Source of the DNA: Clostridia bacterium
Lineage (GTDB): Bacteria > Bacillota > Clostridia > TANB77 > CAG-508
Reading direction: 5' to 3'
Assembly (NCBI GenBank): GCA_017429505.1
Contig: JAFROW010000008.1
Span: forward strand, 503-64,502
Length of the DNA stretch: 64,000 nucleotides
Shown: positions 1-64,000 of the stretch, piece after piece
How positions within the stretch are numbered: position 1 is the first letter of the stretch
How the letters are laid out: every line of letters begins with the position of its first letter
The notes under the pieces: model-generated
Seen by the model: the letters and a program-made list of their open reading frames with translations, nothing else
Databases searched by the model: none
Told to the model about the DNA's origin: nothing
Program-made: the position numbers and the translations under genes

Positions 1-2823
1 TCTTATTTTATTTATCATTTTTTGCAATTCTATTATTATAATAGGAAGTAAAGAAATTGCTATAGTATAAATCCATTGTATTTTGTTTAATGAAACCAAT
101 TCAAAAATCCTTGCTAAATAAGGTACAACGACAACAACTATCTGCAAAAAGGTTCCTGCAAAAAAGCTTCCTATTAAATACTTATTTTCAAAAATGCCTG
201 TTTTAAAAATTGATTCATCAGTTTTTATATTAAAGCTATGTACAAGTTCTAATAGTCCCAAAGATACAAATGCCATTGTTCTTCCAACTTGAACTCCGTA
301 ATATTTGTTACCTAATGCAAAAGCAAAAAGAGTTAGACTTCCAAGCATTATTCCTTCTGTTATTATTTTGTACCATAATCCTCCTGCAAAAATGCTTTCT
401 TTTGAATTTCTAGGTTTTCTTTCCATTATTCCATTTTCTTCTTTTTCTAGTCCTAGTGCAATTGCGGGGAATGAATCTGTAACTAAGTTAATCCATAATA
501 ACTGAATTGCAAGTAAGGGAGTTTCAAGTCCTAATAATAATCCTATAAATATTGTAACAATTTCACCAATATTTGTTGCTATTAAAAAATGTATTGCTTT
601 TTTTATGTTGTCATAAATATTTCTTCCTTGCCTTACCGCTTCTACTATTGTTACAAAATTATCATCTACCAAAATCATATCTGCTGCATTTTTTGCAACA
701 TCTGTTCCAGATTTACCCATTGCAATTCCTATATCTGCATTTTTAAGTGCAGGACTGTCATTTACTCCATCTCCTGTCATTGCAACTACTGCTCCTGTTT
801 TTTGCCATGCTTTTACTATCCTAACTTTATGTTCAGGTGTAACCCTTGCAAATACTGAATATTTATTTATATTTTTTTCTAAACTTATATTAGAAATCTT
901 GTCTAATTCTTTTCCTGTAATTGCTTCATCACCTACATTTAAAATTCCTATCTCTTTTGCGATTGCTTTTGCAGTTGCAATATGGTCACCTGTAATCATT
1001 ACAGTTTTTATACCAGCTTTTTTGCAAGTTTGTACCGCTTCTTTAACTCCCTCTCTTGGAGGATCTATCATTCCAATAAGACCAACAAATATTAAATCCG
1101 TGTTGACAGGGACCGGTTCTTTATCAGCACGCTCTTGATTTGTGTTTGACTCTTTTAGGCTGAAATCTACTGTTTTGCTTATTTTTTTCTCATCTTTATA
1201 TGCTACCGCTAGAACTCGTAAAGCATTATTTGCCATATTAAAATTTTCTTGTTTTATTTTATTTCTTTGCATATTTGTTATAGTTTGAATCTTTCCATTA
1301 ACAAGAATTCTTGAACATTTTTCTATTAATACATCAGGAGCTCCTTTTGTAATTATCCTATATGTTGAAGTTGAACTTTCTTCATTTATCTGAATTGCTT
1401 GTTGACCATTTATGTAATTATTATCATTTATCATTTGTTGATGATTATTATTATAGTTATTCATTGTATCTGGGTTATTAGAAAAATTTAAATTATTATC
1501 TCTTTCAAAAAAATCGCTTTTATAAAAAAAACTATTAGAGCCACTGTTATTTTCAAGTTTATGTATAGTTGTCATCATTTTTACTGATGAATCAAACGGG
1601 ATTTCATCTACTCTTGGCATTTTTCTGTACAAGTCTACCTTGTTAATATTTTCATCTAATGCTTTATTTACAATAGCAAGTTCTGTAGCTTCTCCTGTTG
1701 CAATAGGAATCCCATTTTCTTCTTGTATTAGGCAATCTGTACACATTGAGCCAAGTTCAAGTAGAAATTTTTCATTATCACTAAAAGTTTTTACGACTGT
1801 CATTTTGTTTTGTGTAAGTGTTCCGGTTTTGTCTGAACAAATTACAGAACTACTTCCCAAAGTCTCTACTGCAGGAAGCCTTCTTATAATACTATTCTTT
1901 CTCGCCATTTTTGTAACACCTATTGAAAGCATTATTGTAACTATTGCTGGAAGTCCCTCAGGTATTGCTGCAACTGCAAGTCCTACAGATGTCATAAACA
2001 TTTCTATTGGCTCGATTTTTTTAAGTATTCCTATTATAAATATAATTGCACAAATTCCTAAACATACTAGTCCTAAAATTTTTCCAACTTCTGAAAGCTT
2101 CTTTTGTATTGGAGTTTCAGGTGCTTCTTCTTTTATTATCATATTTGCAATTTGTCCAATTTTTGTGTCCATTCCTGTTTCTGTAACTATAGCTTTTCCA
2201 TGTCCATGAGTTACAATTGTTGTCATAAATGCCATGTTTTTAAGATCTGCTAGAGTGATATTTTTTTCATGTAATATATTGTCAGTTTTGGTTACAGGTT
2301 CTGTCTCACCTGTAAGACTTGATTCTTCTATTTTCAAATTATAGCTTTCTATTATTCTGCAATCTGCTGGCACATATTTTCCATCTTCTAATTCTATAAT
2401 ATCTCCTGGAACAAGCTCTTCTGCGATGACTTCTTCTGTTTTTCCATCACGTATTACTTTTGCCATTTCAGGAGTCATCTTTTTTAAACTCTCTATTGAT
2501 TTTTCTGCTCTTTCTTCCTGAACTAGTCCCATTATTGCATTTAAAATAACAATTGCAATTATAATTATAGAATCAAAATAATCATTTTCTCCTTGCATTT
2601 TTGAAACTAACGTAGATACTATTGAAGCTATAATTAAAATAATTATCATAAAATCATTGAATTGTTTTATAAATTTTATAAAAATTGACTCTTTCTTTTG
2701 CTCGTCCAATTTGTTTTTGCCAAATTCTATTTTTCTTTTTTCTACTTCTGATTCTGCTAGTCCAATTCTCGTGTTTGTTTTTAGTTTTCTTGCAACTTCT
2801 TCTGTGCTTTGTTCATACCACAT
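1..2823 (-). CDS. Cation-transporting P-type ATPase (type IIA, Ca2+-type); 3' end runs off the window start
   Basis: Absent from the ORF track because its stop lies outside the window. Reading minus from ATG at 2823 gives TGE, PEGL, CSDKTGTLT, KGAPD, MITGD and AMTGDGVNDSPAL motifs; SD GGAG upstream. Confidence 0.95.
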   Translation of the reverse strand, partial: MWYEQSTEEVARKLKTNTRIGLAESEVEKRKIEFGKNKLDEQKKESIFIKFIKQFNDFMIIILIIASIVSTLVSKMQGENDYFDSIIIIAIVILNAIMGLVQEERAEKSIESLKKMTPEMAKVIRDGKTEEVIAEELVPGDIIELEDGKYVPADCRIIESYNLKIEESSLTGETEPVTKTDNILHEKNITLADLKNMAFMTTIVTHGHGKAIVTETGMDTKIGQIANMIIKEEAPETPIQKKLSEVGKILGLVCLGICAIIFIIGILKKIEPIEMFMTSVGLAVAAIPEGLPAIVTIMLSIGVTKMARKNSIIRRLPAVETLGSSSVICSDKTGTLTQNKMTVVKTFSDNEKFLLELGSMCTDCLIQEENGIPIATGEATELAIVNKALDENINKVDLYRKMPRVDEIPFDSSVKMMTTIHKLENNSGSNSFFYKSDFFERDNNLNFSNNPDTMNNYNNNHQQMINDNNYINGQQAIQINEESSTSTYRIITKGAPDVLIEKCSRILVNGKIQTITNMQRNKIKQENFNMANNALRVLAVAYKDEKKISKTVDFSLKESNTNQERADKEPVPVNTDLIFVGLIGMIDPPREGVKEAVQTCKKAGIKTVMITGDHIATAKAIAKEIGILNVGDEAITGKELDKISNISLEKNINKYSVFARVTPEHKVRIVKAWQKTGAVVAMTGDGVNDSPALKNADIGIAMGKSGTDVAKNAADMILVDDNFVTIVEAVRQGRNIYDNIKKAIHFLIATNIGEIVTIFIGLLLGLETPLLAIQLLWINLVTDSFPAIALGLEKEENGIMERKPRNSKESIFAGGLWYKIITEGIMLGSLTLFAFALGNKYYGVQVGRTMAFVSLGLLELVHSFNIKTDESIFKTGIFENKYLIGSFFAGTFLQIVVVVVPYLARIFELVSLNKIQWIYTIAISLLPIIIIELQKMINKIR

Positions 2824-2988
2824 AATATCAACTCCTCTTTTGGTCTCTATATAATATATATGCGGTGGGAGTTGAAATTATAACTAAAAAAATCCACGTC
2901 GTGAAGTTACGTGGATTCATTATTTTATTCTTAGTATTTTACCATGGGCTGATAAAAATATATCTGACTAAATTTAATCAAACTTAAT

Positions 2989-3017
2989 TTGACATAAAGT
3001 CTTAAAAATGGTATAAT
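2989..3017 (+). promoter_or_regulatory. Sigma-A promoter for the 3086 gene
   Basis: TTGACA-17 bp-TATAAT with extended TG. Confidence 0.8.
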
Positions 3018-3085
3018 GTTATTGTTATGATAATATACATTTTCAGAAATCACCTATAACGAAGAGAAAAATCAAGGAGGATATT

Positions 3086-3406
3086 ATGCGGAAACGGAAA
3101 TGGTTTATTATGATAGTAATATTATTGTTCTGTTCTATTCTTTGTTCTTGTTCCGATCCAAACTATGTATATTCTGAAGATTGGTATGAGACTGAAGCGA
3201 CATTATTGGAAAAATATCAAGAAGTAAACAAAAATGGACACATAGTAAATATTTTTAAAATTGAAATTGAGGAGGAAGAATTAAAATTCGAAGTAAGCAC
3301 TGCAATGTATGTTTCATATCATAAAAAAGATAAATTAAATATAACCATACATAAAGAATTTAATTCTCAAGGAACCTTAATCGGTATCTACTATTACCTT
3401 GATTAA
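3086..3406 (+). CDS. Small hypothetical lipoprotein
   Basis: SD AAGGAGG; basic N-terminus, hydrophobic stretch, lipobox-like LCSC; own promoter and terminator. Confidence 0.75.
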   Translation: MRKRKWFIMIVILLFCSILCSCSDPNYVYSEDWYETEATLLEKYQEVNKNGHIVNIFKIEIEEEELKFEVSTAMYVSYHKKDKLNITIHKEFNSQGTLIGIYYYLD

Positions 3407-3412
3407 AACTAA

Positions 3413-3460
3413 GCGCATACGAGCAAATCTATTTTGCCTCGTATGCGCACTTTCCTTTTT
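3413..3460 (+). terminator. Rho-independent terminator
   Basis: GCGCATACGAG...CTCGTATGCGC stem followed by a T-rich tract. Confidence 0.8.
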
Positions 3461-3489
3461 GTGAGCATAACCATATGATTATTTAGCCA

Positions 3490-3700
3490 CAAATATATTT
3501 ATTTTTAAAACAAATTTCTACGCACCCCTATTTTTGGCACTAGCATGAGAATTGATCGTAACCCATTTTAAGCATGTTTTTAGTTTTAAATAAAGTTTTA
3601 TTTATAAATAACGTTTATTATTAAATTTCATAAGTTTTAGATGTATTTATATACTATGTTTCTTACCTTTTGTTTGGTCTCGATTTTTGCGTAGAAATTT
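3490..3700. repeat. Dispersed repeat copy with inverted AAATTTCTACGCA motifs
   Basis: Perfect 13-bp inverted pair at 3512-3524 and 3688-3700; 3490-3575 resembles the reverse complement of about 27860-27950. Confidence 0.65.
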
Positions 3701-3798
3701 ATATATAGAAAAATAGTATTTATTATAAATTAAGTAAATAAATAAATTTTCACTAAATTCAGTTAAGATTATTTTAAACATAATATAATTTGAATTTT

Positions 3799-4110
3799 AT
3801 GTAAATTTATGGTATAATAATAATTCTGTCTTTGGCTACATGTGGTACATCTTCAAATAAAACTGACAATGCTACTAATGACGTTGAAAATGACGTTGAA
3901 TTTGATGGTTTCACAGCCATAGCTGGAACAAAAAATTTGTTCTATGCTGACGACACCAAAGTAATCTACTATATATTTTCAAGAACAGAATGCCCTTGTG
4001 GCTATCAGGGATATGGCTATGGGTACTGTGCAGAGTATATCAGTATAAATGGTCATCACTGCAGATACATTGATGGACGAATTGTAGAAGTTAACGATAC
4101 CGACAATTAA
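3799..4110 (+). pseudogene. 5'-damaged lipoprotein gene
   Basis: In-frame M*IYGIIIILSLATCG: hydrophobic stretch and lipobox LATC, but TAA at codon 2 and no SD; the rest is an intact 92-codon frame. Confidence 0.5.
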
Positions 4111-4447
4111 TATACATCAACTCACAGAAGGGAGAAGTTCAATGTGGGTTACTGAGATGAAAATGAGAGTGCTTTGTCATGGATATTGGCATCATACGGG
4201 GAAGACCCGTTTTTTAGTCAATAAAAACGGCGATTGCATCACTCTCTATTGGATCGAAATGGTCTAAAAGCCATTAGACCAAGAGAGTGCAAAAACAGCA
4301 GAGTTAGGATTTGTTTCCTCCTCTGCCGTTTTTCTTATTACGTAACATTTTGACATTTTATTCAGCGATATTTTTTCATTCCTTGATTTTTCCATATTTC
4401 ATTCCGTTATTTTTCGGCATTTAATTCCGCATCGCATAGTCTTGCCT

Positions 4448-6949
4448 TTACACAATCTCCGGATTATCTTTCACAATTTTCCTTACAATATCATCATCCA
4501 TTTCAAATGGAACAACGTATCCTTCAAGGTTTCTTGCTTTTTGAGCCAAATTTTGATTTTCGTTATTTACATAAATAGAAGCTTTTCCTTTTCCGTTTTT
4601 TGCTTCTTGAACCAAATTTGAAACTGGTGAATTGCCATCAAATGCAATTACAATTGATTTTATTCTTTCAAAAATTTCGTAGTTAAAGCTTTTATAAATT
4701 CCTGAACTATCGCTGTCTATTGATATAGCAAGTCCTGTAATTCCTGAATTTAAGATTCTTTCCTTTACTTCTTTTGTAAGCATTTTCGGAATTATTGCAT
4801 AAATGTCAAATTTTTTCTTTTGTCTTTTGCAAATCTCTATTATTTCTTTCTCATATCCTCTCATAGAATGACCTATTACAAAATATACTTTTTTAGGATT
4901 TGTTTCTCTTACTAATTTTTCTAAAATCTCTATGCCACCTTCTTCAACATTAGTGTGAATTCCTCTAGCATTAAAACTTCCTCCTGCTATAACTATTGGA
5001 ACTTTGTCAAGTGGAATTGGTTTTATCATATCTTTTAGATATTTAGAAGCAGAAACTTTGTCTGTAAGTCTCCATTTAATATGTACCCCTTGGCTTTCTT
5101 TTTCATATTTTTCTTCTAATTCTAACATAACATCTCTTAAATTTCTTCCATTTAAAAGCTTTTCGAATTTTCTACTCTTTTCTTCAAAATATTCATCTGC
5201 TTGCTTTAAAATTTCTTTTTCTACTTCTCTCATTTTTGCAAAGTCATCATCTGTTAATCCTAAAATATTTTGAAGTGCAAGTTGCTCATCTATTGTGTCT
5301 ATTCCATAAAATCCACATCCATCCGTTCCTTGAACACATTTAATGCCATGTTTTAAATATTTTTTTAGTGGATGCTTTGAAATTTTACTTAAATTATTTA
5401 GCCTTATATTTGATGTTATTTGGAATTCCATTACAGCTTCCGCATCCTTAATCGCCTCTATTAATTTAAGACCATCTTCAGAATCAAGTTCAGGTGTATA
5501 AAGCCCATGACCAATCCTAAGTTTTGGCATTTGTTGACCTTCTGCCAATGAGTCTTTAACACATTTAATAGAGTTATATACATTATCTTTAAGGCTGTCA
5601 TTTTCTCCAGCATGAATTCTAATTGTAAATCCCTTGTCTGTTGTTCTTATATATTTTACAATTTCATTTATAACAGGTTGTAACTCAGAAATATCGTTTA
5701 TCTCTTCTCCAATGAAATCTGAACCTACAACATAAGGGCTTCTTCCAACCGCTTTTAAAACATTTATGTTTTCTCTTAAATAATCAACATTATTTTCTGC
5801 GTCTTCTACAATTGTTAAAGGAATTCTTCTTATTGCAAACAAAAATCTAATTTTAACTCCGGTTTCTTTTTCAATGTCTGGCATAACTCTATGGATTTCT
5901 TCCAAAAATTCTATAGCCGGAAGTCCTGGCTTTGCAAGTGTTGTATCTGCAATTTCTACGTATTTTATACCTTGTTTTTTATATTCTCTTGCAATCCAAA
6001 GCATTTTATCTTCTCTTAGATTATAGTCTTTGAACTTGCTATCTTCTTTTAAATCTTTTAGCATTGTCAAAACTATTTGTCTAATTTCTGGAATACTGAT
6101 TTTTTCAATTTTATCAAGTTCTTCTTCTAAGTTTAATTTTTCTTCACTTTCAATTCCTCTTGCAAATACATAACGATATAAATAAAGCTTTTCAAGATTT
6201 GTAAAAACTGCCTGACCATCTTTAAGAATTACAAGGCTTGTTCTAATTTTCTCTAAGTTCTCTTTACAATTCTCTATATTATTTAACACAAAATCCGCAA
6301 AATTTATAAATGTATTATCATCTATTTTTCTATTTAAAAGTTTTTCTGATAAATTACTATCTTTATATTTTTCTGAAACTCTTTCTCTTTGTGCAAATAT
6401 CTTTTCTTCTTGTTCTTTAGACATTTTAAGTCCAAGCTTTTTTATGTAATATAGAGGATATTTTATTTGATGTTTAATGCCTAAAGCAATTAAAGCATCA
6501 GGTGAAAGATTTGCATTCATGTGAGTATGTAAGTCTGTTCTAAACTTTAATTTTTTTAAAATAAAAGATTTAACAATTGTTTTTTCTATTGGAAATTTGT
6601 AGTCTTTGGTCTGTGACATCAAAGTCTTTGCAATTGCCGGTATTTGTCCATTTAACTGTACACCTTTGTCATCAAAAATATTTGCAATCTTATATCCACC
6701 AAGTTTAAAAATATATACATCTTCATTTTTGGCATTAATACTTGCAGGAATTTTGCCTGTAATAATTTTAAGCCCCTTTTCATTTTCTGTAGTTTCTACT
6801 CCACAAATTCTTGCTAAATTTGAAATCAAGTTTCCTGAATTATGATTTGGCGTTTCTATTACATAAGTCAATTCGTCTTCTCCTGATACATACAAATTAA
6901 TAACAATATCTCTTTCTTTATCTAAATAAAAAGTTGTAAAATATTCCAT
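4448..6949 (-). CDS. Large adenosine/AMP deaminase-family protein with an extra C-terminal Rossmann-like domain
   Basis: DLHTH, IRIHAGE, RIGHG and GTDG metal-binding motifs of the amidohydrolase barrel; SD GGAGG. Confidence 0.85.
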   Translation of the reverse strand: MEYFTTFYLDKERDIVINLYVSGEDELTYVIETPNHNSGNLISNLARICGVETTENEKGLKIITGKIPASINAKNEDVYIFKLGGYKIANIFDDKGVQLNGQIPAIAKTLMSQTKDYKFPIEKTIVKSFILKKLKFRTDLHTHMNANLSPDALIALGIKHQIKYPLYYIKKLGLKMSKEQEEKIFAQRERVSEKYKDSNLSEKLLNRKIDDNTFINFADFVLNNIENCKENLEKIRTSLVILKDGQAVFTNLEKLYLYRYVFARGIESEEKLNLEEELDKIEKISIPEIRQIVLTMLKDLKEDSKFKDYNLREDKMLWIAREYKKQGIKYVEIADTTLAKPGLPAIEFLEEIHRVMPDIEKETGVKIRFLFAIRRIPLTIVEDAENNVDYLRENINVLKAVGRSPYVVGSDFIGEEINDISELQPVINEIVKYIRTTDKGFTIRIHAGENDSLKDNVYNSIKCVKDSLAEGQQMPKLRIGHGLYTPELDSEDGLKLIEAIKDAEAVMEFQITSNIRLNNLSKISKHPLKKYLKHGIKCVQGTDGCGFYGIDTIDEQLALQNILGLTDDDFAKMREVEKEILKQADEYFEEKSRKFEKLLNGRNLRDVMLELEEKYEKESQGVHIKWRLTDKVSASKYLKDMIKPIPLDKVPIVIAGGSFNARGIHTNVEEGGIEILEKLVRETNPKKVYFVIGHSMRGYEKEIIEICKRQKKKFDIYAIIPKMLTKEVKERILNSGITGLAISIDSDSSGIYKSFNYEIFERIKSIVIAFDGNSPVSNLVQEAKNGKGKASIYVNNENQNLAQKARNLEGYVVPFEMDDDIVRKIVKDNPEIV

Positions 6950-7184
6950 ATTTACCTCCCTTTTTTAAAATATTTGTCTTCAAATATTCTCTAAAACCTT
7001 AAACTAAATCAAAAGTGAATTATTTTTCTGTCCCCAAACTCACTTTTAGGAACAAATCGGAACGCATAAAATTTAGGTTGTTAAGATTGTCAGCACTTTA
7101 ACGTAACTTTAAAAACCTTGATTATTAGAGCGTTCCGTAAATTTCTTCTTGTGCGAATTCACGCATAGAATTTCTGCACATCGT

Positions 7185-7227
7185 GCTTTTTATAAAAGGA
7201 AAGTATAACTTTCCTTTTATAAAAAGC
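7185..7227. terminator. 20-bp perfect hairpin downstream of tRNA-Met
   Basis: GCTTTTTATAAAAGGAAAGT-ATA-ACTTTCCTTTTATAAAAAGC. Confidence 0.6.
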
Positions 7228-7272
7228 CATATATTATATTGATGTCTCAATACATATATGACTTCTTTGTTT

Positions 7273-7349
7273 TGGTAGCGATGGTGGGACTTGAACCTAC
7301 GACCTGCCGGGTATGAACCGGATGCTCTAGCCAGCTGAGCTACATCGCC
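7273..7349 (-). tRNA. tRNA-Met (CAT), elongator type
   Basis: GGCGATGTAGCTCAGCTGGCTAGAGCATCCGGTTCATACCCGG...GGTTCAAGTCC...CGCTACCA; cloverleaf with encoded CCA; resembles Bacillota elongator tRNA-Met. Confidence 0.95.
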
Positions 7350-7364
7350 ATTTCAATAATAACT

Positions 7365-7393
7365 ATTATACATTGTTATTCCCGAATTGTCAA
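7365..7393 (-). promoter_or_regulatory. Sigma-A promoter of tRNA-Met
   Basis: TTGACA-17-TATAAT on the minus strand, 15 nt before the tRNA. Confidence 0.85.
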
Positions 7394-7412
7394 GGGGTTA
7401 TACGTAAAAAAT

Positions 7413-8309
7413 TTAAAAATCCACATTCCATTTTGGCACATATTCTTCTTCATGCTCTCCAAGTTCTTGAATAAATCCATTTTCAATCTCTATTTCTTGA
7501 ACAAAATCTTCAATTTCTTGCCACTCATCTTGTAAAAGTTTTCTATTTAACCTATCATCTTCTTTTGCCTTATATGCAGGAAAATATTGTGCCATAATGC
7601 TTACATATATATCACTTGGTAAATTATTTTTTATCCATTTAAAAACTTTTTTGCTATTTTCTATGTAATTTGGCAAAACTAAATGGCGAATTAAAACTCC
7701 TTTTTCCATAATACCATTCGAGTTGAATTTTGGTGCACCTACTTGTTTTACCATTTCTTTTATTGCTTCTGTTGCTATTTCAAAATAATTATTTACTTTT
7801 GAATATTTTAAAGCTAAATCATTTTCTGCATATTTTAGATCAGGCAAATATATGTCTACATAGCCATCTAAAGCCTTTATTGTCTCTACATTTTCATATC
7901 CATTTGTATTATATACAATCGGGATTTTTAATCCATTTTTTCTTGCTATTTTTATTGCTTCAATTATCTGAAATGCATAGCTTGTAGGAGTTACAAGATT
8001 TATATTTTCTACATTTTTTTCTTGCTGTTTTAAAAAAATTTCAGCTAAGTTTTCTATAGTAATTTCTTTTCCTTTTCCAAGTTGACTAATTTCGTAATTT
8101 TGGCAAAAAATACAATTCATATTGCAGTTCGAAAAAAATATAGTACCTGAGCCCCCGTTTCCACTTATACAAGGCTCTTCAAAATCATGTGTACTATATA
8201 ATGCAATTTTTATTGTATCTTTTGATTTGCATCTTCCTATTTTATTTTTGTTTCTATTAATACCACATTTGTGAGGACATATCTCACATTTTTCTAATTG
8301 TTTTATCAT
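7413..8309 (-). CDS. pflX: Radical SAM protein, PflX family
   Basis: N-terminal CEICPHKC, EEPCISG, CNMNCIFCQN radical SAM motif, RHLVLP. Confidence 0.88.
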   Translation of the reverse strand: MIKQLEKCEICPHKCGINRNKNKIGRCKSKDTIKIALYSTHDFEEPCISGNGGSGTIFFSNCNMNCIFCQNYEISQLGKGKEITIENLAEIFLKQQEKNVENINLVTPTSYAFQIIEAIKIARKNGLKIPIVYNTNGYENVETIKALDGYVDIYLPDLKYAENDLALKYSKVNNYFEIATEAIKEMVKQVGAPKFNSNGIMEKGVLIRHLVLPNYIENSKKVFKWIKNNLPSDIYVSIMAQYFPAYKAKEDDRLNRKLLQDEWQEIEDFVQEIEIENGFIQELGEHEEEYVPKWNVDF

Positions 8310-8395
8310 TTTTATTCCTCTTTATACTATTAATTTATATAAACAAATTCAATTTCATAATCAGGTGACTTTTTCCTCCGTCCCAAAAATAAACC

Positions 8396-9079
8396 TCATA
8401 GTACATACAAAATTATACACAAAAATTGTAAAAGACTTGCTAAGCAAATACAAAGATGAAATACGGAATGCATATATTTTACTTTAACTCCAACTCCATA
8501 AAGAATTGCTCCTAAAGTATAGACTACTCCACCTAATACTAATAAAATAAATCCTTTTACTCCAAGTAATGTAGGTAATATATTTATTTTTACTATAATG
8601 CACCATCCCATAACTAAATAACATATCATTGAAAATACTTTGTATCTTTTTAAATCTATTGCATTTAAAGTAATTCCTATTATTGCCATTGTCCAAGTTA
8701 CTCCAAAAATCGCCCATCCAACTGTTGGGTTATACTCTCTTAATGTGCATAATGCAAATGGTGTGTATGTTCCTGCAATTAGTAAAAAGATTGAACAATG
8801 GTCTAATATTTGAAATACTTTTTTTGCTTTTAAATGTGGGTGCAATCCATGATAAATACTTGACATTGTATAAAGTAAAATCATTGTAATTCCATAAATA
8901 ATACTACTTATAACTCCATAAAAATTGTGCCTTATTATAGAAAATATAATACATAATATTAATGCAATTACTCCAAATCCTGCGCCTACAATATGTGATG
9001 TCATATTAAATATTTCTTCACCTTTTGTATATGTTGGCAAAATTCTATCATCTAAATTTATTCTCTTCATAAATATCAT
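8396..9079 (-). CDS. Hemolysin III / PAQR family membrane protein
   Basis: EEIFNMTSH, SSIYH, DHCSIFLLIAGTYTP and H-x3-H motifs; about 7 TM segments. Confidence 0.92.
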   Translation of the reverse strand: MIFMKRINLDDRILPTYTKGEEIFNMTSHIVGAGFGVIALILCIIFSIIRHNFYGVISSIIYGITMILLYTMSSIYHGLHPHLKAKKVFQILDHCSIFLLIAGTYTPFALCTLREYNPTVGWAIFGVTWTMAIIGITLNAIDLKRYKVFSMICYLVMGWCIIVKINILPTLLGVKGFILLVLGGVVYTLGAILYGVGVKVKYMHSVFHLCICLASLLQFLCIILYVL

Positions 9080-9214
9080 CTCCTGTATCTAGTTTTTTTT
9101 ACTATATCATCTAGTTTATAATATGTCAATGATATTTATTCAAAATTTATATTTTAGACTTGATAGTCATTTTCATTAATTTGGTTACCAAATCAATATT
9201 TAAGTATATAATAA

Positions 9215-10463
9215 TTAAAATAACTTTCCAGCTGTAAATCCTGTAGAATAAGCAATTTGCAAATTAAATCCCCCTGTATAAGCATCTACATCTATTACTT
9301 CACCTGCAAAATATAGTCCTTTTACAATTTTAGACTCCATAGTTGATGGATTTATTTCTTTTATGTTTATTCCTCCACTTGTTATAATCGCTTCATCTAT
9401 TGGTCTAAAGCCTTTTATTGTAATTTTTAAATCTTTAATTATGTGCACTAATTGTTCTCTTTCCTTTTTGGTTATTTCATTTACTTGTTTTTCAGGATTT
9501 ATTTTTGAAAATTCAATTATCGGATTTATCATTTTTTGTGGTAATAATTTATCTAAGCTATTTTTAAACTTTTTATTTTTCATTTCTGAAAAATCTCTTA
9601 AAATTCTATCATCCAGTTTTTCTTTGCTAAGTGCTGGTTTTAAGTCTATGTGCAATATTATTTTCTTTTTTTGTAATAGATTATCTAAATTTTTGTATCT
9701 TACCAAATGAGATGATCCACTTAAAATTATAGGTCCTGACACACCAAAATGAGTAAAAATCATTTCTCCAAAATCTTCATATATCTTTTTATTTTTTTCT
9801 ATATCCTCTATAAAAATTCCTACATTTCTTAAGCTCAATCCCTGCATTTCTAGGCACAATTCTTTTTCAAAACATGTAAGTGGTACAAGTGATGGCTTTA
9901 TTTCTGTTATTGTGTGTCCTTGTCTTTTGGCAAATTCATATCCATCTCCTGTTGAACCTGTTAAAGGATAGCTTTTGCCTCCTGTTGCAATAATTACTTT
10001 ATCTGCATTGATATTTTGTTTATTTGTTTTAACACCTTTTGCTTGTCCATCTTCTACAATTATATCTTTTACAATTTCTTCAAAAAATATTTTTACTTTA
10101 ACCTCTTTTAGTCTTTTTTCAAAACATTTTAAAACATCTATAGATCTATCTGTTACAGGGAAAATTCTGTTTCCTCTTTCTTCTTTTACTTCTAAGCCCT
10201 GTTTTTTCAAAAAGTGTATAATATCTTTATTTGTGAAATTTTTAAAACTACTATATAAGAACCTTCCGATTACCAGGTATATTTTTTATAAAATCATCTA
10301 TATCTATTGAAGATGTAATGTTACATCTACCTTTGCCTGTTATTAAAAGCTTTTTGCCTAATGCTTTATTTTTTTCTATTATAATTACTTCATTTCCATT
10401 TTCTGCTGCAGTAATTGCAGACATCATTCCTGCAGGCCCTCCGCCAATTATAAGTACTTTCAT
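9215..10463 (-). pseudogene. HI0933/YhiN/BaiN-family NAD(P)/FAD oxidoreductase interrupted by a +1 frameshift (pseudogene, recoded gene or assembly error)
   Basis: GGGPAG and GKGRCNIT in 10251-10463; ATGGKSYP and GGFNLQIAYSTG in 9215-10210; removing the base at 10268 restores ...NIPGNGRFLYSSF... and a 415-aa protein. Confidence 0.85.
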
Positions 10464-10593
10464 TTTCTTTACTTCCTTCTTTTTTAATAAAAAAACTAAA
10501 TGCTACCACACATTTAGTTCTTTCGCCTATCTAATGACTTTTAGCTTAATTAAGTAACTATATTTAACTTTATTTTCAAGTATATGTCAAATT

Positions 10594-11037
10594 CTAAAAA
10601 ATCGCTCCAACAATAATACCAATAATAGCCCCTACAATAACTTGTGTAGGAGTATGGCCTAAAACTTCTACCAATCTTTCTTGTACCTCCAAATCTGATA
10701 AGCCTGGGGTCTCTACAATTTTGTTTAATAAAGTTGCTTGCTTGCCTGCTGCTCTTCTTACTCCTGCTGCATCATACATAACTACAAATGCAAAAACCAT
10801 ACTTAGTGCAAAAATTGGTGAATTAAATCCATATTCTTTTCCAATTAAAGTCGAAAGTGACATAACTACTGCTGTATGTGAACTTGGCATTCCTCCAGCT
10901 CCTAATATTCTTTTAAAATTAAATTTTTTAGTTGTAACTAAGTCCCAAATCACTTTAAATGTTTGTATAAAGAACCATGTAAGTATTGGTACTATTAAAT
11001 ATTTATTTGTAAAAAGTTGTGCAAAATATTCATTCAT
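10594..11037 (-). CDS. Divergent PAP2 family protein (DUF212)
   Basis: GGMPSSH, YDAAGVRRAAG and GHTP motifs. Confidence 0.92.
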   Translation of the reverse strand: MNEYFAQLFTNKYLIVPILTWFFIQTFKVIWDLVTTKKFNFKRILGAGGMPSSHTAVVMSLSTLIGKEYGFNSPIFALSMVFAFVVMYDAAGVRRAAGKQATLLNKIVETPGLSDLEVQERLVEVLGHTPTQVIVGAIIGIIVGAIF

Positions 11038-11051
11038 CTTTTTTATTCCTC

Positions 11052-11273
11052 TTATTCTTCTTCAAAATTTTCTTCTTCAATTTCTCCGTCTTTTTCTAAT
11101 AAAATCGTTATCTTTTTTTCTGCTTCTTCAAGCATTTTGTTGCATTCTTTAGATAATTTCATTCCTTGTTCAAATTTTATTAAAGATTCGTCTAAGTTCA
11201 TTTCTCCATTTTCAAGTTCATTTACAACTTTTTCTAGTTCAGAAATTTTTTCTTCGAAATTGTTTGCTTTCAT
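11052..11273 (-). CDS. xseB: Exodeoxyribonuclease VII small subunit
   Basis: FEEKISELEKVVNELENGEMNLDESLIKFEQG. Confidence 0.95.
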   Translation of the reverse strand: MKANNFEEKISELEKVVNELENGEMNLDESLIKFEQGMKLSKECNKMLEEAEKKITILLEKDGEIEEENFEEE

Positions 11274-11366
11274 TTTGTGCCTCCTAACCTTATATAAATT
11301 ATTTTTTTATTATTTAATTAAATGTACATATATATTTGTTTTAAACTTTTTCATGATAACTTCAAA

Positions 11367-11987
11367 TTATTCAGTAACAGTTTTTTTATTAACATCAACT
11401 TTGTATGTTGTCATCTCTATAGTAGTATTGCTGTCTCTAACTACAATTGTATAAATTCCTTTTTTCTCATTTTTATCTTCTACATCAAAATAGACATTGC
11501 TATTTTTCTTTCCCCATTTTTCTTTTGCTAAAGATATAGCAAGTTTTTCAGGATCTTTTTCATTACTATCTGTTTTATATGTTCCACTATTTTTACTTGT
11601 AGAAGTATTTGAACTTGTATTTTTAGTTGAATTATTTTCTTCAGTTGTATTTTCAGAACTTGTATTGCTTGTAGTGTTCTTTGAATTGCTATTTTCTACA
11701 TTTTTATTTTCTTCTTCGCTTTCTGAAACACTATTTTCGTTAGTCGTATTTGCTTCTAATTCATTCTTATAATCATTGTTTTCAGAGCCGTTCTCTTTTG
11801 AAATTTTTTCATTGCTAGAAGAACTTTGATTATTAGTTGAATTTTGAGCAGTTTCTATTTTTTCTTTAGTTTCCTGATACTTATAGCTATTCAAATTTTT
11901 AATTCTTATTCCTAAAATTACTCCTATAATTATTATTGCAATAATTGAAACTATTGCAACTGCTTTTTTATCTACCATAAAAATCAT
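11367..11987 (-). CDS. Membrane-anchored protein with Asn/Ser/Thr-rich linker and small C-terminal domain
   Basis: N-terminal TM segment, low-complexity spacer, about 65-aa globular C-terminus. Confidence 0.75.
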   Translation of the reverse strand: MIFMVDKKAVAIVSIIAIIIIGVILGIRIKNLNSYKYQETKEKIETAQNSTNNQSSSSNEKISKENGSENNDYKNELEANTTNENSVSESEEENKNVENSNSKNTTSNTSSENTTEENNSTKNTSSNTSTSKNSGTYKTDSNEKDPEKLAISLAKEKWGKKNSNVYFDVEDKNEKKGIYTIVVRDSNTTIEMTTYKVDVNKKTVTE

Positions 11988-12072
11988 CTCACAATCATAA
12001 TTTTTTATTGCTTAATATATAATTTTAAAATTTATACAAATGCAATCAAATTATATTAACTTTTAACTTTAT

Positions 12073-13266
12073 TTAAATAATCTTAGCCTGCTTCTCTCCA
12101 TCAACGAATCTCAGGCTTATTTCATCATCTTTATTTAAATCAGTTTTACTCTTTATAATTTTTCCCTGCTTTTCAGTAATTGAATACCCTCTAGTTAGAG
12201 TCTTCAAAGGACTTAAAGCATCAAGTCTTGCAGCCTTTTCTACAAATTTTTCTTTTGCTTTACTATAAGCATTTTTCACACTTACTTCCAAAGCTCTAAT
12301 GTTTTTATCTAATACCAAAGAATACTCATTTATTTTTTTGTATGGATCTTTAAATACCGCCGAAGCTTGCGTTTTGTCGAACCTTAATCTCATAACTTCA
12401 ACTTTTTTCTTTAAAGCTAATCTACTTCGTTGCTTATATAAATTAATTTTTTCTTTTAATTCGAAAATATCGGGATTTGCAAGTTCTGCTGCAGCTGAAG
12501 GTGTAGGAGCTCTTAAATCTGCGACAAAATCAGCAATTGTAAAATCTGTTTCATGTCCTACTGCTGAAATAATTGGAATTTTAGAATTATATATTGCTCT
12601 TGCAACTACTTCTTCATTAAATGGCCAAAGATCTTCTAAAGATCCTCCACCTCTTCCAATTATTAGAACATCTGCTAATTTTTTTTCATTCATAAGTTTA
12701 ATTCCTCTTGCTATTTGTTCAGCAGCTCCTGGTCCTTGTACAGACACAGGAAATAGCCTTATATATGTACTTGGATTTCTTCTTGTAGAAACATTTATTA
12801 TGTCTCGAATTACAGAACCTGTTTGTGATGTCAAAACTCCTATTACATTTGGTTTAAGCGGAATTTTCTTTTTATGTGCTTCGTCAAAAAGACCCTCTTT
12901 TTCCAAGTCAGCTTTAAGCTTTTCATAAGCTTCATACAAGTCACCTACTCCATCTTGTTTCATAGCCTTTACATAAATTTGATAAATTCCATCTCTTTCA
13001 TAAACAGATACACTACCAAAAACCATTACTTTCATTCCATCTTTTGGCATAAATCCAAGCCTTTCGGCATAGCTTTTAAACATAATACATTTAATTAAAG
13101 ATTTATCATCTTTTAATGTAAAATATAGATGGCCTGTGTAATGGTTTTTAAAATTTGATATTTCTCCTTTAACAACAACTGCACTTAAAGCTTCATCTCC
13201 TGCAATTTTATCTTTAATATATAAGTTCAAATCTGTAACCGAAACTGCTACCAAATCATAATTCAT
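12073..13266 (-). CDS. xseA: Exodeoxyribonuclease VII large subunit
   Basis: GEISNF, GHLYFTLKD, RGGGSLEDLWPFN, GHETD, TPSAAAE. Confidence 0.97.
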   Translation of the reverse strand: MNYDLVAVSVTDLNLYIKDKIAGDEALSAVVVKGEISNFKNHYTGHLYFTLKDDKSLIKCIMFKSYAERLGFMPKDGMKVMVFGSVSVYERDGIYQIYVKAMKQDGVGDLYEAYEKLKADLEKEGLFDEAHKKKIPLKPNVIGVLTSQTGSVIRDIINVSTRRNPSTYIRLFPVSVQGPGAAEQIARGIKLMNEKKLADVLIIGRGGGSLEDLWPFNEEVVARAIYNSKIPIISAVGHETDFTIADFVADLRAPTPSAAAELANPDIFELKEKINLYKQRSRLALKKKVEVMRLRFDKTQASAVFKDPYKKINEYSLVLDKNIRALEVSVKNAYSKAKEKFVEKAARLDALSPLKTLTRGYSITEKQGKIIKSKTDLNKDDEISLRFVDGEKQAKII

Positions 13267-13300
13267 CTCATCACAATCCTTTTTCGTTATTTACCCTTTT

Positions 13301-13475
13301 TGAATATATAAATATTTTGAAAATAATCTTATTTAACTAAATAACTTAAAAATTCTTAGTAATTTTTCAAGGGAATCTAAAAACAAATTTTTTAGGGTGC
13401 TTGCAAAATTAATTAGAATTTTTTAGTGTTAAATGAAAGTTAGCTAAGATTATTTGAAAAATATTTATATATTCA
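13301..13475. repeat. About 175-bp fold-back palindrome (MITE/REP-like)
   Basis: 31-bp terminal inverted repeats with 2 mismatches; imperfect pairing continues to the centre. Confidence 0.75.
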
Positions 13476-13492
13476 ATTGCAAATTTTTAAAT

Positions 13493-13906
13493 TTACACAA
13501 GTTTCATTTGCTTCACAGCTGTTGCTAAAGCCCCATTTATAAACTTACTAGAAGTATCTTCTCCATATTTTTTTGCAAGTTCTACTGCTTCATTTATTTC
13601 TACTTTGTATGGAATATCTTTATATTTAATTTCATATATAGCAAGCTTTAAAATACTTATATTTATTTTTGAAATTCTTTCAATTGTCCATTTTTCTGTT
13701 AAACAATTTTTTATTATATTTTTAATTTCAGCATAATTATCTTTAATTCCAAAAATAACATCTTTTATGTATTCTATAGTTTCTGCTTTTTCGATTTCAT
13801 TATGTTCAATAAACAAATCAACTTGTTCTTCTAAATTTTCTGTTTGCTGTATTTCCAAACTATATATTAACTTAAATGCTGATTCCCTCATTTTTGTTCT
13901 GCTCAT
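13493..13906 (-). CDS. nusB: Transcription antitermination factor NusB
   Basis: [30 protein letters not shown]. Confidence 0.95.
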
Positions 13907-14061
13907 TATTAATTCCCCTTATTTTAGAATATGCGTTATAAATATATTTTTTTTACAATCTCTTATCATTTATTTTATTATATAGGAAACACTATAAAAC
14001 TTCTAAGTTTCCTATATTTGCGTGATTGCTTTACACTCTTATTCGAAGTCTAAGTCAATTT

Positions 14062-14265
14062 TTAAAATCTATCTATAAAATTCTTTAATCTGTCTTTTAC
14101 AATTTGTTTATTTTGTTGAATGTAATTTCCAACAAAAGCTCCTAAAAATATTAATATAATTGCAACAATTAGCTTGTATAAATTTGTAAAAATAATTAAA
14201 ACTGCAAGTATAACTCCTAATATTGCACCTTTATAACTATTCCAAAAGTCTTTTATACTGTTCAT
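14062..14265 (-). CDS. DUF2273 small membrane protein
   Basis: Two hydrophobic segments; conserved position in asp23-amaP-DUF2273-nusB. Confidence 0.8.
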   Translation of the reverse strand: MNSIKDFWNSYKGAILGVILAVLIIFTNLYKLIVAIILIFLGAFVGNYIQQNKQIVKDRLKNFIDRF

Positions 14266-14336
14266 AATAAATTCATCCCTTTCTTGATTAGCACGAAAGT
14301 AAACATAGCTTTAATAGATTTTATCTTTCAAACTAA

Positions 14337-14897
14337 TTATTCCTCCGATTCTAGATTTACTACATTTTTTATTCTAACATTAACTTCATTTACATCTAAG
14401 TCTGATGTTTTGTTTATAGCTTCTTTTATTCTATTTTGCATATTTAATGTTAAATCTTTTATAACAACATCTTTAGTTACTAATAAATCAACAAAAACTG
14501 CTACATTGTTTTGCTCATCTAATTCAATTCTTGTATGTGCTTCTTTTGCTCCAGGAAATTCTTTTACAACGGCATTTACAAGATTCTCTAATGTGTCACG
14601 AGAAATCATTAATTTACCATTATCATTTTGCATTAACACATCTCTGCTATTTTTGCTTTCTTCTTTGCTTCCTGAATCTGCAAAAATACAAATAACTGCA
14701 AATAACATGCAAAATCCATTTATAACTAAAACTACCTTATTTTGTGGTGATGTAGTTAAAATCTTTTGGATTATCGAAAATGCTGTATCATAATCAAGCC
14801 ATCCAATAACTAATAAATTTATTACAACTCCAATTATTAAAATTATTACTGAAAACAGTACTAAAACTAATTTACTTAATTTTTTCATTTTTTTCAT
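14337..14897 (-). CDS. amaP: Alkaline shock response membrane anchor AmaP
   Basis: Two TM segments plus Asp23-like C-terminal domain (GKLMISRDTLE, VNVRI); gene order. Confidence 0.85.
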   Translation of the reverse strand: MKKMKKLSKLVLVLFSVIILIIGVVINLLVIGWLDYDTAFSIIQKILTTSPQNKVVLVINGFCMLFAVICIFADSGSKEESKNSRDVLMQNDNGKLMISRDTLENLVNAVVKEFPGAKEAHTRIELDEQNNVAVFVDLLVTKDVVIKDLTLNMQNRIKEAINKTSDLDVNEVNVRIKNVVNLESEE

Positions 14898-15012
14898 TCC
14901 TTCCCAAACTATCTCTTGTACGAGGTTTTTCCTCTAAATAGTATTTATTCTATTATTTAGTGACCAATATTTTTGCCAATTTGTAGTATTTAGATTATTT
15001 TTTGCAAATATT

Positions 15013-15450
15013 TTAATCGTTTTTTTCTTCTTCTTTACTTTCTTCTACAATTTCTTCAACAGGTTCAGCATTAAGGCTTTGTGTATTTACTCCTTGAACA
15101 TGTACATTTACTTCTGTAACTTTAAGTCCTGTCATGTTTTCTACTGACTTTTTTACTCTGTTTTGAATTTCGAATGCAACATCTGGAATTCTGCTTCCAT
15201 ATTCTACTATAATGTTTACGTCAATATTTGCTGTAATTTCTGTTGCCTCAACTTTGATTCCTTTTGCTAAATTTTTCTTTCCTTTTAAAGCTTCTGTTAA
15301 TCCTCCTGTTAGTCCTCCAGCCATTGCTGCAACTCCTGGTACTTCTGATGCAGCCACTCCTGCAATAACTGCGATTACATCATTAGAAATCTTAATTCCT
15401 TCTGACTCCTTTACTTCCTCTACTACCTCTATATTTTTGTTTTCTTCCAT
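15013..15450 (-). CDS. Asp23/Gls24 family envelope stress protein
   Basis: IKISNDVIAVIAG, KGIKVE, VENMTGLKVTEVNVHV; start placed at the SD-supported ATG. Confidence 0.93.
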   Translation of the reverse strand: MEENKNIEVVEEVKESEGIKISNDVIAVIAGVAASEVPGVAAMAGGLTGGLTEALKGKKNLAKGIKVEATEITANIDVNIIVEYGSRIPDVAFEIQNRVKKSVENMTGLKVTEVNVHVQGVNTQSLNAEPVEEIVEESKEEEKND

Positions 15451-15540
15451 ATAAATCACTTTCCTTTCATTATTTTTATATGCCTATAGTATATCAATTT
15501 TTTCTATAATTTACAACTATTTTTTTAAAAAAAATGCAAA

Positions 15541-15577
15541 AACTTCCTTTGACAAAATTAGTTTGTCAAAAGAAGTT
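15541..15577 (-). terminator. Terminator after the LPXTG surface protein gene
   Basis: AACTTCCTTTGACAAA...TTTGTCAAAAGAAGTT. Confidence 0.7.
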
Positions 15578-15650
15578 CTGTTTTTTCTATATTCTTTTTA
15601 TTTTTCACTACTTTCTTGTTTGTATATGAATGGAAATATTAATAATAACA

Positions 15651-17276
15651 CTATAATCCCTTATATTTATTGTTCTTAACTTTGAAGAACACTGCAAACC
15701 CTGTAATCACTACAATCGTCAAGCCTATTGTTGTAGCTCCTGTGTATGGTAATTTACTTGGCGAACTTGATTTTTTTGTATTTTCTTTGGTAGTTGTTCC
15801 TGTTGTTTTTCCATCAACTGTAGTTGTTCCTGTTTGAACAACACCAAAATCATCCCATTTAAAATCGTCGTTTCCTAAAAAGAACAAGTACCAATCTCCA
15901 TTATTATGTACACTTGCCTTTGCCAAAGTTAACCCAGAAACAGGATAATATTTTCCGTTTTCATCATCAAATACGACATACATATAGTAATATGCACTAT
16001 TTTCAAGATTTTTAAGTTGTATTACATCTCTATTTTCTCCAAAATTTGTGCCATATTCAGCAAAACTTGATGTTTTATTAGTTGTAAGTTTGTTATTATA
16101 AACAGCATTATTGTTTTTAGCATATTCTAATAAAGAATTCCAAGCATCTCCGTTATTATTTTTAATACCATTTAAAATATTTTTGTCTGTTATCTTTCCT
16201 ATTTTTAAAGTGAATTTTCTTTCTGTTTGTTGTGCATATGGAATAGTGTAAATTATTTGAGTAGAATCATGTGTCATAAAAGTAGAACTCGTAAAAGTCT
16301 CGGCATAACCAGGATACTTAAGTCTTTCAAGTTTTTGACCTGATACAACATATTGAGTTTTATAACCTATTGAGTTTCCATTATCATCATAATAATTTGT
16401 TTCAAATTTTTCTTGATCTATTATCCACAAATACAAATCCTGATTTAATTGAACATATTCTTCCAATTGAGAAGCATATAAATATCCATCTTTTTCATTA
16501 TATCCAAATGTTTTCCATTTAGAATCTGATGTATCTATATTTCCATTATCCTTTAATTTTATTTCAGGTTTTTGATTTTGTGCAGTTATACAATAATAAA
16601 GTCGGTCACTATTATTTGTTACATTTTTTATATGTAAATTAACACGTGAAACGCCATCTTTAACTAATTCATATTCTGCTTTTGAAAAATCAGTAAAAGT
16701 TGGTGCATCTGTTACTGTAACATTAATATCTTTAGTTCCACCTGCAACTGTTGCAGTTATTGTTGCAGTTCCTGCCTTAACCGCAGTTATTTTTCCATTA
16801 CTATCTACCCTAGCAATACTTTCATCACTACTTTTCCATTGTACTTCAGGATTTGTAATATCTTTATGATTGTAATCAGTTGCAGTAATTGTAATAGTTT
16901 TGCTTTCATATTCTCCAAGTACTAAAACCACATCAGTAATATTTGATTTAACATAGCTACTATATACAACATTTATTATACATGTTGCTGTTTGTGAACC
17001 TGCTGTTGCAGTTATCGTTGCAGTTCCTATTGCTTTAGCTGTAACTTGTCCGTTAGAATCAACAGAAGCAATATCATTATTTGAGCTACTCCATGTTATT
17101 GTTTCTCCAGTAGGTTTATTTTCACAATAAAGATATTTAGTTCTATTTAATTCAACATCTTCACTATCTTTAGATAACTTAAATTCTCCATCTGCCTTAA
17201 CGATTGTTGCAAATCCTAATATCATAATTAAACTTACAATAAATAAAATAATTAATTTTTTTGACTTTTGTTTCAT
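15651..17276 (-). CDS. Sortase-anchored surface protein with two Ig-like (Big_2) domains
   Basis: Signal peptide; two WxSSxxxIAxVDSNGxxTA repeats; C-terminal LPYTG, TM segment and basic tail. Confidence 0.9.
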   Translation of the reverse strand: MKQKSKKLIILFIVSLIMILGFATIVKADGEFKLSKDSEDVELNRTKYLYCENKPTGETITWSSSNNDIASVDSNGQVTAKAIGTATITATAGSQTATCIINVVYSSYVKSNITDVVLVLGEYESKTITITATDYNHKDITNPEVQWKSSDESIARVDSNGKITAVKAGTATITATVAGGTKDINVTVTDAPTFTDFSKAEYELVKDGVSRVNLHIKNVTNNSDRLYYCITAQNQKPEIKLKDNGNIDTSDSKWKTFGYNEKDGYLYASQLEEYVQLNQDLYLWIIDQEKFETNYYDDNGNSIGYKTQYVVSGQKLERLKYPGYAETFTSSTFMTHDSTQIIYTIPYAQQTERKFTLKIGKITDKNILNGIKNNNGDAWNSLLEYAKNNNAVYNNKLTTNKTSSFAEYGTNFGENRDVIQLKNLENSAYYYMYVVFDDENGKYYPVSGLTLAKASVHNNGDWYLFFLGNDDFKWDDFGVVQTGTTTVDGKTTGTTTKENTKKSSSPSKLPYTGATTIGLTIVVITGFAVFFKVKNNKYKGL

Positions 17277-17550
17277 TTTTTATTCCTCCATCATTTTTAT
17301 AAATTAAAAATTTTAAAACCTAACTTCACTTAAAATAATATCATTTTTTTTTTATCCTTACAATACTTTAAAATTATATTTGTATATGCATATTTTGTGT
17401 ATAACTGATATTTCAAGTGTTTTACATTTTATTACATTTCTGTTACTTTTTTGTAATATTTTTGTAACATTTCTTAAGAAATCAAAAAAATACAGACACT
17501 ATTTGTCTGCATTTTTCAATCACCTTTATTATTTCATACTTGGAATTCTT

Positions 17551-18987
17551 TTATATTCTTATCATTCCACAAGCAATTCTACTTTCTGTTCCTGCATTTA
17601 AAAGTTTAGATCCACCTGAAACTATAACTAAATCTCCACTTTCTAAAATCTTATCTTTTTTTAATTGTTTTAATCCTACCTCTACAGTTTTATCTGTAGT
17701 TTCTTGAGCTTCCACAAAAATTGGATGAACATTCCATACTAATCCCAATTGATTAAATGTTCTTCTATTGTCTGTAATAGCAAGTACTGGGCATGCTGTT
17801 CCTATTCCTGCTAATCTTCTTGCACTATCTCCTGTATTTGTATATGCAACGATTGCATCTGCATTCATTTTTTGTGCTAGTACACAGGCAGCTTTTGCAA
17901 CATTCATTTCAAAAGTTGATGTATCTATATCATCTTCTTTATTTTTAAATCTTTTCCAATAATGAACTTCTGGCTCAACTCTTCTTGCTATTTTATCCAT
18001 TGTCTGTACACATTCTATTGGGTAATCTCCCATAGCACATTCTCCTGAAAGCATAACTGCACTTGTTCTATCAAATATAGCATTTGCAACATCACTTGCT
18101 TCAGCTCTTGTAGGTAATGGATTATGAGTCATAGACTCAAGCATTTGTGTTGCAGTTATTGCAGGTTTATTAAGATTATTTGCCAATCTTATTATCTTTT
18201 TTTGCATAATTGGTGGTTCTGTAAAATCAGTTTCTGTTGCCATATCTCCTCTTGCTATCATTTGAGCATCTGCCATTTCTACTATAGACTCATAATTTTC
18301 TAATCCCTCAACATTTTCTATTTTTGTAATAATTTTTATGTCTTTTCCACCATTTTCATCTAAAACTTTTCTTACTTGTTTAATATCATCTACATTTCTT
18401 GTAAATGACATTGCAACATAATCATAATCATGTTCACATGCAGTTTTAAGGTCTTGAATATCTTTTTCTGCAAGTGCTGGTAATTTAATTGCAGTTCCTG
18501 GCACATTTACAGTTTTTCTACTTCCTAATCCATTTCCATGAATTACTGTACAAACTATATCTTTGTCTTGAATTTCATCAACTCTTAATTCTATAGCTCC
18601 ATCATCAATTAAAATCTTAGCTCCTAGTGTAACATCTTTATATAGTTCTTTATATGATATAGAAACTTTTTGTTCATCTCCAGTAATATCTTCATTTACT
18701 AGAGTGAATTTTTGACCATCTTTAAGTTCAACTTTTGTATTTGTTCCTGTGTATAGCATTCCTGTTCTTATTTCTGGTCCTTTCATATCTAAAATCATTG
18801 CAATTGGTAAATTTAACTCTTTTCTTAATCTAATTATTTCCTCTGTTTTCTCTTTTTGTTCTTCATAACTTCCATGAGAATAATTTATTCTACATACATT
18901 TAATCCTGCCTCAAATAATTCTCTTAATTTGTGTTCGCTTGCAGGTCCTATAGTTCCTACTATTTTTGTTTTTCTTAATTGTTTCAT
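17551..18987 (-). CDS. pyk: Pyruvate kinase
   Basis: KTKIVGTIGPAS, DMKGPEIRTG, ARGDM, ATQMLESM, PTRAEASDVANA; start at the SD-supported ATG 18987. Confidence 0.97.
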   Translation of the reverse strand: MKQLRKTKIVGTIGPASEHKLRELFEAGLNVCRINYSHGSYEEQKEKTEEIIRLRKELNLPIAMILDMKGPEIRTGMLYTGTNTKVELKDGQKFTLVNEDITGDEQKVSISYKELYKDVTLGAKILIDDGAIELRVDEIQDKDIVCTVIHGNGLGSRKTVNVPGTAIKLPALAEKDIQDLKTACEHDYDYVAMSFTRNVDDIKQVRKVLDENGGKDIKIITKIENVEGLENYESIVEMADAQMIARGDMATETDFTEPPIMQKKIIRLANNLNKPAITATQMLESMTHNPLPTRAEASDVANAIFDRTSAVMLSGECAMGDYPIECVQTMDKIARRVEPEVHYWKRFKNKEDDIDTSTFEMNVAKAACVLAQKMNADAIVAYTNTGDSARRLAGIGTACPVLAITDNRRTFNQLGLVWNVHPIFVEAQETTDKTVEVGLKQLKKDKILESGDLVIVSGGSKLLNAGTESRIACGMIRI

Positions 18988-19141
18988 ATTTTTACTTCCT
19001 TTCATTTTTACTTTTATTATATGTATTTTTTAACACTTGGTTATTATAACACAATTATGCATTAATATTCAAGTAATTTTAATTTTTTTGTTAAAATCCT
19101 AGTTATTAGTTTTAGTATAAATTTTTCGTGTAATTTGCGTA

Positions 19142-20254
19142 TTAACTTAAATCTACATTCTTATTATAAATATAATCTGAAACCATAAGTTTAATTAGCA
19201 CAGCTACAGGCACAGCCAAAAACATTCCAATCACCCCAAAATATGCTCCACCAATTGTAACAGAAAAAATAATAAGTAATGGACTAACATTTAATTTAGA
19301 ACCTGTAATTCTAGGATTTATAATATTTGCATCAAGTTGTTGAACAATTGTAACAATTATGACCATTATTAAAGCCTGTTGCCAACCACCTGTAAGTATT
19401 GTAATAATGCCTGCTATTCCAATTGCAACAATAGCCCCGAAATATGGTATCAAGTTAAATAGACCAATTATAAACCCAAGTAAAACAGCATATTTTACTT
19501 TCATTATTAGTAGTGTAATGGAAGCTAAAATTGAAACTACTATTGCATCTATAAATTGGCTAGTTAAAAATCCAAAAAATATTGTATTTCCGCTTGTAAA
19601 ATATCTATTAAATTTTGCATAATTTCTTTCAGACATTGAAGCTTTTGCAAATTTATTTATTGAGTCAACAATTTTTTCTCTTTCTGACAAAATATATACA
19701 GAACATATTATAGCTATAAAAAAGCTAAATATGGTTTTTACAACTCCAATAGCTGAAGATAAGTATTCTAACATTCTTTCAGGTGTAAGCATATATTTAA
19801 AGTCTAATCCCTGTATATACTCAACTAATGGCTTAATAATATTGTCTTTAATAAATGGCGCCCAACTTTCTCCAATTTCGTTTGTTGCAATCGAGTTATA
19901 GTAACTTTGTATATTATTTACTAAATCTACAACACTATTAATTACAACAGGTATAACGAATTTTAACACAAAAAACAAAAATGCAAAAACAATAGCATAT
20001 ACAATAAATATACTTAATCCTCTTGAATGTTTCATTTTTTTCTTTATTCTTTTTTCTATTTTTGAACATGGCTTGTACAATACATAAGAAATTATAATCG
20101 CAACAAGAAATGGAGCTAATATACCAATCAAATTAGCTATCCATTTTCCTATTCCTGTAAAATTATCAAAAAATTTATATATTATTATTAGTATTGTTCC
20201 AATAGATACCCAAAAAATCCATCTTTTTGTTCCCATTATTTTTTCTGTTTTCAA
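19142..20254 (-). CDS. AI-2E family transporter
   Basis: Multi-TM; NLIPYFG, QQLDANIINPRI, GMFLAVP. Confidence 0.92.
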   Translation of the reverse strand: MKTEKIMGTKRWIFWVSIGTILIIIYKFFDNFTGIGKWIANLIGILAPFLVAIIISYVLYKPCSKIEKRIKKKMKHSRGLSIFIVYAIVFAFLFFVLKFVIPVVINSVVDLVNNIQSYYNSIATNEIGESWAPFIKDNIIKPLVEYIQGLDFKYMLTPERMLEYLSSAIGVVKTIFSFFIAIICSVYILSEREKIVDSINKFAKASMSERNYAKFNRYFTSGNTIFFGFLTSQFIDAIVVSILASITLLIMKVKYAVLLGFIIGLFNLIPYFGAIVAIGIAGIITILTGGWQQALIMVIIVTIVQQLDANIINPRITGSKLNVSPLLIIFSVTIGGAYFGVIGMFLAVPVAVLIKLMVSDYIYNKNVDLS

Positions 20255-20267
20255 TTTAATTCCTCCA

Positions 20268-22052
20268 TTACATCTTCTCTGGCATTTGTATTCCTAAAAG
20301 TTTTGCTCCATCTTTTAGAACCTTTCCTGTTGCGAAAGTCAAATAAACTCTTGCATTTTGTAAATTTTCATCATCACAAATAATTTTATTTTCGTTATAA
20401 AAATTACTATAAGCTTTAGACAAATCTATTAGGTATCTTGCCAAAATTGAAGGCTCAGATTTTTCTATTACTTGATTTAATATTTCTTCAAAATTATATA
20501 TTAGTTTTATAATTTTTTGAGAATACTCATCTTGCAATAAATCTGTATCTACATCTTCAAATTTTGGCATACTTTTGGCTTTTTCAAGTACACTATTTGT
20601 TCTTACATAGGTGTATTGAATATATGGTCCTGTCTCTCCTTGGAAATTGAGCATTGCGTCTATATCAAATATTTCGTCTTTAATTCTACTTGTTGCTAAA
20701 TCGTTGAATATAATAGCTCCTATTCCAACTTTTTTAGCTATTTCTTCTTTATTTTCAAGATTTGGATTTTTTTCTTCTATTATTTTTTTAGCTTGGTTTA
20801 TAGCATCATTAAGCAAATCTTCTACTTTTACAAAATTTCCAAGTCTTGTTGACATTCTTCCTGTTGAAAGTCTAACAAATCCATAAGGCACGTGTTCTAA
20901 ACCATTTGTATATTTTTCGTCTAAGCCTAATAGTTTTGCAACTTCAAAAATTTGCTTAAAATGTAAGTTTTGTTCATAAGATGTTACATATAAAGCTTTA
21001 TCAAAATCATAAGTTCTTGATCTGTAAAGAATAGCAGCTAGATCCCTTGTTGCATATATGGTTGAACCATTAGTTTTGCAAATTATGCAAGGTGTATCTA
21101 TTCCTTTATCTGATAAATCTACAATCATCGCACCTTCTGATTCTTGAAGATTTCCTGTCTTTTGTAATATTTGGATTACCTCATCAGTTTTGTCTGCATA
21201 AAAAGCCTCTCCATTCCAAGAGTCAAATTTTGATCCAAGTAAATCATAAATTTTTTGAAATTCTTTAATACTTAAATCTTTAAATTCTTGCCATAATTTT
21301 GTACAATATTCATCGCCTTGTTCCAATAATTTAAAGTTTTCACGGCAATTATCTAGAACTTTTTCGTCTTCTTTACAAAGCTCATTTATTCTTTTATAAA
21401 TATCTGCTAATTTGTCTATAGGGTCTTCGCTTAAATCATATTCGCTCCCCCATAGTTTGTACCCCTCAATTAACTTTCCAAATTGAGTTCCATAATCTCC
21501 TAAATGGTTAACACCTGTAACATTGTATCCTAAATATTTGTATATATTGTATAACGCTCCACCTATTACAGTTGTTTTTAAATGCCCAATATGGAAAGGT
21601 TTTGCAATATTTGGTGAAGAATAATCTATAACTATATTTTTATTTTTTTGATTTATTGCCTTTCCATATTGTTCTTCATTTTCAATTTTTTCTAAAACTT
21701 CTTTTGTCATATATTGATTGTTTATATAAAAATTAAGATATCCTCCTGCTATATCAATCTTTGTGATTTTATCATTGCTGTCATTTTCATCATTATACAT
21801 AGGCATTTTTCCTTTACCTTGAGTCACTTTATCTGCAGATATTGTATCTTCAAAAGATATTTTTTCCTTTATTTCTGTCGCAATTTGTTGTGGTGATTTT
21901 TTCATTATTTTAGCAAGTTTAAAGCATGGGAACGCATAGTCCCCATTGCTTATATCTTTTGGTATCTCTATATACCCATATATTTCTTTTTGGTCTATAT
22001 TTGTAACTTTTGCAATTACATTTGCTATTATAGTTTTAAAATCTGTCATCAT
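20268..22052 (-). CDS. argS: Arginine--tRNA ligase
   Basis: DYSSPNIAKPFHIGH, GDYGTQFG, YATRDLA, MSTR, GETGPYIQY. Confidence 0.97.
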   Translation of the reverse strand: MMTDFKTIIANVIAKVTNIDQKEIYGYIEIPKDISNGDYAFPCFKLAKIMKKSPQQIATEIKEKISFEDTISADKVTQGKGKMPMYNDENDSNDKITKIDIAGGYLNFYINNQYMTKEVLEKIENEEQYGKAINQKNKNIVIDYSSPNIAKPFHIGHLKTTVIGGALYNIYKYLGYNVTGVNHLGDYGTQFGKLIEGYKLWGSEYDLSEDPIDKLADIYKRINELCKEDEKVLDNCRENFKLLEQGDEYCTKLWQEFKDLSIKEFQKIYDLLGSKFDSWNGEAFYADKTDEVIQILQKTGNLQESEGAMIVDLSDKGIDTPCIICKTNGSTIYATRDLAAILYRSRTYDFDKALYVTSYEQNLHFKQIFEVAKLLGLDEKYTNGLEHVPYGFVRLSTGRMSTRLGNFVKVEDLLNDAINQAKKIIEEKNPNLENKEEIAKKVGIGAIIFNDLATSRIKDEIFDIDAMLNFQGETGPYIQYTYVRTNSVLEKAKSMPKFEDVDTDLLQDEYSQKIIKLIYNFEEILNQVIEKSEPSILARYLIDLSKAYSNFYNENKIICDDENLQNARVYLTFATGKVLKDGAKLLGIQMPEKM

Positions 22053-22165
22053 CTTTTCTCCTTCTGTTTATTTTTTAGGTGGTTCTTTTTTACACTTTTA
22101 TGTAAAAATTATTGAATATATAAGTATTTTGAAGCATTTCTTTTTACAATTATATACGCTTAAAT

Positions 22166-25100
22166 TTAATTAGTTTTATCTTTGTCTTTTTCTTTATCTT
22201 TATCTTTTTCTTTATCTGTTGATGTATTGCCACCACTCGTTGTATTGTCTGCCTCCGGCTTGCTTGGTATTTCTGGCTTTTCAGCGTTGCTTGGGTTTGA
22301 TGGTTCCGATGGAGTTGTAGGTGTTGAAGGTTTCTCTGTTGGTTGAGATTCTTTGTCTTTAACTATAATTGTTCTAGTTTTTGTCGTTTCTTTACCTGCA
22401 GAATTTTTTACTGTGTATTTAATTGTATAAGTTCCTGCTTTCGATGTATTTACACTTCCTGAAGTTTTTATATCATTTGTCAAATCTCCATCTTTGTCAT
22501 CTTTTGCAGTAGCATATTGTTCTGTATATGTATCTCCCACATTAAGTGTAATTGTTGATTCCCCATTTAAGCTAATTTTTGGTGCTTTTGCATTTTCTTT
22601 TTCTGTTTCTTCATTATGTTCTGTACATACATCTCCAGGAGCTTTGCTTAAGTTCATAGGTGTTTTCCATAATTTTAATCTTTCTTTAGGTAATACATAA
22701 GAAAAATATCTTATTTTTTTGTTTGGACAAAATTCATTTGCAAGTTTTCCGCTATCTTCACATATTTCTACAGCATTTCCAGATTCATCACAATAATCTG
22801 GAATATTATCTTCTGAAAATAATTCTGAATATGTTGAACCACATTTTTTAGAAGCTCTTAATCCTGTTTCTTTACATACTTTTATCCATACTACTCCATC
22901 AGGTTTTGAAAATCTAGAAGATTTTTTACCTTTGTGCAAATTTCTCATAGTTGCAGCCCAAATGTCTCCAGATGGATTGCTTCTGTTATAATAAACTGTT
23001 TCAGGGTCATCAAATCCGTACCATGTAGCTCCTGTATAATAATTTGTAAATCCACATAGCCATCTATCATAATCATCATTTGTTGTACCAGTTTTAACTG
23101 CGACATCCATTCCAGAAATTGAACAATATGGTGCAGTTCCACCACTAGCTACAACTGATGTTAATAAATCTTTTAAAATATATGCGTTTTGTTTTGAACA
23201 AACTTCTCTTGTTTCTTGTTTTGGCTCTAATACTGTATTTCCTTTATCATCTTCTATTTTTGTGTATAATAAAGGTGTTCTATATACTCCATCATTTGCA
23301 ATTGTTGCATAAGCACCTGCCATTTCTAATGGACTAATTCCTCTATATAAACCTCCAATTGCCAAAGCTAATCCTACATCTCTTTCATCATTCAAAGAAG
23401 TAACTCCCATTTTTTTAAGATATTCTCTTGAAACTTCGTTTGTTAGCTCTGCCATTATTTTAACAAATGGAACGTTATGTGATTTTGCAATTGCTGTTCT
23501 TATACTGATGTTTCCTAAATATGAACCATGATCATTTTTTGGTTCAAATTTGCCATTATCAAATTTTGTTTTTTCATCTAAATATCTTGTTGAAGCAGTT
23601 AAAATTCCTTCTTGCAATGCAGGTAAAACATCTGCTATAGGCTTAATTGATGAACCTGTTTGTCTTGGACTTTGTGTTGCTCTATTTAATCCTCTTGAAG
23701 TTGTCTTTTCTCCAAGCCCTCCAACAACACCTACAACATAGCCTGTTTCATTGTCTATTATAACCATTGCAGCTTGACTTTTAACATATTTACCATCTTC
23801 ATCTTTTTTCTTTCTAGAACTTCTTTGATATGTACTTGCATTATCTACCATAGTCTTTTCAATTGTTTTTTGAACATCTGTATTCTGTGTTGAATAAATC
23901 TTTAATCCTCCACCATAAACATATGTTGTTGCATATTCTTCAGACCAGCCTTTTTCTTTTACAAAGTCTGATATAACTTGTGCAATTGTTGCATCTGTAT
24001 GGTATGAATAAATCGAACCTTTTGATGTTCCTTTTTTAAACTTTAGACCTTCATCAACTTTTTTTACAGCTTCATCATGTTTTTCTTGGTCTATATAGCC
24101 TAAATCTAGCATCTTTTTAAGAACTGTTTTAGTTCTTTTATTTATTGCATTTGTTTTTGTTTCATCTTTTCCATATTTTCCTCCATATTTAGCTGTTTTT
24201 TCATATGGATTATAGTTATTAGGTTCATTATTTATTCCTGCTAAAAAGGCACATTCTTCAAGACTTAATTTTTTTGCAGTTTTATTAAAATAGAATTCTG
24301 CTCCTACTTCCACTCCACAATTCTTTTCTCCAACAAATATTACATTTAAATATGTTTCTAGAATTTGGTCTTTTGAAAGCATTTTTTCAATTTGGAAAGC
24401 TTTTGCCCATTCCTTAATTTTTCTTGTAATACCTTCTTTTCCAGTTTTGGCTTTTTCGTTTGTAATATTTTTTACTAATTGTTGGGTAATTGTACTTCCA
24501 CCATAAGAAGATGACCCTCTGTGTAATACATAAGTTGCAATTGCTGCTCCTGTTCTTTTGTAATCTACTCCGTCATGTTCATAAAACCTTTCGTCTTCTA
24601 TTGCAACATAAGCCTTTGGCAAATATTCTGACATTTCTTCTAATTTAATTATTTTTCTATTTTCATCACCTTTAAGTTCAGCAAGAACTTTTCCTTCGCT
24701 ATCGTAAAGAATTGAATTTCCTGAGACTTTTAACTCTTCTTCTGAAATTTCAAAATCTTGTCCCCACATTCCATATAGCATTCCAACAACAATTCCTGCA
24801 GCAATTACAACAAATGCTAATATTGCTAAAAATCCTATTTTTATTGTTAAAGAAAGCTTTGGATGCTTGCTAGAAAATTTAGATTTTTTCTTTTTTTCTT
24901 TTTTTGTTTTTGGAACTTTATTAAATTTAGAATTATTTTTAGTGTTTGATTTTCCATTTTTCTTTGTGTTTTGCTCATGGTTTTGGTCACCATATATTTT
25001 TGTGTTAAATTCGTAGCCTGAATTGTTATATATTTGAGTATTAAACTTATTGCTATTTTGAGTATTCTTAGGCTTTACTGCTACTTTATTTTTTTGTTTA

Positions 25101-25168
25101 GTAGTTTGTTTTTTTGTTGCCTTTTTAGATTTATTGTTTTTTTTCATATTTACTATAATTCCTTTCAT
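22166..25168 (-). CDS. Class A penicillin-binding protein (PBP1A) with Cys-rich segment and C-terminal Ig-like (DUF5011-type) domain
   Basis: EDERFYEH and GGSTITQQLVKN (transglycosylase); SSIK, SHN, KTG (transpeptidase); ATAKDDKDGDLT..GTYTIKY. Confidence 0.95.
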   Translation of the reverse strand: MKGIIVNMKKNNKSKKATKKQTTKQKNKVAVKPKNTQNSNKFNTQIYNNSGYEFNTKIYGDQNHEQNTKKNGKSNTKNNSKFNKVPKTKKEKKKKSKFSSKHPKLSLTIKIGFLAILAFVVIAAGIVVGMLYGMWGQDFEISEEELKVSGNSILYDSEGKVLAELKGDENRKIIKLEEMSEYLPKAYVAIEDERFYEHDGVDYKRTGAAIATYVLHRGSSSYGGSTITQQLVKNITNEKAKTGKEGITRKIKEWAKAFQIEKMLSKDQILETYLNVIFVGEKNCGVEVGAEFYFNKTAKKLSLEECAFLAGINNEPNNYNPYEKTAKYGGKYGKDETKTNAINKRTKTVLKKMLDLGYIDQEKHDEAVKKVDEGLKFKKGTSKGSIYSYHTDATIAQVISDFVKEKGWSEEYATTYVYGGGLKIYSTQNTDVQKTIEKTMVDNASTYQRSSRKKKDEDGKYVKSQAAMVIIDNETGYVVGVVGGLGEKTTSRGLNRATQSPRQTGSSIKPIADVLPALQEGILTASTRYLDEKTKFDNGKFEPKNDHGSYLGNISIRTAIAKSHNVPFVKIMAELTNEVSREYLKKMGVTSLNDERDVGLALAIGGLYRGISPLEMAGAYATIANDGVYRTPLLYTKIEDDKGNTVLEPKQETREVCSKQNAYILKDLLTSVVASGGTAPYCSISGMDVAVKTGTTNDDYDRWLCGFTNYYTGATWYGFDDPETVYYNRSNPSGDIWAATMRNLHKGKKSSRFSKPDGVVWIKVCKETGLRASKKCGSTYSELFSEDNIPDYCDESGNAVEICEDSGKLANEFCPNKKIRYFSYVLPKERLKLWKTPMNLSKAPGDVCTEHNEETEKENAKAPKISLNGESTITLNVGDTYTEQYATAKDDKDGDLTNDIKTSGSVNTSKAGTYTIKYTVKNSAGKETTKTRTIIVKDKESQPTEKPSTPTTPSEPSNPSNAEKPEIPSKPEADNTTSGGNTSTDKEKDKDKEKDKDKTN

Positions 25169-25334
25169 TTATGACGAAATAATTTGATAAAAATTAACAT
25201 TGTTCATCAAACCATTCCTTTTGGGTGAAATTTTTATTAATTATCTAACATTATTAAAAATCTTTTTTCACACACATATTATATTACAAAAAATTAAAAA
25301 AAGCAATACAAAAATTGAAGTTACAAAAAGCTTG

Positions 25335-27272
25335 TTAGAATAAGCAATATATCACAACTGCCAATCCCCATGCAAGAATAGTTTGAAATAATATTGCTAT
25401 AAACATTTTTCTAAAACTTCCAAGTTCTTTTTTCATAGCAGAAATTGCAGAAATACATGGTGCACTAAAAAGATTAAATATAACAAATGAAATTGCAGAA
25501 GCAATATTAAAAAAACCAAAAGCTTGGCTTTCAAATATTTCTTTATTTTCAAGCCCTGAAATTATAGCCATTGATGAAATAACTTGTTCTTTCGCGATTA
25601 ATCCTTGCATTGCAGAAATAGTTGCTTGCCAACTATTTACTCCAAGCATTGGATAAAAAACCCACGATATTTTTTTCCCTATACTTGCTAAAATACTATT
25701 TTCAAGATTTACTCCATATTCTAATTTTGTTGAAAATGATAGTAAAAACCAAATTACTATTGATGACAAAAAAATTGTTGTTCCTGCTCTTTTAATAAAA
25801 TCTATTGTTTTCTCAAAAACATCTCTCGCAACATATTTTATGCTTGGCAATTTGTAGTCTGGGAGTTCTAAAACAAATCCCTCATTTGTATTCTGTAAGC
25901 TATATCTTTTAAAAATTAGACTACTTAGGATTATTATAAAAATCGCAAAAAAATATATTAAGCTACTTATAATTCCTGCTTTTTCTTTAAAGAAATAACT
26001 AGAAAAAAGTACAATAATCGGAAGTTTTGCACTACATGGTATAAATGGAACCAATATAGATACTTTTTTTCTTTCTTCATTATTTTCCAAAATTTTAGTT
26101 GACATTATTCCAGGAACACTACATCCAGAACCTATTATAAAAGGAATTATTGCTTTACCACTAAGTCCAATTTTTCTAAAAATATTATCTAGCAAAAACG
26201 CAATTCTTGCCATATAACCTGTTGTCTCCAAAATTGCGATACAAATAAAAAGCATTATAAGTTGTGGAATAAATGTTAATACAGTCGTAATTCCCTTAAT
26301 TGCACCATTTATAATCAGACTTTGTAACCACTGGCTTATTTGAAAATTTATAAGTATTTTTTCAATACCGCTAGAAATAACTTGCACTATATTATTACTT
26401 AAATTAATTGTATATTTTCCAACCACTCCAACAGATAAAAAATAGACTAAAAACATAATAATTACAAAAATTGGAAATGAAAAAATTTTATTTAAAAATA
26501 TTTTATCTAACATTTCTGTTATATTAATCCATTTTTTCTTTTTGTATAAGCACTTTGCGGTTATCTTCTCTATAAATTTATATCTTTGAGTTATGCTCTC
26601 TTCATATAATTTGTACTCTTGATTTTTGTTTTTTTTATAAAATTTGTATTTTTGAGTTTTATTTTCTTCATATAAATGTTTAGTGTCATTATTATTCTTA
26701 AAAATACAAATCTCACAATTATTACAATTTAACTTATGATAAGTTTGCTTTTGATTTGCCATTTTTCTTATGCAATTTATTAGCTCTTTTATTCCTATTT
26801 GCTTTAAAGCAGAAATTCCACATACTTCAGTATTTAGGTCATTTTTCAATTGATTAATATCAATCTTAATTCCCTTTTTTTCTAAAACATCTACCATATT
26901 TAATGCTATAATAGTCTTTGTATCTAGTTCTAGAAGTTGTGTTGTAAGATATAAGCTTCTTTCTAAACATGTTGCATCTATTATATTTATAATTATTTCA
27001 GGTCTTTGAGTTAAAATAAAATCTCTTGAAATCTTTTCTTCTTCTGTATATGGATTTAATGAATAAATACCAGGCAAATCTACTAATTCAAAATTTGTTT
27101 CTTTTATTATACCTACTTTTTTCTCAATAGTCACTCCTGGCCAATTTCCTATTTTTTGATTCATTCCTGTTAAAGCGTTAAATAACGTGGTTTTTCCACA
27201 ATTTTGATTTCCTACTAAACAAATATTCATCTTAAATTCTATTCCTTTCTCGCTTTGTTCGAAGTCACACAT
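25335..27272 (-). CDS. feoB: Ferrous iron transporter B
   Basis: GNQNCGKT, GNWPGVT, DLPG, NMVD; gate motifs GCSVP and PCSAKLP. The start may be the downstream M-N-I-C. Confidence 0.95.
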   Translation of the reverse strand: MCDFEQSEKGIEFKMNICLVGNQNCGKTTLFNALTGMNQKIGNWPGVTIEKKVGIIKETNFELVDLPGIYSLNPYTEEEKISRDFILTQRPEIIINIIDATCLERSLYLTTQLLELDTKTIIALNMVDVLEKKGIKIDINQLKNDLNTEVCGISALKQIGIKELINCIRKMANQKQTYHKLNCNNCEICIFKNNNDTKHLYEENKTQKYKFYKKNKNQEYKLYEESITQRYKFIEKITAKCLYKKKKWINITEMLDKIFLNKIFSFPIFVIIMFLVYFLSVGVVGKYTINLSNNIVQVISSGIEKILINFQISQWLQSLIINGAIKGITTVLTFIPQLIMLFICIAILETTGYMARIAFLLDNIFRKIGLSGKAIIPFIIGSGCSVPGIMSTKILENNEERKKVSILVPFIPCSAKLPIIVLFSSYFFKEKAGIISSLIYFFAIFIIILSSLIFKRYSLQNTNEGFVLELPDYKLPSIKYVARDVFEKTIDFIKRAGTTIFLSSIVIWFLLSFSTKLEYGVNLENSILASIGKKISWVFYPMLGVNSWQATISAMQGLIAKEQVISSMAIISGLENKEIFESQAFGFFNIASAISFVIFNLFSAPCISAISAMKKELGSFRKMFIAILFQTILAWGLAVVIYCLF

Positions 27273-27295
27273 AGTTATAAAAAGTAAGTAAATTT

Positions 27296-27535
27296 CTATC
27301 TCATTCCCAAATATACTCGTATTTTTGAAGCATCTTTTTTACTAATACATAGTTCATATCCTCTAAGTTCAATACTTATAGGTTCTCCTGTTGGTGCAAT
27401 TTTTTTTATTTTTATTTTTGTTCCTAAAGTAAGTCCCATCTCTAGTAAGCGGATTTTTCTTTTTGGATTGTCTATATTTATTTCTTGGATTACCCCACTT
27501 TGTCCTTTTTTCATATTTGATAAAAAATTTTGCAT
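27296..27535 (-). CDS. feoA: Ferrous iron transport protein A
   Basis: RLLEMGLTLG, APTGEPISIELRGY. Confidence 0.93.
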   Translation of the reverse strand: MQNFLSNMKKGQSGVIQEINIDNPKRKIRLLEMGLTLGTKIKIKKIAPTGEPISIELRGYELCISKKDASKIRVYLGMR

Positions 27536-27859
27536 TTTTAATAATATCCCTTTCCTCTAAGACATAAAATAGTATCAAAAACAATTTTTATAACTAATTT
27601 TAAATTATAAATCTATACATTCTTTTTTTACAATATTTGATTAATCTTTATTCTAAATAATATATAATAGAACTAAAAAATTTGAAACAGTTATTATAAT
27701 TTTGATAAGTAAATAATATATTATCTAAAGAAAATTTGTAAAGCCTTTTTTTGACCAAACAAAGTGTATGAGACATACTATAATAATGTTTCTAATAATC
27801 TTAAAATTTTGAAATAAGCCATTTTTGTTAAGAAAGCTTTTTCTTTTAATTTAAAATAT

Positions 27860-27970
27860 CGTCAAAACGCGTTAGAATCAATCCTCAGCTTGCTATCAAA
27901 AAAGGGGGTGCGTAGAAATTTTTTTACAAAACTTGATATATTTTTGTGACATAGTGTAAATTTCTACACA
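27860..27970. repeat. Second copy of the AAATTTCTACGCACCCC dispersed repeat, inverted relative to the 3490 copy
   Basis: GGGGTGCGTAGAAATTT at 27905-27921 with similar flanks. Confidence 0.65.
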
Positions 27971-28150
27971 TATGTTTTTATTTAATAAAAAACTCTATAA
28001 AACTTCTAAAGTAGCTACGCAACACAAAGCATAAATATAAAAATCATATTTTCAATGGAAAGTGTTATTTTTCAATTATATAAAAAAACGTCTCTTAAAA
28101 CCTTTATCGTTTCAAGAAACATTTTTTATGTAATTTTCTTTCATTTATCT

Positions 28151-28238
28151 CCAAAATAAAACTTCTCAAAATGAGCCTCCACAAAAATGAACCTTCCAAA
28201 AATGGAACTTCCAAAAAGCTGATCACTCAAAATGTGGC
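28151..28238. repeat. Degenerate ~15-bp tandem repeat (about 6 units) just after the tyrS stop
   Basis: CAAAATAAAACTTCT/CAAAATGAGCCTCCA/CAAAAATGAACCTTC/CAAAAATGGAACTTC/CAAAAAGCTGATCACT/CAAAATGTGGC. Confidence 0.7.
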
Positions 28239-29402
28239 TTATGCTTTTACAACTTTTTTAAATTTATTTTTTCCAAATTGAATTACAGGTTTTCCTACAA
28301 CCTCTACCATTGTTGTAATATCTGTTACAGGCTCTCCATTAACTTTTACACCATTTCCTGTAATCATTCTTTTTGCTTCTCCACGTGATGTTGCAAATCC
28401 TGCTGCAACTAATAAGTCACAAATATTTACTGAATCTTCTAAAACTTCCATTTCTTCTACTTCTGTTGGAATTCCACCTTTTGCAATATTTAAGTATTTT
28501 TCTTTAAGAGAATCAAATTCATTTACATCATCATACATTGCAAGTAATTCTTTTGCAAATCTAAAGTGTGCTTCTCTTATATCTCCACTCATTATTTCAT
28601 TGATTTCTTCAATTGGCAAATCTGTAGCAAGTTCAAAATATTGTCTTAATACATCATCTGGAATTTTCATTGATTTTTCTAATTTTGTAAATGGATCTTC
28701 TGAAATTCCTATGTAGTTATCTAAAGATTTACTCATTTTTTCTTTTCCATCTAAACCTACAAGTAGTGGAAATGTCATTACAACTTGCCTATCTTGGTCA
28801 TAATCTTTTTGTAATTCTCTTCCTACTAAAAGATTAAATGTTTGGTCTGTTCCACCAATTTCAATATCTGCATGCAATGCAACTGAATCATATCCTTGCA
28901 TTAATGGGTATAATAATTCATGCATAGAAAGTGGAAGATTGTTTTCAAATCTATTTTTGAAATCATCTCTTTCCATAATTCTTGCAACTGTGTATTTTCC
29001 AGCAAGTTTTATAACATCTTCAAATGTCATCTTTGAAAGCCACTCTGAATTATATACTATTTTTGTTTTATTTTTATCTAATATTTTTGAAGCTTGTTCT
29101 ACATAAGTTTCAGCTGACTTTCTAGTTTGCTCAAATGTAAGAGCAGGTCTTGTTTTACTCTTTCCTGATGGGTCTCCTATCATTCCAGTAAAATCTCCCA
29201 CTAGAAATACAACATCATGTCCCATATCTTGAAATTGTTTTAAAACTCTTAAAACTACACTATGTCCAATATGTAAATCAGGTCTTGATGGGTCTGCTCC
29301 AAATTTTATAACTAATTTTTTTCCACTTTTTATCTTTTTTTCTAAATCTTCTTCATTAAAGATTTGTACTGCTTTTCTTTTTATAATATTTAAATTATCC
29401 AT
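28239..29402 (-). CDS. tyrS: Tyrosine--tRNA ligase
   Basis: GADPSRPDLHIGH, YPLMQGYD, GGTDQTFN, KMSKS, C-terminal S4 domain. Confidence 0.97.
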   Translation of the reverse strand: MDNLNIIKRKAVQIFNEEDLEKKIKSGKKLVIKFGADPSRPDLHIGHSVVLRVLKQFQDMGHDVVFLVGDFTGMIGDPSGKSKTRPALTFEQTRKSAETYVEQASKILDKNKTKIVYNSEWLSKMTFEDVIKLAGKYTVARIMERDDFKNRFENNLPLSMHELLYPLMQGYDSVALHADIEIGGTDQTFNLLVGRELQKDYDQDRQVVMTFPLLVGLDGKEKMSKSLDNYIGISEDPFTKLEKSMKIPDDVLRQYFELATDLPIEEINEIMSGDIREAHFRFAKELLAMYDDVNEFDSLKEKYLNIAKGGIPTEVEEMEVLEDSVNICDLLVAAGFATSRGEAKRMITGNGVKVNGEPVTDITTMVEVVGKPVIQFGKNKFKKVVKA

Positions 29403-29609
29403 TTATATCTCTCCTATCTGTTCAACCTATGAACTACATTCTACCACTATTTATCTTAAAAATCAACACTTTTTACAAATAAATATTTAATAGTTGTTAT
29501 AGTCAATTAGAATAACCAATTATCAGAAATATTGATTTATAAATATTTTTCTCACATATAGTTAATATTTAAACAATTTTCTATATAATATTGATAGCTC
29601 ACAATGATT

Positions 29610-30713
29610 TTAGTCACTATAATCGGTGTCTAATATCACAAAATAGCTATATTCTGAGTATTTTTCTTTAATTTCTTTTACAACTTCATCCTTTATATTT
29701 TCTTTGTTATCTGCCTTAAAATCTATAATCAAATCAAAAGAAACAGTTTTTGTTTCTTCATCAACATAAAATCCATGCATTTGCAATATTTCAGGATATT
29801 TTCGAATGATTTTGGTAAGTTCACTTTTTATTTGTACATAATGCTCTTCACTGGTATTTGAGGCATAAATTCCAATTGTTAAAACTATTCCAAGTTCTTC
29901 ATATATGTAGAGTTGAATTTTTCTTGTTAATTTATGTATTTCTTTTGCTGTCATATTATCATCTACTTGAATATGAATTGAACCCATTATTTGTGATGGT
30001 CCATAATTGTGAAGTGTTATATCATATACTCCTTGAACTTCTTCAAATTCATTTACTTTTTCTCTTAGTTTTTGAGTAAGTTCACTATCTGCTCTTGCCC
30101 CAATTATACTATTTAATGTTTCTTTCATTATTTCAAAACTAGATTTTACAATTATTACAGAAATTACAAAACCTAAATATCCTTCAAGACTTATTCCCCA
30201 TATTAAACTTATAACAGCTGCTACAAGTGTTGAAAATGATAAAACTGCATCCATAAAAGCATCTGTTCCTGAAGCAATTAAGCTTTGTGAGTCAATTTTT
30301 TCTCCCACACTTTTTACATGTCTTCCCAAGAAAAATTTTACAATTACTGCAACTATAATTATTATAAGTGAAGCAATAGTATAATCTGCTTTTACAGGGT
30401 GAATTATTTTTTCAATAGACTCTTTACCTGATGTAACACCTGCAACTAGTACGATTACAGCAATTATTAAAGAAGCAAAATATTCTATTCTTCCATGACC
30501 ATAAGGATGCTCTTTATCAGGTCTTTTTCCTGCAAGTTTGGTTCCAATTATTGTAATTATTGAGGAAATTGCATCACTTAAGTTATTTACTGCATCTAAA
30601 ATAATTGCTATAGAATTTACTATAACTCCTACAATTGCTTTAAATATTACGAGTATGATATTTACAATTATTCCTTGTATACTTGTTTTTATAATAATTT
30701 TATTTCTTTCCAT
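29610..30713 (-). CDS. Cation diffusion facilitator family transporter
   Basis: DAVNNLSD, PDKEHPYGHGRIEY, HNYG. Confidence 0.93.
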   Translation of the reverse strand: MERNKIIIKTSIQGIIVNIILVIFKAIVGVIVNSIAIILDAVNNLSDAISSIITIIGTKLAGKRPDKEHPYGHGRIEYFASLIIAVIVLVAGVTSGKESIEKIIHPVKADYTIASLIIIIVAVIVKFFLGRHVKSVGEKIDSQSLIASGTDAFMDAVLSFSTLVAAVISLIWGISLEGYLGFVISVIIVKSSFEIMKETLNSIIGARADSELTQKLREKVNEFEEVQGVYDITLHNYGPSQIMGSIHIQVDDNMTAKEIHKLTRKIQLYIYEELGIVLTIGIYASNTSEEHYVQIKSELTKIIRKYPEILQMHGFYVDEETKTVSFDLIIDFKADNKENIKDEVVKEIKEKYSEYSYFVILDTDYSD

Positions 30714-30794
30714 GTTTTCCTCCTATTTTCCTAATCTATCTTGTTTTACCTTTTTCAATCAATTTTATCATTTTTCTTTTTAAGAATCAAGAAA

Positions 30795-30826
30795 TAACGC
30801 AAATCTTTTTTGAGATTCGCGTTTTT
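30795..30826 (-). terminator. groESL terminator
   Basis: AACGCAAATCT...AGATTCGCGTT imperfect stem after the groEL stop. Confidence 0.6.
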
Positions 30827-30870
30827 CCATATTAAATATTATTATACTACTAATTATAATAATAAATTTA

Positions 30871-32529
<1,659 letters not shown>

Positions 32530-32736
32530 TTATTGAGCTACTTGCCATTCTTTTATATCTTTTATAGCAAATGCTCTTTGTGCATCCTTTTCAATATCAA
32601 TTGCATTTAATATCTATTGTTCTTCTAGATGCCACTTAGTTGATTTAAATTCTATAGATATAGGTTCTATTAATCTATATCTTGTTTCATTTTTCCAATT
32701 TGTATATAGTATTTTTATTTTTTTCTTATCTTTCAT
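32530..32736 (-). pseudogene. Decayed stand-alone WYL-like small protein gene between groES and groEL
   Basis: Reconstructs as MKDKKKIKILYTNWKNETRYRLIEPISIEFKSTKWHLEEQ*ILNAIDIEKDAQRAFAIKDIKEWQVAQ, allowing two A-run indels and one in-frame TAG. Confidence 0.7.
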
Positions 32737-32793
32737 TTTTGCCACTTTCTATTCTATTTAAATAAATCAAATAAAAGTAGTGTTAGACAAAAT

Positions 32794-33078
<285 letters not shown>

Positions 33079-33125
33079 TCATTCCTCCTTTTAAGTTTTA
33101 ATTTTAAAAAGAATGCTTTGTACTT

Positions 33126-33152
33126 TTAGCACTCTTAACTTTTAACTGCTAA
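33126..33152 (-). promoter_or_regulatory. CIRCE element (HrcA operator)
   Basis: TTAGCAGTT-N9-GAGTGCTAA on the minus strand, 2 mismatches to consensus. Confidence 0.9.
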
Positions 33153-33154
33153 TA

Positions 33155-33183
33155 ATAATATACCCATTTTTATAAAATGTCAA
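33155..33183 (-). promoter_or_regulatory. Sigma-A promoter of groESL
   Basis: TTGACA-17-TATTAT immediately upstream of CIRCE. Confidence 0.8.
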
Positions 33184-33482
33184 TACTTATTTTAAAATTT
33201 CACATTATTTTCACATTTTATTTTATTCTTATAATTGCTGATTATGAATAAAAAATTTTTCATCTTTTTTTTAGTTATATTTCAATATGAATTAGTCACT
33301 TTATTTTTAATTTTTTATTTCACTTTTATTTTTAATTTTTCACTTGACAATAATTCTAACTTATGGTATTATATTATTGCATTTGATTTAAATGCAACAA
33401 ATCTTTACAATCCCAGATTTATTAAATCAATTATTTATTTCTATAATTGCAATTCTATTTAAGAGGTAGAATTTAAGAGGAG

Positions 33483-34010
33483 GTGAAATTTATGACAAAC
33501 GATCAAAGAGACGAACTATTGATTTCTCTTTCAAAAGGACTTAATAATTTATTTATATCAAACGAAAAAAGAGATGAATTATTAAACTCTCTTTCAAAAA
33601 AATTTGATGATTTATATATATCAAATGAAAAAAGAGATGAATTATTAAACTCTCTTTCAAAGAAATTTGATAATTTACAAGAATCTTTAGATGACTTTAG
33701 AAAAGAAGTTAATGACAAATTTGATTATTTTGAAAAGAAATATGATAATAAAATTGATGTTGTTGACAAAAAAATCGATTCTGTTAAGATTGAACTCAAT
33801 GATAAAATCGATTCTGTTAATAATGATCTTAGTAATAAGATTCAACAAGTTGCAGAAGATTCAAAAAGAGACCTTAAGGAAGCTATAAAAACTAATAGTT
33901 TCGCTACATCTGAAATAATTCATGATATTTGGAAGCGTGAATCTGAAATGCAAAATCAACTTAATAAACATGACTCAGATATAGATGAACTAAAAGCTAA
34001 ATTGGCGTAA
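33483..34010 (+). CDS. Coiled-coil protein with 21-aa tandem repeats
   Basis: About 3 copies of RDELLxSLSK at 63-bp spacing; KIDxV heptads; SD GAGGAG; TTGACA promoter at 33344. Confidence 0.8.
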   Translation: MKFMTNDQRDELLISLSKGLNNLFISNEKRDELLNSLSKKFDDLYISNEKRDELLNSLSKKFDNLQESLDDFRKEVNDKFDYFEKKYDNKIDVVDKKIDSVKIELNDKIDSVNNDLSNKIQQVAEDSKRDLKEAIKTNSFATSEIIHDIWKRESEMQNQLNKHDSDIDELKAKLA

Positions 34011-34022
34011 AATAAAAGAAAA

Positions 34023-34060
34023 AAGAATTAGACTCTAGTTTTTACTAAAATCTAATTCTT
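34023..34060. terminator. Bidirectional terminator between convergent genes
   Basis: AAGAATTAGA...TCTAATTCTT. Confidence 0.65.
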
Positions 34061-34137
34061 ATTTCATATTTTGCAAATTATAAAATCTATATTTTTAACT
34101 AAAAGACATTTTTTCTTATTTGTTAAAGTAAAACATT

Positions 34138-34941
34138 CTATCTAAACAAATATAATCCAATTACAATTAAACCAATTACAACTCTATAAATTGCAAACCC
34201 TTTGAAACTTCCTTTTTTTAAGTAATCCATTAAAAATTTTATTACAAAAAATCCAACTATAAAACTTGTTAAAATTCCAATAAAGAATGATGCATCAAAA
34301 ACAAAGTGCTTTAAATCAAATACAACTGCTGCAAGTGTTATTGGAGTTGCTAGTAGAAAAGAATATTTTGCTGCACTTTCTCTGTCTACTCCTAAATATC
34401 TTGCTGTTGTCATTGTAATTCCTGAACGTGAAGTTCCAGGAAATGCTGCAGCTATTGCTTGTGAACAAGCAATCCATAAAGATTGTTTAAATGTAATATG
34501 TTCATAATTTGTTTTTGATTTTGATCTTTCATCAACAAGATAAAGTACAATACCTAAAACAATTAATGCAATTGCAATTAAAACCATCTCTAAATCTAAA
34601 TTGTCTCCTACAATTTTTTCAGCTATTTTATCTAATACTAAGCTTAATATTCCTGCAGGTATTGTAGATAGCACAATATACCAAAATATTTTTCCTTCTG
34701 TTGATGGCTTTTTCTTTATTGTTTGGTTATATCCACCCATTATTAGACCTAGCCAGTCTTTCCAAAAATATATTACTATTGCAAGTAATGTTCCTATATG
34801 TAATGCTACGTCAAATGATTCTGGCATTTGTTGCCATCCTAATACCCATGGAAATAAGTTAAGATGCCCAGAACTTGAAATTGGTAAAAACTCTGTTAAT
34901 CCTTGAACTATTCCTAAAATTATTGATTGTATTATTGTCAT
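34138..34941 (-). CDS. uppP: Undecaprenyl-diphosphate phosphatase
   Basis: QGLTEFLPISSSGHL, PGTSRSGIT, SFLLATP. Confidence 0.96.
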   Translation of the reverse strand: MTIIQSIILGIVQGLTEFLPISSSGHLNLFPWVLGWQQMPESFDVALHIGTLLAIVIYFWKDWLGLIMGGYNQTIKKKPSTEGKIFWYIVLSTIPAGILSLVLDKIAEKIVGDNLDLEMVLIAIALIVLGIVLYLVDERSKSKTNYEHITFKQSLWIACSQAIAAAFPGTSRSGITMTTARYLGVDRESAAKYSFLLATPITLAAVVFDLKHFVFDASFFIGILTSFIVGFFVIKFLMDYLKKGSFKGFAIYRVVIGLIVIGLYLFR

Positions 34942-35096
34942 TTTAATTCCTCCATTTCTTTCTTTTTCATTATATTACTTATTATTATTTTAATTCTTAT
35001 TATAATTAATTCCTTACTTGTTTCTCTAAAAGGTACACATAGCTATGAAATCTTTCAAACTATATTCCTTGTTAAATTTCCTATTAAGATTTATTG

Positions 35097-37433
35097 TTAT
35101 GTATTTGGCTTTGCAGTAAAATATCCTGGATTTGATGTTCCTCCATCAATGTGAGCATAGGTTTTGTCTATGTATGAATAATTATATCTTGTTCCTGATT
35201 GACCTACTAATTTAGTACATGCACTAAACATATTATCACTTTCAGTAACAAGAGTTGTATTCCAATTTCCACCATATATTGTTGTTAACTCTGAGCATCG
35301 AACAAACATATTTGACATATTAGTAACTTTTGATGTATTAAATCCACTTATATCTATTGTTGTTAATGCACTACATTCATAAAACACAGAATTCATATTT
35401 TCAACTTTTTGCGTATTAAACCCACTTAAATCAATGTTTGTAATTTTATCTGTTCCACGAAACATGGATTCCATATTCTTGACCTTCTCTGTATTAAAGC
35501 CACTTAAATCCAAGCTTGTAATTTTTTTTAAATCACGAAACATTCCACTCATATCTTCAACATTTGAAGTATCAAAATTATCTAACTCTAAACTAGATAA
35601 TTCTTTACAATTATAAAACATGTGACTCATATTAGTTACTTTTGATGTATTAAATCCACTTATATCTAATTCTGTAAGAGCTTTACATGAAGAAAACATA
35701 GAATTCATCTTTTCAACATTTGAAGTATTAAAATTGCTTAAATCTAATCCTGTTAATTTATAACAATTAGCAAACATACTATCCATGCCTTTTACATTTT
35801 CTGTTTTGAATTTACTTACATCTATAGTTGTTAAATTATTGCAATTACTAAACATTCCGCTCATACTATTTACATTTTGTGTATCAAATTCTGCTACATT
35901 TAAATTTGCTAGATTATAACAATCTAGAAACATAGCATTCATAGATGTTGCACTAGATGTATTAAATCCGCTAACATCTAAAGTTGTTATATTTCTACAT
36001 TTTCTAAACATACTAGAAAATCTTCTTACTTTTGATGTATCAAAACCACTCACATCTATCTCCGTTAAGCTACTACATCCATAAAACAAATAATACATTT
36101 CTTTTACATTTAAAGTATCAAAGTTACTTACATCTAATTTGGTTAAACTACCACAATTATGAAACATCTGATGCATACTTTCTACATTTGACGTATTAAA
36201 GTTACTTACATCTAGTTTTGTTAGGTTATAACAATTATAAAACATATTTTTCATATTTGTTACATTACTTGTATCTAATGTTTCTACTTCTATTTTTTCT
36301 ACTTTTGTTAATGTAGCATAAAACTCTTCACTATTTTCATTCAACTCTGGATTTTTATCTTTTGTATACCAATATATTGTTCCATTTGTATTATCAAACC
36401 ACATATAAATAGGAGTGTTCGAACCTTCTTGTTCAGAAGTAGATACTATATTTGAATCATTTTTATTTTCATCAGATATTTCTGTTGCTCTTTTTATTTC
36501 TATTATGTTTGTATCTTCCGTTTCGTAAGTTGCACCTTCTGTTCCCGCAAGTTGTTTCATTTTTGCATTTACTTCTTGTCCTGTTTTAAAAATTGCTCTT
36601 GGCTCTATTAGTGTTATAGGTTTTTGATTTGATTTATTATCTAAAGTAGACACTTTTATATCATAAGATTTGTATTCTAAATTATCAAGATGATATGCTT
36701 TTCCATCATTATATGTTGTTTCAGTAATACTGTTTGTAACATCTTTCCAAGAATTAGCTTCATGTTCTGAAATTAATACTCTAAATTTGCTAACATCAAA
36801 TTCATTATTTTGATTATCTACAAATTTCAAATTATAAATAAATAATTCTTTATAGTCACCTTGTTCTACGTCAAAATTTACTGTGTTTAGTTCATTATAA
36901 GAAACATTCATTAACCCAAAATCCTCTGCTGTATAATATTTTTCCCCATTATACAAAACACCATTAAATAATATAACTTGTCTTTCTGGAATATTTACAA
37001 GATAATCATATGCAAAATCAGTACCTAGCTTATTTTTCAAAAATTCTGCAGATAAAAACCTGAAATCCCCAGCTGTAGCTGTATATCCTTTTTCTTGAAT
37101 ATCTTGAATGGTACTGTTTAGTTTTGTCCCATCACAAGAAGAATCGCTCGTTGGTACTCCATACTGTGCAATAAATAGTTGTTGCTTGCCATCTAAAACA
37201 TCTTCTTCTGTTTCTCCTTCTGGTATTTCATCTTCTTTAACCTCAATTTTTCTATACTCATTATACCAAGTATTTACATTTGCTTGCATTATTTGCATTT
37301 CAGCTTTTGCTTTGTTATAATTTGTATATCTTATTGTTCCTACTCCAGAGTATGTTGCTATAGAAGCTAAAATAATTAAAACAATTATCATTATTACCAA
37401 AGATGTAAGCGTAATACCTTTTTCATTTTTCAT
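35097..37433 (-). CDS. Type IV pilin-like N-terminus fused to BspA/DUF285 leucine-rich repeats
   Basis: MKNEKG|ITLTSLVIMIIVLIILA class-III-like leader; about 13 repeats of ~26 aa (LDxSxFxTSxVxxMxxMFxxC); GYFT terminus. Confidence 0.88.
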   Translation of the reverse strand: MKNEKGITLTSLVIMIIVLIILASIATYSGVGTIRYTNYNKAKAEMQIMQANVNTWYNEYRKIEVKEDEIPEGETEEDVLDGKQQLFIAQYGVPTSDSSCDGTKLNSTIQDIQEKGYTATAGDFRFLSAEFLKNKLGTDFAYDYLVNIPERQVILFNGVLYNGEKYYTAEDFGLMNVSYNELNTVNFDVEQGDYKELFIYNLKFVDNQNNEFDVSKFRVLISEHEANSWKDVTNSITETTYNDGKAYHLDNLEYKSYDIKVSTLDNKSNQKPITLIEPRAIFKTGQEVNAKMKQLAGTEGATYETEDTNIIEIKRATEISDENKNDSNIVSTSEQEGSNTPIYMWFDNTNGTIYWYTKDKNPELNENSEEFYATLTKVEKIEVETLDTSNVTNMKNMFYNCYNLTKLDVSNFNTSNVESMHQMFHNCGSLTKLDVSNFDTLNVKEMYYLFYGCSSLTEIDVSGFDTSKVRRFSSMFRKCRNITTLDVSGFNTSSATSMNAMFLDCYNLANLNVAEFDTQNVNSMSGMFSNCNNLTTIDVSKFKTENVKGMDSMFANCYKLTGLDLSNFNTSNVEKMNSMFSSCKALTELDISGFNTSKVTNMSHMFYNCKELSSLELDNFDTSNVEDMSGMFRDLKKITSLDLSGFNTEKVKNMESMFRGTDKITNIDLSGFNTQKVENMNSVFYECSALTTIDISGFNTSKVTNMSNMFVRCSELTTIYGGNWNTTLVTESDNMFSACTKLVGQSGTRYNYSYIDKTYAHIDGGTSNPGYFTAKPNT

Positions 37434-37442
37434 CTTTTTTCT

Positions 37443-39341
37443 TTATCCTTTCATCATCTTTTCCAAAACTATAATAAACATAGCATGGCTCCATCCAAGT
37501 CCTATAACCCAATTAGGTTGTAAAGTCTCGTTATTTACTTGTTCTCCTAGAAAGCTATGTAATCCTGCTGTTTTTACAACAAAATCAAACGTTTCTTTAG
37601 CCTTTTTATTTTCTCCTTTTGATAAATAATATAGAGTCATCCAACAATTTGCGATAGGCCATGGATTTCCATTCATATAGTGATCTTCTTCAAATCTTTT
37701 ATATCCACCTGTATAAGTTCTTAAACTCATATTTATTCTTTCTATTGTGTTTTCTACTTTCTTTTCGTTTGGAGTAAACACATTATACGGTACAACAGAT
37801 CCTAAAATGCTAATATCCATTTTTTTGTCTTCTATATTTCTTACAAAGCATTTCTTTTCATCATCATACATTTTTTCTTCGATATATAATTTTAGGTCTT
37901 TTCTAAGTTTTTCAACTTCTACTTTTGATTTAGAAATTTTTTCATCTTTAAGTCTGTTGTTTTCAAAATTTGATACATTTTTTCCAAGAACATTATAGAT
38001 TTCTAACATTGAATCAAATGCTGAATAAATACTTGATAAACTGTACATATGAGTTCCTTCACACATTTCCCATAAATCATAACTAACATGATATTTATGT
38101 GTTTCTTCTAGCAAATCTTTTACATATCTTTTTAAGAAATCTAATGCTTTTTCACACATTGGAAGATTTTCTTTTAAAAACTTAAAATTGTTTGTGTATT
38201 TATAGTGTGTATAAACTCCATAAATTACAGAAGCTGTTTCGTCAATTTGATATCCCCAAGAAGGTGCAAATTTTCCATCTGAAAAGAATCTTTGTTCCCA
38301 CATTCCGTTTTTGCTTTGTGTCATTTTACAAAATATTTTATAAAATTTTTCGGTTTCTTTTTCCATTTTTAAAATATCCATTGCTCTGGTTATAAAAGCT
38401 GCATCTCTTGGCCAACAATAGGCATATCTGCCACATTTTGTAAAATCTTCATCTATTTCTGGTGATGCAATAATTCCACCTGTATCATGATTTGTAAGTA
38501 ATGGAAATAGTAAGATACTTCTATAGTATATTTGTTGCAATTTTTCTTCATAGCTGTTTTCAGGTTCTTTAAATTCTAGTCCATCATGTGTTTTTACATA
38601 TTTTCTCCAATAACTTTTTGTTTTTGCATATTCTGAATTAATATCTATTCTTCTAATTCTTTCTATCTCTTTTTCAAAATCTGCCATATTGCTTGGATGA
38701 GCTTGCAAAACTACACATAATTCAAAAGTTTTCTTTTCATTTGGCTTAATATTTCCAATTTCATAAGCAATACTTGAATCATTTGACATTCCTATATAGT
38801 CTTTGTCATAGATATTTGTTGACTTTATAGTATTCTTGCTTCCATTTATTTGATGGTCACAAATTTTTCTTTCTTGACTTATGGTAGATACCATAAAATC
38901 ATGTGCATATTGCACCATTCCATAGTCTGTAACCATGCATCCAACATGATTATTTCTATCTGATAAAATTTCTGAATGAACAAAAAATTTCAAATTTAAG
39001 TCTAAGTGATTTTCATTTATAATTGTGTATTTTCTAATTAATACATTTTCTTTGATTGGTACAAAATCAGTCTGTAAAATTTTCAGATTAAAATATGTAT
39101 TTGTTATTTCTGTATTTAAAATATTTGTATTTACATCATAAAACTGTTTATACACATTATTTATATCATCATGTAAATAAATTAAATCAGAGTCATTAAC
39201 TTTTACTCCTATATTATAAAAACTAATATATTGTCTATTATCTTTTGTTGGATAATACATCCTTTGCATATTTCCTCGTCTTGTAAATGTTACTAATATT
39301 TCCTTATTACCAATTAATGCTTCATTTAAGTACTTCTCCAT
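37443..39341 (-). CDS. Glycoside hydrolase family 15 (glucoamylase-like)
   Basis: IIASP, YAYCWPRD, QIDET, YDLWE, LGEQ, LGWSHA. Confidence 0.92.
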   Translation of the reverse strand: MEKYLNEALIGNKEILVTFTRRGNMQRMYYPTKDNRQYISFYNIGVKVNDSDLIYLHDDINNVYKQFYDVNTNILNTEITNTYFNLKILQTDFVPIKENVLIRKYTIINENHLDLNLKFFVHSEILSDRNNHVGCMVTDYGMVQYAHDFMVSTISQERKICDHQINGSKNTIKSTNIYDKDYIGMSNDSSIAYEIGNIKPNEKKTFELCVVLQAHPSNMADFEKEIERIRRIDINSEYAKTKSYWRKYVKTHDGLEFKEPENSYEEKLQQIYYRSILLFPLLTNHDTGGIIASPEIDEDFTKCGRYAYCWPRDAAFITRAMDILKMEKETEKFYKIFCKMTQSKNGMWEQRFFSDGKFAPSWGYQIDETASVIYGVYTHYKYTNNFKFLKENLPMCEKALDFLKRYVKDLLEETHKYHVSYDLWEMCEGTHMYSLSSIYSAFDSMLEIYNVLGKNVSNFENNRLKDEKISKSKVEVEKLRKDLKLYIEEKMYDDEKKCFVRNIEDKKMDISILGSVVPYNVFTPNEKKVENTIERINMSLRTYTGGYKRFEEDHYMNGNPWPIANCWMTLYYLSKGENKKAKETFDFVVKTAGLHSFLGEQVNNETLQPNWVIGLGWSHAMFIIVLEKMMKG

Positions 39342-39433
39342 TTTTTTCTTTCCTTTCGTTAAAATAATATCATTTAAATTATAATTCTTCTTAAGTTTAC
39401 CATATTTGGTTTACAATATTTTGTTTACATAAT

Positions 39434-39462
39434 TTGACAAATTATGTAATTTGTGTTATAAT
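39434..39462 (+). promoter_or_regulatory. Consensus sigma-A promoter with no downstream ORF
   Basis: TTGACA-17-TATAAT with extended TG. Confidence 0.75.
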
Positions 39463-39468
39463 AATAAT

Positions 39469-39535
39469 AGCATAACTATTATGCAAAATCCATATCTTTT
39501 GTTACCCCCCATATATAAATATGGGGGATTTTTTT
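39469..39535 (+). ncRNA. Candidate ~65-nt small RNA
   Basis: Lies between a perfect promoter and a CCCCCATAT/ATATGGGGG-T7 terminator; 5' hairpin GCATAA..TTATGC. Confidence 0.55.
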
Positions 39536-39614
39536 CAGAGCAACAAGACCTAAGTCCATTTTATAATTTGTGCGTTTCAAATAGTAACTAGCATATGAGG
39601 CGAATCCACTTTTC

Positions 39615-41513
39615 TTATTCAAAAAATTTCTTAAATTCCTCTGCATTTATTTTTTCCGTAGCTAAAAGTCTTTGTGCTATTGCATCTAATTTATCATAAT
39701 GTTCTCTTAAAATTGTTTGTGCATCATTGTAAGCAGTATCTAGTAATTGTTTAATTTCTTTACCAATTTTGTCTCCCATATTTAGTCCAAACATTTCTAA
39801 CTGATAATCCCCATTCTCATCTTTTAAAGAAATTGTTCCAATTGTTTTATTCATACCATATTTAATTACCATATCTCTTGCAATTTGTGTTGCAACTTCT
39901 ATATCATTACTTGCACCTGTAGAAATTTCGTTTAATGCTACTTGTTCTGCGGCACGTCCTCCAAGTAATGCAATAAGCTTTTCTTCCATCTCTGTTTTTG
40001 ATATATATGACTTGTCTTCGTCATTTTTGTACATTGTGTATCCACCAGCCATACCACGAGGCACAATAGAGATTTCTTTAACTTCTGTTTGTGTTGGCAA
40101 ATACCAACTTACAACTGCATGTCCTGCTTCATGATATGCAGTAATTTTTTTCTCTTTGTCTGAAATAACTCTATTTTTCTTTTCAAGTCCAACTGTTACT
40201 TTTTTAACAGCTTCTTCTACATCCATTTGCTCAATTACTTGATGTTCATTTTTTGTCGCTATAATTGCTGCTTCATTTAAAATATTTGCAAGTTCTGCTC
40301 CTGTAAATCCTGCTGTATCTTCTGCAATACTTTTAAATGTAATATCTTCTGCAAATTTCTTGTCTTTTGCATGAATTTTTAAAATTTCTTCTCTTCCTCT
40401 TAAATCAGGTGTTGGAACTACTATTTGTCTATCAAACCTTCCCGGTCTTAGCAAAGCTTTATCTAGCATTTCTGGTCTATTAGTTGCAGCCAAAACTATA
40501 ATTGTTTCTTCTGAAGAAAACCCATCCATTTCTACTAATAATTGGTTTAATGTTTGATTATTTTCAGATTCTGCTCCACTTGCATTTGTTCTTCTTGAAC
40601 CTATAGCATCAATCTCATCTATAAATACTATACAAGGCTCTAGCTTTCTAGCTCTATCAAAAAGCTTTCTAACTCTTGAAGCTCCAAGTCCTGCAAACAT
40701 CTCTATAAATTCAGAACCACTCATAGAAATAAAAGGAACATTTGCTTCTCCTGCAATAGCTTTAGCAATTAATGTTTTTCCTGTTCCTGGTTTTCCATAA
40801 AGTAAAATCCCCTTTGGAATTTTTGCTCCCATTTGAGTATATCTTTTAGGATTTTTTAAAAAGTCTACTATTTCTATAAGCTCGCCTTTTTCTTCATTAA
40901 GTCCTGCAACATCTTCAAATTTAACTTTTATTTTTCTTTCTGTATCATCATAAACTTCGCCTTTTTCTGTTAAACCTTGCATTTTAAATATCATAATAAA
41001 TAATGCAAGCATTATAAATGTTGGTAAAAGTGAAAAAATGTATGATGGAAGTTTTGTTAAAAAGCTTGGTGTTTTTTGGATTAATTCTATATCATTTTCC
41101 TTTGCAACTTCATCTTGAATTAACCCTATAAAACTTTCTGTATTTGGAACTATTGTTGTTTTTACAAGCTTTTCTTCCATTTGAGTCTCTTCTTCACTTT
41201 TTTGTGTAACAAACAAATCTTTTATGCTTTTTGATTGTTCCTCTTTTTTTTCTTTATATTCTATACCATCTTTTACAATATTACCTTTTTCATCTATTTC
41301 TTTTTTTAGAGTAACTTTTACTGTTGTACTTCCTGTTGTCATCTCAACTTTCGCAATATTTTGACTCGCTATTTGTTTTATTAAATCTGTATATGGCAAT
41401 ACTTTATCTTCTTGCTTTTTTCCTGAATTAGTCGTAAGTAATACCACAGCCAAAAATACAATTGCCAAAATCAAAATTAATACTGCTATGCCTAATCCTT
41501 TATTCTTTTTCAT
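39615..41513 (-). CDS. ftsH: ATP-dependent zinc metalloprotease FtsH
   Basis: Two TM segments, GKPGTGKT, FIDEIDA, RPGRFDR, HEAGH. Confidence 0.97.
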   Translation of the reverse strand: MKKNKGLGIAVLILILAIVFLAVVLLTTNSGKKQEDKVLPYTDLIKQIASQNIAKVEMTTGSTTVKVTLKKEIDEKGNIVKDGIEYKEKKEEQSKSIKDLFVTQKSEEETQMEEKLVKTTIVPNTESFIGLIQDEVAKENDIELIQKTPSFLTKLPSYIFSLLPTFIMLALFIMIFKMQGLTEKGEVYDDTERKIKVKFEDVAGLNEEKGELIEIVDFLKNPKRYTQMGAKIPKGILLYGKPGTGKTLIAKAIAGEANVPFISMSGSEFIEMFAGLGASRVRKLFDRARKLEPCIVFIDEIDAIGSRRTNASGAESENNQTLNQLLVEMDGFSSEETIIVLAATNRPEMLDKALLRPGRFDRQIVVPTPDLRGREEILKIHAKDKKFAEDITFKSIAEDTAGFTGAELANILNEAAIIATKNEHQVIEQMDVEEAVKKVTVGLEKKNRVISDKEKKITAYHEAGHAVVSWYLPTQTEVKEISIVPRGMAGGYTMYKNDEDKSYISKTEMEEKLIALLGGRAAEQVALNEISTGASNDIEVATQIARDMVIKYGMNKTIGTISLKDENGDYQLEMFGLNMGDKIGKEIKQLLDTAYNDAQTILREHYDKLDAIAQRLLATEKINAEEFKKFFE

Positions 41514-41553
41514 TATTTAAATCATTCCTTTCTCTATATCTTTAATCCAATCA

Positions 41554-41698
41554 TTAGTATAAATATTAAAATTTAAAAACATGCGTAAGCGACCAAACGA
41601 AGCGTAGCTGAGTGCGAACTGGAGCAATCTTCATACTAGTATTTTTGAATATGGGGATTGCGACACCAAATGTTTAAAAATTTTAATATTTATACTAA
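41554..41698. repeat. 145-bp element with 29-bp terminal inverted repeats (MITE/REP-like)
   Basis: TTAGTATAAATATTAAAATTTAAAAACAT vs ATGTTTAAAAATTTTAATATTTATACTAA; GC-richer core with a GCAATC..GATTGC hairpin. Confidence 0.75.
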
Positions 41699-41716
41699 GT
41701 AATTTTTACAAAAATT

Positions 41717-42739
41717 CTAAGCTTCTCCCTCTACAGTTGGAGGCGTTTCTTTTTTCTCCTTTTCATCTTTATTATTTTCTTCTTTTTCTTCTTGTTCTTC
41801 TTTTTTATCTTCTTCCTTCTTTTCTTCTTTTTTTTCTTCGTCTTTTTGTTCTTCCTGCTCTTGCTTTTTTGCTTCTATTACTTTCATTAGCTCTATTTGT
41901 TGCCTAATAACATCTGATTTTATCATAAAAATTGCAGCTGTTAAGCAAATAAACGAAATTGCTGTATACATTAAATCAAAATATTTAATATTAAATCCTG
42001 TAAAAGTATTTATAATTATATATATAAGCTGTAAGATTGTTGAAAGAGTAATAGAATAAACTGACATATTAAATACTGCTCTATATCTTATTCTAATTCC
42101 TGCAACTAATGTTGTTATCATACCAAATAGTGACAAAATAAGTACATCTAATAATGTTTTTATAAAATATCCTATAAAAAGATATATTGTTCCTGTTATT
42201 AAAAATACTATATAAATATTTGGTCCATTTAGCTGTTCATTTACAAAATTAATTATTTTAGCTTTATCAAAACTTTTTATTTCAAAATTATCTAAAATGT
42301 CTTTATAATATAGCCTAAAACTTCCCTCATCATATTTTACTATTGCAAATTCTTTTAACCATATTATCTCAGTATTGACTAAAGATTTTTTATTTTCTAA
42401 TTCTTTTATTTGCTCCTCTGTAAGTTCTTCAGTGTTTACTATAATATTACCCCACTCTGTTGTTGCACTTTTGTTTACTGAATCTAAATTTAAAACTCCT
42501 TCAGAATAAGTTATTTCATTAAAATTTTTATCTAAGAAATCTACGCCTTGTCTTGTAAGTCTAACAAATTTTATCATAAATGCAACACTAAGAACTATAG
42601 AAAATATAAACATAAACCATATAAGATATCTAAAGGCTCTTCCAACTCCTTCTGTAGCCATTTCTGGATATCTTTCAAATTTTGTAATTGAATACCAAAC
42701 CTTTTTATGTTTTGGTATATATACAATTTCTTCTTCCAT
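41717..42739 (-). CDS. DUF1189-like membrane protein with acidic tail
   Basis: N-terminal TM segment, extracellular loop, C-terminal TM bundle with MSVYSITLSTIL. Confidence 0.75.
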   Translation of the reverse strand: MEEEIVYIPKHKKVWYSITKFERYPEMATEGVGRAFRYLIWFMFIFSIVLSVAFMIKFVRLTRQGVDFLDKNFNEITYSEGVLNLDSVNKSATTEWGNIIVNTEELTEEQIKELENKKSLVNTEIIWLKEFAIVKYDEGSFRLYYKDILDNFEIKSFDKAKIINFVNEQLNGPNIYIVFLITGTIYLFIGYFIKTLLDVLILSLFGMITTLVAGIRIRYRAVFNMSVYSITLSTILQLIYIIINTFTGFNIKYFDLMYTAISFICLTAAIFMIKSDVIRQQIELMKVIEAKKQEQEEQKDEEKKEEKKEEDKKEEQEEKEENNKDEKEKKETPPTVEGEA

Positions 42740-42798
42740 TATTAATCCTCTTTTCTTTGTAAAAAAATCCTTTAATAGTCTTAGATACTAGCTAAAAT

Positions 42799-43992
42799 TC
42801 ACCTGTATTCCCTTCTAATACTGCTATCTACATACATTGGGCTTACATTAAATAAAACTTCATCATTTATATTTACATCTTTTCCTGTTATATCTGCAGA
42901 AACATGATACATTCCAATTCTTCCTAAAACCTTACATTTTTGACCATTTATCTCAACATACAAATCTTGCTTTTTAAAATAATCTTTTATATCTCTTACT
43001 ATATATCTTATTTTATCTCTTATTCTAAACATATCTCTTTGGACAGAAACGTTAAATCCATCTGCATATCCACAAGGAATAATTGCAATTTTTGTTTGAC
43101 TTTTAGCTGTGTATGAATTTGAATACCCTATATTGTATCCTTTTTGTAGAATTTTTATTTCTGCTACATTTGATTTTAAAAATCCTATTTTTTTAAGTCC
43201 ATAAATATTTGGAATAGAAAGTCTACCTAAAAATGCAGATCCCACTCTTACCGCATTTAGTCTCATTTCTTTATATTTTAAAAATGCAGAAGAATTGCAT
43301 ATATGTAACATTCCTGTTTCAATTCCATTTTGTTTTAAAAATTCAACACAATCTATAAACCTGTCAAATTGCTGTTTTGAAAATTTGTCTTTTTCATAAA
43401 AAGCTAGTGATAAATGTGAAAAAGTTCCTGTTATTTTTATGTTTGCTGTTTCATTTGTTTTATCAGTTTTATTCGTCTTTTCTGTTTTATCTGTGTTGTT
43501 AGCTTCATCTGTTTTAGTAGTCTCTTTTAATGCTTGAACCATTTCATCTTTTTTATCATAGCAAAAACCATATCTTCCAAAACCTGTATCAATTTTTAAA
43601 TGTGCTTCTATAGTTTTATTAAGCTTGATTGCAACTTTTTGGGCCATTTGCAATGCATCTTTTGAACCTATAGAAATAATTATATTGTTGTTTGCTAAAA
43701 GTTCTACTTCTTTTTCTATAGCAGTTGAAGAAAGCATTATAATTTTCGTAATAACTCCGGATTCTCTTAATTTTATTGCTTCTTCCACAGTAGATACTGC
43801 TAAAAAATTAATTCCATTATCTATTAAAAAATTAGCATATTGCACAAGTCCTAATCCATAGCCATTTCCTTTAACAACCGCAATAATTTGTAAAGGCTTG
43901 TGATTATCGCTTCTTCCGTTTTTTTCTGCTATTTCTTTAATCACTCTAATATTATGTTTTAAGTCTTGCCTGTTTACTAATAAAGATTTCAT
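42799..43992 (-). CDS. alr: Alanine racemase
   Basis: AVVKGNGYGLG (PLP lysine), HLKIDTGFGRYG, IGYS, GYADG, GRIGM. Confidence 0.93.
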   Translation of the reverse strand: MKSLLVNRQDLKHNIRVIKEIAEKNGRSDNHKPLQIIAVVKGNGYGLGLVQYANFLIDNGINFLAVSTVEEAIKLRESGVITKIIMLSSTAIEKEVELLANNNIIISIGSKDALQMAQKVAIKLNKTIEAHLKIDTGFGRYGFCYDKKDEMVQALKETTKTDEANNTDKTEKTNKTDKTNETANIKITGTFSHLSLAFYEKDKFSKQQFDRFIDCVEFLKQNGIETGMLHICNSSAFLKYKEMRLNAVRVGSAFLGRLSIPNIYGLKKIGFLKSNVAEIKILQKGYNIGYSNSYTAKSQTKIAIIPCGYADGFNVSVQRDMFRIRDKIRYIVRDIKDYFKKQDLYVEINGQKCKVLGRIGMYHVSADITGKDVNINDEVLFNVSPMYVDSSIRREYR

Positions 43993-44003
43993 TTTGATCC
44001 ACC

Positions 44004-45050
44004 TTATTTCTTAAACTTTAACTTTAATGCTCTTACATTTCTAAATACTTTTTCTGCAAATTTATATGTTCTATATCTTAAAGGCTTAAATTCCATATAT
44101 ACTTCACCAATAAATTCTGTATATTCAGCTCCAAATCCTTTTTTAAATCTATATAATCCATTGCTATTATCTGCAATTCCCGGAACTCCACGTAAATCGT
44201 ATATATCGCTTTTGTTTGCAAGTGCAATTTTTATCATTTCCCATTGCAATAGATAATTTGGCATCAAATTTCTGTGTTCATTACTACTTGCTCCATATAA
44301 ATACCAAGTTTTATTTCCATACATAATTACTATAACACCTGATATAGGCTTGTCCTCAAAATATGCCATTAAAAGCTTCATGTGTTTTGGTGCTAAACAA
44401 TCATACATTTTTTCAAAGTAACTTAAAGGTCTTGTTATAAAACCATCTCTGATTCCTGTTGTAACCATTATTTTGTGGAAGTCTTTTAAATCTTCTCTTG
44501 TTCCTTCTTTAATAGTTACTCCTTTTTTTGTTGCAAGCCTCACATTATATCTTGTTTTTGAATGTAAATTGCTAAATAACTCTTCTTCTGTTTTGCCTTT
44601 AGTATCTAGCCTAAATACATATCTTGGTTGAATTTCTTCTCTAAAATTTTTGGCATCATCTTTTATTTGATAACCCAAATCTAACATTATATTTCTAAAA
44701 CTTTGATCATCACTTTTTATATCTGGCTCAATTCTAATTACTATTGCATTATATTTTTTTGCTAAAGCCCCAACCCCTTCATTTATTTGTTTTAAAACTT
44801 CCATATTGTGAACATCACAAACAGGGCCTCTTGCTGAATACATTATGTTTCCGAAAATAGGGATTTTCCTAATCCAAACCATAAGTGCACCTATTATTTT
44901 TCCACTACTATCTTCTGCTAAAATTACTTCATGTTTCCAACTTGTTTTTACTTTTGACCATTCTATAGATTGTTGAAAATTACATCTTTCGTGTGATTCT
45001 AAAAAACTTGTATATTCTGCCTCTGACTTTTCGTCTGTTACAAATCTCAT
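44004..45050 (-). CDS. FemABX-family peptidoglycan bridge aminoacyltransferase
   Basis: FQQSIEW, RGPV, IQPR, KTRYNVR, YLYGAS, GLYRFKKGF. Confidence 0.93.
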   Translation of the reverse strand: MRFVTDEKSEAEYTSFLESHERCNFQQSIEWSKVKTSWKHEVILAEDSSGKIIGALMVWIRKIPIFGNIMYSARGPVCDVHNMEVLKQINEGVGALAKKYNAIVIRIEPDIKSDDQSFRNIMLDLGYQIKDDAKNFREEIQPRYVFRLDTKGKTEEELFSNLHSKTRYNVRLATKKGVTIKEGTREDLKDFHKIMVTTGIRDGFITRPLSYFEKMYDCLAPKHMKLLMAYFEDKPISGVIVIMYGNKTWYLYGASSNEHRNLMPNYLLQWEMIKIALANKSDIYDLRGVPGIADNSNGLYRFKKGFGAEYTEFIGEVYMEFKPLRYRTYKFAEKVFRNVRALKLKFKK

Positions 45051-45268
45051 TTTGTTTTTCTTCCTTTCAAATTCTTATTCTTTCTAATTTCGTTTACATT
45101 ATACTATAACTAATTTTTTATTTCAACAATTTTTGAGAAATTTTTATATAGAAAAATAGGAACACATAAATTTAATTTTTTATATACGTAAAATTTTCTA
45201 TGCAATAAAAAACACCCAATACATTGAGTGTTTTTCTATTTTTATAACATCTTCCCTTATATTATAAA

Positions 45269-45535
45269 TTATTTATCTCTATAATGAGAACCACATTGTG
45301 CAATTTCTATTACATCATTTTTTATTCTATAAACTATTCTATTTTTAATGTCTATTCTTCTACTCCAAAACTCTGATAAATCATTAGATAATCTTTCAGG
45401 CTTCCCTATGCCTTTATATCCGTTTCTTTCTATGTCCTTAATTAATTCATTTATTCTTTTTAGAGTTTTCTTATCTTCTTTTTGCCAATATAGATAATCT
45501 TCCCAAGCCCCATCATGCCACATCTTATTCATCAC
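45269..45535 (-). CDS. yoeB: Txe/YoeB family toxin
   Basis: AWEDYLYWQ, GIGKPERL, WSRRI, HY terminus. Confidence 0.93.
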   Translation of the reverse strand: MMNKMWHDGAWEDYLYWQKEDKKTLKRINELIKDIERNGYKGIGKPERLSNDLSEFWSRRIDIKNRIVYRIKNDVIEIAQCGSHYRDK

Positions 45536-45791
45536 TCATCTCTATTATTTCATGCTTGGTTCCTTTTCCATTATCCAAATCTTTTATAGCTTTTTTTAAT
45601 CTTTTCATATTTTGTTCACTATAAAAAGGATCATCTGCAGTTATTTCAAATGGAATTCTTTGTTCTCTTACTGATTTTTTTGCAAATATACAAAATGCTG
45701 TTGTCATTGTCATTCCAACATCCTTACAAAATTTATCAAATTGTTCTTTTAAATTTTTATCCATCCTAATATTCACATTTGTTTGAGTCAT
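45525..45791 (-). CDS. RelB/DinJ family antitoxin
   Basis: VNIRMD..LKEQF..GMTMTTAF..IPFEI..DPFYS; overlaps the toxin start; TTGACA-17-TATAAT promoter at 45814-45842. Confidence 0.92.
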   Translation of the reverse strand: MTQTNVNIRMDKNLKEQFDKFCKDVGMTMTTAFCIFAKKSVREQRIPFEITADDPFYSEQNMKRLKKAIKDLDNGKGTKHEIIEMSDE

Positions 45792-46043
45792 TTTTCTCAC
45801 TCCTTTCTCTTATATTATACTATTATTTATTTACAATGTCAATATATTTATTTGTTTTGTGTATTATATATAATTTATTATAAACATCTTGATATCATTT
45901 ACTTCATTTATTATATACAACATTCCTATTTTTAACATTTTTTGTTTTAAATATATGACATTTTTTCGTCTTGACAATTTTTCTTTTTATTTGTATAATT
46001 TGTTTTGAAAATTTTTTAACTTAAGTGAAAGGATGAAGTAAAA

Positions 46044-46544
46044 ATGTCAACTTTACCCATATTTTTAAAATACATATTAACGGGATTAATTGGAATGGTT
46101 CCAATTATAGAGCTTAGAGGTGCTATACCTATTGGAGTAGGAGTATTTCACCTAAACTATGTTGAGGCTTTTTTATGTAGCTTGATTGGAAATATAATTC
46201 CTGTATATTTTATTGTTAAATACATTAGACCTTTATTTGATTTTTTTGGAAGATGGAAACCTTTTAAAAAAATAATTGATTTTGCTTCTGAAAAAGCAAA
46301 TAAGCAAATTGCAGAAAATAAAAAATTGCAAACAGCTGTGAGTTTTGCGCTATTTGCATTTGTTGCAATTCCACTTCCCGGAACAGGTGCATGGGTTGGT
46401 TCACTTATTGCAAACTTCTTAGACTTAAAACCTAAAAAAGCTATACCTCCAATTATTGTAGGTGTTTTTACAGCAGGAGTTATTGTTTTAAGTGCAACAG
46501 CTATGGCTAAAGGTGGAATTGAATATTTGGTACAACATAACTAA
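46044..46544 (+). CDS. Small multi-drug export family protein (COG2426)
   Basis: PIIELRGAIP, FVAIPLPGTGAWVG. Confidence 0.92.
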   Translation: MSTLPIFLKYILTGLIGMVPIIELRGAIPIGVGVFHLNYVEAFLCSLIGNIIPVYFIVKYIRPLFDFFGRWKPFKKIIDFASEKANKQIAENKKLQTAVSFALFAFVAIPLPGTGAWVGSLIANFLDLKPKKAIPPIIVGVFTAGVIVLSATAMAKGGIEYLVQHN

Positions 46545-46642
46545 TATTTTAAAAATTCATAAACTAATCTTGATAAGGTCCTATATCTTAAGTATATTTT
46601 ATATTTTTATACTTTTGCCAACATTTTCAAACAAAAAATAAA

Positions 46643-46689
46643 CCCCGGGAGTAGCTGCGTAAGACATTTTCGTCGACGCACTCCCGGGG
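46643..46689 (-). terminator. GC-rich branched hairpin terminator
   Basis: CCCCGGGAGT...ACTCCCGGGG with an adjacent A-tract (U-tract on the minus strand). Confidence 0.7.
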
Positions 46690-46730
46690 CCTGTTCAGCC
46701 ATTATTTAGTTTTTTTTTGAAAGCTAGGCT

Positions 46731-47198
46731 TTACTCGCCAGCTTCCCAGATTTTCTCATTTGCCCACTCGCGCTGAGGAGTGGGGTCTCCCCCATAGGGG
46801 ATCTCAGGAATGTCATTAATGTTAACTTCTACGGGTTGAATCACCACGCCATCGGGGATCATTTCCAAGGATTCGTACGCTTCCTGACGTTCCTCGTCCG
46901 GCTTAAAGCCGTCTTCGCCTTCTGTGTATGCACCACCTGTATAATAGGCTGTTTCTTCCCCTGATTCGTTAGCTATAATGCCAACATTTTGGTTGTCCTT
47001 ATATACTTCTGTCAAATATGAACCTCCTTCGTCATATGTATCCTCATGGTAGTTAGAGCCTTCCAGACAGGAATTTTCCTCCTGATAGGAGGTAGACCCA
47101 TCCAAGCGCATCTCGCAGGCCATTGCCGGCAGAACCAGTGTCATCACGAATGCCAAAACAACTGCAACAATCATCAGTTTCTTCATAATTTTTTTCAT
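46731..47198 (-). CDS. Secreted acidic hypothetical protein, GC-rich gene
   Basis: SD AGGAG before ATG 47198; signal peptide ending AMA; promoter TTGACA-17-TATAAT at 47274-47302. Confidence 0.75.
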   Translation of the reverse strand: MKKIMKKLMIVAVVLAFVMTLVLPAMACEMRLDGSTSYQEENSCLEGSNYHEDTYDEGGSYLTEVYKDNQNVGIIANESGEETAYYTGGAYTEGEDGFKPDEERQEAYESLEMIPDGVVIQPVEVNINDIPEIPYGGDPTPQREWANEKIWEAGE

Positions 47199-47399
47199 GT
47201 CTTCTCCTTTCTCCATCGTTTTCAACGATTGAGGTTGCAAAATTGGCTGAACAACTATATTTACTACAATTCTATTATACCATATTTTTCTATTGTTGTC
47301 AATATTTTATGTAAATCACACTGCTTTTTTATGTAAATCATGTTGTTCTATTGTGTAAATAATACTACACTATTGCTATAATTCTATTATAAAAATATT

Positions 47400-47690
47400 T
47401 TATTTGTTATTATAATTGCTCACTATCTCTGATGGAATTTGATCAAGTTCTTTTTCATAACCTTCTCTTTCTCTTTTTAACCTATCAATTTGAAATCTTA
47501 ATTCTTCTATAATTGAATCTTTTTCAAATATTATTTTTTTATTTTCTTTTTCAAGATCCCTTGCTTTTTTTAAATATTCAGTTTTAAGATTTGCAATCTT
47601 TTTTTCATTTTCCTCATGTCTTTTTTTCAATTTTTCATTATACTTTAATAACCTATTAAAATTAAATTTTACAAATTCTTCTTTTAACAT
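47400..47690 (-). CDS. Small coiled-coil protein, paralogue of 47816
   Basis: Heptad pattern; KD..I..L..Q...LK.E......L..IP motif. Confidence 0.75.
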   Translation of the reverse strand: MLKEEFVKFNFNRLLKYNEKLKKRHEENEKKIANLKTEYLKKARDLEKENKKIIFEKDSIIEELRFQIDRLKREREGYEKELDQIPSEIVSNYNNK

Positions 47691-47815
47691 TTTTACACCT
47701 TTTCCCCTTCTTTATAATATCTTTAAAACTATATTTCTTATATCAAAAATATATCCAAATTAAAATATATTACCAATAAAGTCACAATCTTAAATTCCAT
47801 TAACCTCATAATTTT

Positions 47816-48112
47816 TTAAAAACTAATTTTTTTATACATTTTTCTAACAGAAAATGGAATATTATTAAGTTGTTTTCTCAAACTATTTGTTTCGTTTTTC
47901 AAATCTTGTAACTGAATTTTTAAAATATTTATTTCATTATCTTTTGAATTTATTATTCCATCATACCTTTGAGCATATTTTTGTATAATATTTTCACTTT
48001 CTTCTATCAATTGCTGAGTTTTATTATAGTCATCGTTTGTCTTGTTTTCCATTAAAACAGCGAAATTATAATGTTTTATAAAATCTTGTTTAAATTGTTC
48101 ATCTATTACCAT
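47816..48112 (-). CDS. Small coiled-coil protein, paralogue of 47400
   Basis: Same motif; SD AGGAG. Confidence 0.75.
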   Translation of the reverse strand: MVIDEQFKQDFIKHYNFAVLMENKTNDDYNKTQQLIEESENIIQKYAQRYDGIINSKDNEINILKIQLQDLKNETNSLRKQLNNIPFSVRKMYKKISF

Positions 48113-48215
48113 ATTTTCTTAAGCTCCTTTTAATTATTTAGGTTTTTAATCAAGGTTCTACCTATAAACCATTATTTAAAAATATGTTACTTTATAAATA
48201 TTTCCATTCCAAAAA

Positions 48216-51020
48216 TCATCTTTCTTTACTCATACTTATATGTTCAATAGCTTTATAAAAATTATTTAAGGTATAATATCCTCCCTTATATTGAAAACTT
48301 TTTGAATTAGGTTTCTCTATTTTATCGTTAAATTTAAATTCATTATTTTTTTCAAAATCAATATCATAACACAATTTTTCGGGCATTTTAATATTTATAA
48401 CTCTAACTTTTCCTTCTTCGTCTGAGATAAATTTGTTATTTTTTATTGTTACATTGTTGCACTTTGTAAGAGTAAGCATTTCCGAGTCTTTGCTACCACA
48501 ATTCTGTAATTCATTACCTTCAAAAATAACTTTATAAACTGTTCCTCTTTTTTCTTCAAATCCGCCAATCTGGACACCATATAAACAATTTAAAATGTAA
48601 TTATTTTTTACTGTAATATTCTCTGTTTCTCCATTTTTTGTTCCAGAATATGCAGTGTTTGCTATTTCTGCACCTATTTCAATTCCGCCCTCACATAAAC
48701 TTACTGTATTATTTTCTATTAAAATATCTTCCCCACCATCTACATAAATTCCGTAAGCTGAATCTGGATCATAAGGAGATTTACACTTACTAACATTACA
48801 ATTTCTAATTGTACCATTTCTTGGTCTATCTAACTTCTTATCTTCACAAGTACCTTGATTTCCACAAATACATATTCCAATATTTGATTTTACATTATTT
48901 GAAGTAATCATAACGTTTTCTATTAAAAAGTTTGTAATATTGCCTTCAAATGAAATTACTTCTGAGAATCCTGCTGCAACATCTTTACACTTGCAATTTT
49001 TAACTACTATGTTATTAATTGGAGTAATACTGCTTCCTACAACATAAATTGCATTAGAGCCTTTATCTGGATCTTTTTCATGCACACATCTTATATCTTC
49101 AAATGTACAATTATCAATTGTAATATCTGAAGTATTATCTCCATAAACCTTAACTCCTTGAGAATTATCTGCTAACATATGTGCAAATACAAATCCTTCT
49201 ACATATATTTTTTTTGAATTTTTTATTGAAAATAAGCTTCCACTTAGATTTTTTCCATCTATTATAACTTCTCCTTCTGCTTTAATGGTTATATCTTGTT
49301 TATTATGTATTTTTACTTTTTCATTATAGTCCCCTTCTTTAACAATTATAGTATCACCTGGTTGTGCTTTTTCTACCGCTTCTGAAATAGTTTTATATGT
49401 TCGTTCATCTTCGCTATCTTCTTTAGATACATAATATATATTTCCATTATTATTTTGAGTGTCTGCACCAGTGTTTTCGGTAGATTGATCAGTTGTAGAG
49501 TTCTGAGATACGTTTTGATGATTTTTTAAATATATTTCTTTTTCTACATCTTGTATAGCTTTTTCTATATTTTCAATCAGCTTCTTTTGTTGTTCTGGGT
49601 TTACTATATGTATAGCAGCATCTTTATTTCCATAAACTTCATCTTCTTCACCTATTATGTCTCCATTTTCATGTGCTAAATTATGTTTATTGTTTGTTAT
49701 TTCTATATAATATGCATAATCTAGCTTGCTACATAATTCTTTACTATGTTCATTAAATTCTTTTAGTTGATTTCTTCCATTTTCATCAAACCTATTTGGA
49801 ACATATTCTTCTTGAACCAAAATAATTGCATTAGGATATTTTTCGTGAGCTTCTTCTATTAATTTGTCCATATCACTCTTTACTAAATCGTTAACTCCCA
49901 TAGATATGTATACTCTTGTAATAGTAGTATTTTCATTTGCAGATTGCATCCATTTTATTCCATCAGCTGTTGTTGCGCTATCTACTGCATAATAGTTTTC
50001 TTCTTTAATACTTTTAGGTAATAAATGCTTTATTCCATTCATTCTAGAGTGAGAGATTATGACCATGTTTTCATTGAAAAAGTCTGAAATATCTCCTGTG
50101 AATGGTTTTCCTTCAATTGTTTTCGCCTCAGAATTATTTGTGTCTGTTGCTTGAGTTTGATTGTCAGATTGGGTTTGAGTTTGGTCTAAAGTTTGAGATA
50201 AATCTGTATTATAATAATATAAGCTTCCATCTTCTATTTCTGGAAATACTAGTGGCTCATCTGTATAATCTAAATAAAATTTCCAACCATAGTTTCCAAA
50301 AATCAAAGTTCCAATCATTCCATATAAAGCAAGTCTAAAATTTCTGTTTTCTTTTTCTTCTCTTATTTTGTTCTCTTCTCTTTTTAATTTCCATTTATTT
50401 AAAGTTCTTTTTATAAAGCCTTCTTTTTTTGGTTCTATTCTTTTTAATTGACTGTCACTTTTTTTTGTTGGAATTTCTTCTTTCTTCTTATCTCTATTCT
50501 GTATAATAGCTGTATCTTCGCCTTTAGTTTCACTTTTATTATCTTCTTTTCTTTTTTCAGAATCAGATTTGACTACATTTACAGCTTTTTCTTCTACTAT
50601 TCCTTCAGAAACTATTTCTCTTTCTTTTGAATCAACTTCAACAACATTTACAGCTGTATCTTCTACTTTTTCATCAGGAACTATTTTTCTTGTTTTTTGT
50701 TTTTGCTTTGATTGTGTTTTTGCCTGCTTGGTTAAATTACTAGGATTTTTTTGTCCTTTTATTATCTCATCTGGATCTATTCCAAATTTTCTTATAAAAA
50801 CTTGCTTTGTAGGATATATATATGGTGAATGAATTGACTTTCCTCTTTTATTTAAAAACTCAATTTTATATTTAGAAGATTCTTTTTTCACTTTTAATTC
50901 ACAGACTTTTTCAAGCTTTTTTCTTAGTTCATAAAAATCTTCCCTATCACTATATTTAAAATCAAAGTATTTTTTATTTTTTTCTATTATATCCCCTTTT
51001 TTACTACTATACGTAGACAT
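48216..51020 (-). CDS. Single-pass membrane protein: SGNH-like domain plus right-handed parallel beta-helix (pectin-lyase fold)
   Basis: TM at about aa 230-250; SHSRM/MGVND/AIH SGNH-like blocks; YKTISEAVEKAQPGDTIIVKEGDY and YGIYVDGGEDILIENN repeats. Confidence 0.8.
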   Translation of the reverse strand: MSTYSSKKGDIIEKNKKYFDFKYSDREDFYELRKKLEKVCELKVKKESSKYKIEFLNKRGKSIHSPYIYPTKQVFIRKFGIDPDEIIKGQKNPSNLTKQAKTQSKQKQKTRKIVPDEKVEDTAVNVVEVDSKEREIVSEGIVEEKAVNVVKSDSEKRKEDNKSETKGEDTAIIQNRDKKKEEIPTKKSDSQLKRIEPKKEGFIKRTLNKWKLKREENKIREEKENRNFRLALYGMIGTLIFGNYGWKFYLDYTDEPLVFPEIEDGSLYYYNTDLSQTLDQTQTQSDNQTQATDTNNSEAKTIEGKPFTGDISDFFNENMVIISHSRMNGIKHLLPKSIKEENYYAVDSATTADGIKWMQSANENTTITRVYISMGVNDLVKSDMDKLIEEAHEKYPNAIILVQEEYVPNRFDENGRNQLKEFNEHSKELCSKLDYAYYIEITNNKHNLAHENGDIIGEEDEVYGNKDAAIHIVNPEQQKKLIENIEKAIQDVEKEIYLKNHQNVSQNSTTDQSTENTGADTQNNNGNIYYVSKEDSEDERTYKTISEAVEKAQPGDTIIVKEGDYNEKVKIHNKQDITIKAEGEVIIDGKNLSGSLFSIKNSKKIYVEGFVFAHMLADNSQGVKVYGDNTSDITIDNCTFEDIRCVHEKDPDKGSNAIYVVGSSITPINNIVVKNCKCKDVAAGFSEVISFEGNITNFLIENVMITSNNVKSNIGICICGNQGTCEDKKLDRPRNGTIRNCNVSKCKSPYDPDSAYGIYVDGGEDILIENNTVSLCEGGIEIGAEIANTAYSGTKNGETENITVKNNYILNCLYGVQIGGFEEKRGTVYKVIFEGNELQNCGSKDSEMLTLTKCNNVTIKNNKFISDEEGKVRVINIKMPEKLCYDIDFEKNNEFKFNDKIEKPNSKSFQYKGGYYTLNNFYKAIEHISMSKER

Positions 51021-51047
51021 CTTTCTTCTCCCTATAATTATTCTTAA

Positions 51048-52865
51048 CTATTTTTCCTCTCTAGGATCAACATCAGTTTTCACTAAAATTACATCTTTAT
51101 AATCTCCACTATCTACTACATTTGAACTTATTTTATTATAACTTATTGGAACACGTAAATGTTGTAGTTTTCTTTGTCTATCTAATTCTCTTCTTATAAA
51201 TTCACTTTGTATTCTTTTAGCCTTTTTTCTTCCTTTTCTTTTTTTATTTGCATTTACGAAAAGCACAACAGCTAATTTCGCAATATTTTGCGCAGTTTCC
51301 TTGGCTTTCTTTATTGCATCTGTCTTCCATATAAAACCTTTAGTTATTATATTACTTTGAATTACAACTTCATCTTTTTTCAAATCTTCTTCCATATCTT
51401 CTTCTATAGATAATGAACCATCTTCTTCATATGTAATTATTTCTTTCTTTTTTTCCTCTATTTTCATTGAAATTGCAGGCTGATTACCACGTGTATCAAT
51501 AACACTATTTATTTTTCTTAAATAACTTCTATAATTTCTCAATTTTTCTCCAATAGGGCCTTCTTCAAAACTATGTTTAGCTTTATCATATAAATAATCA
51601 TAGAACTCATTTGGTTTTCCGTTAAAGTCTCTTACTAATCGTATCATCTCTTTTGTGTATGGCATATTTAATTTTGCCCATTCTCTTCTTGCAGATTTTG
51701 TTTCATATCCTCCAAATGGATTAGTTATTATTATTTCCCAATCTATATTATCATCTTTAAAATCTTTTTTTTCATCTTTTGTTTTAAATTCATATCCTAA
51801 ATCCATTAGTTCTCTTAAAGTCTTATGTGCTCCATATTCTATAAACTTAATTTGTTCTCCTGTTGGTATATAATTTCCATCACTATCAAGTTCAAACCCT
51901 TTTTTTGTTTTTCTTACCTTATTTTTCCTACATAAAATTTTTATTGTTTGACTAGATATTTTGTTTAAAAATTCACATTGTTTCTCATTAAGAAAAGCTA
52001 CTGACTTAGTTTCCTTATCAACTGCATAATATTTTTCACCATCAAAAAGTATAGTTATAGAGTTATATTCATCCTTCATCCAATCTGTTAATTCTTTTAC
52101 TGCAGTTAAACTATATTTATTTCCTTCAGAATCAAGTTCTTGCATATAAGTTTCTAGAATATAATTTATTTCGTTTGCTAATCGATTTTCATTTGTTAAA
52201 CCTTGCATGCTTGAAATATACCTTGAAAACTTATATGGAAGACAATGTCTTTGTCCATTAAACTCTACAATAAATGTTCCATCTGTTAATACATCTATAA
52301 TATATTTAGGTACATTTTTGTTGTTTATAGTTTCTAATGTATCTGTATCTAGCTCTTTATCTGAAGGATTTAAAAACATGTTTTTTATAATGTTTTGTTT
52401 AATAGCTTTTATATCTCTATATATTGAGTTTTCATCATCTTTATCATATATATCAAGTTTTTCTATAAGATGTATTAATTCTTGATCAGTAACATATATT
52501 TCTTTTCCTTTTAAACTAATCTTACATATTCTATTTTTATCTATTTGAATAGAATCTCCAGACTCTTTATATAATTCAATTATTTGAAATGGAATTTCTC
52601 CATTTTCTGTTTTTTCAAGTTCTTCACGAAAAAATCTTCTATATGATATTTGTTGACTAGTTCTTCTTGCCTCTTCTACACTTTTTGCCATTGGAACTTG
52701 ATCACATTCTTTAATAAATTCTTCCATAGCTTCTATAAGAGTAAGTTTTAACTTTTTTAGTTTTCTTCTATCCGCTTCTGTATTGCTTTCTATTCTAATC
52801 ATATTAGCATTTATATTTTTCTTTCTATTACTAATAAATTGTAAAAGCTCTTCTAAACTTGGCAT
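51048..52865 (-). CDS. Hypothetical protein, 605 aa
   Basis: Long ORF, SD GAGGAGG, closely spaced with its neighbours; no recognisable motif. Confidence 0.8.
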   Translation of the reverse strand: MPSLEELLQFISNRKKNINANMIRIESNTEADRRKLKKLKLTLIEAMEEFIKECDQVPMAKSVEEARRTSQQISYRRFFREELEKTENGEIPFQIIELYKESGDSIQIDKNRICKISLKGKEIYVTDQELIHLIEKLDIYDKDDENSIYRDIKAIKQNIIKNMFLNPSDKELDTDTLETINNKNVPKYIIDVLTDGTFIVEFNGQRHCLPYKFSRYISSMQGLTNENRLANEINYILETYMQELDSEGNKYSLTAVKELTDWMKDEYNSITILFDGEKYYAVDKETKSVAFLNEKQCEFLNKISSQTIKILCRKNKVRKTKKGFELDSDGNYIPTGEQIKFIEYGAHKTLRELMDLGYEFKTKDEKKDFKDDNIDWEIIITNPFGGYETKSARREWAKLNMPYTKEMIRLVRDFNGKPNEFYDYLYDKAKHSFEEGPIGEKLRNYRSYLRKINSVIDTRGNQPAISMKIEEKKKEIITYEEDGSLSIEEDMEEDLKKDEVVIQSNIITKGFIWKTDAIKKAKETAQNIAKLAVVLFVNANKKRKGRKKAKRIQSEFIRRELDRQRKLQHLRVPISYNKISSNVVDSGDYKDVILVKTDVDPREEK

Positions 52866-52898
52866 TTTTTACCTCCTCGTTTTTTATCTTGCTTATTA

Positions 52899-54323
52899 TT
52901 ATCTATCTATACCTTTTTCAAATATTTTTCCAACATTCGAATTTTTGGGTTGTATCGTTGTATTTTCTAAAAAGTTATTTTCAAAAGCTGTTGTCGTTGT
53001 ACTTCTTTCAAATGCATTTTTAAAAGCTTTTGTTTTTCTTCCCTCAAATGCATCTTCAAAAGCACTTGCTACTTTTTCTATACCTTTATAATCTATAAGC
53101 TTTGGGTCTAATCTAATATATTCTTTTAGTAGATATGTAGCTGCTTTAGCTCCACTTTCAAACTCTTGTTCATTATAAATATTTACTGTACTTTTTCCTT
53201 TTTTCACAAAAATATCATAGCTTCCTTTAAGATAATAAGCCATTTGTGGTTCAATATCATCAAATTTATAATCTGTACCATTTTCTGTATTATATTTTTC
53301 TAAAAATTTTACATAATCTTCCTTTAAAGAATATGACCATTGCATTACTCCAAAAAATTTGAATGCATCTCTTGAAACTGCATTAGGATTAAGTCCTGAT
53401 AAAAATAGCATATCTACTAGTGTTCCTATATTTTGTTCATCTTTTACTCCTTCACTTTTTAAATATGCATAAGCTTTAGATGCTACTTCTATCTGTTTGT
53501 CTGTTAAATTTAAAGTATTTTCATTTTCTAATTTTTGTTTTGCTTCTTGATAGTACATATATTTATATATTGCTTTTTCATATTTTTCTTTCAAAAGTTG
53601 TCTATCTTCTTTACTTATTTCTCTACCAATGCCTAATTCTTCATCTATAATACGATCGAAATTTTGATTTTTTATCATCCTGTCCCAAGGCACCTTTGCA
53701 AACCAAAGAGGTCTTATATCTATATTATTATTATTTCCTATATTGTATTTTAACGGAAATCTATCTACTTTCCCCTCTATTCCTGTATTACCTTCAACTG
53801 TTGAAAACTTGCCGTCTTTATAATCTATAACTATTCCCATATGATCTATAAAGTCAGGATTACTATCTGAATCGAAAAATACAAGATTTCCTGCTTGTGG
53901 AATATGACTTGCATCATTTTTTACTATTAATCCTTGATCTTTATACCATTTTAAAAATTTAGCAATGTTTAAATATTTAGCTCCCTGTGGTATTACATCT
54001 TCTGATATTCCACTTCGTTTTGCACTGTCCATTATAAATTCTGCAGAACTTACATCACTTATTTCACCTATATGGCTTTGAGCTTCTTTTACATATCTTT
54101 CTATTAAAAGTTGTCTGTCTTTTTTACTTATGTCTCTACCAATGCCTTGTTCCTCATCTTCATTTTGAGTATTGTTTTGATTTACAATGCTTACATGTTG
54201 TAAATTTGGTGTTAATGCAACCATAATTGCTGCTATAATTCCTGCTAATCTAACACTCATTCCTCTTATTATTCCTTTTTTACTTTCATTTTTATTTTCC
54301 ATTTCTTTCAATCTCCTTTTCAT
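52899..54323 (-). CDS. CHAP plus phage-tail-lysozyme-like protein with both catalytic residues substituted
   Basis: Paralogue of the C-terminal half of 54330 (EDVIPQGA, VFFDSD, KFSTVEGNT, WFAKVPW); Cys replaced by Ser and Glu by Leu. Confidence 0.8.
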   Translation of the reverse strand: MKRRLKEMENKNESKKGIIRGMSVRLAGIIAAIMVALTPNLQHVSIVNQNNTQNEDEEQGIGRDISKKDRQLLIERYVKEAQSHIGEISDVSSAEFIMDSAKRSGISEDVIPQGAKYLNIAKFLKWYKDQGLIVKNDASHIPQAGNLVFFDSDSNPDFIDHMGIVIDYKDGKFSTVEGNTGIEGKVDRFPLKYNIGNNNNIDIRPLWFAKVPWDRMIKNQNFDRIIDEELGIGREISKEDRQLLKEKYEKAIYKYMYYQEAKQKLENENTLNLTDKQIEVASKAYAYLKSEGVKDEQNIGTLVDMLFLSGLNPNAVSRDAFKFFGVMQWSYSLKEDYVKFLEKYNTENGTDYKFDDIEPQMAYYLKGSYDIFVKKGKSTVNIYNEQEFESGAKAATYLLKEYIRLDPKLIDYKGIEKVASAFEDAFEGRKTKAFKNAFERSTTTTAFENNFLENTTIQPKNSNVGKIFEKGIDR

Positions 54324-54329
54324 TTTTTA

Positions 54330-56726
54330 TTATCTTTCCTCACTTCTAAAGGCTAATCCTTTTTTATTTTCTTCAATTATTTGTCCATAGTATCTTTCTT
54401 TTTTTTCTTCTATCTCTTTATCTTCTGCTTTACATAAAAATTCTTCTACTTGTTTTACAAATTTGTTCCAATCAAAATTAGTAACATCTTTTTCATTTAA
54501 TTGTTTTGTATAACTTGATAAAATTATATTTTTTTGATTTTTTTTATTAAAAGATATATTTTTTTGATGATTTTTTATTATATTGTTATAGAACTTTTGC
54601 GCTGTTTCACCTCTGTTTGGATCAATATATTCTGGTCTTTCCCAATGTTCACAAAACCACATTGCTGCTTCTCTTGCATCTTTAAAATCTGTTTCCAAAT
54701 ATGCTTCAATTGTACGTTTATCACCATATGTATCTGGATCTCCATATAATAAATAATCCATTTGCACTAAGGTATTTCTCCAATCATAATTAGTGCCATG
54801 TTCTTTATTATATTTTTCAGTATACTCTAGTAAAGCTGTTTTTCGTCCCTCTGTCCATTGGCAATATCCTATTGAATCATATCCATCAGAAGATTTAGCT
54901 GCTATATGAAATGACGATTCATGATAAATATTTGCCCATATTCCAGCCATATGTATTAAATCTATATTTTTTTGTCTTAAAATATTAGCAACATCTTGAG
55001 CATTTTTTGATTGTTCATTATTAAATCCTAATCCTATGTCTACATCATCTGCTGTTATTTCACCTTTTATTGTTACTTGTGTTTGGCTTTTCTCTTGTTC
55101 TGGTACCATATTATTCCAAGGCACCTTTGCAAACCACATAGGCTTCATTTTTCCACTATTGTCAACTTTATTATCTCCAATTTTATATTTCAAATCATAT
55201 ACTGATACCTTCCCGCCTGTAGTATTTCCTTCAACTGTTGAAAATTTACCTTCTTTTGAATCTGTTACAACTCCTACATGATTTATCCATTCAGAATCAC
55301 CATCAGAATCAAAAAACACAATATCTCCTTCTTGTGGAATATAACTTCCATCATTTTTTACTATTAACCCTTGCTTTTCAAAAAACTTATACATCACTGC
55401 ACAACTTGCATATTGAGCTCCCTGTGGTATTACATCTTCAGGCACTCCATTATCATATGCCAAACGCATTATAGCGGCTGCACAATACTGATCTTTTGCT
55501 GAAGAACCTAATCCTAAATATTTAGTATATTTTTCGTCTTCATTTGTATCCCCCTTACGATTTTTAAATGCTTGTACATAATTATGTCTTGCATTTTTCT
55601 GCATTTGAGAAGACGTAAAATTTGAAACACTTTGAGATGATGTGAAATTTGAAACATAATTATTGTTATTATTTGTATAATAGTTTCCACCTTGATACCC
55701 AATTGCTTCGTCTAATTCTTCTTGAATTGCCAAACTACTGCTTGTTTCTACCAAATCTTTCGTTTCAATATTTATTCCAAAACCATTTAAAGAATATGTA
55801 GTTACATATAGTTTATTTGTATTAATGTCATATTGAACATCTGAGCCAAGTACTCTGTTTTTTGAATCACCTTTTTTATAGTATTCAGAAATACCTTTTG
55901 CATATATATAAATTGGTTGTTTATTTAATGCCATAGAATTTTTCTCATTTATTTGGTCTTTTATTTCTTTTGCTTCAACTTGGTACTCTTTTTCATCTAT
56001 CCAATAAATAGCTTCATTACCTATAAGCTTTATTTCTGTTCCCTTCTTTAATGTTTGCTCACCAAAAGCTTCTGTTTTTATTTTTACATCTTGTTTTGTT
56101 TTAAATGTATTTGCAATATTTAAATCAACATCATTTTTGGAAATTAATGCATATTTATCATTCCTAAAATCATATTTAATTAAATAATAGTCGCCATTTT
56201 CGACTTTTATTTTTCTTCCTGCAAAAAGCTTTTTTGATGGTATTTGTACCATTTTTTGTTCTTCTTTATCAGCAAATTTATATCCAAACATATTACATGG
56301 TATTGCTTGAATATTACTATCATCTTTAGTCGTAAAGAACCAATACTGTTTTTGCCATTGCAATGCTGTTGCATAAGCTTCAGGAGAAATGTTTTCTTCT
56401 GTCACAGTATCAGGAATTCCCAATGCTTTTCGAAATTTACCCATGTCTCCGAATTCTTTTTTTGCTGTTTCATTTAAGTCAAACATTTTAAATCCAACAT
56501 TTTCGACTAGTTGAAAAGTTTCATCCGTCATAACATCCCATAATATAGATGGACCGTTATCTATTTCTTTTTCTAGTTCTTCACTTATTTGCTCCTTACT
56601 TGAAAACTCAAATTTATCAACAAAAGTATGCCAATTGAGTAAAAGAGTAGCTGTTAAACCTGCCAATGCACTTTTTAAAATAATTTTTGGAATTTTAATA
56701 TTTTCATCTTCATTATTATCTTTCAT
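54330..56726 (-). CDS. Exported peptidoglycan hydrolase: CHAP amidase plus phage-tail-type lysozyme
   Basis: N-terminal hydrophobic segment; YCAAAI..PQEGDIVFF..HVGVV..VEGN; AGIWANIYHESS..GYCQWT..R..QMDYL..WERP. Confidence 0.87.
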   Translation of the reverse strand: MKDNNEDENIKIPKIILKSALAGLTATLLLNWHTFVDKFEFSSKEQISEELEKEIDNGPSILWDVMTDETFQLVENVGFKMFDLNETAKKEFGDMGKFRKALGIPDTVTEENISPEAYATALQWQKQYWFFTTKDDSNIQAIPCNMFGYKFADKEEQKMVQIPSKKLFAGRKIKVENGDYYLIKYDFRNDKYALISKNDVDLNIANTFKTKQDVKIKTEAFGEQTLKKGTEIKLIGNEAIYWIDEKEYQVEAKEIKDQINEKNSMALNKQPIYIYAKGISEYYKKGDSKNRVLGSDVQYDINTNKLYVTTYSLNGFGINIETKDLVETSSSLAIQEELDEAIGYQGGNYYTNNNNNYVSNFTSSQSVSNFTSSQMQKNARHNYVQAFKNRKGDTNEDEKYTKYLGLGSSAKDQYCAAAIMRLAYDNGVPEDVIPQGAQYASCAVMYKFFEKQGLIVKNDGSYIPQEGDIVFFDSDGDSEWINHVGVVTDSKEGKFSTVEGNTTGGKVSVYDLKYKIGDNKVDNSGKMKPMWFAKVPWNNMVPEQEKSQTQVTIKGEITADDVDIGLGFNNEQSKNAQDVANILRQKNIDLIHMAGIWANIYHESSFHIAAKSSDGYDSIGYCQWTEGRKTALLEYTEKYNKEHGTNYDWRNTLVQMDYLLYGDPDTYGDKRTIEAYLETDFKDAREAAMWFCEHWERPEYIDPNRGETAQKFYNNIIKNHQKNISFNKKNQKNIILSSYTKQLNEKDVTNFDWNKFVKQVEEFLCKAEDKEIEEKKERYYGQIIEENKKGLAFRSEER

Positions 56727-56735
56727 ATTCTTTCC

Positions 56736-59603
56736 CTATTTTTCTATTTCATTTTGATTGTCTTTATCTTTTTCTCCAAGTTTTCCTATTAATGTAAATC
56801 GTGCTTCAAGCTCACCTTGAGTTTGTTCTTTTACTTCTGTTCCTAAACATTTTTTATTATCTTCTGTTATTTTTATATTTTCTGGAGAACATATAGTCAT
56901 TTTTTTTCTACCAGTTCTAGCTCCCCATACATATTTATTAGTTGTGTTGTCATAATATATATGTATATCATTTGTTTCTATAAATACTTCTTTCCATCTA
57001 TCATTATATACAAGTAAATCTGAACTTGGTATAGTACCTGCAACATCCTTTCCAATAATAAGTTCACTTACAATTGCTGTATTGCCCACAATTAATATTT
57101 CCCTTCCTGCTTGTACATCATAAGCAGTTCCGTTTTGATCCGTTAATTTAGTATTTCTTATAACTAAAGCAGTACGTACAGTTTTTAATAAACTTCCATT
57201 ATTTACTAATGCATATATTTCTTTTATATTGCCATTTTCATCGACTATTTCATCTTTTATTACTCTACAATTTTTTTCTGCTGTATCAAACTTTGGATTT
57301 ACAGCATAATATGCAGGATACATTTTTTCCGAATTTAGCGAATATAACTGATTTGGATCTTCATAACTACCATTTTCATCACATATTATTCCTTGTGTAT
57401 TTGGCATTGGAATAACCATTGAATATTTCCTTTTTTCTCCTAACAGTCCAGCTACTGTTCCAAATAGTCTTTCCGCAAAATTTGGAATATCTCTTGCTCT
57501 TGGTTCTACTAGATTTTCTCCAGTTGTGTTTAATTTAGATAGAGTTGTAGCACCATTTTGCATATTTACATCATCTATTTTTATTATTCTTACACCATCT
57601 GATGTAGTTGCACCTTGTCTTGTGTTCAAAGTATTATTATCGCTTGTATTGGCTTTATATATCATATCTCCTACTTCTTTTTTATCTTTTATCTGTGCCA
57701 CAATTGCTTGTTGTTGTTCCACATTTAGTTCTTTTTTTGGTTTATAACTTCTTACTTTTGCATCTTTTGGAATTTGCAAATTAAATGTACTTATTGTATT
57801 TCCTTGAGTATCTTGAATCACATAAGGCACAATTTCAACATTCTGATATATTTCCGGAGTAATTACACCATGTGCTGATACCGAAAACTTTACACCATTA
57901 TTATATATAACACTATAAACAATTCCAAATTTTCCAGCTCTTGCAACTCTAATAGTTGACTCTGTTGTCGGGAATTTTTTAGAATTATCTTGCCACCAAT
58001 TTGAAATAGTATATTTTGGTTGAATTGCTACAATAAATTCTTCTATATTACTAGTTTTCATAGAATGGTGACTTAATTTAAATATATCAGCCCTAACATC
58101 AATCCCTTCTTCTAAAAGCTCTTTTTCTAAACCTGCTTCAATATCTCCACAAGTTAAGTAACGAATTTCTTTTCCATCTAAAGTTTGAACAGATATCCTT
58201 AATACTAAAGATTTATTATTTGTATAAGATTCATTATTATAATCTTTTCTTTTGTTATTTGGGTTATAAAGTACTTCAAATTTAGCCTTTCCTATATAAA
58301 ATGTATCATATTGTTTTAGTCTTACTACTCTTATACCCTTTTGTTTTGCAATTCTTTCTAACTTAGAATACATACTTTCTTTTCCTTCAGGCAAATATAA
58401 TGTATCTACTTTATAATTTTTCATTAAATATACTGCATTGCCCCAATGATCATCATGATTATGTGTAATTAATATATCAAAATGTTTATCTTTATAGTTT
58501 TTATCATTCATAAATTTAATAACAGAATCTCTTAAATCATCTTCCGAGGTATCTATCATTAAATAATGTCCATCACTTCCTATCATTGTCATATCACCAT
58601 GTGCTGTTCTTTTTATTTTCGGTTGTCCAGCACACTTTATGTTAGCACAATCAATTGTCATTAAAGTTTCATCTTGAGTAAAATTTACTATTTCAGTTGT
58701 ATTGGTTTGTTCATTATTGGTTGCTGTTTTACTATTTGTTTCTGTTACATTATCAGGTAATTTTTCATTATTAGATGAATGCTCATTATTTGTATTACTT
58801 AAAACATAACTAACATCAATCTCTTTTTCCTCATAGACTAATTTTCCTTTATCTGGATCAAAATATGCCTTAGTTGAATTTGGAAAGTCAAAAACCTTAA
58901 GGTGTATTATTTTTCTTTCTATACCTTTAGTACTCTTTGAATTAGCTTCGTGAACTTTCCCTATATTCACACCTTCTCCTTTTTTATGCCCAGAACTGCA
59001 TGAAACTTTTTTACCATTTCCTAAATAAAAATATACATGATTATTACGTCCACTTCCGTGATGTTCCCAAATAATATCTCCTGGAGACGCATTAGAATAA
59101 TCCCATTTTTCTCCTTTTTCAAAGTGAGCTACATCTACAGAATTTGGACAACCTCCATAGCCCCATTTTTCAGATTTAACATGTTCATTTAATATTCCTT
59201 CATGTTCCAATACTCTAAATATATACCAAGAACAATCTGAATAGCCTTTTTCTAATTTACCATGGTTTCTAAAATCTCCATGAGAAGAATCTATATAGGT
59301 AATATGTCCTCCCTTTTGAGTCGAAAAACTACATGCATAATTTAAAGTATCCTCAAGTTTTTTGATTGCTTCCAGATATTTTTCTGCATCAGTATTTGAG
59401 TTTTCTTCTATTTCTGTATTAGATTTTCCATCATTATTAGTAGTATTTGCCTCATTATTTTGTTCTATCTCTATAGCATAAACATTTTCTCCTATCGGAT
59501 TACTTGGTAATTGTGGAGTACTTCCTAGCATTGTTAAAGCAAGAGCTGCTGTACCCAATCTTATTCCTCTTTTTTTTGATTTTTTTTCAATTGGATTTTT
59601 CAT
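56736..59603 (-). CDS. Exported NlpC/P60 peptidase plus ComEC/Pce-type metallo-beta-lactamase-fold hydrolase
   Basis: Signal-like N-terminus; SDCSWYI..PGDII..HVYFYLGNG; THNHDDH, NNKSLV, GDIE, SHH. Confidence 0.87.
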   Translation of the reverse strand: MKNPIEKKSKKRGIRLGTAALALTMLGSTPQLPSNPIGENVYAIEIEQNNEANTTNNDGKSNTEIEENSNTDAEKYLEAIKKLEDTLNYACSFSTQKGGHITYIDSSHGDFRNHGKLEKGYSDCSWYIFRVLEHEGILNEHVKSEKWGYGGCPNSVDVAHFEKGEKWDYSNASPGDIIWEHHGSGRNNHVYFYLGNGKKVSCSSGHKKGEGVNIGKVHEANSKSTKGIERKIIHLKVFDFPNSTKAYFDPDKGKLVYEEKEIDVSYVLSNTNNEHSSNNEKLPDNVTETNSKTATNNEQTNTTEIVNFTQDETLMTIDCANIKCAGQPKIKRTAHGDMTMIGSDGHYLMIDTSEDDLRDSVIKFMNDKNYKDKHFDILITHNHDDHWGNAVYLMKNYKVDTLYLPEGKESMYSKLERIAKQKGIRVVRLKQYDTFYIGKAKFEVLYNPNNKRKDYNNESYTNNKSLVLRISVQTLDGKEIRYLTCGDIEAGLEKELLEEGIDVRADIFKLSHHSMKTSNIEEFIVAIQPKYTISNWWQDNSKKFPTTESTIRVARAGKFGIVYSVIYNNGVKFSVSAHGVITPEIYQNVEIVPYVIQDTQGNTISTFNLQIPKDAKVRSYKPKKELNVEQQQAIVAQIKDKKEVGDMIYKANTSDNNTLNTRQGATTSDGVRIIKIDDVNMQNGATTLSKLNTTGENLVEPRARDIPNFAERLFGTVAGLLGEKRKYSMVIPMPNTQGIICDENGSYEDPNQLYSLNSEKMYPAYYAVNPKFDTAEKNCRVIKDEIVDENGNIKEIYALVNNGSLLKTVRTALVIRNTKLTDQNGTAYDVQAGREILIVGNTAIVSELIIGKDVAGTIPSSDLLVYNDRWKEVFIETNDIHIYYDNTTNKYVWGARTGRKKMTICSPENIKITEDNKKCLGTEVKEQTQGELEARFTLIGKLGEKDKDNQNEIEK

Positions 59604-59626
59604 TTTTTATTCCTTCTTATTATCTA

Positions 59627-62008
59627 TTAATAATCTATCTCATCTCCGTCCCATTCTTCTCCTAATGCATCAAATGAGCTTTTTTCTGTGTCATCTGTAG
59701 TTTCTTCACTTTCTTCTAAATAATCTTCTTCATCTTGACTTTCATACTCTTCTTCGTAACTATCTTCATCTTCATATTCATCTTCTGTTTCATCATCAAG
59801 TGAATATTCTTGGTCATTTTCTTGCGCTATTAAATCTTTAAGAAGTTCTCCGTCTTTTAGACTAATACTACCAAAATGATCATTTTCATCTTCTACAGTA
59901 TATCCAGAGCTATGTTCACATAATGTAATATGTACTCCTTCTCCGAATATAAATTCTGGAATACCTTCTATATTAGTTGATGGATAAACATACAATTGTC
60001 CAATATTCTCATCTATCGTATATTCTCCCACTGGTGTATATCCTTGAGTTATATTATCTGTCATTTCTTCTTTTTTGTATTTATCTATACTTGAATTAAT
60101 TTTTCCTGTTTCTTCTCCTTCTATTGTAGTTACCATCATTCTTGGTTGTTCATTATTTTGTTCTTCTGACATTATTCCTATAGCATTAATCTTTTCTCCA
60201 TCTGCTGTAATCTCTTTACTTCCTAAAAAAGTCATTCCGCTTGGAATTATATTCTCTTCTTGTTCAGCTGTAGTAACTTCTTCTTTAGTTGTTAAAAATG
60301 TTGGAATTAATGTAACTAATGATATTTTATTTTTTCCATCATTATATTCCTCCATTATATAATCACCTATTTCCATCTTCTCGAGTTTTTTTGCTGATAT
60401 TTCACTTGTATAAACATTATCACCATCATTATAGAAATAAGTATAGTAATCATTTTCATTTGCATCTTGAGGATTATAATCTAAAACATCTATGTAACTT
60501 CCACCTTCTATCTCAATGTCATCTGTTACGTCTAATACTGTATTTCCATCTACACTCATTCTAGTTATTACAGGAGTTATCTCATACCTATCTACATTTT
60601 CTACAACTCCATCTTCTGTTATAATAACATTATCTTCTGGAATTACAAATTCATCTCTATCCATTTGAAGATAACCTAATTTTGTTTCTTTAGAAATAGG
60701 ATCTGTATATTTAACAATATAATATTTCCTATTATCTTCTTGTAAAACTTCTGGCATTTCTTGTTTTGTGTCTTCAAAAGCCTTCTCTTCCTCACTTCCT
60801 AATTCAGTAACAGTTTCTGTAGATGTATTTTTTAAAGAATCTGATTTATTATAAAAAAAAGTTTTTACAGATAAAAATGCAGTTATCATCATACCTGCTG
60901 CTCCTAAGATAAGTATAGGCATTCTTTTAAACTTTCTATCTACTCCGATATTTTTTGGTAAATTTTTTAACCTTCTTTTATTATTTTGTTCTGTAAAAAT
61001 ATCATTTACTATACTTGTTGCTTTTGTTTTTACTTTTGATGTTTGATAATTTGCAATCAATGTTTTTAAATCTTCTACACTTATTTCACACAAATTTCCA
61101 TAATTATCAAAAACTCTATCTTTTTTTAATTTTTCATATTCATCTTTTTTTAAATCTAAAATTGGTTGAAGAATTTTTTTCATTAAAACATCTTTACTAA
61201 TCTCATTTTCTTCAATTGCAAGAACAAGTTTTTTTAAAACAGATATATCTCCATGTTTATTAACTATTTTCGAAATCATATTAACAAATTCTTTTAAATG
61301 TACTGGTTTATCAATACATTCAAATTTATCCATAAAATGCACAGCAATTTCTAAAATTTCATTTCCTTTCGGATCACATGCAATCTTGCTAATAACAATT
61401 ACAAAATTACGATTATTAACTTTATTATTGTCACCAAATTTTTCACTTATTGCTTTTATAATTTTCTTAGTCTCTTCTAAATTAATTTTTGAGTAACTTT
61501 TTTTTACTCCTTCAATAATACCTTTCTCAATATTATATACATAATCTCCTTCTGCATCTCTTTCTGAATCACTTTTGATATAGTTATAATCATATGTATC
61601 ATACAAATAATTTGTTAAATATGCTAAATCTTTGTATATAGATTCACACTTAGATTTTCTTACTATTTTACTTTCTAAAAGTTCTCTTAAAACTTCTACT
61701 GAATTATCATCTATATGTTGAACAGAATCTATACTTTCTGCGTTTACTTTTTTGTTATACTTTAATGCATCAAAGTAAATTCCTCGCCATGGAAAACGTT
61801 CTTCATTTTCATTGTTACTACTTATGTATTCTTGAGATTGTTCTTGTTCTTGAGCTTCTAAATCTGATGAATTTATTGATTGTGCATCTAAATTATCTGA
61901 TGAAGAATTTGATTGTGGTTGTTCCTCTCCATTATTAAATTCAACTATTACCTTTCTCGCTCCAACTTTTTGAACTTGTGTTAAAAAATCTTGTTCATTA
62001 ATATTCAT
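59627..62008 (-). CDS. Single-pass membrane protein with large helical N-terminal part, beta-rich C-terminal part and acidic tail
   Basis: TM MPILILGAAGMMITAFLSV mid-protein; E/D-rich last ~60 aa; SD GGAGGAG. Confidence 0.8.
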   Translation of the reverse strand: MNINEQDFLTQVQKVGARKVIVEFNNGEEQPQSNSSSDNLDAQSINSSDLEAQEQEQSQEYISSNNENEERFPWRGIYFDALKYNKKVNAESIDSVQHIDDNSVEVLRELLESKIVRKSKCESIYKDLAYLTNYLYDTYDYNYIKSDSERDAEGDYVYNIEKGIIEGVKKSYSKINLEETKKIIKAISEKFGDNNKVNNRNFVIVISKIACDPKGNEILEIAVHFMDKFECIDKPVHLKEFVNMISKIVNKHGDISVLKKLVLAIEENEISKDVLMKKILQPILDLKKDEYEKLKKDRVFDNYGNLCEISVEDLKTLIANYQTSKVKTKATSIVNDIFTEQNNKRRLKNLPKNIGVDRKFKRMPILILGAAGMMITAFLSVKTFFYNKSDSLKNTSTETVTELGSEEEKAFEDTKQEMPEVLQEDNRKYYIVKYTDPISKETKLGYLQMDRDEFVIPEDNVIITEDGVVENVDRYEITPVITRMSVDGNTVLDVTDDIEIEGGSYIDVLDYNPQDANENDYYTYFYNDGDNVYTSEISAKKLEKMEIGDYIMEEYNDGKNKISLVTLIPTFLTTKEEVTTAEQEENIIPSGMTFLGSKEITADGEKINAIGIMSEEQNNEQPRMMVTTIEGEETGKINSSIDKYKKEEMTDNITQGYTPVGEYTIDENIGQLYVYPSTNIEGIPEFIFGEGVHITLCEHSSGYTVEDENDHFGSISLKDGELLKDLIAQENDQEYSLDDETEDEYEDEDSYEEEYESQDEEDYLEESEETTDDTEKSSFDALGEEWDGDEIDY

Positions 62009-62048
62009 TTTTTCTCCTCCAACATTATTGTATACATTTTATGTCAAT

Positions 62049-62077
62049 ATTATATCATATTTTCTTTTTTTAGTCAA
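62049..62077 (-). promoter_or_regulatory. Sigma-A promoter heading the 62008-48216 gene run
   Basis: TTGACT-17-TATAAT with extended TG. Confidence 0.7.
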
Positions 62078-62307
62078 CATAATATCTAAATTTTATGTAT
62101 TAAATTTAATGAGTATTTCCACTAATTAATATATTTTTAAAATTATTGTTTACTTTTTCTGTAAACTATGATATAATGTTTACATAAATTACATTTCTAT
62201 AGTGACTATTTGCTCTTTTATTAAGCAAATTTTACACTATTTAAAATATATGGTTTGAGAAAGGAGGGATTTATTCGATTTTTTTACACAAGATAAGGAG
62301 AAGTATT

Positions 62308-63594
62308 ATGTTTATATTATATATTTTTGGACCAATCTTTATTTTTTTACTCTTGATAAAAATCATTTTCAAAAAACCTGGAGAATTATTTGTTGAAGGC
62401 TTGGGGTGGACTGCACTAATAGCATTTCTTATTGTTTTATTTATAGCTGTATTGTCTTTTAGTTTAAAAAAACTGGTTCCATTTGATCCTAGTTTTAAAG
62501 AACCTCTAGCTTTTATTGAAAATTTGATAGATAAATTTCCAATAAAATCTCCATTTTCTGGTTTAAATCCAGGAAATGAAACAGTTCCAAATAGTTCATC
62601 AAATTCGAATAATTCTAACAATTCGAAAGATTCGGAAAGTTCTGATAATTCAGATAACGAAACTGTAATATCTACAGAGGAACTTTCTGAAATGAAAGAA
62701 GAATTAAATAAAAGGATTTCAGATGTACTTTCCGATGAGACAGAAAAAAATGATAATGTAATAATTAATAGAAATTTCTCAATGTATTGGAGAGATTTTG
62801 GTGCTGACACAAAATGGAACAAAAAAGATTTTGAAAAATATTTTTTCTCTGTATATTCAAAAAAGCTAGAGTTCAATCATATTACTTCGGCTGAAGCCAA
62901 ATATCCTAATATTGATTATACTCTTGATCTCAAAGAAAAAAAGGGAAAATTAATATGTACCATTGAGTTTACTAACTCAAAAAAATTCAATGGAACCTTT
63001 AGCCAAATTGAGGACCGATACGTATCAGGTCCTATAGGTCAAAGTAAGCAAAAATCTTCAATATTTAATTCCATTAAAGATTTGTTTCTTGACATGCCTA
63101 TGGAAAAAACAAGTAATTCTATGTTTGATGAACATGGTCATTCAGAAGAAATGACTGTGGCAAAACTTTTAAATGAATTAAGTGACCCCATAGTGAATGC
63201 CAAAAAGAAACAAATTCTTACGGAGTTAGCTACATGTAAGTATTTTTCCGATATCTATACAGTTAAATTGAACGAAAAAATTTATCTGAAAAAAGAAGGT
63301 ATAGTAAAAACTAACTTTTCAGATGAAGAGATTGAATCAATTTTTGGTTCAACTAAGAAAAAAGATACCACTGTCGTTAAAAAACCAAGTAGCAAATGTT
63401 ATGTTTGTATTACAAACACTCTTTGTTATAATTCATCATCTACAACATCTGCTATTGAATTAATACAAATAGCAGAAAATATTAACTTGGATGGTTTAAT
63501 ATATAGTAACATAAATGAAAACGCAAGAGCTACAGCTCAAAATGGCAAGACATTTTTTGAGCTATTTGAACAAATCAAAGATAAAGATAACTAA
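62308..63594 (+). CDS. Hypothetical membrane protein (2 N-terminal TM segments, Ser/Asn linker)
   Basis: SD AAGGAG; divergent promoter TTTACT-17-TATAAT at 62149-62177; terminator follows. Confidence 0.8.
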   Translation: MFILYIFGPIFIFLLLIKIIFKKPGELFVEGLGWTALIAFLIVLFIAVLSFSLKKLVPFDPSFKEPLAFIENLIDKFPIKSPFSGLNPGNETVPNSSSNSNNSNNSKDSESSDNSDNETVISTEELSEMKEELNKRISDVLSDETEKNDNVIINRNFSMYWRDFGADTKWNKKDFEKYFFSVYSKKLEFNHITSAEAKYPNIDYTLDLKEKKGKLICTIEFTNSKKFNGTFSQIEDRYVSGPIGQSKQKSSIFNSIKDLFLDMPMEKTSNSMFDEHGHSEEMTVAKLLNELSDPIVNAKKKQILTELATCKYFSDIYTVKLNEKIYLKKEGIVKTNFSDEEIESIFGSTKKKDTTVVKKPSSKCYVCITNTLCYNSSSTTSAIELIQIAENINLDGLIYSNINENARATAQNGKTFFELFEQIKDKDN

Positions 63595-63617
63595 AAGATT
63601 TCTCAAACCATAAAACC

Positions 63618-63651
63618 AAAAAAAGCGAACCTGAATTCAGGTTCGCTTTTT
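63618..63651. terminator. Bidirectional terminator
   Basis: Perfect palindrome AAAAAGCGAACCTGAATTCAGGTTCGCTTTTT between convergent genes. Confidence 0.9.
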
Positions 63652-63688
63652 GGGTTGTTAAAAACTACAAAAAACGAAATGGAAGCTA

Positions 63689-64000
63689 CTATTCTTTTAT
63701 TATCACGTTGGAATCATAATGTTCCATTACGCAAATGGTAGCTATAGTTATTGCCAACGGATATCCAAGATCACCAAACCTGGATAATCCTGTAGACAGA
63801 AAAATAGCAGACAAAAATGACATCAAGATAAAAATTCCCCAACCCAGGAAAATCTCACCTATATCATATACTTCATCTTTTACAGCCTTAAGCATTATAA
63901 TTTGTCCGATAGTGATTACAACTCCGAGAAAAATACAGATTCCTGCTCTAATATCGTCCCCGGTAGTGTTTAAATATGGGATATTATATCCTACTTCGTT
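63689..64000 (-). CDS. Hypothetical membrane protein; 5' end lies outside the window
   Basis: The frame of the 63689-63895 ORF stays open to the window edge (NEVGYNIPYLNTTGDDIRAGICIFLGVVITIGQII-MLKAV...); three hydrophobic segments. Confidence 0.65.
   Translation of the reverse strand, partial: NEVGYNIPYLNTTGDDIRAGICIFLGVVITIGQIIMLKAVKDEVYDIGEIFLGWGIFILMSFLSAIFLSTGLSRFGDLGYPLAITIATICVMEHYDSNVIIKE

What the first reader, a model, noticed from the sequence alone, without database searches (positions are those of the whole stretch)
47400..62077. Candidate undescribed envelope-breaching operon: layered cell-wall hydrolases without phage or conjugation core genes
Seen: one sigma-A promoter heads six large genes separated by only 23, 9, 6, 33 and 27 bp, followed by two small coiled-coil paralogues. 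Five of the six large products have a signal or TM segment. Their domains are NlpC/P60, ComEC/Pce-type MBL, CHAP, phage-tail-type lysozyme, SGNH-like esterase and a pectin-lyase beta-helix. Established: these families can cut stem peptides, the glycan backbone, teichoic-acid phosphoesters (Pce), O-acetyl groups and surface polysaccharides. No terminase, capsid, integrase, relaxase, VirB4/VirD4 or EssC is recognisable in the window. Inference: a membrane-anchored machine that opens every layer of a Gram-positive envelope, possibly for attack on or attachment to other bacteria by a reduced-genome clostridium, or for building a trans-envelope appendage.
Basis: partly seen in the sequence, partly recalled or inferred. 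Interest (0 to 1): 0.88.

Follow-up and report, generated by a model that had tools for sequence, protein, structure and literature searches.

The report
Accessory operon of membrane-tethered cell-wall hydrolases
An uncultured ruminant-gut bacterium carries a rare, fast-evolving operon of cell-envelope-cutting enzymes and orphan proteins that lies in no phage or conjugative element; its enzymes are of familiar kinds and its purpose is still unknown.

Summary
The eight minus-strand genes, the 23/9/6/33/27-bp gaps and the near-consensus promoter are real. Firm domain calls are a ComEC/Pce-type MBL, CHAP plus a phi29-gp13/PF18013 muramidase, and a right-handed beta-helix. NlpC/P60 sits at its Pfam cutoff but a paralogue supports it. 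SGNH is weak. New findings: gene 4 (D474) is a dead copy of gene 3, with CHAP Cys to Ser and muramidase Glu to Leu. The divergent gene at 62308-63594 travels with the operon. No phage or ICE core gene was found in the window or in 40 kb beyond it. A real VirB4+CHAP module lies on another contig. The locus was not found in the congeners or family genomes searched, yet its gene order is kept in one metagenome contig, in strain contigs from three other studies, and apparently in several sister-lineage contigs. dN/dS is 0.3-0.6 and the second gene swaps domains. The closest analogue is PrgK, the anchored, self-regulating hydrolase of the pCF10 T4SS. My best reading (0.42) is a regulated module that opens the producer's own wall. 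Attack on neighbouring cells is possible (0.25). A "machine" is not shown. I rate it a new variant of a known kind, interest 0.45.

The parts
62049..62077 (-). Sigma-A-type promoter TTGACT-17-TATAAT with TG extension, about 40 nt upstream of the first ATG
   Evidence: 11 of 12 matches; second best of 102 sites in the region scanned
59627..62008 (-). A793: bitopic orphan protein. It has a helical cytoplasmic domain (about 71-345), a TM segment at 363-381 after a basic stretch, a beta-rich outer region and an acidic C-terminal tail.
   Evidence: No Pfam, PHROG or NCBIfam match. TM. Only 5 relatives among 5.8 billion clusters. The cytoplasmic core is more conserved than the outer part. AF2 pLDDT is 39, so the model is unusable.
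56736..59603 (-). B955: signal-peptide-like N-terminus, NlpC/P60 endopeptidase (about 121-219), ComEC/Pce-type metallo-beta-lactamase-fold phosphodiesterase (about 335-600, HNHDDH motif) and a C-terminal region of unknown fold.
   Evidence: ComEC 9vc6 at 1.1e-11, Pce/CbpE 1wra at 1.1e-7. The MBL core is about 70% conserved while the flanking domains are shuffled among the 5 relatives.
54330..56726 (-). C798: N-terminal anchor (12-30), about 350-aa spacer of unknown fold, CHAP peptidase (Cys present), gp13/PF18013-type muramidase (Glu present). The make-up is PrgK-like.
   Evidence: aligned to phi29 gp13 3csr, with the Glu on gp13 Glu45. PrgK passages.
52899..54323 (-). D474: shorter paralogue of C (34% identity over 325 aa) with an N-terminal anchor. 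The CHAP nucleophile Cys is replaced by Ser (the whole protein has no Cys) and the muramidase Glu by Leu. It is probably a pseudo-enzyme.
   Evidence: The CHAP-like segment is absent from the L024 orthologue.
51048..52865 (-). E605: orphan Lys/Glu-rich protein with no signal peptide or TM segment, presumably cytoplasmic.
   Evidence: Only 2 clusters among 1.84 billion representatives.
48216..51020 (-). F934: about 225-aa Lys/Glu-rich N-terminus, weak hydrophobic stretch at about 228-250, low-complexity linker, SGNH-like alpha/beta domain (about 320-440) and a right-handed parallel beta-helix (about 527-900).
   Evidence: The beta-helix is 46% identical to a dockerin/Big_2 protein of the same genome.
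47816..48112 (-). G98: small coiled-coil-like protein. It is the best-conserved part of the locus (>=90% clusters) and was not found in 40 congeners.
47400..47690 (-). H96: small coiled-coil-like protein, a weak paralogue of G98, with >=90% cluster members in the sister lineage.
62308..63594 (+). up428: divergently transcribed orphan membrane protein with two N-terminal hydrophobic segments and a Ser/Asn-rich linker. It co-travels with the operon.
   Evidence: A 58%-identical homologue sits in the same divergent position in L024. Not found in 40 congeners.

Best explanation
This is an accessory, chromosomal operon driven by a sigma-A-type promoter, with a divergent membrane-protein gene beside it. 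The host is an uncultured low-GC (27.5%), 2-Mb gut bacterium that carries a Spo0A gene. The operon places a set of envelope-cutting enzymes on the outer face of the producer's own membrane. B carries an NlpC/P60 endopeptidase and a ComEC/Pce-type phosphodiesterase. C is PrgK-like, with CHAP and a gp13-type muramidase. D is a catalytically dead copy of C. F carries an SGNH-like domain and a polysaccharide-cleaving beta-helix. Lineage-specific proteins with large cytoplasmic parts (A, E, the N-terminus of F, G, H) accompany them. I infer that it works as a locally controlled wall-opening or remodelling module acting on the producer's own wall. This is how the anchored hydrolases PrgK, TraG and CwlT of Gram-positive conjugation systems and Pmp23 of the pneumococcal divisome work. 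The dead paralogue and the cytoplasmic partners would restrain or position the active enzymes. Shown: gene structure, domain families, presence or loss of catalytic residues, chromosomal context, distribution, and linkage of the genes. Inferred: topology, co-transcription, self-directed action, the regulatory role of D, and any complex. What the opening is for is unknown.
For: The genes are tightly packed behind one strong promoter, and each has an RBS. A, C and D have N-terminal or internal anchors. C combines CHAP with a muramidase that aligns to phi29 gp13, with its Glu on gp13's Glu45. Passages of PMC10394673 call that Glu catalytic. Passages of PMC11323569 say that PrgK is membrane-bound. 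They say its MUR domain has gp13 as its only PDB structural homologue, and that its non-catalytic LytM and CHAP domains down-regulate the muramidase. They also say that fully extended PrgK reaches only about mid-wall. D has lost both catalytic residues but is retained. In A the cytoplasmic core is more conserved than the outer part (98 vs 85% in the nearest relative, 56 vs 49% in the farthest). The locus stays together: L024 has up428-A-B-C-D in the same order. Contigs from 3 runs of 3 other studies bridge all six junctions from G/F to B/A (table 8). Cluster members of A, E and F share six 'longest contig' lengths, and G and H share one of them. Passages of PMC5954120 describe Pmp23 as a TM-anchored lysozyme-type hydrolase with a divisome role.
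Against: The locus is not a core function. A was not found in 40 relatives or in 400 family genomes. up428 and G were not found in 40 congeners. C and B gave only weak domain-level hits. It evolves fast: against L024, dN/dS is 0.49 (A), 0.63 (B), 0.31 (C) and 0.35 (up428), with uneven dS of 0.25-0.71, and B swaps its N-terminal domain. That pattern fits conflict loci better than housekeeping autolysins. The nearest relatives of the beta-helix and NlpC/P60 modules sit on dockerin-bearing proteins, which presumably act on outside substrates. B looks secreted rather than anchored. The anchor of F is weak. No partner apparatus that would need a hole in the wall is encoded nearby.
Confidence: 0.42

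Rival explanations
1. It is an outward-acting lytic battery. The enzymes are displayed on long stalks or released, and they degrade the envelopes of neighbouring bacteria or of dead cells: peptidoglycan, teichoic acid or DNA, and capsule or EPS. The purpose would be competition or nutrient scavenging by a small-genome gut bacterium. This is closest to the first reader's idea.
For: The trait is accessory and patchily distributed. dN/dS is high, dS is mosaic, and B shuffles domains. The module relatives carry dockerins. The set of domains mirrors that of phage tail-associated lysins: the MBL hits a PHROG annotated as tail protein, the CHAP hits endolysin PHROGs, and the abstract of PMC10194240 lists tail lysins against wall, teichoic acid and polysaccharide. 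B has a cleavable-looking signal peptide. C has a spacer of about 350 aa.
Against: No immunity gene is recognisable. A, C and D are anchored. As far as I recall, known anchored PG hydrolases act on the producer's wall, and PrgK reaches only mid-wall. Large cytoplasmic parts (A N-terminus, E, G, H) serve no obvious purpose for secreted lysins. The nearby FemAB gene is conserved housekeeping (84% identity and syntenic in a congener), not an island-borne immunity factor.
Confidence: 0.25
2. It is a remnant or a module of an undescribed mobile or trans-envelope apparatus. In this reading the operon is the wall-breaching part of a transfer, secretion or appendage system whose other parts lie elsewhere or are the orphan proteins A, E, G, H and up428.
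For: The PrgK-like make-up of C and D resembles VirB1-type hydrolases. The orphans have bitopic or coiled-coil features. The locus sits in a region where synteny with congeners breaks, right after FemAB, next to a YoeB/RelB pair.
Against: No VirB4, coupling protein, relaxase, integrase, terminase, capsid or EssC family was found among the 8 operon products, the 30 other window proteins or the 20 proteins beyond the window edge that I scanned. GC content equals that of the genome. The genome's recognisable VirB4-like ATPase has its own CHAP protein and sortase on contig C5. There are no relatives in viral contigs, phage records or plasmid records. Synteny in this genus is scrambled everywhere, so the break is not specific to this locus.
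Confidence: 0.12
3. It is a loose collection with no joint function. Unrelated extracytoplasmic enzymes, for example F as a plant-pectin esterase/lyase and B as a nuclease, and fast-evolving filler genes merely share a transcript.
For: Foldseek matches for F are to PL6 lyases, GH28 polygalacturonases and tailspikes alike. Its paralogue is a dockerin enzyme. The host lives in ruminant guts. No shared domain links A and B. Orphan Lys/Glu-rich proteins are, by my recollection, common in AT-rich genomes.
Against: Gene order is kept across lineages that differ by up to 50% in protein sequence. Gaps of 6-33 bp are kept. Four of six large products carry peptidoglycan-directed or related domains.
Confidence: 0.13

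Closest known systems
PrgK (pCF10), and by recollection TraG (pIP501) and CwlT (ICEBs1): VirB1-type hydrolases of Gram-positive conjugative T4SS
   Same: Each has an N-terminal membrane anchor, a gp13-type muramidase and a CHAP or Cys-peptidase domain in one protein. Non-catalytic hydrolase-fold domains act as regulators (PrgK passages). C798 aligns to gp13 and D474 is a dead copy.
   Different: No VirB4, coupling protein, relaxase or VirB8-like PrgL partner is recognisable nearby. The domain order is CHAP then muramidase, there is no LytM domain, and the regulator is a separate gene. A true VirB4+CHAP module lies elsewhere in the genome.
Phage virion-associated peptidoglycan hydrolases: phi29 gp13, tape-measure lysozyme domains, tail lysins
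   Same: The muramidase family is PF18013/gp13. The CHAP matches endolysin PHROGs and the MBL matches a PHROG annotated as tail protein. The beta-helix resembles tailspike depolymerases.
   Different: There are no virion, packaging or lysis-timing genes. The proteins have membrane anchors. Phage records give only matches below 40% identity over under 20% of C and about 27% identity for the MBL. Viral contigs hold no relative of A or B.
Pneumococcal surface hydrolase set: Pce/CbpE, and by recollection LytA, LytB, LytC and CbpD; also the membrane-anchored Pmp23
   Same: The classes of activity overlap: MBL phosphodiesterase (Pce is a PDB hit), CHAP, and lysozyme. Pmp23 is a TM-anchored lysozyme-type hydrolase acting at the division site.
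   Different: The pneumococcal enzymes are scattered in the genome and held on the wall by choline-binding repeats. Here they sit in one operon, are membrane- or signal-anchored, and have no recognised wall-binding repeat. Pmp23 is of the CwlT bLysG type, with a DVMQSSES motif that I did not see in C798.
ComEC C-terminal MBL nuclease domain
   Same: It is the best solved-structure match of B's MBL (9vc6, E 1.1e-11) and the best NCBIfam match (TIGR00361, 68 bits). The HxHxDH motif is present.
   Different: The score is far below the ComEC equivalog cutoff (190 bits). B has no competence channel or OB domain and is fused to NlpC/P60 on a secreted protein.

Membership tests
Gram-positive conjugative T4SS (hydrolase module) | VirB4-type ATPase, coupling protein and relaxase encoded with the hydrolase | tested here: not met
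   None was found among the 8 operon products, 30 other window proteins or 20 proteins in the next 40 kb. A TraG-P-loop/AAA_10 ATPase with a sortase and a CHAP protein lies on contig C5 instead.
Gram-positive conjugative T4SS (hydrolase module) | Membrane-anchored protein with a muramidase or transglycosylase plus a Cys-peptidase domain | tested here: met
   C798 has an anchor at 12-30, CHAP at 28.5 bits (cutoff 26) and PF18013 at 80.7 bits.
Prophage / tail-associated lysin module | Adjacent virion or packaging genes, or relatives on viral contigs | tested here: not met
   PHROG hits are limited to the enzyme domains. Four phage records give weak partial hits. Relatives of A and B in IMG/VR: 0.
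PF18013 / phi29 gp13-type muramidase | Family HMM above cutoff, and a Glu at the position of gp13 Glu45 | tested here: met
   C798 scores 80.7 bits over model positions 1-139 of 140. The Glu of its YHESS segment aligns with gp13 E45. That residue is called catalytic in passages of PMC10394673. D474 scores 33.7 bits but has Leu at that position, so it has the fold and probably not the activity.
CHAP (PF05257) | HMM above cutoff, and Cys and His catalytic residues | tested here: met
   C798 scores 28.5 bits (cutoff 26) and has Cys and His in the aligned motif. D474 scores 24.1 bits, below the cutoff, has Ser in place of the Cys and has no Cys in the whole protein. The feature is therefore not met for D474. 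Which Cys is the nucleophile rests on alignment to endolysin PHROGs and on recollection of the family.
NlpC/P60 (PF00877) | HMM above cutoff, and Cys and His motifs | tested here: met
   B955 scores 23.3 bits against a cutoff of 23, which is marginal. It is 41.5% identical over 183 aa to a same-genome paralogue scoring 71.7 bits. DCS and NHV motifs can be read. The L024 orthologue lacks this domain.
ComEC/Pce clade of the metallo-beta-lactamase fold | HxHxDH metal motif, and nearest relatives ComEC-MBL or Pce rather than true beta-lactamases | tested here: met
   HNHDDH is invariant in 5 of 5 aligned proteins. PDB matches: ComEC at 1.1e-11, Pce/CbpE at 1.1e-7, class B beta-lactamases at 0.012 or weaker. 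The substrate (DNA or teichoic-acid phosphodiester) was not tested.
SGNH/GDSL esterase | HMM above cutoff, and the Ser/Gly/Asn/His blocks | tested here: inconclusive
   F934 scores 22.1 bits against a cutoff of 32.9, and its orthologue P0027 scores 18.2 bits. AF2 gives an alternating beta/alpha pattern at pLDDT 47-73. A GVND block can be read, but the Ser and His blocks are unclear.
Right-handed parallel beta-helix polysaccharide lyases/hydrolases | The beta-helix fold; specific catalytic residues define the enzyme family | tested here: met
   The fold is met: pLDDT is above 90 over about 370 residues, Foldseek prob is 1.0 to PL6, GH28, GH136 and tailspikes at 10-16% identity, and homologues carry PF13229. 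The enzyme family and substrate are not resolved.
Known autolysin or sporulation operons; T7SS | Match to a curated family (NCBIfam equivalogs; WXG100/EssC) | tested here: not met
   No NCBIfam hit reaches its cutoff for any of the 8 proteins. G98 and H96 give only sub-threshold coiled-coil hits, and no WXG100 or FtsK/EssC family is listed.

The most novel reading that the evidence does not exclude
A small clade of uncultured ruminant-gut Clostridia has built a previously undescribed contact-dependent envelope-breaching apparatus from wall-cutting modules of the phage and conjugation type. In this reading the orphan proteins A, E, G, H and up428 form a new membrane and cytoplasmic scaffold. 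That scaffold positions the peptidase, muramidase, phosphodiesterase and depolymerase against a neighbouring Gram-positive cell, for feeding or killing. It would use none of the known secretion ATPases.
Probability: 0.12. Interest if true: 0.8.

Novelty: new variant of a known kind. Interest (0 to 1): 0.45.

Why it matters
If the products act together, this is a compact natural example of how a Gram-positive cell controls several dangerous wall hydrolases. It uses an active enzyme, a dead paralogue and cytoplasmic partners, with no phage or conjugation machinery involved. It comes from a large uncultured gut group whose cell biology is unknown. The enzymes may also be of practical interest: the PrgK-like CHAP-muramidase, the NlpC/P60-MBL fusion with a swappable N-terminal module, and the anchored beta-helix depolymerase are candidate lysins or depolymerases from the rumen. 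If it is only a lineage-specific autolysin cluster, it is a modest addition to a well-known class.

Tried and rejected
AF2 of A793 with a 6-sequence alignment gave pLDDT 39 and pTM 0.25, so I ran no fold search on it.

The ESM Atlas gave no usable feature hit for A793 or E605. Its own model of A793 has pLDDT 0.34.

An exhaustive HMMER search for E605 found only its own cluster and one 29%-identical protein of 850 aa with no Pfam family.

The hhalign comparison of the A family against the B family found no shared domain.

PDB sequence searches with whole C798 and with its CHAP segment found nothing.

Scans of genome contigs (2) and the first metagenome-contig scan found no relatives. The second metagenome scan gave one locus, L024.

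I tried to define island borders by synteny and failed. In G015, FtsH-DUF1189-alr-FemAB is kept and then the order jumps to genes of other G000 contigs. Around Spo0A in G019 the order is scrambled. The tblastx map was mostly low-complexity noise.

Complex prediction of C798 (385-725) with D474 (60-440) gave no verdict (score 0.01, controls not run). That is no evidence either way.

The look-up of sequencing runs listed no RNA holder, so expression is untested.

Read laying at 80% likeness gave many spurious joints in this AT-rich DNA. I used only the long pieces in its table 8.

Rfam found no regulatory RNA in 45000-64000; the one L20-leader hit is sub-threshold.

Literature: searches turned up no description of this operon or of an NlpC/P60-MBL fusion. 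One search failed on a term format and was re-sent. Supplements were not consulted.

I considered and dropped FemAB as a lysostaphin-type immunity gene, because it is conserved and syntenic in congeners. I also dropped G98 and H96 as WXG100 proteins, because no such family hit appeared.


Full report
WHAT IS THERE. Eight ORFs lie head to tail on the minus strand of the window. They are A793 (59627-62008), B955 (56736-59603), C798 (54330-56726), D474 (52899-54323), E605 (51048-52865), F934 (48216-51020), G98 (47816-48112) and H96 (47400-47690). The gaps between them are 23, 9, 6, 33 and 27 bp, then 103 and 125 bp. Each ATG is preceded by a purine-rich ribosome-binding motif. A TTGACT-17-TATAAT promoter with a TG extension sits at 62077-62049. 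It scores 11 of 12 and is the second best of 102 promoter-like sites in the 16 kb scanned. The total count of such sites is no higher than in shuffles. The best site (12 of 12, at 47302-47274) heads the next gene downstream, so the unit ends before it. No terminator-like site was found after H96.

DOMAINS: B. B955 has a ComEC/Pce-type MBL domain. Pfam Lactamase_B gives 27.9 bits and TIGR00361 ComEC gives 68 bits, far below its cutoff of 190. The best solved relatives are ComEC (1.1e-11) and the pneumococcal teichoic-acid phosphorylcholine esterase Pce/CbpE (1.1e-7). The HNHDDH motif is invariant in 5 of 5 aligned proteins. B's NlpC/P60 domain sits right at its cutoff (23.3 against 23). It is 41.5% identical over 183 aa to a same-genome paralogue that scores 71.7 bits.

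DOMAINS: C AND D. C798 has CHAP (28.5 bits) and a PF18013 lysozyme (80.7 bits, full model length). The lysozyme segment aligns to the N-terminal domain of phi29 gp13 (3csr, E 0.027). Its Glu falls on gp13 Glu45, which passages of PMC10394673 call the catalytic residue. D474 is a paralogue of C, 34% identical over 325 aa. It has Ser at the CHAP Cys position, no Cys anywhere in the protein, and Leu at the muramidase Glu position. It is therefore most likely a pseudo-enzyme.

DOMAINS: F AND THE ORPHANS. F934's C-terminal half is a confident right-handed beta-helix. AF2 gives pLDDT above 90 there, and Foldseek gives prob 1.0 to PL6 lyases, GH28 and GH136 enzymes and tailspikes at 10-16% identity. 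Its SGNH-like domain is only weakly supported: 22.1 bits against a cutoff of 32.9, and pLDDT 47-73. A793, E605 and H96 match nothing in Pfam, PHROGs or NCBIfam above noise.

TOPOLOGY. Hydrophobic segments that pass a standard threshold occur in A (363-381, after a basic stretch, which implies an N-terminus inside the cell), in C (12-30) and in D (18-47). B has a signal-peptide-like N-terminus. F has only a weak stretch near 228-250. E has none.

CONTEXT. The genome (G000) is 1.98 Mb in 14 contigs at 27.5% GC. The window lies at the start of a 293-kb contig. The operon's GC content (26-29%) equals that of its surroundings.
- Downstream lie a small secreted protein, a Sm_multidrug_ex protein, a YoeB/RelB pair, FemAB, alanine racemase, DUF1189, FtsH, GH15, DUF285, BacA, GroEL, TyrRS, FeoB, PBP1, ArgRS, pyruvate kinase and further housekeeping genes.
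- Upstream, beyond the window edge, lie membrane proteins, SPFH, Spo0A, a MazF-like protein, an ABC transporter, a PD-(D/E)XK transposase-family protein, a sigma factor, an A2M-like protein, HisRS, RecN, ClpX and trigger factor.
- No terminase, capsid, integrase, relaxase, VirB4/VirD4 or EssC family appeared among the 8 operon products or the 50 other proteins scanned. Small ORFs were not scanned.
- The genome does hold a recognisable conjugation-type module elsewhere. On contig C5 a TraG-P-loop/AAA_10 ATPase sits next to a sortase and a CHAP protein.

DISTRIBUTION IN REFERENCE GENOMES.
- A793 was not found in 40 relatives (24 congeners and 16 genomes of the same order) or in 400 genomes of the family.
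- up428 and G98 were not found in 40 congeners.
- C798 gave only weak single-domain hits in 5 of 24 congeners, inside ORFs of 113 to 1882 aa.
- B955 gave only generic hits at about 30% identity, to its MBL region in the rows shown, in 214 of 300 family genomes.

DISTRIBUTION IN LARGE COLLECTIONS.
- Among 5.8 billion protein clusters, B has 5 true relatives and A has 5.
- E has its own cluster and one distant relative among 1.84 billion representatives.
- No relative of A or B was found on viral contigs.
- Phage and plasmid records gave only weak partial domain hits to C.

LINKAGE OF THE GENES WHERE THE LOCUS OCCURS.
- (i) The metagenome contig L024 (9.8 kb) carries a divergent up428 homologue (58% identity), then A (73%), B (51% over the MBL and C-terminus, with the N-terminal part replaced and no NlpC/P60), C (82%) and the start of D.
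- (ii) Near-identical DNA occurs in animal-gut metagenomes of 11 studies, labelled sheep or bovine where named. Long contig pieces from three runs of three studies other than the likely source bridge all six junctions G/F, F/E, E/D, D/C, C/B and B/A (table 8).
- (iii) Cluster members of A (about 76%), E (85%) and F (87-89%) share six identical 'longest contig' lengths. G and H share one of these. B, A, F and G variants at 92-96% share a 19,007-nt contig. A 48% A-relative shares a 7,441-nt contig with a B-relative.
Item (iii) is indirect, because equal lengths are not coordinates.

EVOLUTION. Against L024, dN/dS is 0.49 (A), 0.63 (B), 0.31 (C) and 0.35 (up428), and dS is uneven (0.25, 0.71, 0.28, 0.71). 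This points to fast, mosaic change. B's MBL core is about 70% conserved, while NlpC/P60, SGNH-like and other modules come and go around it. In A the cytoplasmic core is better conserved than the outer part. G and H are the most conserved parts of the locus, with clusters at 90% identity or more across lineages. The L024 orthologue of D lacks the CHAP-like segment. In D474 that segment is flanked by a direct peptide repeat.

INTERPRETATION: THE CLOSEST ANALOGUE. The closest described analogue of C and D is PrgK of the pCF10 T4SS. According to passages of PMC11323569, PrgK is membrane-bound. Its muramidase domain has phi29 gp13 as its only structural homologue in the PDB. Its degenerate LytM and its CHAP domain show no hydrolysis and instead damp the muramidase. 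Fully extended, the protein reaches about mid-wall. Pmp23 is a further anchored lysozyme-type hydrolase that acts on the producer's own wall (passages of PMC5954120).

INTERPRETATION: MY READING. On this basis I read the operon as a regulated module that opens or remodels the producer's own wall, with confidence 0.42. D would tune C. The orphan proteins with cytoplasmic parts would position or gate the enzymes. All of these steps are inferred.

INTERPRETATION: WHAT ARGUES AGAINST IT. The locus is accessory and evolves fast. Its modules have dockerin-bearing relatives. Its set of domains mirrors that of phage tail lysins (abstract of PMC10194240). A link to an unknown apparatus (0.12) and a transcript with no joint function (0.13) remain possible.

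KNOWN OR NEW. Every catalytic domain belongs to a known family. Anchored bifunctional hydrolases and dead-paralogue regulators both have precedents. Several things are new here. These modules are combined in one conserved chromosomal operon without phage or T4SS genes. NlpC/P60 is fused to a ComEC/Pce-type MBL. The pseudo-enzyme is a stand-alone gene. Five proteins in the locus are orphans. My four literature searches found no description of such an operon. An earlier AI note places this genome in the uncultured order TANB77; I did not test that. The outline of PMC11680825 contains nothing on wall hydrolases. My verdict is a new variant of a known kind, with interest 0.45.

Noticed in passing
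window 62038-62063 and 62163-62188: A 26-nt inverted repeat (88% complementary) in the 299-bp divergent intergenic region contains the -10 region of the operon promoter. Its mirror image overlaps a plus-strand promoter-like site (TTTACT-17-TATAAT, 62149-62177) facing up428. The two divergent promoters therefore look like an inverted duplication, or share an operator.
   Followed up: partly
window 52899-54323 (D474) and L024 9358-9756: In D474 the CHAP-like segment is flanked by a direct peptide repeat (GIGR-D/E-ISK..DRQLL). The partial orthologue in L024 goes from the first repeat straight to the region after the CHAP-like segment, as if that segment had been deleted by recombination between the repeats.
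   Followed up: partly
L032 (G000 contig C5, 2731-7770): A conjugation-type module sits here: a 776-aa TraG-P-loop/AAA_10 (VirB4-like) ATPase, a sortase, a 391-aa CHAP protein and a small MBL-fold protein in a row.
   Followed up: partly
L030 2909-6727 (G000 contig C8): A 1272-aa protein carries NlpC/P60 (71.7 bits) and PF18013 lysozyme (81.9 bits) among TelA and HD-domain genes. The large ORFs (1192-1882 aa) hit in four congeners by C798's lysozyme domain may be its orthologues.
   Followed up: no
L031 4129-6900 (G000 contig C3): A 923-aa protein has a dockerin, five Big_2 domains and a beta-helix that is 46% identical to that of F934. The organism therefore makes dockerin-bearing enzymes.
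   Followed up: no
window 45269-45800: A YoeB-toxin/RelB-antitoxin pair lies between FemAB and the operon region, right where synteny with the closest congener (G015) ends.
   Followed up: partly
window 47274-47302 and 46731-47240: A perfect 12-of-12 sigma-70 consensus promoter with TG extension heads a small acidic protein (P0025) with an N-terminal hydrophobic segment and no family match.
   Followed up: no
L026-L029 (G015 contig C11, G019 contig C4) against G000: Gene order within this genus is heavily scrambled. Blocks of 4-10 genes are kept, but their neighbours map to different G000 contigs.
   Followed up: partly
L001 14503-19410 (beyond the window edge): A 1635-aa alpha-2-macroglobulin-like protein with Big_5 and A2M bait-region domains lies beside a sigma-70-family factor.
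   Followed up: no

Follow-up and report, generated by a model that had tools for sequence, protein, structure and literature searches.

The window analysed here is a 64,000-nucleotide stretch (C7:503-64502) of the genome of a Clostridia bacterium (TANB77; CAG-508), referred to below as the source genome (G000; 1.98 Mb, ~27% GC). It carries a six-gene operon on the minus strand, and ~40 bases upstream of the first gene lies a candidate sigma-70-type promoter (62049..62077, minus strand; TTGACT-17-TATAAT with TG), predicted from a consensus match alone, at 11 of 12 positions. The first gene (59627..62008, minus strand) encodes a 793-aa protein of no family with one helix of membrane strength at ~365 and a very acidic C-terminus, which ends in ..GDEIDY (..EEEIEY in its orthologue) without an Arg/Lys tail.

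The five remaining genes, all on the minus strand, form the island of this study. The 955-aa chimera (56736..59603) has a weak signal-like N-terminus followed by NlpC/P60, a ComEC-type metallo-beta-lactamase (MBL) fold and an uncharacterised C-terminal region, and ends in ..NQNEIEK (EK codons 56739-56744). Next to it, the 798-aa protein (54330..56726) combines CHAP and phage-tail-lysozyme domains and ends in ..AFRSEER (ER codons 54333-54338); C415, H483 and E603, its likely catalytic residues, are invariant in all 8 aligned orthologues. The 467-aa protein (52899..54323; likely start at 54302, the open reading frame being 474 aa) ends in ..EKGIDR (DR codons 52902-52907) and has the same CHAP and lysozyme folds with Ser in place of Cys and Leu in place of Glu, so this paralogue is likely catalytically inactive. 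The 605-aa protein (51048..52865) is soluble, belongs to no known family and ends in ..DPREEK (EK codons 51051-51056), and the 934-aa chimera (48216..51020), with a weak GDSL/SGNH-like match and a beta-helix domain, ends in ..SMSKER (ER codons 48219-48224).

Three of the five proteins thus carry cell-wall-hydrolase domains. Several island domains have counterparts elsewhere in the same genome (beta-helix in a surface protein, 46% identity; NlpC/P60, 42%; MBL, 26%), and these secreted proteins all lack the tail. No Pfam or NCBIfam match was found at the five C-termini, which share no common alignment and whose last 20 residues have net charges of +1, -2, +2, 0 and -1. A PDB sequence search gave no match, the confidence of an AlphaFold prediction for the 798-aa protein (pLDDT 39.6) was too low for use, and the ESM Atlas yielded nothing usable for the 605-aa and 793-aa proteins.

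Weak signal-peptide-like N-termini occur on three island proteins, two of which score 1.6 and 2.0 in hydropathy. Together with PHROG endolysin and tail matches, they would suit ordinary Sec-exported autolysins or decayed prophage tail and lysis genes whose common endings are incidental. We consider this highly improbable: compared with the N-terminal helices of the source genome, the hydrophobic segments rank around the 10th percentile or lower, and the 605-aa protein has none, no relative of the 798-aa protein was found among viral contigs, no phage family was found for the other seven proteins scanned, and the island has no phage gene context.

The island is species-level. The 605-aa protein was matched in none of 337 genus genomes and the 955-aa protein found no match in a search of genome contigs; CHAP/lysozyme matches occur in 27 of the 337. 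Its gene order is kept on a metagenome contig of another strain or species (L009), and pieces of it also occur in four other gut runs, on contigs too fragmentary for the tail codons to be read.

The run of endings against the genomic background

The first-pass annotation had pointed to five adjacent proteins ending in [DE][RK] behind a first gene ending in ..GDEIDY, and the termini are as it stated; within the window this ending is indeed confined to these five proteins and an 88-aa toxin (..HYRDK). Its description of the proteins as largely unrelated does not hold for the 798-aa and 467/474-aa proteins, which are paralogues (34% over 325 aa) with tails that do not align.

Genes of at least 80 aa were taken from our own calls, and a gene was termed lineage-specific when BLASTP gave no match covering half of it in any other sampled genome. 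In the whole source genome, 67 of 1656 genes have a [DE][RK] ending. When gene order was shuffled, five such endings in a row arose in 6 of 20,000 shuffles, and in none of 20,000 when lineage-specific genes alone were shuffled; a stretch of four genes with three [DE]R endings was obtained in 97 of 20,000. A run of five under any pair of residue classes was obtained in 22 of 5,000 shuffles (0.4%), and a scan of many windows will therefore meet such runs.

It may then be that there is no dedicated signal, and that a general C-terminal preference for Lys and Arg in K/E-rich proteins, combined with chance across a large scan, produced the run. Bacterial C-termini show a general enrichment of Arg and Lys (PMC7246954), and the enrichment at the last position in the source genome (2.1-fold for K, 1.7-fold for R) matches the values of 2.32 and 1.76 given for bacteria at large in the accessible text of that study. 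[DE]K in particular behaves as background: it is a frequent ending of shared genes of the housekeeping type (26 of 843), so that the Arg form alone is distinctive, and the earlier view of [DE][RK] as a distinctive ending stands for arginine and falls for lysine.

Overlap of the last codons with a purine-rich Shine-Dalgarno site of the next gene was considered as a cause of the tails and is ruled out, as the sites come after the last codons: they lie 3' of the stop codon at four junctions, and the fifth overlaps the stop alone. The Arg form is thus not explained by this overlap.

Terminal arginine across the genus

We compared lineage-specific with shared genes in ~2.0 Mb of sequence from seven genus members. 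Endings in [DE]R were found on 12 of 340 lineage-specific versus 5 of 1242 shared genes (p=2e-5), and endings in [DEG]R, with G at -2 added to the motif after orthologue tails had been seen, on 16 of 340 versus 6 of 1242 (p=3e-7); these statistics come from our own gene calls, treat non-independent kin together and follow about a dozen end-patterns tried. By genome, the lineage-specific [DEG]R counts were 7/151, 2/56, 4/58, 3/32, 0/15, 0/21 and 0/7, the last three being the small samples (G003, G007 and G019; 0 of 43). The lineage-specific class rests on partial genome samples, which inflate half of that class in the source genome; such inflation dilutes the signal and does not create it.

The excess was concentrated in proteins without a hydrophobic segment, in which [DEG]R ends 14 of 205 lineage-specific versus 2 of 718 shared proteins of the seven relatives (p=4e-8). 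The same class in the source genome, with the five island proteins removed, gave 12 of 518 versus 1 of 500 (p=0.002). Proteins that carry a strong signal or a membrane helix gave no enrichment (2 of 334 lineage-specific versus 6 of 612 shared). The excess was present with more than 15 nt to the next gene or with that gene in the opposite orientation (11 of 257 versus 5 of 940) and in all three length classes, and internal dipeptide rates were 0.60% versus 0.68%, hence it is not compositional. [DEG]R followed by one to three further residues was not enriched, and neither were [DE][DE]K and [IMLV]EK. Endings in [DE]K likewise showed no enrichment in the seven relatives (12 of 340 versus 40 of 1242, p=0.4; soluble subset 11 of 205 versus 20 of 718, p=0.06). 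An extreme C-terminal position above background on otherwise unrelated proteins was therefore found for the Arg form only.

Two members of other families of the order, both with a core VirD4 and sampled over 0.4 and 0.35 Mb, differed from the genus in giving no enrichment: the counts were 0 of 137 lineage-specific versus 0 of 206 shared genes in G038, and 0 of 124 versus 2 of 185 in G039. No alternative hydrophobic or acidic tail was seen among their 51 and 50 soluble lineage-specific proteins.

These counts bear on the absence of a dedicated signal, which we now regard as unlikely. Excess R is seen only on lineage-specific proteins that are soluble (27 of 725 versus 3 of 1218 shared) and is replicated outside the discovery genome. 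The bacteria-wide C-terminal bias is described in the accessible text of its source as qualitatively independent of functional category (PMC7246954), and no such excess was found among lineage-specific genes in G038 and G039. The general K/R bias accounts for the Lys background and not for the class-specific Arg excess.

Orthologues of the island proteins point the same way, with positions -2 to -4 varying and the terminal Arg fixed. Every full-length member of the 798-aa family that was examined ends in R (SEER, DEGR, DEAR, GEGR; one truncated record left out), and the 934-aa family ends in SKER, SQER (three members) and EQGR at 72-95% identity. Four remoter homologues of the beta-helix domain of the 934-aa protein (P0026-P0029) have no tail, and three of these have signal-peptide-like starts. 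A further member of the 934-aa cluster (P0035) has a divergent end and is apparently frameshifted. In the 955-aa family the ends are EIEK, EIEK and EMEK, with one member, apparently incomplete, ending otherwise (P0007); the orthologue of the 605-aa protein ends in DPREEK and a distant homologue in ..VDRND. The 467-aa protein yielded no full-length orthologue.

Set against the checks that the first-pass annotation had proposed, the Arg form exceeds background among lineage-specific genes of the relatives, and terminal Arg is kept by the orthologues of the 798-aa and 934-aa proteins. As a motif, [DE][RK] proved right in its terminal Arg, too wide at -1, where [DE]K is not enriched, and too narrow at -2, where E, D, G or A may stand.

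Zeta toxins allowed the tail to be examined on proteins selected by domain and not by ending. They occur in 100 of 337 genus genomes; outside families f1 and f3, the figure is 3 of 290. The 30 best-scoring loci yielded 32 distinct toxins, of which 16 end in R (tails include DSDER, HDHDER, GEDR, GESR and GTER), 5 in K (4 of them ..IEK, like the 955-aa protein) and 11 in other residues. After reduction to less than 70% identity, 20 sequences remained, four of them from other genera of the family; 8 of the 20 end in R versus a background of 3.7%, the tree requiring at least 4 changes, and 11 end in neither R nor K. Two other genera of the family also have zeta toxins with the tail. On the zeta tree, the R label did not cluster significantly (69 of 500 shuffles gave a value as low), and non-TANB77 zeta toxins, from 3 genomes with one scorable end, were too small a set to serve as a control. 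The toxins usually lie 3' of a small gene of ~75 aa and could therefore be ordinary toxin-antitoxin pairs.

A set of 35 tailed proteins was also picked by hand. Pfam matches were obtained for 16, of effector-like or nucleotide-enzyme kinds, and none for the other 19; the domains matched include transglutaminase-like, NUDIX, PP2C, HD, TPR, GT4 and zeta. Many tailed genes stand singly between shared genes.

Secretion machines and a possible address tag

Genes for VirD4 (PF02534) and a VirB4-like protein (PF19044) were present in all 41 genomes searched. In the source genome, a VirD4 of the NCBIfam CD1115 family scores above its cut-off and a VirB4 match of the CD1110 family below its own; a cluster of VirB6-like, VirB4 and pilin-like genes lies beside parAB and dnaA (C8:288-296 kb), with a second VirB4 at 316 kb of the same contig and the core VirD4 at C4:108337-110442, its cytoplasmic domain spanning residues ~103-585. 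The nearest relaxases on these contigs are ~100 kb or more away. Of the ATPases of type IV and type VII secretion (T4SS, T7SS) proposed to co-occur with tailed genes, the chromosomal VirD4/VirB4 pair accompanies the tail in the genus, and VirD4 is also present in G038 and G039, whose partial samples gave no tail. A T7SS is made an unlikely receptor by the distribution of full EssC, which was found in 1 of 5 relatives tested.

The source genome also carries ICE-type VirD4/VirB4 genes and many relaxases, and several ICE genes end in R. Since the island is species-specific, its genes might be ICE/IME cargo or relics with a mobile-element T4SS signal that ICE coupling proteins recognise instead of the core machine. 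This we regard as improbable, as the ORFs flanking the island include no integrase or relaxase, the only tRNA of the window lies 40 kb away, another strain or species has the same gene order, surface proteins of the host itself contain counterparts of island domains, and the tagged genes of relatives mostly lie between shared chromosomal genes. Among the intact relaxases of the source genome (three broken ones left out), 5 of 7 end in R (GLER, RDAR twice, DRVR and DRIR) and the others in KGKE and KYLK. Relaxase tails are basic clusters, whereas the island tails have net charges of -2 to +2.

Sequence data reveal the tag and not its reader, and the tag might be real but read by a protease (as a degron or protection signal), a chaperone, a type IV pilus machine or a T7SS. 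The source genome has EssC, a WXG100 gene close to virD4 and PilB/PilT-type ATPases, and the tag was not seen in the sampled families that have VirD4 (G038 and G039). We nevertheless judge another reader rather unlikely. Full EssC was not found in four relatives that carry tagged proteins (G015, G004, G024 and G005; 93-99% complete), and none of the five island proteins has the WXG100/LXG-type domain of T7SSb substrates. Some route of export is required for peptidoglycan hydrolases that lack a strong signal peptide, and a degron provides none; relaxases, as known T4SS substrates, have terminal Arg too.

Because lineage-specific proteins without signal peptides end in the Arg form more often than expected across the genus, the tail is likely an address label of a T4SS. 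We put at about 55% the probability that the acid/Gly-Arg tail is a minimal C-terminal export signal for effectors of the TANB77-type chromosomal VirD4/VirB4 T4SS. A terminal Arg after an acidic residue or Gly would route proteins lacking a signal peptide to this machine, with VirD4 presumably reading the tail, which may descend from the Arg-ending tails of conjugative relaxases. The cargo would probably be delivered to neighbouring bacteria, as the peptidoglycan hydrolases and zeta toxins suggest bacterial targets.

On the island, the Arg form would label the 798-, 467- and 934-aa proteins, and the two Lys-ending proteins may take the same route. Lys endings are plausible, if statistically unsupported, variants of the signal because IEK alternates with R in zeta toxins; given the lack of [DE]K enrichment, these two endings of the island may just as well be ordinary ones. 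The three weak signal-like N-termini fit Sec export, against a T4SS route free of signal peptides, and could serve either ordinary Sec export or export inside the target cell.

As a C-terminal T4SS signal, the tail resembles known examples yet falls outside the Arg-cluster and XVIPCD definitions. In Agrobacterium, VirB/VirD4 effectors and the relaxase MobA have positively charged, Arg-dependent C-terminal signals common to both, according to the accessible text of PMC10025392. The tail described here shares with them the C-terminal position, Arg, presence on candidate effectors as well as relaxases, unrelated passengers and a VirD4-type coupling protein in the genome. The Agrobacterium signal, however, consists of several Arg clustered within 19-50 residues and belongs to a Gram-negative system, whereas the candidate signal here is a single terminal Arg after an acidic residue or Gly, with a net charge near zero, in a Gram-positive lineage; no cluster of several Arg with net positive charge occurs in the island tails.

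The E-block of Legionella Dot/Icm is likewise a short, low-information, acidic C-terminal signal on many unrelated lineage-specific proteins, but that system is type IVB, with chaperones and eukaryotic targets, and no fixed terminal Arg is described in the accessible text of the same source (PMC10025392). The XVIPCD effectors of Xanthomonas are antibacterial, as proposed for the cargo here, with a C-terminal address read by VirD4; according to that text (PMC10025392) the XVIPCD is a conserved domain of ~120 residues, and the island tails share no alignable domain of this or any other kind. The machine itself resembles the T4SS of Patescibacteria, which is monoderm, chromosomal and mostly relaxase-free, with VirB2-like pilins near dnaA and small genomes; Patescibacteria are a different phylum, and neither substrates nor a substrate signal are described in the accessible parts of these reports (PMC12857230; PMC12102498). 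In the main texts of the open-access literature we found no description of the tail or of TANB77 T4SS substrates.

A bolder reading, which we advance tentatively and at lower odds than the export signal itself, is that CAG-508 (TANB77) uses a relaxase-free chromosomal T4SS as a dedicated antibacterial translocator. Dozens of fast-evolving effectors (wall hydrolases, zeta toxins, NUDIX proteins, phosphatases and transglutaminase-like proteins) would be tagged with a C-terminal acid-Arg label of two to four residues inherited from relaxases. If true, the effector systems of Xanthomonas and Legionella would have a Gram-positive equivalent, one that would suggest that these cells live as predators or epibionts on other gut bacteria. 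Auxotrophy markers were mixed, with purE not found in 4 of 5 genomes and fabZ/A and pyrF found in 4 of 5.

Whether Gram-positive T4SSs include dedicated effector translocators is, in the accessible text of a 2025 review, a long-standing question with one example, the 89K system of S. suis (PMC12857230). A simple terminal tag would make this question testable without culturing the organism and would yield a list of candidate effectors in a large gut lineage that is uncultured (the genus has 338 species-level genomes). It would also bear on the gut lifestyle of these bacteria, which one study has reportedly linked to immunotherapy response.

Variation within the island

In the 955-aa gene of the six-gene minus-strand island (window positions 56736-59603), whole domains (NlpC/P60, beta-propeller-like and SGNH-like) have been exchanged between strains with the C-terminal region being kept, as seen against L009, a metagenome contig that keeps the island gene order, and the proteins P0006-P0008; modules are common to the 955-aa protein and P0008 (~1000 aa). 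In the 798-aa family, too, the lysozyme domain occurs in two allelic versions. Both of the probable catalytic residues are replaced in the paralogue encoded at window positions 52899-54302, the neighbour of an intact CHAP-lysozyme gene, and its L009 orthologue is without the CHAP part. The paralogue is possibly a decoy, binding or immunity protein.

Genes flanking the island

A pair of short genes directly downstream of the island (window positions 47400-48112) encodes coiled-coil proteins of 98 and 96 aa; these have similar C-terminal ends (..LNNIPFSVRK and ..LDQIPSEIVS) and gave no family match over the cut-off. Just past the window end, two genes upstream of the island and on the same strand, a 257-aa orphan (contig C7, 65064-65837) has a weakly lipoprotein-like N-terminus and the C-terminus ..WEDPEK. 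It may represent a sixth tailed protein, in addition to the five consecutive island proteins (48216..59603) ending in [D/E][R/K].

Secretion and pilin-like loci elsewhere

The chromosomal T4SS has a set of genes around parAB, dnaA and gyrB (contig C8, 287913-295763 and 315324-317674): VirB6-like and pilin-like ones as well as two for VirB4. Its core VirD4 (contig C4, 108337-110442) carries an acidic C-terminus (..LQKELEAKFDELFG) that is conserved in three families. Two genes from core virD4 is a T7SSb locus (L168:105-10925; contig C4, 96-107 kb), patchily distributed across the genus, with EssC, YukD-like and WXG100 genes and two genes with similar N-termini; its members likely include toxin/immunity genes. 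In G039, a genome from another family of the order, seven tandem type IV pilin-like genes (L186:13079-17001) have starts of the form M(E/D)NASKA...

Metabolic markers and zeta toxins

In the whole genome (96% complete), pyrF and guaB are present and the purE and fabZ/fabA families were not found. Chromosomal zeta toxins are greatly expanded across the genus, occurring in 100 of 337 genomes (loci L132-L167), with insertion sites that adjoin what we take to be miaB-like, cdsA-like or rmlA-like genes. At these loci the toxin gene is usually preceded by a ~75-aa gene with no assigned family, a candidate antitoxin.

Follow-up and report, generated by a model that had tools for sequence, protein, structure and literature searches.

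A degenerate, possibly non-cutting paralogue beside a CHAP-lysozyme gene varies by exchangeable blocks in an uncultured gut Clostridia lineage

Wall-hydrolase domains that do not cut are already known, RipD and the LytM domain of PrgK among them. PrgK, the VirB1-like protein of pCF10, combines the same gp13-like phage-tail-lysozyme muramidase and CHAP domain as the locus described here, and its LytM and CHAP domains reduce muramidase activity, so that degenerate or silent domains damp the active one (10.1101/2024.02.15.580431). This regulation acts in cis, within a single protein of a conjugative plasmid, and the PrgK CHAP has its Cys. RipD of Mycobacterium (PMC12067865), a papain-like (NlpC/P60) wall-hydrolase domain, lacks the catalytic Cys, is paralogous to active enzymes and is reported to bind peptidoglycan without catalysis; it is a conserved, single-domain pseudoenzyme and is not encoded next to ripAB. 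In phi29 gp13 (Phage_lysozyme2, PF18013; 3csq; PMC10394673), the fold and the helix-end Glu position match those of the lysozyme domains reported below.

We analysed a window of 64,000 nucleotides from contig JAFROW010000008.1 of a Clostridia bacterium, which contains two adjacent genes, A and B. Gene A (54330..56726, minus strand; 798 aa) encodes an N-terminal hydrophobic segment, a weak SH3b-like region, an intact CHAP domain (55116..55493, minus), an intact Phage_lysozyme2 domain (54582..55007, minus) and a terminal Arg. The SH3b-like call is a lead only (scores <0.9, TM <0.5). Gene B (52899..54323, minus) follows directly downstream after 6 nt, both in the window and in L010, the single locus recovered by a metagenome search. 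It encodes a hydrophobic N-terminus, a Ser-containing CHAP cassette, a helical linker, a degenerate lysozyme and a terminal Arg, and so matches A in its predicted export features. Its frame has 474 codons; translation probably begins at Met8 (54302; 467 aa), the conserved start that database record P0016 and most orthologues share. In contrast to PrgK, the degenerate domains lie on a separate tandem paralogue, in the order CHAP then lysozyme. Unlike RipD, the Ser-CHAP is an optional cassette that keeps His and Glu and is attached to a second degenerate domain, and unlike gp13, B is not part of a phage tail module, has lost the equivalents of Asn599, Arg628, Glu696 and Arg705 (gene A numbering) in all alleles, and in the window allele has lost the Glu as well.

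The sequence-only reading had placed the CHAP Cys and the lysozyme Glu in A opposite Ser and Leu in B, and all four codons were verified: TGT at 55482-55484 (Cys415) and GAA at 54918-54920 (Glu603) in A, and TCT at 54045-54047 (Ser93) and TTA at 53400-53402 (Leu308) in B. BLASTP (E 1e-50, 34% over 325 columns) aligned C415 with S93 and E603 with L308, with no local gaps. The A CHAP matched its Pfam profile (28.5 bits, cut-off 26) and carries C415, H483 (55278-55280), E499 (55230-55232) and N501, while its Phage_lysozyme2 domain scored 80.7 bits (cut-off 28.2) and retains the helix-end Glu603 together with the family-invariant Asn599, Arg628, Glu696, Gln and, in addition, Arg705. The sole family-invariant residue changed in A is at position 662, where Glu is replaced by Gly in both A and B. 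Among A-family records spanning the sites, Cys was present in 21/21 and Glu in 20/20. B matches both families too, its lysozyme at 33.7 bits (cut-off 28.2) and its CHAP at 24.1 bits, below the 26-bit cut-off. As had also been read, the 474-codon frame is open and the CHAP keeps His161 and EGN at 177-179; the further description of near-identical flanking blocks applies to the CHAP (81% DNA identity over 157 nt, 54% protein) and fails for the lysozyme, which is 26% identical to that of A.

The AlphaFold model of B (mean pLDDT 86.4) predicts both folds with confidence. Foldseek returned gp13 (3csq) as the top PDB match for the lysozyme (probability 1.00, E 0.004) and recovered the CHAP fold, with its His and Glu-Gly-Asn, in 5udm and 4olk (probability 1.00, E 0.006 and 0.03); when the A and B alignments were searched against the sequences of solved structures, the matches were all at chance level. 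In the model a helix begins with Ser93, and Leu308 stands at a helix end, which are the positions taken by the nucleophile in CHAP domains and by the Glu in gp13-type lysozymes (PMC4022735, PMC10394673). Since the B protein contains zero cysteines, no substitute Cys is available for the CHAP site. A frameshift-like slip at MLFLSG need not be invoked, as this stretch aligns residue for residue with Glu-bearing alleles.

Degeneration of the B lysozyme (53016..53486, minus) is older and wider than the Leu substitution. Across 52 distant domains, Asn599 is found in 52, Arg628 in 51, Glu696 in 52 and Arg705 in 49; all four are missing from each of the 9 aligned B rows, and among B records Asn599 and Arg628 are lost in 22/22 and Glu696 in 20/20 spanning the site. 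The catalytic Glu603 position, Leu308 in the window allele, is Glu in 18/22 B-family records. An Asp occupies the Asn599 position (Asp304, 53412-53414, in the window) in 4/4 Leu records and 0/18 Glu records, and the Leu allele is a tree tip nested among Glu alleles. The Glu/Leu codon falls in an exchangeable block (53287..53408, minus); run X5 has a diverged block of 119 nt in its place, with the frame intact. The Leu block recurs on a contig from an independent study (run X4, record 12), where 255 nt contain 2 differences; this rules out an assembly error. The Leu allele is known from no fewer than two studies and two haplotypes. In P0044, a single record with contigs of at most 2110 bases, a second lysozyme clusters with B (100/97; 36-40% identity), lacks Asn599, Glu696 and Arg705, keeps Glu603 and follows an intact lysozyme within one polypeptide; an active-plus-degenerate lysozyme pair is thus seen twice. 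These losses, common to all B lysozymes and partly shared by a distant relative, indicate that B is an old degenerate lysozyme.

The CHAP cassette (53685..54056, minus) appears to have a separate history. Its first core helix does not begin with the catalytic Cys, which 116/118 distant domains have, and Asn stands in place of Asp468, which is present in 118/118. Two direct repeats of 74 nt (86% identity) flank it, at 54086..54159 on its 5' side and 53573..53646 on its 3' side, and are represented by a single copy in CHAP-less alleles. In the tree, the B CHAP is nested inside the A CHAPs, on a stem branch of 0.73 compared with at most 0.15 for single A-allele branches. From the tree and the repeats, we read it as a copy of the A CHAP that was captured later and has evolved fast. 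DNA joints that skip the cassette were seen in run X4, Ser-CHAP pieces were found in sequencing runs of 4 studies, and P0012 and P0044 carry mere remnants of the CHAP. The window allele is thus likely to combine a Cys-less CHAP captured later from A with a recent Glu-to-Leu lysozyme block.

All four combinations of CHAP or no CHAP with Glu or Leu exist among the alleles. Of ten orthologue clusters, one shows loss of both Cys and Glu, eight keep the Glu and eight lack the cassette; besides the window's own, there are 20 database records, 18 of them with Glu and 18 without a full CHAP. Because the protein database is biased to intact frames, these counts overestimate intactness. All 4 large DNA joints within B are in frame (net 39, 3, 465 and 465 nt, the last two being one event type), and B appears to sit in a block-recombining, species-restricted operon. 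L010, which ends ahead of the B lysozyme, carries a partial B of the P0008/P0009 N-terminal type, whose lysozymes are strongly unlike that of the window, while the A lysozymes of the window and L010 are near-identical (dN 0.036). No B orthologue was found among 60 relatives, 337 genus genomes and 400 family genomes, where what turned up was limited to weak CHAP matches or to lysozyme matches within long open frames; no shorter homologues of B emerged from a search for them, and a profile search of the genome contigs with the A alignment gave no match. Among the literature listings searched, no paper on the A/B locus was found. Natural strains here form a series, no CHAP or dead CHAP combined with Glu or Leu, plus a relative with intact and degenerate lysozymes in tandem. 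The series makes it testable how a hydrolase duplicate becomes a binder or regulator, and bears on the roles of the invariant Asn, Arg and second Glu in the phage-tail-lysozyme family.

Direct tests of selection on B did not reach significance. Between two strains, Ser-CHAP dN/dS was 0.51, not significantly below 1 (p=0.086), with 9 synonymous and 20 non-synonymous changes among the 29 differences listed out of 32. Residues 72-160 gave 0.91, while the His/Glu beta-core showed 4 synonymous and 1 non-synonymous change in a post hoc split; the N-terminal 50 codons of B compared with L010 gave 1.05. Columns invariant in B were not enriched at family-conserved positions (17/40 compared with 35/101, p=0.25). 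The chance of zero stops among 32 neutral Ser-CHAP changes is 0.20; for the 107 A-versus-B CHAP differences, all taken as neutral, it is 0.005, an upper bound on the evidence because some of these changes arose in A. The proposal of a selected, doubly dead pseudoenzyme survives in part: a maintained, probably non-catalytic paralogue is supported, with large indels in frame, whereas joint conservation of the Cys and Glu losses is not (1/10 clusters). What is conserved as a loss is Asn599, Arg628 and Glu696, and it is on this shared loss, not on the two substitutions first noticed, that support for a maintained paralogue rests. Taken as a conserved doubly dead pseudoenzyme, B is a weaker finding than it first seemed.

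Our preferred reading, to which we give about an even chance, is that B is an old duplicate of the A lysozyme, likely binding peptidoglycan without cutting it and tethering or damping A, and that the window form is one recombinant allele. It draws on the residue losses common to all B lysozymes, the second active-plus-degenerate pair in P0044, the in-frame joints, the confidently predicted folds, the changes in the His/Glu beta-core, the occurrence of Ser-CHAP pieces in 4 studies and the PrgK and RipD precedents. Selection would keep the frame open and the B domains would still bind peptidoglycan. A and B would be co-transcribed and jointly exported; the route would be Sec, by way of the hydrophobic N-termini, or a conserved type IV secretion operon, by way of the Arg-ended tails. 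Outside, B would fill wall sites or cover the A cleft and so limit or aim lysis, much as the inactive PrgK domains do in cis, and block swapping would change which wall B binds. Retention of Glu603 in 18/22 B records and in P0044 counts against a binder and fits a remaining catalytic role; the dN/dS values, the long Ser-CHAP stem branch and the column comparison also weigh against this reading. B might still cut glycan with changed chemistry or specificity, for example as a single-Glu, lytic-transglycosylase-like enzyme or on modified walls; the Leu allele would then either have lost its function recently or use as its acid the Asp304 that lies one helix turn ahead of the missing Glu. This is a possible but clearly less favoured account. 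It gains from a Glu-Ser pair kept, in those same records, across about two substitutions per site of tree path, from Gly620 and Gln655 in 9/9 and Gln623 and Trp624 in 8/9 B rows, from the strict pairing of Asp with Leu, and from a lysozyme domain more variable among alleles than the linker. It must also accommodate the absence from every B allele of three to four residues that are 94-100% conserved in the 52 distant domains, and the persistence of the Leu allele in several studies and haplotypes.

The long CHAP branch, the non-significant dN/dS, the absence or remnant state of the CHAP in most strains, the 0.20 no-stop probability and the accessory nature of the operon would all suit a redundant gene copy with no current function, on which selection has relaxed and which recombination shuffles while it slowly decays. 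We consider this unlikely: frames stay open across a degenerate lysozyme lineage that has diverged to 36-40% identity, large indels in raw contigs stay in frame, the linker, N-terminal segment and terminal Arg (20/20 full-length records) are conserved, and the no-stop probability for the A-versus-B differences is low. That B is a dedicated immunity protein, binding the A catalytic domains to shield the producer, seems improbable; the 6-nt spacing in both loci and the block-wise variation of both genes speak for it, while the export features B shares with A and an A/B allele pairing that looks loose, as in L010, speak against it. Most improbable of all is a neofunctionalised serine hydrolase built on Ser93-His161-Glu177. 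Both CHAP-bearing haplotypes retain Ser93, His161, Glu177 and Asn179, and a helix start is where a nucleophile is expected; against this, TGT to TCT is one base change, residues near the nucleophile have drifted along with Asp468, and the cassette is dispensable in 8/10 clusters. The Ser-His-Glu triad that had been offered as an alternative is unlikely since C54S abolishes the CHAP activity of LysGH15 (PMC4022735) and the B CHAP lacks Asp468.

A and B belong to a six-gene unit (48216..62008, minus; spacers 6-33 nt) comprising, in order, a 793 aa orphan, a 955 aa NlpC/P60 protein with a ComEC-like metallo-beta-lactamase fold, A, B, a 605 aa orphan and a 934 aa protein with weak GDSL and beta-helix matches. 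Ahead of the unit, a sigma-70-like putative promoter (62049..62077, minus) has an 11/12 consensus match and an extended -10; promoter-like sites overall were no commoner than in shuffles (110 versus 114). RNA sequencing runs contained only 5-6% of the sequence words. Two genes of the unit were looked for in the 337 other genus genomes and not found; the operon is accessory, a variable cluster of probably exported proteins. Nearby FemAB-like and alanine-racemase genes were rejected as dedicated immunity genes: the FemAB-like gene occurs in 38/40 genus genomes, and searches of the genus did not recover the operon.

Near dnaA, next to parB and gidB, the same genome has a conserved VirB2-VirB3-VirB4-VirB6-like operon; it also carries several pilin paralogues. 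It can be likened to the relaxase-free chromosomal T4SS of Patescibacteria (PMC12102498); here the host is a Clostridia lineage. Among the literature listings searched, no paper paired TANB77 with VirB4. A and B do not lie within a T4SS cluster: the VirD4 and VirB4 matches are outside the window, and the scanned neighbouring genes contain neither such families nor conjugation genes. More speculatively, and doubtful on present evidence, a core relaxase-free T4SS in these genome-reduced gut Clostridia, as epibionts or predators, might deliver strain-variable islands of wall-attacking effectors, with B a co-delivered, dead and polymorphic decoy. Swappable cleft blocks and an optional dead CHAP would aim A at a given wall or absorb the target's inhibitors, and Glu loss with Asp gain one helix turn away would be a selected step rather than decay. 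How these uncultured bacteria live could be explained by such an island, variable and made up of Arg-tailed genes, in a lineage with a core secretion operon; the tie between that operon and A/B, drawn through a C-terminal motif, is correlational only. The motif is an acidic-plus-Arg tail, which may be a C-terminal T4SS translocation signal. It ends 3/6 operon genes compared with 27/1650 ORFs (p=8e-5, for a motif picked post hoc) and 5/14 genes in the sister's slot (p=2e-6). Among relaxases, the tail was present in 3/3 of the Mob_Pre type and in 0/7 other relaxase-like ORFs.

Gene A (54330-56726, minus strand; 798 aa) is followed after 6 nt by gene B (52899-54323; a 474-codon frame with Met8 as its likely start codon), and the two proteins align with an E-value of 1e-50. 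Each matches both Pfam CHAP and Phage_lysozyme2, and re-reading the sequence bore out the four active-site codons of the sequence-only reading: in gene A the CHAP Cys (55482-55484) and the lysozyme Glu (54918-54920), and in gene B Ser93 (54045-54047) and Leu308 (53400-53402). By prediction, the most likely role of gene A is that of an exported wall hydrolase with two domains. B residues 72-445 were modelled with AlphaFold from 66 sequences (mean pLDDT 86.4); in the model Ser93 opens one helix and Leu308 closes another. B contains no cysteine anywhere. The top PDB matches of the model were phi29 gp13 and CHAP lysins (Foldseek probability 1.00, with E-values of only 0.004-0.03). This placement agrees with the positions given in the accessible text for the LysGH15 CHAP Cys, which opens a helix (PMC4022735), and for the Glu of gp13-type lysozymes, at the end of helix 2 (PMC10394673).

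A search for B-like homologues yielded 10 clusters comprising 22 records, with the window's gene counted twice. Ser-CHAP together with Leu occurred in a single cluster, the window's own; one cluster combined Ser-CHAP with Glu (P0004), one lacked CHAP and carried Leu (P0005), and the other seven lacked a full CHAP and carried Glu, so that all four combinations were represented. The double loss is thus one allele and not the state of the B family. In the A family, Cys was kept in 21/21 records and Glu in all 20 records spanning its position. Identity within the B family jumps block by block along the protein (100, 100, 97, 48 and 73% for P0007 versus P0011; 74, 99, 61, 45 and 82% for the window's B versus P0004). 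Raw contigs agree with these jumps: sequencing run X4 contained both joints skipping B's CHAP cassette and pieces carrying it, while in run X5 a 122-nt block with B's Glu/Leu codon was swapped for 119 other letters. The block holding gene A's lysozyme Glu (54858-54929) is exchangeable too: run X5 has a diverged version of the same length, and P0014-type A alleles have a very different lysozyme yet keep all invariant residues.

The two domains of B appear to differ in history, within what recombination allows the CHAP and lysozyme trees to reveal. B's CHAP is flanked by 74-nt direct repeats (86% alike). It falls within the A alleles (support 100/99, with the bootstrap not yet fully converged), and its stem measures 0.73 changes per site, against a maximum of 0.15 for any single branch among A alleles; its Cys loss is one base change, and P0012 and P0044 carry CHAP remnants at other positions. 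We infer a single capture from A, then the one-base Cys loss, then fast drift or retuning. B's lysozymes share 23-30% identity with that of A, and judged by such divergence this domain is much older than the CHAP. The distant P0044 is represented by one record, on contigs no longer than 2110 bases. It runs from a hydrophobic N-terminus through its CHAP remnant and an intact lysozyme to a degenerate lysozyme and a terminal Arg; the second lysozyme falls in the B group (100/97) and is missing Asn599, Glu696 and Arg705 (gene A numbering) but retains Glu603 and Arg628.

Selection likely keeps B's reading frame, given that all four large joints inside it are in frame, its linker is conserved among alleles and a terminal Arg ends 20/20 full-length B-type records; a 2-nt insertion near the stop codon was seen in one contig at low depth. 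The window and the X10 allele, which matches P0004 in its residue changes, differ at 32 sites of the Ser-CHAP; the 29 that were listed comprise 9 synonymous and 20 non-synonymous changes, for a dN/dS of 0.51 that is not significantly below 1 (p=0.086). With a split chosen afterwards, residues 72-160 gave 0.91 and residues 161-228 gave 0.06. For gene A, the window versus L010 (a metagenome locus with A and a partial B that ends before the lysozyme) gave 0.29 for CHAP and 0.11 for the lysozyme. B-invariant columns were not enriched at family-conserved positions (p=0.25). Of the proposed selected, doubly dead pseudoenzyme, selection on the frame is likely, the double loss is confined to one of 10 clusters, and these comparisons did not demonstrate selection at each dead site: the observation held, the interpretation only in part. 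Set against the frame evidence, a decaying duplicate seems unlikely.

The favoured reading, at about an even chance, is that B is a co-expressed non-cutting twin, which, by analogy, would bind peptidoglycan without cutting and aim or damp A. As far as the accessible texts go, silent domains of PrgK damp activity in cis (10.1101/2024.02.15.580431), which B would parallel from a separate protein, and RipD is a proposed non-cutting peptidoglycan binder (PMC12067865), as B may be. The main rival, possible but doubtful, makes B an altered single-Glu enzyme, of which the window's allele would be either a recently lost form or one that has exchanged Glu for Asp. In the lysozyme tree the Leu allele sits at a tip among Glu alleles, and Leu is paired every time with Asp at the Asn599 position. 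Against this rival, Asn599, Glu603, Arg628, Glu696 and Arg705 are 94-100% conserved across 52 distant domains from a representative search, while equivalents of all but Glu603 are gone in 9/9 aligned B rows; among B-family records, 22/22 lack Asn599 and Arg628 and 20/20 lack Glu696. A dedicated immunity role for B, which adjoins A yet has the same predicted export features, is quite improbable. That B's CHAP is a serine triad enzyme is very improbable; in LysGH15, Cys to Ser abolishes lysis (PMC4022735, accessible part).

A and B sit in a tightly packed unit of six genes preceded by a good promoter match, with neighbours matching NlpC/P60 and ComEC-like metallo-beta-lactamase and, weakly, GDSL and beta-helix families. 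The 955-aa neighbour (56736-59603) and its L010 orthologue (L010:3914-6973) have the metallo-beta-lactamase-fold and C-terminal parts in common, but the N-terminal NlpC/P60 domain is swapped in L010 for a longer one without a family match. Searches of 337 further genomes from the genus detected neither B nor the 793-aa gene; the runs containing the stretch were gut samples, several of cattle or sheep. Beyond the unit lie two small ORFs (47400-48112; 96 and 98 aa) with weak Pfam coiled-coil matches, and a two-gene unit (45269-45800) that adjoins a FemAB-like gene and seems to resemble a RelB/YefM-YoeB toxin-antitoxin pair. A flavoprotein-like gene (9215-10310) seems split across two frames or without its N-terminus.

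G244, the closest sister genome (its FemAB-like protein is 98.6% identical), holds unrelated genes in the equivalent chromosomal slot (L135:1488-12173, G244:C11). Five of these bear an acidic-plus-Arg tail, two matching Zeta_toxin and one a RIO-like kinase, and they are interspersed with AraC-like, Nudix-like and metallo-hydrolase-like genes. The tail occurs on 3/6 operon genes versus 27/1650 ORFs genome-wide, and on 3/3 Mob_Pre relaxases versus 0/7 other relaxase-like ORFs; on this correlation, it may be a secretion signal. The N-termini of A and B are hydrophobic, so plain Sec export is a possible alternative.

The window's genome carries a chromosomal VirB2-VirB3-VirB4-VirB6-like operon beside parB, gidB and dnaA (pilin-like genes, PrgI/VirB3, VirB4 and VirB6-like), and a stand-alone VirD4 adjoins a release-factor-like gene (together G000:C8:287913-295730 and G000:C4:108337-110442). 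A search of the species collection with this VirB4 gave 585 matching stretches. Among the best 80 of 585 (77-99%), five neighbouring genes were present at 74-79 loci, and three relaxase or coupling-protein queries found no match there. The bearers carry the names of uncultured Clostridia, Clostridium sp. CAG:575 and CAG:343 among them, which we assume belong to order TANB77. TANB77 is described as an uncultured group with reduced genomes (PMC11680825), and a literature search pairing it with VirB4 found no paper. The operon resembles the relaxase-free system of Patescibacteria, as far as the accessible part of its description goes (PMC12102498), here without a nearby relaxase match. A 1242-aa protein (G000:C8:120908-124636) combines two NlpC/P60 stretches with a Phage_lysozyme2 domain that scores as intact, and is a candidate for the wall hydrolase of the core secretion system; lysozyme matches in long open frames occurred in 17/400 family genomes. 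Adjoining the stand-alone VirD4, a WXG100 protein, coiled-coil genes and a 1531-aa gene (G000:C4:97713-106916) possibly form a type VII secretion locus.
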